This document shows, one piece after another, positions 1 to 64,000 of a stretch of DNA of 64,000 nucleotides; within the stretch, counting starts at the first letter, position 1; each line of letters begins with the position of its first letter. The stretch is from Azolla caroliniana. Taxonomy: Eukaryota; Plantae; Polypodiophyta. The DNA lies in NCBI GenBank assembly GCA_043228905.1, contig JBHGNT010000009.1, positions 1,054,001 to 1,118,000 of the forward strand, read 5' to 3'. The position numbers were made by a program, and so were the translations under genes. The notes beneath the pieces were generated by a model that was not told the DNA's origin, did no database searches, and was given only the letters and a program-made list of their open reading frames with translations.

Positions 1-395
1 AAATTCACTCACATTGAGAGAAAGAGAAACACATACCTATATAAACAATAGGATTTGGAAATGTAAGCGGATTGGTGTGTGCTTGAAAACAAGCATAGAG
101 CCTCTATCCACAAGTGCAAAGGGTCTAAGAAGAAAATGCCAAAATGTTGACAGTGCAAAACGTCACAGTTGATAGAACATAATTAAAGTGGATATGTATA
201 TATTAAAAATAAACAAGTTGAAAAGACATGCAGAACATCCAAAAAGAACCCAAGTTGGTATTAATTGAAGAAATTGTACATGAGATGATGTGAGATCATT
301 GCTCTTATATTCTCCCCAAGTAAAAAAAAACCCAAAATGAATCCCCCCTAAATGTCCAAATCTTATTATTTATATAGATTTTTGTGCCTCTCCAC

Positions 396-417
396 GTGTG
401 TGTGTGTGTGTGTGTGT
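396..417. repeat. (GT)n microsatellite
   Basis: Direct inspection. Confidence 0.9.
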
Positions 418-1786
418 TGACTTTAGCATATTTGTGCTTTTTGCTAAAATTGGACGCCTAAGTTTTGTAAACCTCGTTTCAACATAGGTGTGCTTTCACA
501 AGTCCTTCCTACTGAACTTGTATTATTAAGAATAGATTTTGATCATTAAAATCTGCTAACCTATCGGTAGTTTATAATGTGTTACAAAAATAAAGTACAG
601 GATTTGAAACCCGCACCTCACTCTAGCACAAAATCAACCAAGTTTTACCTTTCAAAATGCCTTATAAAAATCCTAGTGCACGTAATTGTACGGAATAATG
701 TGGTTCAGAGTGCTTCAAATCCATTGATGTCAAGTTCATTCATCTCTGAAACTCTAGTTCCAAACCTAGAAATAAAAGTTGGTTGGCCTCACATTGACTA
801 CCTTGTGAGATCCTCGATCTTTACACACTAGTGAGGGAAGCATAATTGTCACTATGTTCGTGAACGATGCTTCGAACCACTAGGATTATGAACAAGTAGA
901 TGTCAAACCTTCCCATTTTTGTCTATTGATCTTCAATAGACTTTACGGCGGTTCAATGTGGATGTATCATTCATAGTCAATATCCAGTGCTTATATCACA
1001 CTGGAGATTTAGAACTTTGCACCTATAGAGCTACACCATCTTCACGTCAAACATTTGTCTTCTAATTAGAATTCCTATCCCTGAAGTATTTACTTCACAA
1101 CAACATTCTTCCAGAAACATCAAAATGCAGTTGCAAGACATCCATGCAGTTATACAAATAAGTGGATCCAACATATAATAATGTAAACCTTTTGAAAACT
1201 AATCATCAAGCACCTATTTCATTTATGTACAAGGACTTGGCACCTCCATCAATTTTCTACAATAAACCTGAGTAATTGGGAAATTCAGATGATCCAAAGC
1301 TTCCAGCAACAACGGTCTTAATCCAAGCAGTTCCAACTGCCAGTTTCATTTCTGCCATAGTTCGTAGCAACGTCGATGACATAAATACCATCTTCAACAT
1401 TCAAATGTATACATTCTGAACACCATTTGTCAAACATACATCCACCTGTAGAAGTGATTGCATGGACAATAGAAGAGCCCTTCTTAGTAATTGGGAATCT
1501 ACCTATGGATGCACATGATTGATGGGCTCCAAGGGATTAACGAGGGGTTGTCACAGTCTAAGGTATGGAGCATAGGACAAGATTCCACCAAGTGGCAGAC
1601 AAGGGCCACTTTCCGGCTGTGCTCATTGTTGAGAAAAATAACCATATTACAACCATTATAAATTTCTAACACTTGTCATTAAAAAGTAGAACAATGGATC
1701 ATATTATTGAATGGAACCTTAAATGAAATAGAAGCGTGGATCTTTCTTTATTAAGAGGCTTCAAAGTAGATAATAGAAGCACATAC

Positions 1787-4639
1787 CTTTGGCACCAATA
1801 CATCCATGGCTGCAACTGTCTTTCCATCATCATTAAGACGCATATAGAAAGCTTTGATATCCTTGGGATAATTGTACACTATAACAGGTTTTTTGTATAC
1901 CTCTTCAGTCAAATACCTATAAGAAGTACAATGTCCCTTATTTGGTTGGTTTGACACTCTAAAAGTTTCTTGACTCTTAATATCATATCTATTCGATGGT
2001 GGATATTCCCATTAGGGTATAAATGCATACCTTTCATGTTCAGATGCCAAGTCTATGCCCCATTTCACTTCGTTCTCAAATTTTTTATCGGTCACCTATC
2101 AAAGGATTGAGAGCTAAGAATATTATTTCCCAGTGGCAGAAGAGTAAAATACATTAAATTCATAAGAGAGAACGATATGATATTCTGGCATAGATATTTT
2201 CGAACCTTTTCCAAAATTTTGATTGCTTCAGTGTATGTGATCCTTGCAAACGGAGATGTAGCCACCAAGTGAAGCCGATCAATCGCTGTTTTATCGAATG
2301 TTTTTGACATGAATTCCATATCATCCGCACAATTCTCTAGCAACCATTTGCATAGAAACTTCACACAGTCCTCGGCACAATTCATATCATCCTTAAGGAA
2401 AATGAAAAAACCATCCCAATCAACACATATAGTTTCAAACGTTTACACTGAGAAAACAAAATTAAAAAACCATCTTACCTCAAGATCTGCAAATGAAATT
2501 TCAGGTTCTACCATCCAAAACTCAGCTAGGTGCCGAGTTGTATGAGAGTTTTCTGCCCTGAAAGTAGGACCAAATGTGTACACATTGCTAAGCCCACATG
2601 CATAAGTCTCTACTTGAAGTTGCCCAGAGACGGTCAGAAATGCTTGTCTCGAGAAGAAATCTTGTGAGTAATCTACAGAGCCATCATCTTTCTTCGGCAT
2701 ACCAGGTTTGAATCTATTCCTAGCCTCCAACTGTGCCAATAACCCTTTCGCTTGGTTGAGCTCTTGTACACAAGAAGCCAAAGCATTCTTATCACCACTT
2801 TTCTTCACTTCTTTTACAGCCTCACCCTTGAGATTTATGGCATTCATGGCTGTTTCGAGCTCAGACACTGATGGAGGAGGGTTGTTCTTTGCCTCTTTAT
2901 CTCTTCTTTCTGCCTCATGAAATAGAGTTGTGACTTGGAACATCTCCCCTGCACCCTCACAATCGCTCGTCGTTATTATAGGTGTGTGTACATACAAAAA
3001 CCCATTTTGCTGGAAAAATGTATGGATTGCATAGGCTAGTGCATTGCGAATCCTTGCAACAGCAGCTATCTGCACATTATTATATCACGTAATACTTCAA
3101 ATATGAAGTTTGGGAAGTTTTTTCTTAATCAGATCATATTCTAAATGAACTTTGGGATGCTCTTTTTCTAAGAAAAGCTTATTTCTCAGAAAGTGCTTTT
3201 CTAGCCAAATCATATTCAAAGTTGTACCATGGGGAAAAAACATTCTACACAAAATGTGCATTTATATGCATTATGACATGTCGGAGATGAAGTTGAAGTT
3301 TTTGGTTATCACTACAGCATATCTAAGCTTATTTTTTCTAAACAAAGCATAAATTTCTATATTATTATTCTAGTAAGGTTTATACCGTGTTAGTTCGGGA
3401 GCGCAAATGCAAATGGTTGCGAAGATACTCGAGAGGAAGCCTTGTCTTTGCGATTGGATAAGTGGAAGGATTGCAAGCTCCCACTTCCAAGATCTTTGAG
3501 ACCTTGAATTCAACCTTTTGCTTGGTACCTTCAGGTGGCTTTTTAAGCTCACCTTCAACAAGAATACTTGTTCCAGTTGGAGTAAGTTGTTGAAGGGGGA
3601 TGATACTGGCATCAACAATAACCTGCATTAAACATTACTTATTATTCACGAATGCATCATGATTCACGCCACAACATTGAAGGCAAGCTCCAAATATTGT
3701 CCCTCTTTTTGGAGTTCATAAAGAGAGAAAAAATAGCGAAAAATGGCACCATTTCCCACTAGGAAAACATGCCTACGACACTGAAAAATATGATTATAAA
3801 CTCAATAGCAAACATTAAAGAAAATTTCAAAAGGTGAAAAGGGTCATGACAAAAGTCCATGGGAGATGAGTTTAAAAAAATATTTTTTCTGATATGAAAG
3901 ACATCACGAAATGCTGAATAAATCCTGACATTATAGTCACACAACAACAGTTTGTTTCACACAATACTTATCCTATACTTGCTGGATTGACGATATTTCG
4001 TAATTGGACAGTATCCAGATATTGTGATTCACCACTGGGCAGGTTTCATATGTAATGCATATCACAGGAATTTAGGAGAAAACACAGAATCTAAATGATT
4101 TCAATAGAATTTCTTTTTGATAGGATTCCTTTTCATTTACAAATAATTTACAGCACAGTTTCCACAAAAATCGAAGTGAATAGATATTACATATCATTTT
4201 ATCTGCACAAATAATGCATATATTTTCGAGCTTATTTTCTCCATGAAAACCATCCACCCAAAATAAATAGAAAGAAGAAAGCAAAAACATAAAAAACTGC
4301 GATAACGATAAATATATAATCAAACCTTCAAAAGGTACATAATATGTAAAAATTATAATAAAAACTAACCTGAAGATTGGCAAAGCAAGATCCATCGTTA
4401 ACTTCAAGAAATGCAAAGCTTCCTTTTCCTTGTTCACGACCAGTCTTGACCCATCCTCCAACGACCATGGTTTGACCAACAAGACCAAGACCTCCATCTT
4501 GACTTCCTAGAATAGACTTAATGATCACTCTTTTGGAATATTTTGCTCTTTCCACCATATATCCACCAGACGATTTGTCACCATCACCATCATCAACAAC
4601 AATGTTAGAAGAAGCACTAATTTCACCAGTATCTCCCAT
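1787..4639 (-). CDS. Cytosolic asparaginyl-tRNA synthetase (SYNC1-like, WHEP insertion), 3'-partial. Exons 4639-4370, 3622-3386, 3069-2479, 2391-2206, 2095-2031, 1916-1787; remaining exons not found in the window
   Basis: OB-fold motifs [24 protein letters not shown] and HLRSRTNT; [14 protein letters not shown]; TVSGQLQVE; [24 protein letters not shown]; [11 protein letters not shown]; [17 protein letters not shown] boundaries keep the frame. The C-terminal GGSQRE and GFGLGFER exons are not seen in 1-1786. Confidence 0.95.
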
Positions 4640-4836
4640 ATTGGAAATTTCCCCTGTGCTGGGAATTAATGAAGAAAACCCACCATTAGAAACAGGGGAG
4701 TCATCAAAGGAAAGGGGGTTTTGTTTTAAATAATAAATGGTAACCTTAGTTTATACAAACAGAAGGAAAAAGAAGAATTTTAAATAAAAATGTGGGTTTT
4801 CTAGAAATACCTGTGGTAGATAGAAAGGATATGCTG

Positions 4837-5068
4837 ATGGTCTCTGATCAGTGATTATCTTAATTCTTCTAGGGTAAAAGGAAGGGGAGAGTCATGGGCC
4901 TTAAATTACATAAATAGCCAGCCAAATTTTAGAACTATCGAGAATCGGCCGATGGTCTCTGATCAGTGATGACCTTAATTCTTCTAGGGTAAAAGAAAGG
5001 GAATAGTCATGGGTCTTAAATTACATAAATAGCCAGCCAAATTTTAGAACTATCGAAAATCGGCCGAT
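4837..5068. repeat. Tandem duplication of about 113 bp in the AsnRS promoter/5' region
   Basis: gatggtctctgatcagtgat...tagccagccaaattttagaactatcga..atcggccgat occurs twice. Confidence 0.85.
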
Positions 5069-5683
5069 CCATCTAGGATCGGACGGTAATGATCTCGAAA
5101 CTACTTTGCCTTGGATTCACCCGTTATGACCTAGAAAGTAGTGTTAACATCGAGATAGGCTTTTGGTCTAGAAAGTGCTCTGCCTTGGATTCGCCTGTTG
5201 TGGTCTAGAAAGCACTGTCAACGATAGGATATAGTCTGTCGCAAACCTGAGCCTGCTCATGGAGATACGTTTCGCAAATATAACCTATTAATGCTCAATA
5301 GAAACGTTATCGATGGGATGATGGGCTAGTTAGTTAGTTAACGCAACATTACGGTTTGCAAGATGGTGTTGTGGTCTTCAATATTATGTTACGTGGTTGA
5401 CTTAACGCAAAAATGACTTGATATTTCCCCCCGCCACCCCTTGTTCTTGATGAATGATTTTGTGAATCTATAGCTTTTGTTGGGTACAGGAGCTTCATTC
5501 ACAAGAAGAGCACAAAAGTTACAAAGAACATGGAAACAAATCTAATGGACTATATAATAATGGAAAACAATGCTAACGTACAACAACAACTCTTTGATTA
5601 TTTGTGGAAGAACTTTGAATAGCAAAGGTACAACTACATAGGAGAGAACCTTGCCCTTGGTCATATGTCACTCATAAGTAGCA

Positions 5684-5850
5684 GCTTACTACCAAGCATC
5701 CCTAACATGGGTTAATGAGACAAAGAAGAATTGAACTTTAAAACCCACTCCACAAAAAATATTGCCTTACTGCCAAGCACCCCTAACATGGGTTAATGAG
5801 ACAAAGACGAATTGGACTTTAAAACCCACTTTGCAAAAAATATTGCCTGC
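5684..5850. repeat. Tandem duplication of about 82 bp
   Basis: cttact.ccaagca.ccctaacatgggttaatgagacaaaga.gaattg.actttaaaacccact occurs twice. Confidence 0.8.
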
Positions 5851-7996
5851 TTACAATACCAAGTGTTATGCACAATCAAACACTTAACCAAATGAAATAC
5901 TAACACTTTGTGTAGTCATTTTGAAACTAGAAAGAAATATTATGGATTGACACTTGAAATGTTGTCAACAAGGATAATGATGAGTATCTTGCATGAACAA
6001 TAGACTAACCCTCAGTCAAGTGTCACCCACTCGTAGCATGAATTCATCATAATCCAAACAAGGATTGGGATTTGGACATTAAAACCCACTCCAGAAAAAC
6101 CATGGCCTTCTACCATGCTAGAAGTTGTACCCAATATCAAATGAAATCCTAACACTATGAAGTCATTGTGTAACTAAAAATATATTATTACAAGTTGGTG
6201 GAAGCTTACAAAGTTGCCAATGGGGGAAATCACAAGAATATCGGAGCATGATTCTTAGTTTTAAGATCTTATCATGATGCAAAGATCATGCATTATACAA
6301 TATTCTTGTGCACGTGTGTGGTTATGTTGGTTTGCACATAAGCTTCATGGTAGCAAAACACCAAGCCACCTCCACAGAAGCAAGTTATTTATCATTAATG
6401 GCCACATGCAAGCAACTACTCTCACCATCAACTATACATATTCAAATTACCTTTGTGTCCAATACAACATCCAAGTTGGGTCTTCATCACGTGGGGCATC
6501 TAATTCGATGTGACTCAAGATAAGTTATTCAATTTATTTGATCTTCACCCATCAAATGCCCCAATCATATGGTTGGATAGTGGTCACCACTATATGTAGT
6601 TCATGATCATCAAGATTCAAGCCATAGGCATTTATTAATAATGATGAGCGAGCATCAAGGAGAGATATAAATGACCCCAATTGCACGTTTGATGGCATGG
6701 TGAACAAGTGTCTCTTGATTGTTTTGCCAATGGGAAAATGTACATATGTCGAATGATGAGAAAACATTACATTGAACATGATTTTTGGACGAGTGAGGAT
6801 GGCTAGTTTATTAATGATCTTGTAGCAAATTTGTAGAGACTTTAGTGGACTTTGATGATGGTCATATCCCATACATTCCTCCACAAGTTCAATGTCAACC
6901 ACCCAAAGTCAACTAATCATTATTATTAATAATATTCCAATTAGGTAAAGGGAGCCAATAATTAAGGCTTAATGTTCATTTGATTGTATTTAAAAGCATA
7001 GGTGTATCTCAAACATTTTTAGAATGCTTGAGAGTATTCTAGTGATCTTAAAACGATGTATCAAGGTATTGGGTGATTGTTAGGGGCAATCAATTATTTT
7101 ATTAGAAAGTTCTAGGTATTTTGGTGTGCAAGAAAAAATGAGAAGATAGTATACAATCTAACATAATGGTTCAGAATATAATTGTTGTGTTCAATCATGA
7201 AAGAATTGAATCTTTATTTCCTACTTCAAATCTTGAGTTAAGCATATTTGAACTCTAATGTTGACTTATTTCATCGCATAGTCACAAAAGCATTCAGAAC
7301 TTGAATGAAGGAAAAAAAACTGGATGATCAAATACCTTTTTCATCAATAATCAACAGCAAAAATGCTTCTCAATTCAACGTGTACTGTTATAATGAACAA
7401 AAACATATGCTGGTGAATATTGTTCTTTTTTTCAAAATATTTAGTACATTGTTGATTGGATAAACTTTCTTTTGCTGATTCAATCTCAGTTGAAACTGAT
7501 AACACACGGAACTAGTATTTGTGATTTGATAGCAGGCATTCATCGCCTTTGAAAAGCAAAGAAACTTGAGATTAGTAGCAAACCTCAATAACTTTCATTG
7601 ATGCATACCATCACTGCCACATTTTCATTTTGATGAGATTATTTTCCATTCATACTAAGATTTTCCAACAGTAATACATGTATAGCATTCATTATAGAGC
7701 ATTTTTGTTTATGTACAGATATGATGATAGTTCATATAAACACTGCTTGACTCTGATTAAACTTAGCAGGTTTTCTTGAGACAACTTTTTACAAAATTAA
7801 GGTACTAACAAAAAGCATTGTGCAAATCCTCCTCATTTATATAAGAATATGTACAAGACTCTTGGAAAGATATTTGGACAAAAAAGTCTGGAACATACAA
7901 GAAGAAAGACATTTCACACTCTCTACAGGAGCAAACAAAAGCCTTCAAAATAATGCTTTGTTGAAAGATTACTTATGAACCAGATATCCTCTTGAC

Positions 7997-10332
7997 TTAT
8001 TTCCGGAGGAGATGTCTTGCCCTTTGATTGGCACCGTCAATTCTTTCATTGAGAGTCGAGACATCTTTGTCGAGATCTTTCAAATAAACCATTTGGCTAC
8101 AAAAAGAACAGAAATTTACTTGTTTTGCAATGTGAAAATTTTGCAAATAAACGAAATACTTCCAATGTGAAGTATTATCTATCTTATGCATGGAGTTAAT
8201 TCTGCAAATAACCAAAAACTATTTTCAAAGCAGTGTCATGTTATGCAAGAAGTTGATTTTCGCAGAGTCAAATACTGTAAAAATGCAAGACGCAATTTTG
8301 GGATTATCCAATATTTTCAAAATGCACTGTCCTATCAAACAACTGATTTCACAAGTAAATACTTCCAAAATGCAATATTCGGTTGAAATACCTTGATAAT
8401 TCCTTTCCCATATCTACACTCATGCCTTTTAACTCTTCCAAAATATCACTCACATCCGACAAACCATCATCTTGTTTCTTTCTCTCCATCTAAAACCAAA
8501 ATACATGAAAAATAAGAAATAAGGATTACAATTGGGTCCTGGCAACATAACTAAGCATTCTAGGAAGATCAAATGATGATGCAGACCCAAACAACTTACA
8601 TTGAGAATTTCTTGTGTGCTCTGTTGTCCATTGGAATGAATAGGAGCACGATCCTTGGACTTACCCTTATTGATCCCAAGAGCGACACGTTGTTCCGTGT
8701 GGTTTGCTCTTCTCTTAAATGAATCATCTATGCATAAAATAATGACGATGAGAAAAGAATCTAACAGTCATCTATCTATTTTAGGATGTTAAACAAAATT
8801 ATGCTAAAAATATATAAAAAATACATACTTTTTGATAAAGCAGGGCCAATAATAGGGCGAGAATTTTGTGGCTTCCATGTCCTTGAAAACATGCCACCCA
8901 GACTTCCCAACAATGTCTCTCCCTGAAAGAAAAAAGAAAAAAAGCTGTAGCCTTCTTCCATGATTAATTTTCCCATTCCCTTATTCAGTTTGCCTTTTTT
9001 TCTTTTTGGAAGATTTTAAATGTTCATCCATGTTGGAAGTCATTATATTCATTGTGATTTTCTTGGGTTTCACAATACTATATTTCTTACATAATTTAGA
9101 TACTATTTTTTTAGCATTATGTCATTTCCACGACCCATGATGAAGGTGGTGAGACCAGGTAGACACATTGTTTGAGATAAAAAGCGTTCACATAAGGGTA
9201 ACATAGCCTTTATATGCCACAAATACCCTAGGTCTACGTCCAAACCTTAGCTATTCAAAATTACTTCTCATTTATCCATGGAAACTTGTTTTTAGACATT
9301 TTCCAATGTGCTATAGAAAGGCCAGGGGTCACTATGTAAGATAGATATGTTAACCAGCACTTTAAAACCCTAAACAAAGATTGTTTTCCCATTGTAACAT
9401 TTTTGGAAACCTTGCTGAGGTTCCAATCTGTTTTTACACATTTTTCCATGTGCTAGAGAGCTCATAGGTCAATATGTAAGATACATATGTCCACCATCAA
9501 AATTGAAAACTAAAAACAAAGATTATTATTTTTTGCTATTATAACTTTTTTTACGAACCTTGCTAAGGTTTTGATCGATATCAACAGCGACTTCATGGGT
9601 TCTTTTGATTTTTTCGCCTTGTTCGTGCAATGACAATAAAGTTTGAGTGGCATCGCCCCTTAGATCTTCCGCCACTTTAAGACAATTCTGTACCGAATTC
9701 GTGGTCTCTTTGGATTTCTGAATTGAGTATCCTTCAAGATCTTCAATGCTCTTATACTCAAGAGCATCGTTCCCACGGAACTCAGAGTTCTGGTATCGGA
9801 ATCCCGACGAAGGTTCTTCCCGTGAATCTCCAGAAAACAGATCCCCCCGGCCCTTGATCGGTGTTTTCTCAGAATCTCCCTTCCGCACATGGCTTGTCAT
9901 TCCATTAGATTCTTTGGGGTCATTCTTGTATTTGAATAGGTTTGGGGATGGATTTTTTACTAACCTTTCTTTGTTCCTCTCCTTCTTTCTTCTTTGTTCA
10001 GATCTTGCATCATCAACATCATCGAAGAGACTCGTTTTATTGGAGGAAGATGAGTTTTTCTTCGATGATGAAGACGATGGGAAAATACCATTTTGGTTAC
10101 CGAGTTCTTCATCATCATCGAAAGGGTTTAACTGCGATGTTTTCTTAGGGTTCGACTGAGTAAGTTTGGGAGGATTCGCAGGAGGTCGGCTATGGTGTCC
10201 TGCGGCACCATCATCATCATCATCAAAAGGGTTAGATGCCTTGCGATAATTAGAATTCCTTTGTTGTTGGCCTTCTACTTCTTCGTCGGAGTCGAAAGGA
10301 TTGGAAGCAACAGGTCGTCGGGAGATGGGCAT
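7997..10332 (-). CDS. SNAP25-family Qbc-SNARE (SNAP33/SNAP29/SNAP30-like), about 397 aa. Exons 10332-9559, 8922-8829, 8727-8600, 8489-8392, 8096-7997
   Basis: NPF motifs; Qb SNARE (ETTNSVQNCLKVAEDLRGDATQTLLSLHEQGEKIKRTH...GETLLGSLGGMFSRTWKP); Qc SNARE (KQDDGLSDVSDILEELKGMSVDMG...LNERIDGANQRARHLLRK*). Splice phases sum to an open frame. Confidence 0.93.
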
Positions 10333-10754
10333 AGCTTAACAAATCTCTGATGTGAAGGAGGGGCGGGCTCAAATTGGGGTTTTTCTTGTTTTGTCTTTGA
10401 TCGACACCAGGAGGAGAAACAGAGGAATCGATGGCTGGGGCAGGAATTTGAAGAAGAAGGAAGAAGAAGAAGAAGAAGATGAATGAGAGAGAAGAGGAAG
10501 AGGAAGAGGAAATTAAAAAGAAACTGAACACATGAAGAGAAATAAAAAAGAAAGAAAGAAGACAAACAAATCTTTGGTTTGTTTTATGTTTACAAAGTCA
10601 AGATGACTCTGCCTTCAAAACGTGTGTCATAGTTGTTACAAATTGGAATGGATTACATTACATTCTGGACTCGGTCAAGTCAATCGCCCCTTGACTTTCA
10701 TAGCCATCTCTCTCTCGCTCTCTCGGACAATGCCTCCCGCTCAATGCCTCATGT

Positions 10755-10890
10755 CTATGATGTCTATCTACCAGTGCATATGCTTCTCCTGAGATACCCC
10801 CTAGTTTGCATGCCTCTGGTTTTGGGGGGGGGGGGGGGGGGGGGGGGCAGCATCTCGGGAGAAGCATATGCATTGATAAACATGACTCAT
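10755..10890. repeat. Foldback/inverted repeat (MITE-like) with a poly-G loop
   Basis: tgcatatgcttctcctgagat (10775) pairs with atctcgggagaagcatatgca (10852-10872) with 1 mismatch, and the stem extends imperfectly outward. Confidence 0.6.
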
Positions 10891-10934
10891 ATGTGTCAAT
10901 GTGATAGCATGTTTTCATTCACGTCCATAACATG

Positions 10935-11335
10935 CATATGTAATGTTGTTGTGGACATTGGTTTATATGTACTGCAAGGAACTACAACTACTCCTCGGAA
11001 GTTCCTAGTATATTCAAAGTTGCTAAAGTTGCGACTTTAACGTCGATGTTAAAGTTTTGTTCTTAGACATTGGTTTAACTGACTAGTACAATGACTTGCC
11101 ACTATTCCTCTCTAAGTTCTCGGTGCCCTATGTGTGCATACACGTTCGTAGAGCTCCGACTTTTTGTGGTACATTCATTGATGTCAACGTTTGTTCTTGA
11201 ACATTGGTTTATTTGGTGCAACAACTTACCACATCGTTATATAAATATCCTAGATGTATATATGAACTCTATAAGTTATGACTTTTAGTGACACATACGT
11301 TGATGTTAAAGAGTTGATTCTTGAACATTGTGACC
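10935..11335. repeat. Degenerate tandem repeat, period about 120-140 bp, about 4 units
   Basis: Recurring core gatgttaaagttttgttctt(a/g)(g/a)acattggttt. Confidence 0.55.
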
Positions 11336-14300
11336 TTGGCGCATCAATCTACTACTATTTTTAAAGTTTGTCAAATTCAATTGTAGCATCACAACATATG
11401 TTCCCTTTGTCCTATGTGAGCATTAGACATTGGAATTCTCCAACCATTACTAGGATGAATGGCAAATGCATGACTCCTCAATGTTTATAAAATTTAACCT
11501 TGTGTTCCAAGCACCTACATATACATGGAATGTCTCACATTGCCCTAGTTTATCATCAACCAATATAATCCACCCACCATAACTTGAGTGAATCATAAAA
11601 GTGTCCATCAGCCTCTTTCTTCTCTCGTCAAACATACATTATTCTCATCTCATCCCCATCGATTGGTCATTCAATTAAGGGTTAGGGATTACACCATGGA
11701 TTTACAACACAACAACAAGCCCATCTCTTGATACCATCAAGTCCATTATCAAAATGTCATTCGGCATATGGATGCAACCTAAGAACCGGTTTTTGGGACT
11801 ACACTTTCTAATGCCCTCAAAATCTTCTCTTTGTCAAGTAACACTGAATTAAATTAATAAACCAATATAGAGGAAGACATCAAACAAAGGAGGTAAAGGA
11901 AGGAAAATAAATTATGCATAGTGCAAAAACTTTGCATATGAATTTTTTATTTTATATATAGGATGATGAATATCTTGAGTCCAATCAAAGTCATTAATTG
12001 TGTCATTGATTCACCTAATAGTGGATAACTTCGAAGAAAATGTACAAACCAATGTTTAAGATGAGCAATTTGAGATGGCTGCAAACAAATGTTTATGTTT
12101 CATTTTCTTTGGCTCTAATGCTTCAAAAATGATTGTCCATGATATAATTTGTGATGTAAGGAGGAAGTAATATCGATCACTATTTTGTGTAAATAATTTT
12201 TCTTGAAAGGGGAATGTTTTTTATTCGAAGAAATCTTGAATGTGCCACAATTGTCAATGTGGGGGAAGATACTCCCTTGTCCGGTTTGCATGACGACGCA
12301 AAGAGTACATATATCCTTGATATCTGTGTATGTACTATTGATTCACCATCTTCGCCAAAGGTAGGATAAATAGGCTAGTTTTTGAAATTGTATTCCACCT
12401 CATTTACCCTTAGCTCATGAAAGAAATCTAACATGTGTACATGAGGACTTGCGACACAAGGGAAAATGCAGAAGATGCGCTAATTGTCAACGTGTGTAGT
12501 TAGGTATGCTCAACCTCTATACCATATCACGGAATGTTCATTGTGATTGACAAATGTGCATCTTAAAACTTTTGTAATGATACTTGACTTTAGAAACTAA
12601 ACTTCAAGTAGTGTCTTGCTTATAATAAAAATTATGAGAAAATTACAATATTCTATACGTACAATTCATGAATATAGCACAAAATTGAACTACTTAAAAA
12701 GAGATATTCCATATAATTACACAATCAGTTATCAGATCATTATGGAGCTTAAAACAATATGAATTCATATGTTGACCCTCATGTCTCATTTTCCTTGAAC
12801 CCAACAATGGCTATACTTTTACACTAAACAATAAAAAAACTCATGTGTGAACAATCCTCATGTAGTTACTTGATACAATGGTCTTACACTACATTGCCTT
12901 ATTTTGTAAGCAATATATGATGCTTGTTTCTACAATCAGAAGTTCAAGGAAGTTGATTCAGGATGTACAAAGACCCTAACTCTGGAATTATGCTAAATGG
13001 CATATGTATTATTTGAGGATGAGATTCCCGTTAACACAATAAATTTCAGATATGATCTAAATTCTTATAATAATGATCATATAATGTTACTCTAAATGTT
13101 AATAGCACTAAAAGTGCTTGACCAATATGTTTGCATGTTAATTTTTTATAAAACTAAACAGCAAAACTCCGAAAAACTTTTGGTGTGGAGAAAAGAAGTT
13201 TGATAAGAATAAGAAATAAAGCACAAACAATATTGTTAGACACGTTGTCGCATGTTGCATTTCTTAGAACTTACATTATTATAAGCATTTTAGATAGGCA
13301 CTCAAAAATGTAAATCTAAGTTTTGTAAATTGTTGAAGTCAATCACATTGTAAGCCTCTAATGTGGAAACCTCTACAAACTAAAACGTAGAATCGTCAAT
13401 AATATTGGCAACACGTCAATAATTGTTGGTAATAAATTACGAATGACAATAAATAACCGTAAATTAAGACAATCCTAAACAAAAGATGTCATCATGTAAT
13501 GCATTGAGTTTTGACCGTTAAGATTGAATGAATTATCATATTCACAATATACTCTCAGGTTGCTTTAACCTTGCATGAAGGTTGAGGGTCACCGTTTTTA
13601 GTTTCCATGGGGATACACGTACATGAGCGCGAACACACACACACTCAACCATTACTAGTTTAAGATCTCTTAATTGATTTCCCTCCGTCATGCTTATTGG
13701 GTTATATAATTGCATTGGCAAATTTGATGCCCTGATCTTGAATTCATTGACACTCATATCCAAGGTTCTTAAGTTGAGGTTGAAGGGTCTAGTGTAGCCC
13801 ATGCTTTTGTTACCACCCACATTATCATTTATTGATTGAAATGGTCGAAATACTATTGCATACAATGATGATGTTGATTTCTATCTTCGATATTGTTGCT
13901 AAGTTTGTCTCACAAGATGGATCGTGACGTGTGTGCTCAAACATGTTTGTATATAGGGCATACAACCCTACATGTAGTCGTCCTCCATGAATGAGATAAT
14001 TCATGTATATAACATTCAAATTTACAACAAATGAAGAGTTTTTGTGTACACACACATGCACACTTTACAAAGGGTAACTCAAATTTCATTAAGATGCGCG
14101 TACTTTGGCCTTCACGTTTACTATAATCCTAGGACATTCATATGAAGACAATAAGTTGAGCATATACATTATATGCCTCCAACATGAAATAGAGCTTTCT
14201 ATACAAAACATAGTCCATGAATAAACTTTGTGGGATCCAAATTGCACAAGTTACAAATGTTGCCCATGAATCAATACTTTTGAAAGGAAAAAAATGTGTT

Positions 14301-14639
14301 GACCATGTAATGCATTGAAATGGTCAAGGTTAAAACTAAAAACATATTCATTATATATAGTTTACCTCAATGGAAGTGAACAAATGAAAAGTTTTTAAAA
14401 TGTTATGTGCTCAAGTTCATCTAATGTCAACAACTGAAATGGGTTTGTTAACACTACATTATTTCTTCTTGTCTTATGAAATAATGAATAACGTATCCTA
14501 TTAGATTCTCAAAATGTTTATCGCAGTTTTTTCGTTATAGCGTAAGGTGTTAAACTCATTGGTTTTTTTTTTTCTAAAAAAACTCCTTCCATTAGTTATA
14601 AAGATTTTACAGATGAGATTATTATATACAAATCCCTAT

Positions 14640-15140
14640 AGGGACACGATAGGTCCATCTTATGTGGATGCCCACTGCCTCAAGAAAGGGAGAGGACGAC
14701 CATTGTTGGATAAAGGCTAGTCATTGTCTTTCAACTCTATCAGAGTCACCCTTGAGGCCATCATATTGGCTCTTTAGAGTGGCTACAACTTCACTCCATA
14801 TCTCTTGCATTAACATTATTGGTTGCACGCTTTGGTTGGAGAAGACTCGTCTACACAATTGTTTCTGTAAAATCCAAAGAGTTATTGGGTTGACCAAGTC
14901 CAACACAACTTGAGATTTGGCACTAATAGGAGTTGAGTGGATATTGCCAATGGTGGAGAAAAAAACCTCTTGTGCTTTTATAACCAAAGTCATCCCCTCT
15001 TCTTGATGCTCATATCTGTCAACTAGGGCCTGCCATGATAGCCAACATACATTCCCCCACTTGATTGAGCCTTGCACCTGGCATAATTGCAATAAGCGGC
15101 CAACCCCCCACCATATTTGATGGGACTCTGGGCAGTCCCA
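14640..15140 (-). mobile_element. 3' fragment of an L1-type LINE ORF2 (zf-RVT/C-terminal region)
   Basis: ITLWILQKQLCRRVFSN resembles the LWxIWxxRNxxVF motif of plant LINE ORF2 C-termini. Confidence 0.55.
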
Positions 15141-15644
15141 TAGAGTGCGTCGTATTGATTCTACTACAGTTGGACACTATGTCGTGAAGATCCGTCACTA
15201 CGCGCGGATCGTGAGGCGGAACCACCGGGGTTCTGGATCGGAAGGATTCAAAGTCGGTACAAGCTTTGGTGCAAGCTTTAGCGAGAAAGTACTTAAGATA
15301 GATTGGGAAAGAGAGAAGTTGAGATTACACGATTGAGAGAGATTGATTGAACTTTTAACTTTAGATTTAAGAAACAAGTTACACGATCAATTTGATAACG
15401 AATTTCTTCTTCTTAATTTTATAAGGAGAAAAAACACGTTTTTTCTCCTCCCCCTTCCTTCTTTTATAGATGCTCTCATGCATGTGATGCATGTGAGGGT
15501 ACAAGACATGCATAAATTGCATGTTTGCCATTTGGTGCTTATGTATTACATGTGGTGCATGATAACCATGTCACTCATTTTAGCTCTCATGTATGAGAAT
15601 TTACATGTAAAAGTACAATGATAGAAATATAAATTCAACTAAAT

Positions 15645-15787
15645 GGCATGGCTTAATGGTAAGCCAATTGACTCCTAACTAGCATGGCTTAATGGTAAGC
15701 CAATTGACTCCTAACTTGGAGGTGCAAGGTTCGAATCCTTACTTGCCCTCCTTGTATATGTATCTATATTTATATATTTATTTATCT
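15645..15787 (+). mobile_element. tRNA-derived SINE-like element with a duplicated 5' head
   Basis: Pol III A-box TGGCTTAATGG (twice, in a 36-bp duplication), B-box GGTTCGAATCC at 15728-15738, and a TA-rich tail. Confidence 0.65.
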
Positions 15788-16129
15788 AGTCGTTGGATGC
15801 CGTCGTCTCATTGGCGTCGGATACCGGTGCTGCCGTCGGTTGCCGTCGGATCACCGACGTCGGATACCAGTGCCGCCGGATCACCGACTCCATCGCTGGT
15901 CCGGTTTTGGTTGGCCAAAACCCTTTACGAGTAGCTAGCCCACCTCCACTCTTAGTTCAAGTTACCTTGAACTCTCTATGCTCCACACATAGACACAAAT
16001 ATAATATCTTTTGCTCTACCTTATATACGATGAGAGCCGTATTTATCGTGCCTATGTGGGATATCTCACAATTTTCTCTTTTCCTTTCACAAACTTTATA
16101 CCCTCATATCTTGACATTTAGTTGTCCGT

Positions 16130-16775
16130 TGTCGAGGTATTCCTCGCGGATGCGTGGAATGAGGCGGAACCTCGGGGGTCCTGTACCAAAGAGCAAGAGA
16201 GGAAGGGGACGAAACCCTCTACGTGCGAGCGTAGATCCATAGGGACACGGCCCTTCGACGCAAAGACGCAAGTGGGACAACGACACAGAAAGACACGAAT
16301 GTATGTATGTATTAACAAAGACAAACAACAAGAACACGAAGACAACAAAACACGAAGACAACAAAACACGAAGTCGGTTACAACCGAACAGGCCGGCGAA
16401 CAGATGCCGATACCTGCCCGTGAACGCACAGAGAGGAAGGAGTAGGTTGGAGGTGCTGCCGGAAGCACTCGGGCATTCCTCAGAGCAGCGCGAGCCTCCC
16501 GAAACCTGCACAGAAGGAAGCTATGGCGTTTGCAAACCAGAGAGAGAGAGAGAAGCCTTCGCCCACGAACCGACAACACTTCGTCCTCGACTCGCCGCGA
16601 TCCCTTCCTCCTCCTCGTCTCCCTCCTTTTATAGGCAAGGAAGGAGCCGTTTCCCCTTTACTTCCCCACCTACCGAATCTGCCTACCTAGGATCTTCTAT
16701 GGACAACATTCGAGATGAGCCGGTTCCTACGCTCCTGTGCACCGATTCCGCTTGTGGACGGTTTTCTTCACGACA
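16130..16775 (-). mobile_element. Solo LTR (646 bp)
   Basis: TGTCG...CGACA termini, 4-bp direct repeat CCGT on both flanks, minus-strand TATAAAAGG near 16630, and GC-rich against an AT-rich background. Confidence 0.75.
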
Positions 16776-19159
16776 CCGTTTCTCGTGTAATAAAGTGCAT
16801 TCGAAACCTCTATCATTTTGTACTTAGATATTAAATTTATTTAAATTGTTATCTTCACAATTATTGTATTATGTGATTCATACTCGATTTCGTACGTTTT
16901 ATGGGATTTTCACACTATTGCCGAAAATCTTCACGACAACGTTACACAATTAGGAGAGCTGAGGTTCCCACGTTGTAAATTCATTGGCTTTTACAATTAT
17001 ATGTCAACTACATCTAATTTTACAATTTGTATACAAACCTTCTAATTGATTCTCGTATTGTATTTCAATAAACATCTCCAAAAGACAACATTCAAGTTAC
17101 TTCATAGTTCCTTCCAATCTCTTAGAATATTCAACATTCTAAGAAAAATACTTGATCATTGATGCCTGTTATTCAACATTCCAAACAAAAAACCAAGATG
17201 TTACCATGTCCAAACTATATAATAATTTTAATGTGATACCAAAATATCTACAAATCACGTGACAATATCAAAACCGGATTGCGCTATTTTCGGTTTCTCA
17301 TGCACCAATGAACCCAAACACACTTTCCCAACCCTTTTTAATTTTATATATTATTGACTAGAAATTAAGTTTTTCTAACTTTGTTTGCATATTTCTAGAC
17401 CATTATGTGAGTTTATCAAGAATATGGTGACTCAAATATATAAACTAGATGGCACAACATACTTAAAGCCTTTGCATTGTAATAGCAAGCTTGTCCATTA
17501 GCGTCTTGAATGATGGGTTTGATGTCATGTTTACTATAAATTTCTTTACAATAAGAGTTTGTTTTTTACACACTCTAGTTGTTTACTCCATAAGTCTAAA
17601 TTTGTAACATTGACAATGAAAACTAGTTTAACAACGTTAAAGTTCTCACTAGTCCATGATAATATGATATAATTGATAAAGAATGATATGATAGCATTGC
17701 CCTTTACATGAATGATGCATAATATAGAAAAGTGACATGTCCCCCAACCAACCTATCCTTATTGTTGTGGTTGAAGATTACTCTTTTATAGGGCGAAGAC
17801 TCACTTGGATGATGCTCGACTCCCATAAAGTCAACTTCTTTCAAGTTCCATGAGTCCTTTGAGAGACACCACACCGGGATCGTGGGGAGAAAGTTGAGAG
17901 AAGAGGGATGCCTCTTACAAGAGTTTAGGAGAGACATCTTTTGTCACGACAAGAGAGAAATAAATCTTAAGACTATTAGCTTTTGTGTTCAAGTTCAAAT
18001 GTGTTTTTCCCTTGGTAAAATTCTTTCCCACACAACCAACTCATCTCTTTCTTAAGAAGAACCCGAGGGTGCATGCCTTCTATGGTGGATGACATGTCCC
18101 GATCTTGATAGATGTAGACGTTTTGTAATTTTTAATGCTTTTGCCAAATATGATGTTGTCTTTTAACCTATTTCTATTGCACGGTTGTTTTACTTCAAAT
18201 AATACCATCACTTTGTTTTAAACTACATATGTCAACTTGCATCAATCATTTTGTAAACATGCAATCAATCAACTCAATGGTACAATTCAAGATGGTTTAC
18301 CAACAATAGATCTCATAGTATTCAAAACAATATTAGTGGCACAATTAGTTTTGCATATTTGGGCATTATTTCCATGTTGATTGACACCAATAGATTGTAA
18401 CACTCGCAATGCATAATCATTATGATAAGTATTAACATACATGGAGTAGCAATCTTGTTAGGTTTGAAAAAATGTAGCTTTAAAATTACACATAGGAAAT
18501 ATTTTAACAAATTTGTATTCTTCTCAATTCATATAGAGCAAAAAACTTCGTCTACACAAATTTATCAAGCCTCTCAAATTTAACACAAACATATCCTAGG
18601 GTTATGTTTTTTTTCCCATAAAAAATATCCTCCATTGGTATTAAATTTAAAGTGGCTAGAGGCAATATACAAATAGTCCACTATTACAATGAATATTGTA
18701 TAGCTGTGTCAAACAACTATAACCAATCTTTGTAGGTAAATATAAATAATCTTTCTAGTCAATCTTGTTCATGTTCAGCATATCCAAGAAAAATGTGTTC
18801 ATCCTTCACCTCTTTCTAGGTCCTTCACTTGAGATCAAGCTTTGGTGAGGGCCACAAAAAGATGTATTGTACCATGTATTACTCAACATTCCTTTAGTTT
18901 TTGATGCAGTTTGATATCATCATATGGCATTCCACCTCTCACATAACCCATGCTAAGGGCATTGGATGATTGCTCATTTTGATTAGCCAGCTTCTCCAAA
19001 GTACATCAGGCCTCAGCCTTGCTTCCAAGGTTGACAAAAACAACTTACATCTCTCCAACACGGATATAAAATCAGCCAACTTTACATCTTAGGCTTATGT
19101 TAATTTAATCCTCTCTAATTAACTTATTAATCAATTGGCCAAAATTTCTCAAATTACAT

Positions 19160-19345
19160 AATGGTTCGATTTGGGCTTGAACTGGTTTGGCATTGTCCAA
19201 GCCAAGCCGGTTAAGTTTAAATCGAGCCGAGCAAGTCTGGCAAGGCTCAAGCTGACCTAAATCGAGCCGAGCCAAACCGCCAAATAGCTTAATAACGGTT
19301 TAATGGCTCAGTTCAAGCTTCAACCAAATTGTTGCCAACTCCTAT
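19160..19345 (-). mobile_element. Possible end of a hAT/MITE element
   Basis: Clustered GAGCC/AAGCC subterminal motifs ending in ttgccaactccta (reverse complement TAGGAGTTGGCAA); the other end was not found. Confidence 0.35.
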
Positions 19346-20519
19346 AGTTCGATGTATGTTTCATCCCCTGTAGTCAGTAAGTATTTTAGTGTGATATGTC
19401 AGAAACACATTAGGGAGGGTAAATTTAATTACATAAAGAACAATATGATGTGGTCCTACAAATAAATGCATTATGATCATAATGCCCCAAAAGAATATGA
19501 CTTTATGGATTCCCATAACATAGAGGTATTTATGGTTTTTCTTAAAGTCAAATGGTATTTTGGGAATTATGACATAATTGTCAAGTGGCAATTTCCTAAT
19601 GTCCTATAATTTAATGAGATGATCGAGGGTTTCAAGGCAAGTTAGAGATCTTTGTACATGCAACGTTCGAATATTATATAACTTCAATTGTCAAGTATCT
19701 CGAACACATGGTGTGACTATGAGAAATATTTATAAACAACACCAATTTTAGTCACTACATGCAAACAAATATTGACTATTAAAAGACCATTTTCCATAGC
19801 AATTGTGCCCCATTGCAATCACAATGAATACTAAAACACAATGTGAAAAGCATCGCCTTTACAGAGATGTTAAATTGGCCACACCCAAATGTATTTCACA
19901 AGTTATTGCTCGTAGTAAACCTTATGTATGCAAGTTTAAGTTTGGGTACGAGAGCAATAGCTCATATAATAATTTTTCTTATATAATTAGGTTGACATTA
20001 GTTTGCTACAAAAATATGCTTATACAAATCCCTTTACACAATCCAAGATTTGAAAACTATACTTTTGCCTTAAGGCAATGCTAAAAATGTTGAAACCCTA
20101 ATGTTGTGGTCGTTGATATATCATATGATGTAAATTTTTAGATATGTGTGTGCTAGGATGGGATTGCCGAGGTTTTGAGATGGGAGAAGATAGAGAAGTA
20201 AAAAAGGATGGCCATAGATAGTAGATGGAAATTAAGTGATTAATTAGACAACCTGAAGTATATAATTATTCGAGGATGACGGAGATTAATTAGCAAAGAT
20301 GCTAAATATAGAACTCTTGATTTAAAATGTAGAAAGATCGATTGCAAGAATACAGGTGGCTTAACACCTTGAGATGCTTTGTTTAACTTTTAACGTGGAT
20401 AATTCTAAAATTCACATAGACATGGGCATGAATGCATGTATGAGATAGAGATATGGGGTTGAGTCCTCACAATCGATTAGGGTCACCACATTAAACAACT
20501 TTGAGATTCCTCATTATTA

Positions 20520-20950
20520 ATGTCTTACCCATGCATGAAAATGGAAAAACTTCACTTCAAACATGATAGTCTTTCATCAAAGGATATAGGTCCCTCGAGA
20601 AGTGTTATGTTGACATCCTTTTGAAAGCATAAATCAACACTCCAAAAAAGCAAAGAGCCTTACTCCCTGTGACCATGTGAAAGCAAGTGCCTTACTCCCC
20701 TCCAACTCTAAATACAAGCTTCAACCAACTTCCAACACTAGTTTGGGCTTCTTCATAGTGTCTTACATATGCATGAAAATGGTGAACTTGTACTTAAATC
20801 ATGATAGTCTCAATTGAAGGATACAAGACCGTCAAGTTTTGTTTTATTGGTGTCCTTTTGCAACCATAGATCAACACTCCAAAAAAGCAAGAGATTTACT
20901 CCCTTTGATCATGTGAAAAACACCTCACTCTCTCAAACTTTAAATCCATG
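20520..20950. repeat. Degenerate tandem duplication of about 240 bp
   Basis: tgtcttac..atgcatgaaaatgg...catgatagtct...tcaacactccaaaaaa.gcaa occurs twice. Confidence 0.65.
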
Positions 20951-21488
20951 GCTTTTCGCTACACATTTCTGCTTGATTTTTTGGGCATCAACAACAATGA
21001 TTGCTTAAAAATAAGAGGATGATTTCGAAAAACTTGCCAAATGTTTGTGTTCAATGCTACCAGTCACTTATGCCATTGGCTATTGCCCATAACCTACTCT
21101 TTTGCTTCGTGTTCTAGCCTCTCTTGAAAGCCTAGCAAAAATTTATTTTAACCACTTGGAACATATTTTTCTCCATTGCAGTAGTGATTCTATCCAAAAA
21201 TTCACACAAGTTTCCTTAATCACACCGAGTACAACATGAGAGAGAGGGGAGGGAGAGAGTTGATTAACACAATTGTGCATTGAGCTCAAGAATCTCTTTG
21301 AGTCACATAATTAGTTATTGCAATTCGGTTAAAAATACTGGCGGTTTATCAAACTTCAATCCGCGCGCAATGAGAAATATAAATATGAAGAAGACCTCAA
21401 TCACAAAATGTGATGGACACAATTGATTGGCTTTCCCTTTTCTTGATAACACCTAGTACAATTTCTTCCATTGATGCACCAATTCTTA

Positions 21489-23681
21489 TTAGCTATTCTT
21501 GTTTCCGATGCCACCATTTGCTGAAGAAACAATGTATGGCTTCTTGACAAATCGGAGCCTTGCGAAAAGGCATAGGGTTAGGAACACGAAACTATAAGCT
21601 GCATATGCTTTTGAGCTCGTATGTGGTGGCTTCGATGCAATAGCCGGATGGAACACGGTCACATAGTAATGAAGACCAACAGACATTGCAAGAGTCCATT
21701 GAACAATAGCAATGGACCTCACAGTCAATTGCCCCAATGCAAAAGAGTAGATCATATTCACCATTACAAAGGTAAGGTAGATCCCATACGCCAATGATTG
21801 AAGCAGCTGAAGGGAGATGTAGCTACTTGCCAATGTATTTTTATAGAAGAAATACATAGGCTCGATGCCGATGATGAAAGACGAGATCCACAAAGTTGCG
21901 AAATATGAAGCTAAGTATGCATTCGCAAAGAATAGGAGCTTCTCCAGGGAGACAAGTGCCTTTATATGCTCGAACAAGTAAACTACAACAATCAAGGGAA
22001 GAAGCAGAATGCCAAATGATATCGTCGTTGCGAGAAATGGAGCCATTTGCTTTCCTATGAGCGGGGAGAAGCTCTCGGTTATTTGTTGGTTCGCGATGTC
22101 GAAATACTCCTTGGATGTGCCAGTCCATTTCAGCACATCGGGACGGAGATGGTCGGCCACTCGTCCGGCCGTCTCGTGTAGTTTGTTCGGCAAGTCGGCT
22201 AGCTCTTGCATTATGTCATAGTCATCATTGGATGGGTCCCTTTGGTCTTGCATTGGATTATTATTGTCAGTTTGTTCAAACCCACCTCGGTTCATCTCTT
22301 CCAGCTGGGATTCGATTTCATTCGTCGCATTTTGGAACTCATCCACAGGTGCTTTTGTTTCTGATACCGATATCAGTTTTTCAGTCTCGGTGTCAGTTTC
22401 AGTCATCTCTGATATCACTAGTGGTTTTTCAGCTTCAGCTTCATCGGACTCTGGGGTCTCTTCCTTTGCTTCTAATATGACTACTGGTTTCTCATTTTCA
22501 GATTCATTGGACTCTGGCACCTCTTCTTCCTTCACTTCCTCTTGTGGTTTCTCAGTCTCGGATTCACTGGAATTCGGCACCTCTTCTTCCTTCACTTCCT
22601 CTTGTGGTTTCTCAGTCTCGGATTCACTGGAATTCGGCACCTCTTCTTCCTTCACTTCCTCTTGTGGTTTCTCAGTCTCGGATTCACTGGAATTCGGCAC
22701 CTCTTCCTTTGCTTCCGATTCGGCTGGAGGTTTTCCGGTTCTGGATTCAGGAGCTGGAATCTCTTCCGATACCGCCTGATTCTTTTCGGTTTCCATTTCA
22801 CTGAGCTCCATCTCATCCTTTCCTTCCAACACCTCTACTGGTTTTCCAGTGTTGCCAGTCTCCACCTCTTCTTCCCTGGCATCTAATACTGCTACTGGTT
22901 CTCTGGTTTCACTGCCCTCCACCTCGATGGTCACATCTGATACTAGTTGCGGTTTTTCGGCTTCGGATTCATCTTCCTTGAAATTTGACCCGGCATTTTC
23001 CTCTACTTTCTCCTTGTTCTCATCACTCGACACATTCTTTTCGTCGGTTCTTTGCTCCACATCGGGGGTCTCCTTGGAGCCACCATCGACTACCACAATG
23101 TGGTTATCTTCATTTTTCGGGCTCGAATCTTCTTCCTTAATCCATGCTTTTTCTTCGTGTTGCAAGCTCAAATCTTGAGTCCCTGGCTTGAATCCCTCTG
23201 CTTGCTTCTTGCCATCTCCTACATTTACATCAAGTGAGGTGGAATCCCCATTCTTATCATCAGTGCTTTCTTTTCTGAAATCTTTCGAATCAACCTCACG
23301 TTCATCCTCTACAGTTGGAATATCGTCTGTAAGAGCTTCCGTGTCAGGCTTGGAGCCAGTGGAGCTTTCTTGATTCTCTTCGCTTTCTTCAAGCCTTTTT
23401 CTAGCCGCAAGATTTCCCCCTTCCTCATCCTTTGGAGCAAAACCCTCATTCTCCGGAATGCTCTGTTTCTCCAGATCTCTCAGATGACCACCACCGACTT
23501 CTTCACCACTCTGATTCTTCCGTGCCTCTGCGCTGATGGCTATGATTTCAGCATAATTTCCTCTCTCACCCAGGAGCTTCCGATGATCAGAGGCATGGGT
23601 ACTGACACAGTCACATTCCAGGGACAAGAACAGGGCTATGGCCAACAGGATGATGAGCCAGGAGGAGGGAGAAGAGCCCAT
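21489..23681 (-). CDS. Single-exon 730-aa protein: signal peptide, Glu-rich low-complexity ectodomain, and a conserved C-terminal multi-pass TM domain (resembles the Arabidopsis AT4G39840 'cell wall integrity/stress response component-like' family)
   Basis: Hydrophobic N-terminus [18 protein letters not shown]; RKLL motif; C-terminus with about 5 TM segments (SLEKLLFFANAYLASYF, GIEPMYFFY, VGLHYYVTVFH..PP). The family assignment is from recall of this domain. Confidence 0.85.
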   Translation of the reverse strand: MGSSPSSWLIILLAIALFLSLECDCVSTHASDHRKLLGERGNYAEIIAISAEARKNQSGEEVGGGHLRDLEKQSIPENEGFAPKDEEGGNLAARKRLEESEENQESSTGSKPDTEALTDDIPTVEDEREVDSKDFRKESTDDKNGDSTSLDVNVGDGKKQAEGFKPGTQDLSLQHEEKAWIKEEDSSPKNEDNHIVVVDGGSKETPDVEQRTDEKNVSSDENKEKVEENAGSNFKEDESEAEKPQLVSDVTIEVEGSETREPVAVLDAREEEVETGNTGKPVEVLEGKDEMELSEMETEKNQAVSEEIPAPESRTGKPPAESEAKEEVPNSSESETEKPQEEVKEEEVPNSSESETEKPQEEVKEEEVPNSSESETEKPQEEVKEEEVPESNESENEKPVVILEAKEETPESDEAEAEKPLVISEMTETDTETEKLISVSETKAPVDEFQNATNEIESQLEEMNRGGFEQTDNNNPMQDQRDPSNDDYDIMQELADLPNKLHETAGRVADHLRPDVLKWTGTSKEYFDIANQQITESFSPLIGKQMAPFLATTISFGILLLPLIVVVYLFEHIKALVSLEKLLFFANAYLASYFATLWISSFIIGIEPMYFFYKNTLASSYISLQLLQSLAYGIYLTFVMVNMIYSFALGQLTVRSIAIVQWTLAMSVGLHYYVTVFHPAIASKPPHTSSKAYAAYSFVFLTLCLFARLRFVKKPYIVSSANGGIGNKNS
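22515..22710. repeat. Coding 60-bp tandem repeat ([20 protein letters not shown], about 3 copies)
   Basis: Lines 22561 and 22621 are identical; the paralogous chimera has two fewer units. Confidence 0.95.
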
Positions 23682-26132
23682 TGATCAAAAGGAAGATTCA
23701 ATGTGTGGATGGGAGGAGAAGAAGAGGAGAAAATCCAATTGTCTGTGTGAGTGAGAGAGAGTGGTGGAGATTTTACCTTTGGGAGTTTCTGAAACCTCTG
23801 CTGTGTTGGAGCTTTAATGGTTTCTTCTTCTCCAAAATATGTACATCTATCTATATGTATATGGTAAAATTTACATACACACACACACACACACTTTACA
23901 ACTCAATATGTATAATGTATGTATATGAATAGAGAGAGAGAGAGAGAGACAGAGAGAGAGAGAGAGACAGAGAGAGGTATAAAGAGAGGATTCCAACACA
24001 AGATATGTGTGTGTCTTGTCTTTTTCTCTCCTCGAAAGAAAAGGGGGGAAGAAGTGGGGAGGAGGCGAGGTATCGATCGATCCATCGATTGCCCCCCAAC
24101 CCAAACACACACAACATTGGTCGGCCGAACATGTGCTACTTTCACACCACCACCACCACCACGTCCTAAGAGACTAGGCCGTCCAAAATACGGCATGGCC
24201 CTTGCTTCCCCCTACATTATTGCCCCAGAAGACCAAATGTCTGCTCCGACATACATCGCTTATCGGTCGAAAACGGGCTACTTTCACACCACCGCATCCT
24301 TAAGAGACTACGCTGTCCGAAAACGGCTTGCCGGCTTCCCTGTTATTTGTCCTCGACCATGCCTGCTCCGACATGGACCGTTCTCGCATCACTCTTCCAC
24401 ACCCCTTGCTTAGGTCTGAGAACAGATGATTTCTGTATCGTCTTCCCAACCTACGCCCCCCCCCCCCCCCCCCCCCCCACTTGAAAACGGATGGCTCCCA
24501 CATCGCCTGCCATTGTTGATCCAACAACATATCCCGAGTTTTTCTTCCAAACCATACTAGTGCACACCCTTCATTTGTACTATCTATGTTTATTATGTTC
24601 ACATTGATGCTAGGTCGGCCCCAATGGCATATCTTCATCAGTTATAACCTTTTTTCACTTTGACAATGCTCACATGAACCACATTTCATCAAAAGGTAAA
24701 ACAACAAAATACCCCAAAGTTTTCAAAAATCAAATGAGAGTATCGATTTGTAGCAGTATGTTGATTTTCTTATCACTATTGGGCCATCAACATATGTACA
24801 TATACCCTTTTGTACGTAACGTTGCTTTCATATGCTACCAAGATCCATATAATCAAAGGGTAAAACATCAAAATACAATATAGGTTTCTAATGCATTTTG
24901 AAATACCCCTACCTAGCCTACAGTTTTTGTACTATACCATGGTACTCTAGTTTAAGTTAGGGGCATTTTGCATAATACATAATGTTGTTTTTCTGAATAA
25001 CCATCTAATAACTTAATCACGTCCTAGTGACTTGATAATCTTGTCATTAAACTAATGTTTGATAATATTTTCATCATGTTAATTGTATATTTACTCTAAT
25101 CACTTTACAAATTGTATCATCAAATGAGCATGAGTGCACAATAATAATTAACATGCTGTTTTTTATTGTTAGGGTGTTCCATGTGTGAATGGGGATAATA
25201 ATGATGTGTTGCTAATTAAAGCAATTATTGAGTATTGAGGGCAATTGAGTCATTAATCAACTTGTGAATAATAAGGTATCTTCAAAGTGAAAATAGCTAA
25301 GGAGAATGTCTCAATGGAAATTACTAGCAAACAAGAGATGAACCGTTTCCCTTAGCAAAAGATGGTGGACCCAGACGAGATACAAGGCAAAGCTTGTTAT
25401 CAACAAGGAAAATAAACGTGAGTTGCTAGACATGCCCATGTTAGAAATCATGCACTTGCAACAATATCGTGTGATTTTGGCCTTATTCAGTATTTTTATA
25501 CCTTATATCTAGGTTAATGCAATAACTTAAAGCTCTTTCAAATTTATGACTACAAAATCCTCATTGGGAAATGATGTGAAAGCATAGACTAGCCATATCA
25601 CACCACATCCAAGTAATGTGATAATTTTAACAACATTATTATGTTCGACAATGACCATAAGAAAATAAGAAATCAAACGTCATTGAGCATGAAATAGAAA
25701 CCTAGGCTACGAATGTACCAATGTGAAGCTCAATTAACATAATAAATATGTTCAAACTTATTATAAACATTTGCATTATAATCTATAGTTGCAATTAACT
25801 GTACAATTAAAAACTAAGATTTTCGTAGATTTTAAAAAAGAATAGTTCTAGCAATTATTAACTTCATGATTTTCACATGATTCATGTTTGTCTTATTTTA
25901 GTTTATCAAAGGTAAGTTTCAAATTTCAATTGTTGTATGATGCACATGTTTACATACCTAATGATCTTAAGAAGCCTTGGAATGTAATGTAGCCATTCAT
26001 TTTTGATATAGATAGATAGATTTTATTCTATCTTCTTCAAACGTAAAATATGACCTATGAGACCAAAAATATTACATTTCATATAATACATGTGAAAGTG
26101 AGTAGCAACTCTTGATGTCCAAGAACTTTGGC

Positions 26133-26136
<4 letters not shown>

Positions 26137-26182
<46 letters not shown>
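26137..26182. repeat. (AG)n microsatellite (shorter paralog at 35749-35768)
   Basis: Direct inspection. Confidence 0.9.
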
Positions 26183-26187
<5 letters not shown>

Positions 26188-29061
26188 AAAGAATTGAAAG
26201 GTAGATTACTTGGTCAGATTTTGTTGTTGGGAAACCTCCAAGATGTCATCACTTGAAGAGTTCCAAATATGTGACTTGGTAAGGTCTCATATATTGCCTT
26301 TTGTGTTAGCATTTCCATCACATGGCTTCTAAATGTGTATAGGATTTCAATTGAGATCTCAATTCTCAACATCATTTGTCTTTCTGTTGTTTGTAGCCGT
26401 ATTTTTTTCTTTTTGTACTCAATACCATATGGCTAGAAACATGATTTCTTGGCATAGGATGATTCTTTTTTATAATGACGTTGATGTTTTCAAGAGTCTC
26501 ATTGGCATGTGGAGAATGCGTAGTGACACGTGGCTAACATACTCTTTTTAAGGTCATTGTTATACTCAATTAGGGAGCATATTTTTGTCCCTAAGAAGCA
26601 AAACATGGTCTGTCCTTCTTGGTATAATTGCCCAAGGTTGGTGCATGCAACAATTGAAGGTGGGAAGCACCACAAACAACTCAATCTTGGGGCCTTTAAG
26701 AATTTGAATATTATGAAATGATTCTTTCTCAAACAATAAGAAATGGGTTACCATTCGGGTTTGGTTTGGAGAAAATATCATAACTTCCATTTAGCCGAAG
26801 TGTTATCCACCCACAATGCTTTATTTGTAATTGCAAGATAATGAGTAGAAAGAGTGGTCGACCCACTTTGAATGCCATGCCAATGAGAATTTATGGTTGG
26901 GGAGTGTTGTCATTTCCTTGTAGTTTTCTCAACATTTAGCATTGATGTGTGTGCAAAAATTGTGGTTGAACACATGTTCACATTTCCTTGTAGGTTTTCC
27001 AACATGTGCGATAGAGAGAACATTAAAAGATGGATTGATATATTGCATTATATTATCATTCTTGGAGGTTCAATATGACTTATGGCAACAAATTCGAAGC
27101 ATTCTCACATAGTATTTCTGGAGTTGAGTAGCGATCCTTGATATTCTAGAGTTTTACCGATGAACAATGTGATTGAGGGAGCACATATTGTGTGTCAAAG
27201 AAAACTATGTAGGGATTGAATTGGATTGGCAACACGTGGAAACTAAACTCAAAAGTGGTTGTAGATGGGGGGTTGTGTCAAAATATGAAACTTAGACTCA
27301 CAAACTTATTCAAGGCAATATATGCATAGTTGACGAAAACTAAAATATGTGGGGATTGGATTGGATTGACATAATGTGGAAACCAAACTCAAATGTGATC
27401 AAAGGAGAAAGATTGTATGAAAGTGTAAAACGAGACTCACAAACTTGTTGAAGGCAAAATATGCGTAACTTACAAGTTTCCTTGCTTGTTCACGAATGCT
27501 TATCTCCCATCAAAGAGAATGTGAGCTATGCCATATTGAACGAATGGTGCAGAAAGCGATGGGCTCTAGCATGGTGTTACTATTTGGAGAAGAGAATGTT
27601 TTCATTGTTTGGTGTAGCATACATAATATAATCCGAGAAAGGTCAATCTCCACAACATGCCAATGTTGTGATACATTAGTGGTGCAAAGAAAGTTCATTA
27701 ATCTATGAATGTATTGACACATGCATTCCTAATCTCTAGTTCTAGTCATCTACATAATCGTTTGTAAATTTAGCTTGTCGGGAACTAACATACCACTCTT
27801 ACACTCCCATGATTACAATACAATTAACAAGGGGTTTTGTATTGTGGCGTTCTTTTATGAAGGAGAGAGACTTGTAGGGGGGGAGTTTGAAATATGAGAA
27901 AAATGATTGGAATGCGGTGTATTAATGTTGTCTCAAAATTTGACAACAGCATAGTTGCATGTCGCCTTTTACCTCATATGTAGAGAAAATGGCTAAAAAT
28001 GGAGTTTACTTCATCTACAGAAAAAGATGTAGCCCAATCTCGTAGAGAGATACACACAAATATGTGTGTATAGTTCATGTTGATTATATTCGAGACCAAG
28101 CACTAGATAGTAAATGCATATCTCTCATTTACAACCGGTAGTAAATGTGTTTTCACGTCCTCTACTTTACACCACACATAGCATAGTAGTTCTTACAAAT
28201 TACTATATGTTGATGTGTCAACGAGTTGTTTAACCTTCAAGACTCTATTTTCCTATCCCATATCAATGTCTCTTGATGAAATAATTGTACAATGTGATAA
28301 ATGTAAAAGACAATAGATGACTCAAGGCACAATCTTTTATCGATGCGCTCCTTCTCATATAGTCTACAACCCCATGCCACATTTCAAGCGGTGAATTTCT
28401 CAAAAGGCTTCAAAAACAACAAATAAATTACCATGGTCTCATATAAGGTTCAGGTTTAATTTTAATGACTTATAAAATGACTTTGCTTCCATGCATGCCC
28501 TCTGTAAATTTCTCCAAGGCATGCTGGCCCCTTTTGTTGTGCATAATTGATGATGACGGTGTATGTAACATATTGTGGATGTATTTACTTATGTTGGTAG
28601 CAATTTTTCATTAGCAAGGAAAGGAAAAGTTAATGCAAGCAAAGGTTGGGCCTTTTCTTTGGGCAACACAAAAAAGTGATAAATAAAGCAAGACTTTGCC
28701 AACAATAATTTACATTCACTTTTTCTTGATTGCATTGATCTGAAAAGTACTATGATGTACCATTACTCTTGTGGTCCACTATGAAATTGCAGAATGAAGT
28801 GCTACCCATTTAGTTGTCTTGTCCCCTTAAAATGAATGAGTTATTGATAAGAGAGAAAATTGTTTAAGGACCTCAAATCTATTTGCTTCATGAGGTCTCA
28901 TATATACATGTTTACAAAAGTTTTCCTAGAGATTCTACCATCCAAGGATATGTATTCGGATTCCTCTTGTTACCAAGAAACCAAAAACAAAGTTTAGCCT
29001 TGGGTAAGTGCAATAGAACAGGATTGCGATTTTAGTAGTTAATATTGGTATTACATTAATC

Positions 29062-31315
29062 TCAAGCACTGCCCCTTCTCAAAGGCACATTGTGATTATG
29101 CTTTCCTTCATAAGTTGTCCAAACTGTCCTTGGATCAGCAGAGGATCGCTCAACATGTTTCCTCATGCCACATCCTAGATTTGTACATCTGTAGTAGCTT
29201 CTGCAAGTCACAATATTTCAAAGGGTTAAAGAGTTCAATGATCATCTGAATCTTTCTCTCTCTCACACACACATATGCACACAATAGGGAAAATTTTCTT
29301 AAGTCGTGCACGAAATACATCACACACATTAATTATAAAAGCTATGACTTGAATGTGGAAACCATGTTGCAAATCAATCCACGCAAGCAATTCAATCTTT
29401 TAATTAAACTCTAGACTTGCATTCAACGCCCAAGGTTTAGTTCAGAGTTTTTTCAAAGCTTGCAGAAAGCTATCTATGGTAAGGAATTAATTATGCATAT
29501 ATGATTAGATACATCAAATATGCAGAATTGAAGATTTATAAATTTGAAATTTATATTTGTATATGGTTTCATTGCTAAAACAAAATCATACAAAAATTTG
29601 TCAAAAGAGAGTTCACACCTGGGAAAATTATGGCCTTTGACTACCTTCTGGCCATATTTGCGCCATCTATACCCATCATCGAGAATATCAACTTCGCTTA
29701 TTGTTTGTACAACTATACGGGACTCCCGAACAGTTGTGATTGGTACTGGATATGAATGTGGCATTTCCCCACCGCTGTCCATTCTCCTGATACATTAAAC
29801 AATATAGGTGAATACATACTTGTCAGGAAGCATACTGGAGGGTTCTAAAACACAAAGCAAAAGAAAGAAGTAAACAAAAAAAGATACAATTCAAGGAACC
29901 CAAATGAGATGGCAATAATACCTTCGGCGCTTCGAGTCTTGTTCTTCTTCACAATCACTTTTGGTTTCACCTTCTTCATCGCTAGGGGAACAGAACGATT
30001 GTTCAGGAGTTCCGGTCAATCCGGTATGAGAAATAACCACTGATGAAGAGGAGAAATCAGCTGAATTCTTATCTGAATCCACCTTTTCTTCATGTGCTTG
30101 CAATTGGATCCCTCTCTCTTGAATCATCATGTGGGCAGGATTTCGTGATGATCTCCGTGTTGTTTGTGGCTTTGGGTGGTTATGTTCCCCTTTGTATGTA
30201 ATTTCAGTTATTTCTCCTTCATGAGAACATTCCACATGCTTCTTCACAAGACAATGAGGATGAGTACATTTATAATAGCTGCGACGACGCCCGGTACCTT
30301 TTAATTGCTTTTGCCCATACTTCTTCCAGTTATACCCATCTGAAGAGGGCCTTCCATTCATAGATAACCCATGATGAGCTAGAATCATTTCAGTTTCAGT
30401 GGACTTTTTATGAGGCTCAGATGTTTGTGCTCTCATATTATTTAATGTTTCATGGCACCCTTGAGTGTTCATGTATGGATCTGGCGAATCAGAATTCAAC
30501 ATTGACGTATCGTTAGTTGGTTGATCAGTGGGTTTATTTTCAAATTCGAAAGCCTCTTCGTTTGAAATTCCAAATGATCCCTACAGAAAAACATTCATTG
30601 CTTTGATACTAACCTTATTGATTATAATACCAAAAACTACTGATTCTAAATAAGATATAGCAAGACTCACCGTGCCATTTATGTGAGACAACCCAGTTCT
30701 TGTTACTACAGGGTGTGGCCAAAAGACAAAGTCATTGGCTTGTTGGGCACTGTTCTCATTTTCAGATTCATTGGATTCTGGCACCTCTTCTTCCTTCACT
30801 TCCTCTTGTGGTTTCTCAGTCTCGGATTCACTGGAATTCGGCACCTCTTCCTTTGCTTCCGATTCGGCTGGAGGTTTTCTGGTTCTGTATTCATCAGTGC
30901 TTTCTTTTCTGAAATCTTTCGAATCAACCTCACGTTCATCCTCTACAGTTGGAACATCGTCTGTAAGAGCTTCCGTGTCAGGCTTGGAGCCAGTGGAGCT
31001 TTCTTGATTCTCTTCGCTTTCTTCAAGCCTTTTTCTAGCCGCAAGATTTCCCCCTTCCTCATCCTTTGGAGCAAAATCCTCATTCTCCGGAATGCTCTGT
31101 TTCTTCAGATCTCTCAGAAGACCACCACCGACTTCTTCACCACTCTGATTCTTCCGTGCCTCTGCACTGATGGCTATGGTTTCAGTATAATTTCCTCTCT
31201 CACCCAGGAGCTTCGTATGATCAGAGGCATGGGTTATGACACAGTCACATTCTAGGGACAAGAACAGGGCTATGGCCAACAGGATGATGAGCCAGGAGGA
31301 GGGAGAAGAGCCCAT
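29062..31315 (-). CDS. Chimeric gene, about 536 aa: signal peptide and acidic region of the membrane protein fused in frame to a two-domain group I WRKY. Exons 31315-30671, 30580-29922, 29786-29619, 29200-29062
   Basis: Exon 1 switches from ...ESNESENE (membrane protein) to NSAQQANDF... (WRKY) at 30753-30760. All GT/AG sites are intact and the 1611-nt CDS has no internal stop. Expression is unknown. Confidence 0.8.
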
Positions 31316-31578
31316 TGATCAAAAGGAAGATTCAATGTGTGGATGGGAGGAAAGGAAGAGGAGAAAAGCCAATTGTCTGTGTGAGTGAGAGAGAGTGGTG
31401 GAGATTTTACCTTTGGGAGTTTCTGAAACCTCTGCTGTGTTGGAGCTTTAATGGTTTCTTCTTTTCCAAAATATGTACATCTATCTATATGTATATGGTT
31501 AACCTTTACACACACACACTTTATAACTCAATATGTATAATGTATGTATATGAATAGAGAGAGAGAGAGAGAGAGAGA

Positions 31579-33599
31579 ACCGATTTCTATTCGGAGGTCA
31601 GTTAGTCAAGGATGCCCAGTGCTTTACTATTCACTATTGTGACACATCATCCTATTCTTGTTAAGTTACACGATATGGCTATGGAGGAAGAATTGCTCGG
31701 ACTAAGGTTGCCATCAGGGAAGCCATGTATTGTTTAAGCTCTCGCAGATGACCATATTATGTTTTTGGCACCTAATCGGGAAAATATTAGTAAGACAAGA
31801 GATGTGTGGGAATTGTTTTCAAATGCTTCGGGGTTGAGAATTAATATACATAAATCTGTCCTCATTTCATGTACAGAACAAGATGTGTTAGGGTTGGGGT
31901 GGTCAGGAAAGATAGTACATGGTGGTATGATTTGTCGTCATCTTGGATATCCAATTGGGGTGGAAGTTTCTCATGTGAAACTTATTGAGTGGGTATCCAA
32001 AAGGTTGGAGGATAAGTTTATGTATTGGAGGTCTCAATTTTGGTCTTTTCATGTATGACTTAAGGTGGTCCAATCGATTATGGTCTCTATGGTATCTTAT
32101 TATCTTTCTTTGCTCCCATGGTCAAAGAAAGCTCTTGAAATGTTGTCACGCTCGATGCGAATGTTATTATGGAAAAGAAAAGGGAAAAGTGCCTTGTCAT
32201 GGTTGACATGGGATCATGTTTGTACTCTGAAGCGTCTTGGTGGGGCATCAATATTGAATCTATATGAGCATATGGTGGCTCGTCGATTTACTTTCATTTG
32301 ATTCATGTTTGAAGGTGTACAACCTTGGACAGAAATGGTGGCATACTTTATAGAGAAGAATGGAATAAAGCTTGGAAACATGAAGGTTGAAGCGAATTGG
32401 TGGAATGTAATTAATTCTGATAGGGATGTCAAATGTACAGGGTCTATGATAGTTAATCATTTGTTGACATCTTGGCAAAGTATGTTGGATTTTGTGGAAT
32501 GACATTCCCCACAAGAAAGGGGATGTGCCAATTCATTACAAATGGAGGTTTTGGCAACATCAAGGTTGTTGAGGTGGGAAGGTAAACAAATTCTTAACCT
32601 TTAATTTAATCGGATGGCTAGATTGGGTTTGGTAACAGTTAAGGATGCTATGTTGGTTTCACAAAGAAGATTAATGGCTTTTTGAACAATAAGATCAACA
32701 TTTCGTATTCCAAAAGGTTATAACTTTATTTGGGATAAGTTGCAACAAATACTATCTTCGCATGAGCCAATTCCTGATTTAGATGGGCGATCTCAAGAGC
32801 TTGATTGGAGGTTTGTTGGAAATAAGAGATTGACTATGATCTCAACGAATGTTGCTTATCACAAGTTGATTGAAAAACATAAGTGGTTGGAAGAAAGGGT
32901 TATAAAGATATGGGGTTTTCATAAGCCCATTACTTGGTGGTTTCATGTGATCAAGGCAGGTTGGTGTTCTCGACTGATGCTACGAGCCAAGGTATTTATT
33001 TGAAGAGTTATGGTTGGAGCTTTACCATTAGGGGATGCATTAAAAAGAAGAAACATTACTAAAGGATTGCGTTTCTTTTGTTCGGTGGAATTGGAACATA
33101 GTAGGCATCGATTTATTTCATGCCCGATGGCAAGGATGGTTTGGAGGTGTATTAGTTTAGTGTGGATGTCTCTAACACGAGTAAGTCTATCTTCCTTCAG
33201 TTGGGTTTTTGCATATATGGAGAACAATGAACCGATGCCTCATTTTCAAATTATTTTTGAGTTCTTGAGGTATTGGGGGCTATGGTTCAATTGGAATATG
33301 CGGAATGCCTTCATTTTTTATTCGCAAGTTGGGGTGAGAAAATATGTTCTAAAGTTGAAAGGAATTCTTTTGTGGCAATTGACAGTGCTAGAGAAGTCAC
33401 AAAATCTCAACCAGAAAGAGAGAGAACTCTACAAGGACACATATCATCATACTCGCCATTTGAATTGGTGTAGGGTAGCATTGAGTTTGGTGTCGTAGTA
33501 TTCTTTAGATCCCTTGATAGAAGGGTTCTATACTTTGTAGTAAGTTACTCATGGTGGTATTTTTCCTTTCGTAATGAAAGCCATTATTTACGAAAAAAA
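31579..33599 (+). mobile_element. 5'-truncated, decayed L1-type LINE inserted into a (GA)n tract about 260 bp upstream of the chimera ATG
   Basis: RT motifs RRSVSQGCP, ALADD, ASGLRINIHKS, RHLGYPIG; zf-RVT (HRFISCPMARMVW, WFNWNMRN); A-rich tail; several premature TGA stops; absent from the paralogous site near 23950. Confidence 0.9.
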
Positions 33600-36500
33600 G
33601 AGAGAGAGGTATAAAGAGAAGATTCCAACACAAGATATGTGTGTGTCTTGTCTTTTTCTCTCCTCAAAAGAAAAGGGGGGAAGAATTGGGGAGGAGGCGA
33701 GGAATCGATCGATTGATCCATTGCCCCCCAACCCAAACACACACAACATTGGTCGGCCGAACATGTGCTACTTTCACACCACCACCACCACCACGTCCTA
33801 AGAGACTAGGCCGTCCGAAATACGGCATGGCCGTTGCTTCCCCCTACGTTATTGCCCCAAAAGACCAAATGTCTACTCCGACATACATCGCTTGTCGGTC
33901 GAAAACGGGCTACTTTCACACCATCGCATCCTTAAGAGACTAGGTTGTCTGAAAACGGCTTGCCTGCTTCCCTATTATTTGTCCTCGACCATACATGCTC
34001 CGACATGGACCGTTCTCGCATCACTCTTCCACACCCTTGCTTAGGTCCGAGAACGGATGATTTCTGTATTGTCTTCCCAACCTACCCCCCCCGCTTGAAA
34101 ATGGATGGCTCCCACATTGCCCGCCATTGTTGATCCCACAACATATCCCGAGTTTTTCTTCCAAACCATACTAGTGCACACCCTTCATTTGTATTATCTA
34201 TGTTTATTATGTTCACATTGATGCTAGGTCGGCCCCAATGGCATATCTTCATCAGTTATAACCTTTTTTCACTTTGACAATGCTCACATGAACCACATTT
34301 CATCAAAAGGTAAAACAACAAAATACCCCAAAGTTTTCAAAAATCAAATGAGAGTATCAATTTGTAGCAGTATGTTGATTTTCTTATCACTATTGGGCCA
34401 AAAACATATGTACATATACCCTTTTGTACGTAACGTTGCTTTCATATGCTACCAAGATGCATATAATCAAAGGGGGAAACATCAAAATACAATATAGGTT
34501 TCTAATGCATTCTGAAATACCCCTACCTAATCTAGAGTTTTTGTACTATACCATGGTACTCTAGTTTAAGTTGGGGGCATTTTGCACAATACATAATGTT
34601 GTTTTTCCGAATTACCATTTAATAACTTAATCACGTCCTAGTGACTTGATAATCTTGTCATTAAGCTAATGTTTGATAATATTGCCATCATGTTAATTGT
34701 ATATTTACTCTAATCACTTTACAAATTGTATAATCAAATGAGCATGAGTGCACAATAATAATTAACATGTTGTTTTTTTATTGTTAGGGTGTTCCATGTG
34801 TGACTAGGGATAATAATGATGTGTTTCTAATTAAAGCAATTATTAAGTATTGAAGGCAATTGAGTCATTAATCAACTTGTGAATAATAAGGTATCTTTAA
34901 AGTGAAAATAGCTAAGGAGAATGTCTCAATGGAAATTACCCACAAACAAGAGATGAGCCGTTTCCCTTGGCAAAAGATGGTGGACGCAGACGAGATACAA
35001 GGCAAAGCTCGTTATCAACAAGGAAAATAAACGTGAGTTGCTAGACATGCCCATGTTAGAAATCATGCACTTGCAACAATATCGTGTGATTTTGGCCTTA
35101 TTCAGTATTTTTATACCTTATATCTAGGTTAATGCAATAACTTAAAGCTCTTTCAAATTTATGACTACAAAATCCTCATTGGGAAATGATGTGAAAGCAT
35201 AGACTAGCCATATCACACCACATCCAAGTAATGTGATAATTTTAACAACATTATTATGTTCGACCATGACCATAAGAAAATAAGAAATCAAACATCATTG
35301 AGCATGAAATAGAAACCTAGGCTACGAACGTACCAATGTGAAGCTCAATTAACATAATAAATATGTTCAAACTTATTATAAACACTTGCATTATAATCTA
35401 TAGTTGCAATTAACTGTACAATTAAAAACTAAGATTTTCGTAGATTTTAAAAAAGAATAGTTCTAGCAATTATTAACTTCATGATTTTCACATGATTGAT
35501 GCTTGTCTCATTTTAGTTTATCGAAGGTAAGTTTCAAATTTCAATTGTTGTATGATGGAGATGTTTACATCCTAATAATCTTAAGAAGCCTTGGAATGTA
35601 ATGTAGCCATTCATTTTTGATATAGATAGATAGATCTTATTTTATCTTCTTCAAAGTTAAAATATGACCTATGAGACCAAAAATATTACATTTCATGTAA
35701 TACATGTGAAAGTGAGTAGCGACTCTTGATGTCCAAAAACCTTGGCACAGAGAGAGAGAGAGAGAGAGATTTTAAAGAATTGAAAGGTAGATTACTTGGT
35801 CAGATTTTGTTGTTGGGAAACCTCCAAGATGTTATCACTTGAAGAGTTCCAAATATGTGACTTGGTAAGGTCTCATATATTGCCTTTTGTGTTAGCATTT
35901 CCATCACATGGCTTCTCAATTTGTATAGGGTCTCAATTGAGATCTCAACATCATTTGTCTTTTTGTTGTTTGTAGCCGTATTTTTTTTCTTTTTGTACTC
36001 AATATCATATGGCTAGAAACATGATTTCTGGGCATAGGATGATTCTTCTTTATAATGACGTTAATGTTCTCAAGAGTCTCGTTGGCATGTGGAGAATGCA
36101 TAGTGACATGTGGCTTACATACTCTTTTTAAGGTCACTGTTATACTGAATTAGGTAGCATACTTTTGTCCTTAAGAAGCAAAACTTGGTGTGTCCTTCTT
36201 GGTATAATTGCCCGAGGTTGGTGCATGCAACAATTGAAGGTGGGAAGCACCATAAACAACTCACTCTTGGGGCTTTTAACAATTTGAATATTATGAAATG
36301 ATTCTTTCTCAAACAATAAGAAATGGGTTACCGTCGGGGTTTGGTTTGGAGAAAATATCATAACTTCCATTTAGCCGAAGGGTTATCCACCCACAATACT
36401 TTATTTGTAATTGCAAGATCATGAGTAGAAAGAGTGGTCGACCCACTTTGAATGCCATGCCAATGAGAATTTATGGTTGGGGAGTGTTGTCATTTCCTTG

Positions 36501-37176
36501 TAGTTTTCTCAACATTTAGCATTGATGTGTGTGCAAAAATTGTGGTTGAACACATGTTCACATTTCCGTGTAAGTTTTCCAACATGTGAGATAGAGAGAA
36601 CATTAAAAAATAGATTGATATATTGCATTATATTATCATTCTTTGAGGTTCAATGTGACTTATGGCACCAAATTCGAAGCATTCTCACATAGTATTTTTG
36701 GAGTTGATTAGCAATCGTTAATATTCTAGAGCTTTACCGATGAAAAATGTGATTGAGGGAGCACATATTGTGTGTCAAGGAAAAATATGTAGGGATTGAA
36801 TTGGATTGGTAACACGTGGAAACTAAACTCAAAAGTGGTTGTAGATGGGGGATTGTGTCAAAATATGAAACTTAGACTCACAGACTTGTTCAAGGCAAAA
36901 TATGCATAGTTGACGAAAACTAAAATACGTGGGGATTTGATTGGATTGACATAATGTGGAAACCAAACTCAAATGTGATCAAAGGCGAAAGATTGTATGA
37001 AAGTGTAAAATGAGACTCACAAACTTGTTGAAGGCAAAATATGCGTAACTTACAAGTTTCCTTGCTTGTGCACAAATGCTTATCTCCCATCAAAGAGAAT
37101 GTGAGCTACGCCATATTGAACCAATGGTGTAGAAAGCGATGGGCTCTAGCATGGTGTTACTATTTGGAGAAGAGAA

Positions 37177-37394
37177 TGTTTTCATTGTTTGGTGTAGCAT
37201 ACATAATATAATCCGAGAAAGGTCAATCTTCACAACATGCCAATGTTGTGATACATTAGTGGTGCAAAGAAAGTTCATTAATCTATGTTTTCATTGTTTG
37301 GTGTAGCATACATAATATAATCCGAGAAAGGTCAATCTCCACAACATGCCAATGTTGTGATACATTAGTGGTGCAAAGAAAGTTCATTAATCTA
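37177..37394. repeat. 109-bp tandem duplication specific to copy 2
   Basis: tgttttcattgtttggtgtagc...gttcattaatcta occurs twice here and once at 27597-27705. Confidence 0.9.
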
Positions 37395-38771
37395 TGAATG
37401 TATTGACACATGCATTCCTAATCTCTAGTTCTAGTCATCTACATAATCGTTTGTACATTTAGCTTGTCGGGAACTAACATACCACTCTTACACTCCCATG
37501 ATTACAATACAATTAACAAGGGGTTTTGTATTGTGGCGTTCTTTTATGAAGGAGAGAGACTTGGGGGAGGGGAGAGGTTGGAATATGAGAAAAATGATTG
37601 GAAATGCAGTTTATTAATGTGGTCTCAAAATTTGACAACAACATAGTTGCATGTCGCCTTTTACCTCATCTGGAGAAAAATGACTAGAAATGGAGTTTAC
37701 TTGATCTACAGAAAAAGATGTAGCCCAATCTCGTAGAGAGATACACACAAATAGGTGTGTATAGTTCATGTTGACTATATTCAAGACCAAGCACTAGATA
37801 GTAAATGCATATCTCTCATTTACAACAGGTAGTAAATGTGTTTTCATGTCCTCTACTTTATACCACACATAGCATAGTAGTTCTTACAAATTACTATACG
37901 TTGAGTTGTCAACGAGTTGTCAACCTTGAAGACTCTATTTTCCTATCCCATATCAATTTCTCTTGATGAAATAATTGTACAACGTGATAAATGTAAAAGA
38001 CAATAGATGACTCAAGGCACAATCTTTTATCAATGTGCTCCATCTCATCTAGTATACAACCCCATGCCACATTTCAAGGTAAAAAACAGTCATGGGTTGA
38101 ATTTCTCAAAAGGCTTCAAAAACAACAAATAATTTACCAAGGTCTCATATAAGGTCCAGGTTTAATTTCAATGACTTATAAAATGGTTTTGCTTCCATGG
38201 ATGCCCTCTGTAAATCTCTCCAAGGCATGCTACTGGCCCCTTTTGTTGTGCATAATTGATGACGTTGGTGTATGTAACATATTGTGGATGCATTTACTTA
38301 TGTTGGTAGCAATTTTTCATTAGCAAGGAAAGGAAAAGTTAATGCAAGCAAAGGTCGGGTCTTTTCTTTGGGCAACACAAAAAAAGTGATAAATAAAGCA
38401 AGACTTTGCCAACAATAATTTACATTCACTTTTTCTTGATTGCATTGATCTGAAAAGTACTATGATGTACCATTACTCTTGTGGTCCACTATGAAATTGC
38501 AGAATGAAGTGCTACCCAATTAGTTGTCTTCCCCCCTTAAAATGAATGACTTATCGATAAGAGAGAAAATTGTTGAAGGACCTCAAATCTATTTGCTTCA
38601 TGAGGTCTCATAAATACATGTTTACAAAAGTTTTCCTAGAGATTCTACCATCCAAGGATATGTATTCGGATTCCTCTTGTTACCAAGAAACCAAAAACAA
38701 AATTTAGCCTTGGGTAAGTGTAATAGAACAGGATTGCGATTTTAGTAGTTAATATTGGTATTACATTAATC

Positions 38772-41158
38772 TCAAGCACTACCCCTTGTCAAAGGCACAT
38801 TGTGATTATGCTTTCCTTCATAAGTTGTCCGAACTGACCTTGGATCAGCAGAGGATCGCTCAACATGTTTCCTCACGCCACATCCTTGATTTGTACATTT
38901 GTAGTAGCTTCTGCAAGTCACAATATTTCAAAGGGTTAAAGAGTTTAATGATCATCTCAATCTTTCTCTCTCACACACACATATGCATACAATAGGGAAA
39001 TTTTTCTTAAGTCGTGCACGAAATACATCACACGCATTAATTATAAAAGCTATGACTTGAATGTGGAAACCATGTTGCAAATCAATCCACGCAAGCACTT
39101 CAATCTTTTAATTAAACTCTAGACTTGCATTCAATGCCCAAGGTTTAGTTCAGAGTTTTTTCAAAGCTTGCAGAAAGCTATCTATGGTAAGGAATTAATT
39201 ATGCATATATGATTAGATGCATCATATATGTTGAATTGAAGATCTATATTAAAATTTGAAATTTATATTTGTATATGGTTTCATTGCTAAAACAAAATCA
39301 TACAAAAATTTGTCAAAAGAGAGTTCACACCTGGGAAAATTATGGCCTTTGACTACCTTCTGGCCATATTTGCGCCATCTATACCCATCATCGAGAATAT
39401 CAACTTCGCTTATTGTTTGTACAACTACACGGGGCTCGCGAACAGTTGTGATTGGTACTGGATAGGAATGTGGCATTTCCCCACCGCTGTCCATTCTCCT
39501 GATACATTAAACAATATAGGTGATACATACTCTTCAGGAAGCATACTGGAGGGTTCTAAAACACAAAGCAAAAGAAAGAAGTAAACAAAAAAAGATACAA
39601 TTCAAGGAACCCAAATGAGATGGCAATAATACCTTCGGCGCTTCGAGTCTTGTTCTTCTTCACATTCACTTTTGGTTTCACCTTCTTCATCGCTAGGGGA
39701 ACAGAACGATTGTTCAGGAGTTCCGGTCAATCCGGTATGAGAAATAACCACTGATGAAGAGGAGAAATCAGCTGAATTCTTATCTGAATCCACCTTTTCT
39801 TCATGTGCTTGCAATTGGATCCCTCTCTCTTGAATCATCATGTGGGCAGGATTTCGTGATGATCTCCGTGTTGTTTGTGGCTTTGGGTGGTTATGTTCCC
39901 CTTTGTATGTAATTTCAGTTATTTCTCCTTCATGAGAACATTCCACATGCTTCTTCACAAGACAATGAGGATGAGTACATTTATAATAGCTGCGAGGACG
40001 CTCGGTACCTTTTAATTGCTTTTGCCCATACTTCTTCCAGTTATACCCATCTGAAGAGGGCCTTCCATTCATAGATAACCCATGATGAGCTAGAATCATT
40101 TCAGTTTCAGTGGACTTTTTATGAGGCTCAGATGTTTGTGCTCTCATATTATTTAATGTTTCATGGCACCCTTGAGTGTTCATGTATGGATCTGGCGAAT
40201 CAGAATTCAACATTGACGCATCGCTAGTTGGTTGATCAGTGGGTTTATTTTCAAATTCGAAAGCCTCTTCGTTTGAAATTCCAAATGATCCCTACAGAAA
40301 AACATTCATTGCTTTGATACTAACCTTATTGATTATAATACCAAAAATTACTGATTCTAAATAAGATATAGCAAGACTCACTGTGCCATTTATGTGAGAA
40401 AACCCAGTTCTCGCTACTATAGGGTGTGGCCGAAAGACAAAGTCATTGGATTGTTGGGCACTGTTCTCATTAGTTTTATCACCATCATCAGTTTCTATTC
40501 TCTTTTCAAGAGTGTTCAAAGATGCCAAAAATGAGCCAGTGGTGGGAGAAGGATCAGCCTACATTTTAGAAATACATGTAAAGAATTTTATCAGAAGAAT
40601 CTTCAATTGACACCAAATGTATAAATGAATTAAGATCAAGTATAGAAAAGAAGTAAACAAAATAAGACATACCAATCCTGCAGTAAAGAGAACAGGAGAC
40701 TCTAATAGCATTGTTGGGCTGAGTCCGGGCGGGAGAGTAAAATACATAGAAGGAATTGGTAGCCTCGATGGCATCATTGACTTGTATCGTGCAGTGTTAT
40801 TGCCAGACAGAGAAAGATTCCCTGCAGATTCATCTCTGTCATCCAATACATTTTTGTCGGATTTTTCATCAGGATTTATATCCGAGCTAGTTGTACCATC
40901 TTTATTATCATTCACATTATGATTGAATCCTTGTTCGCTGCCTAGCCAAGGAAAAGTAGGCGATTCCATGTTTGAAAAGGGTCTTACATCTGTATAATAT
41001 GGCTCATGCTCAGAAAATATGCTAGAACTGTAGGTCATTGGGTTTGGTGTAGTGTCATCACATCCACCTCGAAGAAAAGCGTGATTTGTATTACTGTTGT
41101 GTGGTGAAACGACTAATGCTGGACACGAATTAGCTGTTGCAATGCCACCTTCTCCCAT
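38772..41158 (-). CDS. Group I WRKY transcription factor, about 542 aa. Exons 41158-40673, 40558-40382, 40291-39633, 39498-39331, 38910-38772; 5'UTR exon at about 42590-42424
   Basis: N-terminal [39 protein letters not shown] (SP cluster); [16 protein letters not shown] with C2H2; [20 protein letters not shown] with the conserved R-type intron and C2H2 (CTNQGC..HNH). Confidence 0.95.
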
Positions 41159-42599
41159 AATGTTTTGAGAGGAGGTTTTTTGTTGGGCTGCAGAATGTTT
41201 TGTATAAATTCACCATTACTAAACAAAAAATATTAATTTTTTAGGAGATCTTATAATTAAAACCAGAGCTTGGTCTAGTAAATTTTAATGATGAAATTGT
41301 TAGAATCATAGACCCAACATTACAAACTCTGAAGAGATCATATATGCATACATATATACATACATACATACTCACAGATATGCATCCTACATAAATATGT
41401 ATGTACACAGATACATACACATTCACAGTTACATACCTATATACCTACACACAAATACATACGTAAATACATACATACAGCCAGCCAGCCATACAATCAT
41501 ACATACACATACCCATATATACACCTAAATGCTCATGAAAATATGTGCTCCAAGTATGACTTTCACATCATTTTCTAATTATATTCTACTCTTTTGGGGA
41601 TAAGTCCCATTTTTATTCATTAAATTTGAAGTATTTTTGCACAAGATTACAAGAGAAATAGCACAACTTTTTGCATCATTCTATACTTAAATTCTACTTC
41701 TTTGCAGACAAATCTTAGATTTTATGGTTTTATAAGAGGAGATTTTCATAACTTTACACTAAAAGATAAGAATCTAAAATTAAAAACCTCAAACTTGATG
41801 CTTTTGAAAGACATGATTATGATAAATGTAACACACATGACATCATTGTATACTCAGAATCATCTTCTTCGTTAAAAACTTTAAATTTGTAATTTTGAGT
41901 ACACAACTCGAGTGAACTAACATACTCACATAATGTTACACTGAAATTCTACTTCTTTGTTAAAAAACTTCAACTTTGTAATTTTGAGACACAATTACAA
42001 GTGAACTAACACACTCACATAAATTACCACTTAAATTCTACTTCATTGAGGCTAAGTTCCACTTCTTCATTACCAGAAACTTCCAATTTGTAGTTCTACA
42101 TACAGGATTAACAAGAAAGCTAACGCACATTCATCATTCTATACTTAGACTGCAACAATTGGATGGGGGGGGGGAAGCTTCCGATTCCTTGTTTCAGAGA
42201 AAGGAAATCTTCAACACATTCAGGTCTAAAAGGCTAAAAATTACAAGAGGGAGATAACATTAGATCCAGAACACGTCTAAAAAACTTTTGTGACAGAATT
42301 ACAAAAGAAGAAGAAGAGGGATTCTACACGATATAAGAATGCCAGAAAAAACATTGAAGCCAAAATTTGCCATGATTTGAATTAAAAAGGGGAGAAAGAA
42401 AGGAAAAGGAGGTAATGTGCTACCTGAGGAGAAGTAAACCGAGGGGAGAAGGACAGAGTTTCCTTTGATGATGATGCTTCTGCTTCGGCTTCTGCTTCTG
42501 ATTCTGCTGTTGAAAGGGAAGAAAGACTGAGTCCACTACTCTGCGCAGAGAAAGGGAAGGCTTTTGGATTTGAAGGAGAAAGGAGGAGGAACAGGGGAG

Positions 42600-42666
42600 C
42601 CCATATTTATAATTTCTCCATATCACAATCATTTCTTTGCTTTTATTTTAATTACAAAATTGACTA
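42600..42666 (-). promoter_or_regulatory. Candidate TATA box and nearby W-box of the WRKY gene
   Basis: Minus-strand TATAAATA at about 42604-42611, just upstream of a pyrimidine-rich 5'UTR exon; TTGACT at 42660-42665. Confidence 0.5.
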
Positions 42667-45399
42667 CTTTACTTATTATTATTTTTCTCTCCACCAATAA
42701 AAGTCCTTCTCTTTTATTTTATTTTTTTAAAAAAGACGACGAAGAAGAAGAGAACAAATATTTATTTAAATTATTATTTAAATCTATCTATTTTAATCTT
42801 AGTGCATTCAGTGTATGCTCCCTATTTGGTTTTTGAACATTCTCGGTCGATTCGCTCTATTCAAAATGATGGTCATCGGACACGAGAGATGAGAGTTTGG
42901 GAGAGTGGGAAGAGACTGACCATTCGGCCGGCACCAAGTCTTTGTGTGAATACTGCCCACTAGCCTCCTGATCTTTTGTGGTCTATAAATCCATCCAATG
43001 TTGTCTGTACCCCAGCATTATTTACCTACCCTCTCGAGATCGGGATGCTACAGATACCCACTAGGAAAAGGTGTATTGTATAACGGCTGTGCTAATGAAC
43101 AGGTTTCTACTTTTCAAGTTCACCTTACATTCCACACGGTGCCCCTACTAGAAAGAAGCTTGCTCGAGGTTTCATATTTGGAATCATGATGAATAGAATT
43201 GTTGAAAAGATGCCATGGAGAATTAATTGAACTCAGTTGAAATGTTGTTTGCCCACCCCCGGAATTCAAATAGCAAGAAAAGTTTGGATTATTTATTTTC
43301 TACATTGAACATTTTGTTTCTTACCATATATATTGTGCATTACTTCGTCACATTATGTGGGCTACTTTCCCGAGGGCTACTTCCTTGTCATCAAATTTCT
43401 AGTGCCTTTACTATCTATCTCCTTTGAATTAGTCAACAAAACAGTTTCTAGAACTTTGGACTTTAGAATTACAATGTTTTCCACATTCCTAAAACCTCTC
43501 ACATATGGTGGCAAAAAAGTTTTTAGATTCCTTATCCTTTTGACTTTCGATCATTTGAGGTTCTATCTAGCCTTTGAGTCACCCAACATGGTAAATCTTT
43601 ATTGCTAGCTTGCTTGTTTTGAAAGGCATCTTCATCATTATTATGAGAAGAAGTCTTATTATTTATACATGCTTGTAAGCAAACTTACATTAAGGATAAT
43701 TGCTTTGTATGGTGCAAGAAAAATTTAAAGGAAATGTTGTAGCTTCCAACTACTGGCCTATATATATCCATGCAACTCTTTGTCCTATTAACATCTTGCA
43801 ATATTTTCAATAAGAGTGTGAACATGTGGATGATACACATGTATGTGCGTGTCCTTACATGTGTTTGTACACAAATCAATGTGTATACCATCACACATGG
43901 ATGAATAAGTAAATATGCATGTATGTATGAGATTAGTGTTATAGATATTCATTCTATGGTTACATCTATAACCGACTTAATTATATTTCCTATCTGAGGA
44001 ACTCACCATCATACATTGCTTAATGCGAGAAATCACAAAAATGAGAGCTTTGCAATCAAGAAATAGGAGTGTAACATTTGTTTCATGAGAGGAAAAGATT
44101 GAGTCATTGTGCTTGGTAGATATGGCAATTTGCAAACATCTAGATGAAGTTAATGAATCTTAAGAAACTAAACATATCAAATTCCAAAGTTTGCTTTTGG
44201 AAGATGCAAGGGGTATTAGAGGAAGACTATTATGGAATGCCATCACATGACCTCATACAATACCCTAAGACAACAATCATTGTTGCAACGAGAAAAGATG
44301 AGGAAGAAAGTTGATATGAACAAGTGCCAACAAAGCCTTTGACATTACTCAATGAAGACAATGGTTAGGAAAGGTATGCACTAGTTGTAGTCATATTAGC
44401 TTAACAACCTCTTGCATTAAAATAAGCCTTAGTAGACAACAACAATGTTGTTAGTCAACCACTAAAAGTCATCACATTGTATACGTATCGGCTCCCTTAA
44501 GAGCACATGAGCTTACCTCCCTATCATCTCATACTTCTATAATGCGCTCTAGTGGTATGACTAAAATACAACCTTGTGAATATTTCTATTTTTGGTTTGT
44601 TCATATAGATCCAATTCCGATAACATGTGACATGCAACAACAGAGTTTGGAGGAGGAGATTTAAGCAAAAATGTTGACAATTAAGAAAAGGATTGTGGGT
44701 GCTCGATCAAGAGGAACATATGGCATCAATAAGTGGAAGTGTAAGCACTGACTTGTGGAAGTCACAACTATTAATGTAAGCAAAAATATAGTGCAACAAT
44801 GAATTACACTTATCAAAAGTCACTTCCATTTGGATCACTTTGAGGTTCTATATACTTTTCTTAAAATTGATGTGGAGCAAGTGTGAACTCTAGATCCAAA
44901 GAATATAATGGATGTGCAAGCATAGGTAAGATCTAATGCGAAAGCAATGTATGAAATAATCACGAGCATAATTGATTCAATGCTTTCGTTATTTAGTAGT
45001 GTTGAACACTTCAATTATTTCGTAAAGTCAAGATGAGATATTGGGTGAGATTAGGATCCAATACTTGAAAAATCTATATGCCCCCTAGGGGATGGTGGAA
45101 GATTAGAAGATGAAAATGTTTATAGTAAAGATAAAACATCATCCAACAGAGATATCTAAGGTTGGGTTGGTGAAGTTTGAAGAAAATCTACATGGAGGTG
45201 CCCACATGCTTCCTTTAGTTTGATTGCATTGTTAAAACTTGGCCATGAAAATGTGGAATCTCCTAGTTTCCTTCGAGGTGTTCTCTTTGTTACGTTAGGA
45301 GGAAGAGTTGTGAACAAGGATTTCTCTTTAGTAGGATCCAATTTCTTCATTGTCTACCATATGTGATCGAGAGAATGGTAGAAAAGGGAACTAATCTTT

Positions 45400-46795
45400 T
45401 ACCAAAAAATTTTAATTGGTTCTTAGGGGTTGACCAACCTTGGAACTCTTTCTTGGGTGTACACAGGTTATTTCCTAGGGAAACTACTTACTAGGAATTT
45501 GAAAGAGCTTGTAATTTGAAGGATACTATTCTTGAAGTTGGACCATCAAATCTAGTTCAAGTTTGTATGGATAATGCTGCAAATTGTGTGGTTGCGAGAC
45601 ATATTATAGAAAAGGAGTGGCCATCTATAATTTACACTAGATGCACTTGCCATTGTGTTGATTTGTTGTTGGAGGATATTGCCAAATGTGGTTGGATTGA
45701 TGCCATTTTGCGGTCAACTATGAAGATTAGTGGTTTCATAACTAGAAAACAATATGCTTTGGCCATGTTTCGCAAGTTTAGTGGGAAAGACTTGCTTAAA
45801 CCTTCTACGACTAGGTTTTCTTACAGTTTTATTGTGTTATCGAATTTGTTGGATGATAAAGTATATGGTGGTTTGAGAAGAATGGTGGTTAGCGAACAAT
45901 GGTGTTATTGGAATGGTGCTAAAACACAGAAAGCAAAGGAGATTATGTCAATTGTATTGGATGTTAACTTTTGGGTAGATGTAAAGATGATTGTCAAGGT
46001 ATGCAAACCAATTTTAAAGCTTCTTCATTTGACTGATAGGGAAGGTGCTACAATGGGATTGATTTATCAATTTAAACAACAAATGTTGATGGATATAAAC
46101 AATATGGCAGAAATTGATCCTATCAAGCTTGATGAGATAAAAGGGTGTTGCATACATAGACTAACAATGTTGGAATCTCCATTGCAGGCAACGGGATATG
46201 TCTTGCATCCTTTATGGACAACAAATGGTCAAGAAATAGATCATCATCTACAAATGGGTTGGATGAAAACAATCATGCTTTATGCTAGTGGTAATATAGT
46301 TTTACAAAATGCTTTGTTAGATGAGTTTTATGCATATAGAAAACAAGCATAAGATTTGTTTCAAGTTCCATTAACAAATGATGCTAATAGATTAAGCACA
46401 CCAATCAAATGGTGGGAAACTTTTGCAATTAGAGTGTTATCTCAAGGTACAAGTGCATCGTCGTGTGAAAGGAATTGGAGTACATTTTCATTAATGCATA
46501 CTAAAAGGAGAAATAGATTGAGTCCAAATCATGTGAGAAATTGGTTTTCTTGCACACAAACCTTTGTATTCTTGAGAACATTAAAGAAAGAGGTTTCAAT
46601 CCTATTGAGGTTACTATTGACATGATTGAGAAAGAAAATAATGACGAACGGTTATTGGTGTTGCAAAGTGAACAAGAAACACAAGAAGTTGATGAAAATG
46701 AGAGTTTCACCAATGTGATGGCTTATCTTGAGGATAATGCACAAGATGAGGATGATGATTTTGAAGATGATGATATCAACTTGAATGAAGATTAG
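45400..46795 (+). mobile_element. hAT transposase pseudogene (DUF659 and dimerization domain)
   Basis: EVGPSNLVQVCMDNAANC, CTCHCVDLLLEDI, LLKPSTTRF, PIKWW, AIRVLSQGTSASSCERNWSTF...KRRNRL; contains stops and frameshifts. Confidence 0.9.
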
Positions 46796-46989
46796 GAATG
46801 TTCGTTTTACTGTAACAACTCATTCAAATTTATTTTTGAAGACTAGGCATTTTGGATATTTGTTACTAGAATTTACGAAAAAAAGCATATTGTTATTAAG
46901 ATAATAAGAAGGTAATGTGGTTTTTCCAATTTTCTTAACATTTTTACCTTGAAAAAATATTTACCTTATAGTAAATAATCAATCCAAAA

Positions 46990-49190
46990 GTATGGTATTT
47001 ACCATTCTTCGAGGATGTTTACCATACTCGAATGATTGAAACATTCTCGAATGTGAATGCACGTATGGTACATATAGTTCATACTATGATTTGGAAAGTC
47101 GGAGATCTTGGTGGTCGGACACCTATGTGGGTCATACGGTAGGAAACCATCTTTAGCAAAGGTCGAAGCTATTTCGGCGATGAAGGAAGGATGCAAGTCG
47201 ACCACAGAGGTTCGACGATTTTTGGGGGCCCATGCCTTCTACCACATTTGGATCCCGCACTACGTGCATATTGCCAAGCCACTCTTAGACAACTTACTGA
47301 AAAAAAGTTGGAAGTTCAAATGGGGCGAAGAGTACACGGAGGTTGTGAGGAGACTAAAGGGCATGCTGATGGCAGCACCAACTCTCCGGAAGCGGTCTAT
47401 GGGAAAGAATCCCCAATTTATGTGACGGTCGACACCAGTCTGACTGAAATTGGATGGGTAAGAAATTAGGAGTAGGAAGGCGGTACATTGTTCGTCATCC
47501 AATTCAAAGCTAAAATTTTGATTGAGTGACAACGAGGATATGCCTAGGTCAAGGGGGAGCTATGAGGGGGAGCTATGGGGTATCATTTTAGTGGTAAAGG
47601 CCGACAAGGACTATCTAATCGGGACGGAGGTGATTATCGAGATGGACTGTCTCCTGATCCTCGGGATGATATCTGGATGCGCGACTCTAGATTTGGCTAT
47701 GCTCAAATGGATCGCGTACATTAAGTCCCCGAATCTGGAAATTCGACATATTTCCGGAAAGGACAATACTATGGCCGATATTCTATTGAGAACATAGTTA
47801 GAAGGAGAGGACGGCATGGTATCAGAGGATGAGGAATGAACAGAGCACTTTGACCCTGCACGCGTTCAACAAAGACGACTACGAAGCGGAGTGGTTGTTG
47901 GTCGGGAAGTTCTTGAGCAGAATGGTACCAGATGCGTCGTGGATGAAGGAAGAGGTGGACCATATTTGGAAGAAGGATTATAGGTACTTTTGGCGACACC
48001 CGAAGAAAGGGACCAGAACACTACTTCGAGTTGTGACACGTAAAGAGGACTAGTCAGTGCTGCTGACGAAATTTCATGAGAGTCCTTGGTCTGGACATCG
48101 TGGGACTTGGGCATGTACAACGATGTGCATCACGTCGTGACGACGTGTGAAAGCTGCCAAGTACATTCCGGAATCCGTCACTGTGACGAGTTGCGTCCAA
48201 CCTACCCACCAACCATTCACTTCAATTGGATGGTCGACTTAGTGATGATGCTGATGCGGGTAGGCCAAATGAGGTACCTAATACTAGTGAGGGAGGATCT
48301 GAGGAACTAGGTGGAAGGACGAGCCTTGAAGAACAAGACGACCACAACCGTATGCCAGTTCCTGATCAAAGATGTGACCTGATGATACAAATGCGTGGGA
48401 ATAATTGTGGCCGACCAAGGAGAGTTAGACGCGCACGAAGCTACAAAACTGTCTGAACGGCTAGGGGTCAAGCTCTCCCTCACAACGACATATAATCTGG
48501 AGGCCAATGGTAAGGGCGAACGGGGGCACAGGCTGATTGTGAAGGCCATCGTACATGCATGTGATGGTCGTGTCGGGAATTGGCCATGATTCCTGCCATA
48601 AACATTGTGGGCCGATCGAACTATGCATAGTTTAGTAACATGGTACATGCCGGCCGAGCTCATGTTCGGACAAAAGCCGATCATGCCAGTAGAGAGGACG
48701 ATCATTTAATGGATGGTGATCGACTGGTCGGACGAAATGAGTCGGGAAGAGTTGTTGGCCACGCGAACTCGACAACTCGAGAGGCATCCAGAAGACGTGG
48801 AGCGAGCACGGGAGAGGGTGAAGGAGGCGTGAATGAAGAACAAGGAACAGTTCGACGAGATCCACCGAATGCAACCAAGGAAGATCGAAGAAGTTGACTG
48901 AGTGTTGGTCTACGACTGTAGCCTCGACAACTAGCACCGGTAACGACGCGAAAATTCGCAAGGTGATTCAGGCCATACGTGGTGACGAGCACCATTGACA
49001 ATGCCATGTACCACCTCTCGGAGCTCGACGAGTCGAGGATGATCGTGGTGGTTGCGGGAAAGAAGGTCAAGCTCTTCAAGAAGCGGTAGGAGGCAAAACT
49101 GGATATGGAGATAGAGGACGAAGATGTTGATGAGGACGAGGAGCTAGATAAGGATTGGATAAGCGATGGTTCGAAGGAGGACGATTAAAA
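46990..49190 (+). mobile_element. Decayed Ty3/Gypsy pol fragment (RT end, RNase H, integrase), no LTRs
   Basis: TEVRRFLG, VTVDTSLTEIGW, IRHISGKDNTMAD, TCESCQ, WMVDLV, IVADQGE, YNLEANGKGERGH; many stops. Confidence 0.88.
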
Positions 49191-49231
49191 GGGTTGTAAA
49201 TAATTAGGTAATTAACAAAAGGTTAATTAAT

Positions 49232-49356
49232 AGGGAAAAGTACTAGGATACCCCTGGAAGTTCTTCTATTTTACCTTAATGCCCCTGGAAGTTCCAAATT
49301 TACCAAACTACCCCTATGTCCAAAAAATTACACTTTATAAAATTACACTTTCTCCC
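49232..49356. mobile_element. Short Mutator-like TIR remnant at the junction of two Gypsy elements
   Basis: GGGAAAAGTAC...TACCCCT and ...TTACACTTTCTCCC ends with repeated cccctggaagtt; no TSD. Confidence 0.45.
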
Positions 49357-49396
49357 AGTCTGCACGATACGCGTGCAATTCCACCGCTTGGGCTGC

Positions 49397-51608
49397 TCAT
49401 GCCATCCATCCTTTGTCCAATGTCGTTTTCAATTGCGTTGTAAACCGCTTGGTTTGTAGAAGGATACACACGTTGTCTGTGATGGCCTGACAACGTTTGT
49501 GTGCTTCTTCCACTGACTTCTTGAGGTTTGCGATTTCTTGCTGACTAACTGCCGTCGCTTCTTCATAAGTGCTCTTCATACCTGCCCACAGTTGGGATTC
49601 CTTCGCATGTAGTTCTTCAAATTTCCCCATTTCATTGTTTAGGCGGATTTCGAGCTGATGCCTTCTTTCCTGTTCGCCCACCAGCTGCTCGTCGAACCAT
49701 GCCTTCTTTTTCTCCAATAAGGCCCAGAGTCCCGCGATTGCCGCTTCCGATTTCTTCGCTTCCTACCGTAATTGGGCGTTTTCTTCTTTTGTTTGGGTGT
49801 GTTGTGCTGTCTCCGCAGTGAGTCTCTTTAGGGGTTTTTACTACCTTTTGGTCGTTGGCCCGGATGTCCTTTTCCCAGTCTAAGGACTGGCGAAGTTCAG
49901 CGCGGAGGCGGTCAATTTCTGATTCCACTAGTTGTACGACCCTTTTTGCTTTTGAGGCAATGGCAGTCTGAGCCTCAATCTCTTCCTTCAAGGCTTCGAT
50001 GGTGTGGTTTGGTGGTGGAGTTTCCTATTGTGCCGTAGTCGCGTTAGTTTCCAACTCCGCGATGCATTTGTTGGCCTTTTGCAGCTCGGCTTGGGTTAGT
50101 TTCACCTTCTTCCAGACATTCTTATTTTTAATGCTCATCTCCTTAGCGCCCGTGCTGACCTTTGCCAGTTCCCTATGGACTTCAACTAGGGCCGTGTTTA
50201 ATGGGGGTAGTTCAACCCCCATTCGGCGTATCCCGGCGTTCCTCCGTCTACCAACTCTGGCTAACTAGTCCTCATCGTCGCTCTCCGCCGTTTGTGTTAG
50301 GGCGCGCTCGATCATTTGGCGCTCCGCGTGCTCCGCGGTCATTCGGTGTGAGGCCTTTATCTGTTGCGTTGCAAAGAATTCCATGAGCTCAAAAGAGGTT
50401 CCGTACTACAAGAGTGCACTGAACTCATGGGCCGTGTCTGGGATATCCGGATATGCCAAAACCTTGCTTTCCGTCGTCAATACGGCTTTCCCTCGTTGGG
50501 ACTGGGCCGTAATGATCGGCCGTGGCTCCCAGATTATTTCGAAGGTGGTGTTGGGCTCTGTGGCTGCGGAACTGTCGCCTTCAATCGTTGTCTCCGCTGC
50601 CATGGGTACGTCTTTAACTAATCCCCGCCCATCTTTCCTATCCAATCTTTGCCGTTTCGGCCTGGGGCTATCCTGCCATGGTTCGGCGTCTAGCTCTGGT
50701 GCCGCTTCCGCGGAGCGCGCCGCCTACTCTTCTGGCGTTGTCCGTGTGTTCGGCTGGGCGGGTTGGGGTTCATCCTCCCACTCTGTGGCAGCTAACTCCG
50801 CTAACCTGCGCTTTGAGGTTCGGGGTGGCGGCGTGGGTCTACTGGAATGCGGTGCCGGCAAGTCTCGGGGTGGGAATAGTACCGTCAGGTATTGTTGTAT
50901 GATAGGCCTGAGCTTCTTGCCTCCTTGATACGCGTGCAGGCCTTCCCTTAACGTCGGCCCCGTGATGACTCCCCAGTCGACCACACGCCCTTCAAACGTA
51001 TCAATAATGATACCTGCCTTCTGCTTGGGCATCCCATATGCATTTACGTGTACGCATTCGACCTCTAATAGGAACTTGGCGACTTCACGGAAAAAGGGAT
51101 CCGGGATCTCCTTCGTTCTATAGGCCTTGGCGGAAGAGGAATATGGGCCGAAATACCTCTGCAGCGACGCCGCAGGGGGGATATCGAAATGCCTCTCACC
51201 TAGTGATGACAGGTCCAACTTTTTCCGGATGGAGGAGTTGGTGACCATGTCGATATTGAGCTTTTTGGTGATATCCAATGCATCCGGGTGTGGAGGTGCC
51301 TCTGCGACCCTGATGTACCCATCCAGGTGTTTCTCCACGAGCCATCGACGTAAGGCGGTAGAGATAAATATCGACATAGTTAGAGTAGGCTCGTGGGGAG
51401 GAGATTGGTGGTGGCGGTAGGCTTGAGCTCTGTGATTGGATGGAGGAGAAGGTGAGGGAGGGGAGTGATGAGAGCGCTGAGGGTTAGGAGGTGGATTTCT
51501 GTTTTGTGCAGAAGACCTTCTATTTCCTTCTTTTTGTGGCCTAGGGTTCATTGGGCGGTGAGCCATCGTGGTGCCGCGTGTTCTTGGTCTAGAAGTCTGT
51601 GCATGCAT
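49397..51608 (-). pseudogene. Additional sense ORF(s) 3' of the integrase: a Pro-rich leader, a globular domain and a long coiled-coil region, now fragmented
   Basis: ORFs 51608-50724, 50645-50406, 50222-50025, 49991-49632 and 49717-49397 lie on the same strand as pol and form a collinear series. Confidence 0.6.
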
Positions 51609-54600
51609 TCAATCCTTTTTTAATAGCGTCGCTATCTTCTCTCTCTTTTTTCTTTTTTTCTTTTTCGTAACGGTTACATACAACCTATTTTTACATTATG
51701 ATACAAGTGGGGTCGTCCACTTACGCCGCGGGTTCTCCGGCTTTGTCCTGTCCGGTGGTGAATGGGTTAGGTGGCGTAGGGCCCAAGTAAGGTTTAAGGC
51801 GGAACTCATTCACCTTTTGTCGTAAGACTTCCCCGACCAGCGTGCCTAGTTGGAACATGCCTTGTTCCGCTTCTATTATCTAGTACGGGCCTGTCCAGCG
51901 GAATCGTAACTTCCCTAGCATATGGCCCATGCGGGTTTGGAAAACCAGTACCGCTTGACCGACCGCAAAATCCTTTTCCCGTGTGTTCTGATGTCGATCC
52001 ACAAACGCTTTACGCCGTCGTTGTTCCTACTCCAACACCGCCATGTTGTGTATGCGTTTTTCGTCGAGTTCGAGTAGCTGGTGGAGCCGTACCTCCTCTG
52101 ACTTGGCTTTCGATAGTCGGTCCCGTACCTGAATCCGTAAACTGGGTATATGAAACTCTACCGGCATCACGGCCTCCAGCCCAAACGCTAGTCAAAACGG
52201 TGTTGACTGTATGCTTGTTTTGTAGCTGGTTCTGTACGCCCATAACGCACTCTGTAATTTGGTATCCTAGTCCGTTCTATTTTCATTGACGATTTTCTTT
52301 AAGATGGTCTACAACGTCTTGGGTCTTGGTGGTGGATTCTGGTAACCCATTCGCCTGTGGATAATATGGCATACTTTTCTTGTGGACTACGGCGTAATGA
52401 TGCGTTAGTTCTTGAACGATCGTATTGAGAAAGTGGTTCCCCTGGTCACTGATAAGCTCAATTGGACAGCCCAACCGACACCAAATGTGTTCATACAGGA
52501 ATCTCGCTGTGACGGCCGCTGTATTCTCTCGTAGTGCCTTTGCTTCTACCCACTTGGTGCAGTAATCCATGGCTACCAATATGTATTTATTGCCCGTACG
52601 GGCCGCCGCCGCCAGTGTGAAGGGGCCCACAAAATCCAATCCCCACTTTTGGAAGGGATCTAACGGTAATACGGGCCAATGAGGCATCCTTGCGCCCTCC
52701 GTGGGCTGGCCCATCCGTTGACACAAATCACACTTCCTGCAATACTCATATGCATCCTTCTGTGTAGTCAGCCACCATAGGCCTGCTTGCCATATTTTCC
52801 GGGCCGTAACATCGCCCGCGTAATGGCCACCTGCCGTGCAACAGTGAGCCTCTCGTAAGACTGTTTCTTTCTCATCCTGACGTACACCGCGTTGCCAAAT
52901 GCCATCACTACCTTTGTGATATAAAATTCCTTCTACCAGGCAAAAGTTACGGCTCTGGACGGCTAATCGTTTCTTCTCGTCTGTGCGTAATTGTGGTGGA
53001 GGCAGTCCCGTAGTCAAAAAGTATGTCATTTCCATAAGCCACCGGTCCGGAAAGGTCGTTTCCATTCTTTCTGCTAGTGCTGCTACCCGTAGAATGTCTG
53101 CGTCCAAAAAGTCGTCGTCGTCCTTTTGTACTGTTTCTCCATTATTGAGTCTGCTCAAAAAATTTGCCACTATGTGTTGCGTACCCGACCGATGCTGAAT
53201 TACAAAATCGAATTCTTGAAGCATCAGCATCCATTGTGCCAATTTCCCCGTTAGTGCTTGTTTCTCCACCAAATATAGTAGTGCCGAATGATCCACGTGG
53301 AACGTGAATTTCCTCCCCAACAGATAATGCCGGAATTTATTGATACTATAGATCATCCCTAACGCCTCACGTTCCATTGTGGAATAGTTACGCTCCGTTG
53401 TTGACAATTTGCGACTAGCATAGTAGACTAGCCGGTACCAATTCGGTTCGGTGAGCTACATTAGCGCACTTCCTATTGCTATGTCTGAGGCGTCTACGAA
53501 CACGTGGAATGGCTTCGCCCAAATTGGTGGTTGTACGACGGGTGCATGTGTGAGCATTATCTTGAGCGCCTCATAGGCCTTGTCCTTCATTGCAGTCCAT
53601 TGGAAAGGAGTCTGATGCACGGCGGCATGTAACAGCGTGGCGAAGTCCGCCAAATATCGTATCATCCGACTATGCCATCGTATTTGGTCTAAAAACCGAC
53701 TGAGTGATTTCGCGTTTGTCGGCGTTTTGGCTTGAGTAATCGCGAAGATCTTGTTCGGATCGACCGCTATTCCCTCCTTGCTAACTATATGGCCTGGGAG
53801 AGTCCCGTTGGTCATGCCGAAGGCACATTTTGCGGGATTTAGGCTTAAGCGTGCGGTGCGGCAACATTCCAAGCACAGTTGCAGATGCGTAAAATGGTTG
53901 GTTTTTTTTCAATATACCGCAAAATCGTCTAAAAAAACTCGCATGAACGCTAGAATTTATTCCCCAAAGATCTCCGTGATTGTCTGTTGAAATGTTGTTG
54001 GTGCCGTTTTTAGCCCGAATATCATGACAACTGCCACATAGACTCCCTAGTCTATGACAAATGTCGTCTTCTCTTGGTCATCGGGATGCATGCGTACCTA
54101 GTTATAGCCACTGAAACCATCTAAAAAACTGTACATGTCATGTCCTGGGACGGCATCTAGTACGCTACCGGTGAATGGTAACGGGGAATGCGTCCTTAAT
54201 GGTTACGACGTTTAATTTTCGATAATCCACGCATACCTGTATTTTGCCGTTTTTCTTTGGAACGACTACTATCGGACTTAACCATGTGGCTTGTTTAACT
54301 GGCTGTATAAATCCCACCTTTAGGAGTTTGTCAATTTCTTCTTTTATGCGGGTCGCCTAGTTCGGGTTCATGCGGTAGCGGCACTGCTGTACCGGTTTTG
54401 CGTCGGTCGCTAAATTGATCTTATATTGATAGAACTTCGGATCTAACCCCTTCATGTCCTCATGAGCCCAGGCGAACACATCTTTATATTTCTTGAGTAG
54501 TTTGATCATCGCGTCTCTCTGGTCCAGCCTTAATTCTTTTGCGATGGAGAGAAAACGGGGTTTTGACGTCGTACCCACGTTTACTTCTTCCAGGGCGGAG

Positions 54601-57125
54601 GCGGTTACTCGTCGTGAAATTTCCATTTCCCTTTCGCATGTTGCGCGTGCTCTGCTTAGTTCCAAGATTGACTCCGGGTTTAGTTCGTAAGTCTCGTCGT
54701 GGAGAGTAGTGGTCGTGGCATATTCTGCCACGGTTGTGATGACGTCAATTTCGAACAGCGGAATAATCCGAGGGTGCTCGTCTAGGTATGCCTCTAATTC
54801 TGCATCATCCACCCCGGCCAACATATTTATATCTTCCGTGTATAATGGTGTTATACCCTTGGATTGTGTCGCCCTTTCCTCTGTAGGTACGCGAACCTTG
54901 GTGCATCCGTGTCGGAAACTGATATACTTGTGTTGCCAGCTCTGCTTGATATTCGTTGCATGAAGCCACGGTCTGCCCAACAGCATAGGGTATGCCCTTG
55001 GGACGTCCAGGGCGAGGACTACCGCCGAGATGTCGAAGCGATCTCCTCCCACGATAATGTCGACCTTGCGTATCAACCCCAATGGTCGTACTAAGTAGGT
55101 ATCTACCATACAGAGCCAGAACGAGCAAGCCTCCCATTCTGAAATACCTAACTGCTCGCATGTTTTCGCGCTAATTACATTAACACCCAAGCCGCCATTG
55201 ATTACACATCCTGGGATTTCCTGACCATGTAATATCAATGTAATAGCCGGGTTGTGGTGATCCACTACCAACGGTCCGTCGCTAATGTCCGTGAGATTCG
55301 TAGCGACACTCACCCCAGGTATGCCCGTCACCCGTTCTGCCATGGTCTTGTAGAAGTGTGGGACTAGTTGCAACAGCTTCTTCATGGTTAACGTTATCTC
55401 ACAGCCCGCCAATGCTTGCCAAATGGGGTCGGGGGCCGATCCTTCGTCCTCCCCTAGCCCCATTGTTTTTGTGGACTACTTCTGCATGCGTTCCGTATTT
55501 TTCGCGTTTGCTTTTTCAACCCATGCCTGGGCTTGTCGTCGTATCTCATCTTGCGCAGCCCAATCAGCCATTTTCATTTGCTGGCGTGTCCTGACTTGCT
55601 GCACTTCTGCCGTAATCATATTGACGGCAGGGCCCTTGCCCTTGCGTACTCGGCATTGCGTGGCAAAATGTCCGGGCTGTTGACAAACAAAACAATAGAT
55701 GCTCGATTCGCCCTTCTCGGCGCCTAGTGGTGCGTGCCGATCCCCCGATGCGACTTGCTCCTCACCGTCCGGCCTCGTTTGTCGGAGCGTACACGGTGGT
55801 TGATGTTGGCCCCGACGTGGTTCTTGGTGCCGCTCTTCATTCGTGCTTTTGTCATATTGCTAGTGGTCTTGATATTGTCGCTGCTTGCCACGAGATCCAT
55901 TGAAGCCGCCACGTTTGTTTGTCGGCCGGTGATTCTCATAGCGCCGGCCCCCTTTAGCATATTGAAGGGGACCACGATAGTTCTCATCCTTTGGTTCGTC
56001 TTCCTCGGAATTGTTGTGATTCCGGTGATTCCGGTAGTGCCGGTCATCACGTGGGTTGTGATCCATATACCGTGGTCGGTCTTCTTGCCTCCTTTGTTCA
56101 GGACAGCGTGGGGGATGTTGTGTGTCCATGCTACGTACTGTGGGAGCAGCTCTGTTCAACATATTGTATTTGCAGTGTTCGACTGTGTGAGCCTTCGAGT
56201 GACAGATTGGGCAGTGGATTCGCATGTTGCACTCCACTGCAGAATGCCCCGAGTTCAAGCAAATCGTGCACTGGATTGCTTGATGAAATTGTCATTCCTC
56301 GTCCTGAGGTAACGCTTGTCGTAATGAGGACATAGAAAACCTTTCTTCTTCGTAGTCCAGCTCGAGCTGTAACGCTTGTTCGATGACCATATCCGTCGTC
56401 TCCCCTTTCACACTATTGTTGTTGAGCGTTGTCCGTATGGGTCGGCGTAATGCTGCCAGAATTGTCTCCCGAGCCTCGTCCTCCACGGGGCCCCGTTCTA
56501 ATTTCCGCTGTAAATTTTGGAAACGTAAGCTGAAATCTGCGATCGTCTCGGTCGACAGCTGCTTAATTGTGTAGAACTGTCCGAGGATTACGCGTTGTGG
56601 AACCCTCCGATGGAAGAACCGCAAAAAGGCGGACTGCAACTGGTCGAAGGTCGTGATTGCTGGCAGATCCATCTGTGAATGCCAAAACGCCACTCGCCCA
56701 TCCAATGTTAACCCGAACTCCGTCATTTTGGATTGGTGCGCTACCGCCTCAGAAAGGCTCTACGCCATGTGGTTTGCATTCCAGAGATTGAAGAACAAGC
56801 GAATGTGAGTTGCGGTGTCAGTTTCACCATTAAAGTCGGGATAGGCAAAGGCCATGCTGAGGGCTACGGCGGGCCGAGGAAGACCACAATGTTGTTGTGG
56901 TGAGCATGCTCCCCGCGTATCGTCGAGGTATTTGGAGAGTGGGAAATCACCTTTGTGATCACGACAGGTAGTGTTGAGGTCGCTGAGGTGAGGCTTCTGT
57001 CGTGCGCGTTCCTCTGCCTAGCATGTGATGGACCTTGTGATTGGCCGGTTTGGTCGTATTGGTTCTCTAGGGCGCCTACGGCTAAACATCTATTTGTCGT
57101 TGTTCGTCTGTGAGAAGACACAGAT

Positions 57126-57139
57126 CACCAAGCGTGCCA
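57126..57139 (-). promoter_or_regulatory. Primer-binding site, tRNA-Arg-like
   Basis: TGGCACGCTTGGTG directly inside the LTR, resembling the complement of a plant tRNA-Arg 3' end with C-to-T changes. Confidence 0.65.
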
Positions 57140-57143
57140 AAAG

Positions 57144-57581
57144 TGTTACCAACTAGGAACACGGTCTACGGCCAGTCCTTCGACCTAGACCTCCAAGTGA
57201 CTGTGTGACAACAAATGGTAGCATTTGTGCGTAATACTTAGTGGGATATTCCCCGTAACCTAGCAGCATATAAGGGAGATATCTCCTTTGACAGTGGGCT
57301 AACACACACACCGTTACTTACTCCTACGCTCTCAGGTGCTATAGACACACAATAGATTAGTCGTAGCTACACACAGATATCAGAGAAGATAGAATTCTAT
57401 TACGATATGCCTCTTACATTCAAAATTACACGCTCCCTCTATAAGAGGTTTTCTTCCCTTTATATACGCAGGGTCTTTTAGCCGTTCACGCTTCCCGCGT
57501 GAACCGTTACATGCGTTACAATATTATACTATTCCGTATTCCTGCGCTCTTGTCCATCGGTTACTATTCCGGCAGACAACA
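57144..57581 (-). repeat. 5' LTR (438 bp)
   Basis: Minus strand TGTTG...TAACA, containing TATATAAAG and followed after a few bases by a PBS. Confidence 0.85.
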
Positions 57582-57582
57582 G

Positions 57583-59631
57583 AGCCTACATCCGTCTTGT
57601 GGCTACCATTGCAAATTAGATGAGTATTGTTTGGCATACAACATGGTCTGATTGTGACCGACTACACCTTTTTGGATGAGGAAGACATGGTTAAAACTTA
57701 TATTATTAAGCGGAGCAAGAACCCTACATCTAATCCCATCACCATCCAAACAAAAGCACTTCAAATCATATACTTCAGTAATCAACCTTGATAGCACAGG
57801 AAGCGTGAAAGCATCGCACCTCACTAATTTCTTAGAGAACCTACTAAACATTTTATCTATGTGATCATGTGTATGACCAACTAGCAAGAAGTTGACCTTA
57901 ATCTTTTTGAAAATACCCTTGTCTACTAACATGCTTAGGTAACCAAACATAGTCGAGTTCTTGTTTTCTCTCTTCATGTTGTCAAGTTGCACGTATAGTA
58001 CTGGTGGGAGTAAACCTTGCCAATTCTGCAGAACTCTTTGCATGACTATAACTGTAAGATTATGGTCGTTGTGGATATTTGGATAAGTTAAGAACACTTG
58101 AGGTCTTATTGTTTGACAATACAAAAGACATCCTACTAAGTGCATTTGCACTAGGCATTCATCTCCAATATCCTTGGGCAATCTTCGAAAATGTGGCAAA
58201 TAAGTTTTCTTTTTATCCATCCCATCTATAATCAAGCACATGTATCTTTCTGGTGATTGAAGCGCTTTTTGACGATGGTGCATAACGTTAGATCTTTCCA
58301 ACGCTTGGCTTTCTCAATGCTCTCTCAATAAAGTCTTATATTTTGTTATTTCTTCATCTGTTATCCCACTTTTTGCCAAGCTTTTTAAACTCGCGCAGAT
58401 TGAACAAACGCCCATCTAGACCTTGCGGGGTATGACCACATTGTTAAACTTCGATCTCCATAAACGATTGAAATACCTATATTGTATATAATCTACACTT
58501 TCCAATAACATGTCATCCTTATAGGCTTGGTATACCTCACGACAAGTGAAGTTATCTGACAAATGTAACCTTCCAGTGGTGGGCATAACATCACATTGCT
58601 TCAAGAAATAAATCACCATCCATGTAACAACATGTCACCCAATCAGGCCCTTACATGAAGATTCTCTATTGTTGAAAGGCACCCACCACCCCTTCAGTAA
58701 TCGATGTTGAATTCTCTGTAGCCTCATGTTCCCGATGCTATAAGCAATTTTAAAAGCAACTTGACAACTCTTCGTAGTAAGTGAAAGGTAGTATTCCACC
58801 TATTGAGAACACAACATTGTCAGATGGTCCTTGACAAGTGGCATATTGGCAATCAAGAATGTATCTTGTTCGTCACCATTGAGAGACAAATACTTTTGTC
58901 GCAACCCCCGCAAGTTTGCCTTTCCAAATTTTGATAGACAAAGGTTCCCACAACATACCTTGCATATGTCAATTGAAATTTGTCGATCCGAACACAAAAA
59001 ATTATATCGTTTAACACTCTCTTGTCGGGGAACTCTTTAAAAATTTAGAGGCTTATTGACACAGTCTTTGGTAGCATTCTATAAACTTGACAACATTCAG
59101 AACACAACATTGCCAGATGGTCCTTGACAACTTGCATATTGGCAATCAAGAATGTATCTTGTTCGTTGCCATTAAGAGACAAATACTTTTGTCGCAACCC
59201 CCACAAGTTTGCCTTTCCAAATTTTGATAGACAAAGGTTCCCACAACATACCTTGCATATATGTCAATTGAAATTTGTCAATCCGAACACAAAAAATTAT
59301 ATTGTTTAACACTCACTTGTCGAGGAACTCTTTGAAAAATTAGAGGCTTATTGACACAGTCTTTGGTAGCATTCGATAAACTGGACTCGACATGAGTTGT
59401 ATCTACTTTAATATATCTTGCTTTACCTATGTTTAATGGCTCTATCGAAAAAATTGACGTCGAGCTTTGCTCTTGATTGTCGTTGGCCTTAACATGGCAC
59501 CGTTTATTATTAACATGGCTATATTCCACGATTGAGAATAAGGAGTTATCAGATAATATAACAGGCTCAATAGAAAACAAAGAATTTTCACTCGACTTTG
59601 AGGACATTTTGCTCAAGGCTAAGTAACACAA
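57583..59631 (-). mobile_element. Sola-like (DUF7869-type) DDD transposase pseudogene, truncated by the Gypsy insertion
   Basis: Cys-rich N-terminus (CKVCCGNLC..F..LRQKYLSL..EQDTFL; CQVAFKIAYSIG); CSIC; catalytic motifs IIDGMD, YVQLDNMKRENKN and FLLVGHTHDHIDKMFS. Confidence 0.75.
58802..59385. repeat. Internal tandem duplication of about 295 bp within the transposase
   Basis: agaacacaacattg.cagatggtccttgacaa...gtctttggtagcattc occurs twice. Confidence 0.9.
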
Positions 59632-59999
59632 ACAATGTCCAAAATAGGCACAAGCTTGGTTTTATAATAGGCACCATGTCCAAAGACATATTTTTTTATT
59701 ATTTTAAAAACAATAATTTGAAAATACAAAAAAAATAAATATATAATGGGAAATCATCTTCTATTTCTCATTATCATGGTCAAGCAGAAGAAGAGCACAG
59801 GAGCACAAGAGCACTTAGCAACCAATATCGTCGAGGTTTCGCCTCCCCGGTCAAGTTAACATCTCCGACATCAACATGAACAAGGGAAAGAAAATTGCCA
59901 AGTATATTTTCCAACCCAACATTTTAGATTCTAAAAAGATTCCTTAAAGAATTTATTTATTTTTGTTTATTTTTTTCTTCCATAATTGATGTGTGTCCC

Positions 60000-60042
60000 T
60001 TTCAACGGGAACTCGATGCACTGCATCGAGTTCTCCTTGAAA
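60000..60042. other. Palindrome with a 12-bp perfect core
   Basis: GAACTCGATGCA-C-TGCATCGAGTTC, extended by tttcaa...ttgaaa. Confidence 0.85.
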
Positions 60043-62248
60043 AATGGGATCTTTATGATCAATTGATTAGATTTGGTCAAATTTTTTGCTGTTTTTTGGT
60101 CTACTTCTTCAAGTTTTTTATGTAACATTCTATACTAAAACGTATGATTTTTGCTAATTTTTCCCTTATTTAAGAGGTCTATATTGTTTATTATTAACAT
60201 TATTGTCATATCCCTGTGTCATGACTTATTGTTTTCAATGAGCCACGACAAAAGGTGTTGTCCTTCAAACTTAAAATTCCATCACCAACAAAAAGACCTT
60301 CTGACACCATGATTAAAGCTCATTCTCGCAAAGCATTTATCGAGTCAAGAGGTGACGACACCTCAAAGTCTTTTGCCGGTATCAGACCAAATACTTCAGG
60401 CGAAAAGAGTGGGGAGGCTCGATTGAAGAGCTACCCCCATGTGGAGTGGACACTAATCTACACCGAGGAAGAAGGAGACCTCCTTCTTATTCTTGCAAAG
60501 TCTAAAGGTGAAGGCAAGTTGCAGGTGGGAAAGACATTCATCTACGGCTACGTATGGAGCATCGAATATGAAGACAACGACTCATCGAACCTCTTCATCG
60601 ATGTTGATAGCTCAGTGGGATTTCGTGGAGTCAAGATCGATGAACGTAATTTCATAATTGACTCCTGCCACCCTAAAGCCCTAAAAAAGGATGTTCAGAC
60701 AAAAACAACTTGATTGTTGCTTTGCGCCCAAACATTACGGGAGAGCTGATGGTCACACAAGCAACAACCCCACCAAAGTCTGCCAAGAAGTCCAAACCGG
60801 AACATAAGAAGTACAAGAAAAGGAAGCAACCCGATGAGGACAACCCAGAGGTCCTCGAGTTCGTAGAAGATGAGGAGGAAGAAGCTGAGCTCGAAGTTAT
60901 TCCTCCAGGGGGCCACATTTCATCAGGGACACTCACCTCAGAGTAGAACCGGATCAGAGAAAATATTGTGAAGACGAAGCTTGTCCGTAAAGGACAATTA
61001 TTTCACTTACCAATCTGCTCTATTCAACGGCCACCCATCGATCCGGAGACAGGAAGACATGCTCTAGAAATTAGAGAACCACATTCAGTGCATGTGCAGA
61101 ACTTAAAAAGAAAAACAAAGATTAATCCACAAGTGACTGTAGTGGCATTCATAGTAATGGTCGACCCAGATCAATGCCCTACTGTTGTTGACTTCAAGTA
61201 CATTTCAACAGATGACTATCCATACTATGTGATTGGAGGATCCCACTCTGCTAAAGCCCGACGTCAAATGGTTAAGGAGTATCCTCTTACCCCTTTCTTC
61301 AAGTATGCAGAATGTAAAGTGTATGCAGGCCAGGCCTTACACATGAAGAAGCCAAGTTGTTAGCTTGGGATCACAACAACGATAATGACTATAATAGACA
61401 AAAGATGTCATGTCTTGAGCGCATCAAGTTCTTCCATCACGAGTACCTTGGTGCGCTGCAAAAATTTGGTCGTCGGTTGCGTCCTAGATTGCAACGACAA
61501 TGTCTGCTTGAAGTGGGGATCGTAGTTGACGAAAGCACCAAGTCTGAAGGCCTAAGGAAATATGACTCATGGTTTCAACTTGCCTTTAGAACAAGGAGGT
61601 GCAAGACCTCCAAGATCGCATTTTAGTATGTGGGACTGTAACGAAATAAAGGGTCAAAAATTAAAGAAGGCTAAGCTCGACCCATAGGTGGAGATGAAAT
61701 CTAAGTCACGTAAAAGTGACTTAGTAATTGAAGAGTTAGCCGAAGATATGAAGCTACTTCCTTGGCGGTCACTACAAGAAATTAAGGATGACATATTATT
61801 GATATTTGTATTATCAAGAGTGGTCACCAAGGAGTTTAGCCTTGACAAAATGGCCGCGGAGGCACAAAAGTGAGTCATCTATGTGCATGTATCATTTTGA
61901 TTTGATTGCTTTGTTGATTTGTCTTTTTTTCTAATTTTAGTTTCATTTGTTTTTTAGTCATAAGGTGTTTATATGAAGATTCAAGAGTTGATGATGAAAA
62001 ATTTGTCCCTGCCTACGTGGGAAGAAGTGGAGCAATCTTGCCCAAAAACATCATCTTATAAGGCTCTTGAAGAATTCTTTATCGTGTTTAGAGAATGGGT
62101 ATGTATGTTCTGCAAATATTAATTGATTTTTGGATAATGGGTTTCTTCTTACAAAATTTATAATTACAGAAACCACCTCGTTGTCGTAGTGTATTTCATA
62201 CACTACGTGAAAATAATATAAAATAACCGATTGAATAAATATGAAGAA

Positions 62249-62340
62249 ATATATATATATATAAGCATGACATGCATAAGGCAAGATTTGAACCTTGCAC
62301 CTCCACATTAATAATGTAATGTCTTACCATTACACTAGCA
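62249..62340 (-). mobile_element. Second tRNA-derived SINE-like copy, inside an intron of the MTase gene
   Basis: Reverse complement reads TAGTGTAATGGTAAG...TGGAGGTGCAAGGTTCAAATC followed by (TA)n; shares a 16-mer with 15645-15787. Confidence 0.55.
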
Positions 62341-64000
62341 TTTCATTCATGTTAAAAAGTAGATGTCCCACATAAAAAATGTAAGTTCACGTGGGATAAA
62401 CTTTAGTTTTTTAAAAAAAACGCATGCTAAAAGAAAAAGCTACGCATGCACATCTAACATGCATGAACGCTATTGTTGATAAAAAACGCACAAGTTAGAA
62501 AAAGCATAATCACTTTAGATAAAGCATATAGTCTATCTATAGGAAAAGCATGGAGTCTATAATTAGAGAAAACGCATGGGTTAGAAAAGACTCTCTCATC
62601 TCTATATAAGGATGAGGAGCACAATGTAATGGGTGTGTGAAAAATATTTGGGAAATTGGATATATTTCCTAAAACACCAATTAATATAATCGTGGGATTC
62701 ACGAAGTTTTATATAATCTATCTCTTTCAATCTAAATTCATATTCTTACATAATTATTGATTAATGTAATACTTGTGGGATTCACAAGGTTTGATCTCTT
62801 TTCTATTTCTACTCTAAACTATTTCAATTTATTACTATGATTAGTACAAACTAAAACAACTCTACTTGTGGGATTCACAAGCTTCTAATAATCTATACAT
62901 AATTAAAATCGCCTCAAATTCTTCCTCTTCCTAGTCCATAACCCTAGTGGTTCCCACCTGACTCACGCAAACGATCTGGCGCCGAAAGGCACGACATCGT
63001 TCAAAGAAGAATAGTGACAACAATGAAGGCATACCTAGCGCCTTCATCACCCATTTGGAATGAGCTAAATACGAGAAACGTATGACAAAAGGAAAGGAGT
63101 TCGAGGTGCCTGAGGACTTAGATACCGTCAAAAGCTTTTTGCACAAGAGTGATCCTTTCCAACAATTGTATTACAGTGTATATAATGGTTATGTGGGTAA
63201 TATGCTTGACATATTACCCAAGAGACATTATACATTGCTCGTCACGGATATATTGTATGGTTTCAGAATATCAGGCTCGACATACGACGATGTGCCATAC
63301 AAATATCCGCAAATAGAGAAGATGGTTAAGGACTTCACGGAGTTGACCTTAGCACCATTATGGCGTATTGTTATATTTCATAGTATGGGTCAGGTGTTAT
63401 CGGTCACGACTGCATTGAAGTCGAGAAGCCATGCCACCGAACATATGCATTGGTAAACATTTTGTTACTATATATTTAATCTGTGGAATCTATGTTGCTT
63501 ACAACATATTTATTAACTTGTTTTGAAATAATTGTGAAATAGGGTTAAAACGAACATAACTCGGACCCCAGGTGATCGAATGGTGAGCCCTGTGGAGCAC
63601 ATGTGCGTGGGCTACTACGACGCAATTTCTAAGAAGAAGGCTCGGGCACATGTTAATGAATGCAACATTGTCAATTATATCATGTGCCCAACTGTAGCAA
63701 AGAAATTGCGACACATGCATGGCGATAAGAGTTTAGTAAACCCTTATCAAAAGCCACAACGATTAATAAATCAATTGGTCGAGTTGTTCTCGAACCCTGA
63801 TGATTGGGTTCTCGACTTGTTTTCTAGAACAGGTAATCACAATAGTTTCATCTAGTTTTTTAAAAATGAAATGCCATTTCTTGTCTTTTTTTTCTTACTT
63901 TTGCATGTGTGATTGTTTGTTTAGGAACGACGACTGCATGTGCTCTCAAATTGTTTAGAAACTGCGTCGCATTGGAGAAGGACCCCGACCAAGTCAACTT

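Follow-up and report, generated by a model that had tools for sequence, protein, structure and literature searches.

Four species of Oryza hold 310 fusion genes, formed at 63 per species per million years; 44% are expressed and 90% of the fusion pairs showed purifying selection (PMC9199173). The chimeric gene described here lies in a 64,000-nucleotide stretch of the genome of the fern Azolla caroliniana, hereafter the window, in which position 1 is the first letter. Like the Oryza fusions it has two parents, an in-frame fusion, retained parents, and a transcript. It differs from them in that its parents are direct neighbors, joined by one tandem duplication with an 8-bp microhomology, and in that the fusion changes the predicted compartment of the product while no purifying selection is seen.

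Its downstream parent is a group I WRKY transcription factor gene. Like AtWRKY33, NbWRKY8, and OsWRKY53, the chimera has two WRKY domains with C2H2 zinc ligands, and its N-terminal domain carries the WKKYGQK heptad of what is, judged from the sequences, a fern group I subclade. Unlike them, it has a predicted signal peptide and an acidic arm in place of the SP-cluster region, and conserved E, P, P, and V residues are changed. The SP cluster is the MAPK target of group I WRKYs, and their activity depends on it (PMC4043820).

Two further WRKY proteins invite comparison. Grape VvWRKY17, a 189-aa, one-domain protein of untraced origin, has a predicted N-terminal signal peptide (PMC11172563) before a WRKY domain with a WKKY heptad, as the chimera does; whereas it is known from prediction only, the Azolla locus displays both parents, the breakpoint, and fusion RNA. 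RRS1 carries an integrated WRKY decoy (PDB 5w3x/7p8k; PMC8685902) and is likewise a case of a WRKY domain inside a foreign protein. The chimera differs in having no TIR, NB-ARC, or LRR; no paired NLR was seen, and its 5' partner is acidic, signal-peptide-bearing, and without a Pfam match. A decoy-like role, proposed in an earlier reading made from the letters alone (the sequence-only reading), found no support, because an NLR part is missing and the predicted signal peptide leads away from the compartment of the effectors: a lumenal WRKY would not meet cytosolic or nuclear ones. Our literature search found no such chimera described for a fern WRKY and no report of this locus.

Two Neighboring Genes Joined by a Tandem Duplication

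The chimera is the product of a ∼8.3-kb microhomology-mediated tandem duplication that joined two adjacent genes. Self-BLAST resolves two tandem units in the window (table 1) that are 94.5–96% identical to each other. The duplicated segment starts within the single-exon membrane-protein gene and ends within exon 2 of the five-exon WRKY gene, both on the minus strand, and the 8 bp at the junction are common to the membrane gene's final acidic repeat (22489–22496) and to WRKY exon 2 (40464–40471). The breakpoints thus lie inside two adjacent same-strand genes, with an intact parent on each side. The sequence-only reading had the membrane gene's 5' end joined in frame to the second coding exon of the WRKY gene and both parents intact, and these points hold: the parental frames are open over 730 and 542 codons. 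Inspection of the duplicated spacer for a complete gene that could explain retention of the duplicate showed no convincing open reading frame. A 110-bp tandem duplication (37176–37396) is present in unit 2 only.

Table 1 Features of the Chimeric Gene, Its Parents, and the Duplication (Window Coordinates)
Feature	Position	Strand	Description
Membrane parent	21489–23681	-	Single exon, 730 aa; signal peptide, acidic region, conserved multi-pass C-terminus
Duplication unit 1	22489–30760		8,272 bp; 5' part of membrane parent, spacer, WRKY half of chimera; self-BLAST
Chimera exon 4	29062–29200	-	C-terminal zinc finger with K495R, Q499L, V503M, R518W, then stop
Chimera exon 3	29619–29786	-	End of KRRRR basic patch, P457S, V459I, start of C-terminal WRKY domain
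Chimera exon 2	29922–30580	-	Holds N-terminal WRKY domain
N-terminal WRKY domain	30176–30328	-	WKKYGQK heptad; E312G, P314R; Pfam PF03106, E 7.6e-23
Chimera exon 1, coding part	30671–31315	-	Codons 1–215; membrane-gene codons, then remainder of WRKY exon 2
Fusion junction	30753–30760		8-bp microhomology; also in L031, L033, and RNA run X1
Duplication unit 2	30753–40471		9,719 bp including LINE and 510-bp deletion; 5' half of chimera, spacer, 3' part of parent WRKY; self-BLAST
Acidic region	30755–31228	-	aa 30–187; 30% D/E; two of the parent's four repeat units
In-frame 510-bp deletion joint	30891–30893	-	Parent codons 142–311 missing; joint spanned by RNA contig
Predicted signal peptide	31232–31315	-	aa 1–28; hydropathy peak 2.73; similar N-terminus in fern homologues
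Transcribed 5' leader	31316–31404	-	From duplicated membrane-gene promoter; no upstream ATG; RNA contig
LINE-type ORF2 fragment	31579–33600	+	5'-truncated; 8 internal stops, no frameshift; not in unit 1
WRKY parent	38772–41158	-	Five exons, group I, 542 aa, SP-cluster region; transcribed and spliced (X1)

Adiantum and Ceratopteris supply the nearest named relatives of either parent. The membrane parent, 62–66% identical to its relatives over the membrane domain, has no Pfam family match and only atlas hits below 0.9, and its predicted model (pLDDT 68) has no Foldseek match in PDB. Its family is kept from Chara to ferns with a signal peptide, an RKLL motif, a long acidic region, and a multi-pass C-terminus. 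The nearest named relatives of the WRKY parent are Adiantum L7F22_010020 and Ceratopteris KP509_21G017100; its WKKYGQK N-terminal heptad (40039–40059), seen also in L003, L004, L005, and L027, is common to its paralogues and some Adiantum and Ceratopteris genes.

Elsewhere the window has exons that belong to a gene for a class II tRNA synthetase (2443–3075) and to a second gene, for which the V-SNARE C-terminal match is weak (9526–10332). It also has open reading frames for DUF659, a hAT-type transposon-associated domain (45516–46352), and DUF7869 (57603–58301), and a GC-rich region of LTR retrotransposon sequence in which RNase H and integrase domains occur (52283–53407 and surroundings, about 47000–57000).

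The Chimeric Gene and Its Predicted Product

The exon model bears out the proposed 536-codon frame, which ends in a stop codon, has no internal stop, and is interrupted by introns of 90, 135, and 418 bp, all three with GT..AG borders. The exon reading frames had no exact match on record in the protein collection, and the membrane parent's first 145 aa, searched within a size range that admits a 536-aa fusion, brought up one non-fused homologue only, which makes for a weak blank. Both WRKY domains keep their heptad and the CX4CX22-23HXH pattern that define group I. In the window copy neither heptad is altered, the PRSYY strand retains its R and K/R, and every zinc ligand is in place; the closest solved chains to the exon 2 domain are the N-domains 6j4f and 6j4g. 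The SP-cluster region, of which several group I members have one, is found in the parent and is gone from the chimera, as the sequence-only reading had stated. The same reading held that a transmembrane domain had been lost; the membrane part is indeed missing, but hydropathy and the predicted model of the parent indicate that it is a conserved multi-pass bundle of about 5–6 helices rather than a single segment.

The sole hydrophobic stretch that remains (by hydropathy) is aa 3–28, and ER targeting of the product is plausible, a prediction drawn only from the hydropathy of this stretch and the similar N-termini of homologues. For membrane tethering, an N-out anchor would have to stay uncleaved and leave the DNA-binding domain on the cytosolic side, and the same stretch is the sole candidate for it. 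Directly behind the predicted signal peptide, the RKLL kept in fern homologues has become TKLL; RKLL fits the R-(R/K)-L-X preference of SBT6.1/S1P (PMC7162652). The predicted product has six N-glycosylation sequons. Initiation of a WRKY at Met 30502, raised previously, is unlikely by leaky scanning because 11 out-of-frame ATGs must be passed before it on the chimeric mRNA.

Expression

Run X1 can be read as RNA because all three introns are skipped in it and there is no cover in bins inside the longest. The parental WRKY transcript in it agrees with the parent gene of the window. The chimera-specific transcripts that had been looked for are also there: one 163-nt contig covers 30670–30806, with 46 letters on the membrane side of the junction, and is spliced into exon 2, while others cover 30850–30920 and 30891–31404 and span the deletion joint, all with 0 mismatches. 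For the chimera, this one RNA run shows transcription from the borrowed promoter and splicing of the first intron at least, with most of exon 1 and the start of exon 2 covered. In X1 it seems to be expressed on a scale comparable to that of the parents, though contigs cannot give levels. Contigs of X7 and X14 have only parental letters at the junction and no junction RNA, an absence that in contigs is no proof of silence, and the word share of X7 (0.47) is what a parent-only sample would be expected to give. Run X7 also shows a parental WRKY with a 3-nt insertion at 29975.

Occurrence in Other Assemblies and Samples

Near-identical host contigs occur in a series of ENA metagenome assemblies. 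Two further samples have short-read contigs that cross the same junction, with 98.2% (L031) and 98.9% (L033) identity; in four contigs (L028, L032, L006, and L034) this point is occupied by the parental WRKY. At 30703 and 30721, letters of the chimera type stand next to parental ones in DNA run X5, and DNA runs X2–X5 hold 0.67–0.79 of the words of 30300–31400, of which a parent-only genome is expected to hold about 0.52. The junction itself or chimera-type words were found under at least three organism labels. Short-read contigs are mosaics of copies, and alleles could not be phased from them. The junction-bearing L031 has an in-frame 3-bp deletion near its position 1120 (window 29700–29702), just before the C-terminal WRKY domain, and two WRKY copies of the parental type are present over 30672–30760 in each of runs X14 and X5, suggesting heterozygous or hybrid samples.

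Age and Later Changes

The sequence-only reading called the gene newborn, a description that the divergence of the two units contradicts. Between the two copies there are 39 coding substitutions (Ks 0.03) and a divergence of 3.9% over 5,800 non-coding positions; the nearest outgroup contigs stand at Ks 0.08. At generic plant rates, uncalibrated for this locus, this corresponds to up to a few million years. That age is to be taken as a maximum, since already different haplotypes may have given rise to the two units; at three positions where L034 has the letter of the parent, L006 has that of the chimera.

The in-frame 510-bp deletion and the LINE insertion likewise argue against a newborn gene; both had been overlooked, as had the loss of two 60-bp repeats. 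L033 carries at least one more acidic repeat unit than the window chimera. The LINE fragment, ∼2 kb long, sits in a GA repeat 265 bp upstream of the chimera start codon, and its zf-RVT match (E 3.4e-5) is below the Pfam cut-off.

Selection on the Chimera

Comparison of the WRKY half with its parent gives 18 non-synonymous and 5 synonymous substitutions (Ka 0.022, Ks 0.023, Ka/Ks 0.97). The parent WRKY against outgroups gives Ka/Ks values of 0.29 and 0.64 for near ones and 0.06–0.08 for a far one, the latter in the domain-rich part. Among 95 sites conserved in at least 85% of 113 two-domain WRKYs, five are changed in the chimera only (E312G, P314R, P457S, K495R, and V503M) and none in the parent only; the neutral expectation is 3.4–4.5, and the 5:0 split gives p=0.06 on small counts. 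K495R is, on comparison with its homologues, benign, because Arg is the natural residue at this site in AtWRKY1-C (PMC1851648) and is seen in parent-like contigs. In the junction-bearing contig L033 the C-terminal heptad carries R477I and the basic patch R433C; being unphased, these changes are not assigned to the chimera.

No stop or frameshift occurs in the chimera frame of the window, L031, or L033; under drift, the chance of an intact frame is 0.03–0.2, or 0.01–0.07 when the in-frame deletion is counted. From these comparisons the WRKY half appears to evolve at about the neutral rate, and the data favor relaxed constraint, with too few changes to exclude weak selection.

Fate of the Chimeric Protein

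The reading that we prefer, with a probability of about 0.6, is that the gene is an expressed, still open, ER-targeted, and near-neutral chimeric duplicate. Through the tandem duplication, the last two-thirds of a group I WRKY came to stand in frame behind the promoter, predicted signal peptide, and acidic region that the membrane gene supplied. The first ATG leads into the hydrophobic stretch shared by homologues, which most likely directs the product to the ER. Lacking the membrane bundle, this product is predicted to be a soluble lumenal protein that is secreted or degraded. Such a product would lack access to W-box DNA, so that its WRKY domains, useless and harmless, would drift and the gene would be tolerated beside an intact parent while both parents keep their jobs. 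Points counted for drift are the lost RKLL, the LINE next to the promoter, and the missing junction RNA in X7 and X14; counted against it are the frame intact in three samples, the retained DNA-contact residues and zinc ligands, and the small counts.

An alternative, which we consider improbable, is that selection in the fern maintains a protein, secreted or resident in the ER, that is made up of a transcription factor's two WRKY domains. On this account, likewise a minor contender, selection keeps the frame, and the acidic arm together with the folds of the WRKY zinc fingers has a role in the ER, apoplast, or leaf cavity that involves no DNA binding, which would relax DNA-related constraint; a role in the symbiotic Azolla leaf cavity is perhaps conceivable. 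It is consistent with the frame intact in three samples, where the 510-bp and 3-bp deletions are both in frame, with a signal peptide whose protein sequence has not changed over aa 1–26, with the kept zinc ligands and spliced RNA, and with the spread of the junction or chimera-type words over several organism labels. Against it stand a whole-frame Ka/Ks of 0.79, not different from 1, the lack of junction RNA in two other runs, and a literature search that found no tested secreted WRKY. Cys2His2 zinc fingers are also unlikely to fold normally in the oxidizing ER.

We rate just as low the chance that translocation escape or an uncleaved anchor yields a cytosolic or nuclear WRKY with an acidic arm, competing with the parent at W-boxes. 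Because the SP cluster is lost, any nuclear fraction of the product is predicted to be uncoupled from MAPK input, a consequence in line with the documented SP-cluster dependence of group I WRKYs. The start codon context is only moderate (T at -3), the KRRRR patch is kept in the window copy, and so are the residues needed for DNA binding in AtWRKY1-C (PMC1851648). Yet the first ATG opens straight into a strong hydrophobic stretch, so that bypass requires failed translocation, conserved structural sites are changing, and the other sample (L033) has R477I and R433C.

Less probable still is that there is no full-length mRNA, with transcripts ending early in exon 2, or that a short WRKY is made from Met 30502 through a separate internal start. 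X1 shows only parental letters in the downstream exons, from 30513 on, and its junction contig stops 26 letters into exon 2. Contig assembly drops the minority side of SNP differences, which would explain the missing chimera alleles and leaves X1 silent on full-length transcription; in addition, all downstream splice sites are intact, and the run of out-of-frame ATGs weighs against the internal start. An assembly artefact, conceivable given tandem units 95–96% identical and a possibly heterozygous genome, was rejected as having next to no chance of being true, the same junction being carried by two independent short-read assemblies and by RNA, with chimera-type alleles in DNA run X5.

Chimeras made by local duplication are common in plants, but few show their parents, exact breakpoint, later edits, and fusion RNA together. 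This locus therefore offers a clean test of what follows when a transcription factor gains a signal peptide, drift after mislocalization or a new role, and the present evidence points to relaxed selection rather than to a new mechanism. If the selected secreted protein should nevertheless prove to be the true reading, the locus would record a traceable move of a nuclear DNA-binding fold to the secretory pathway with a new role.
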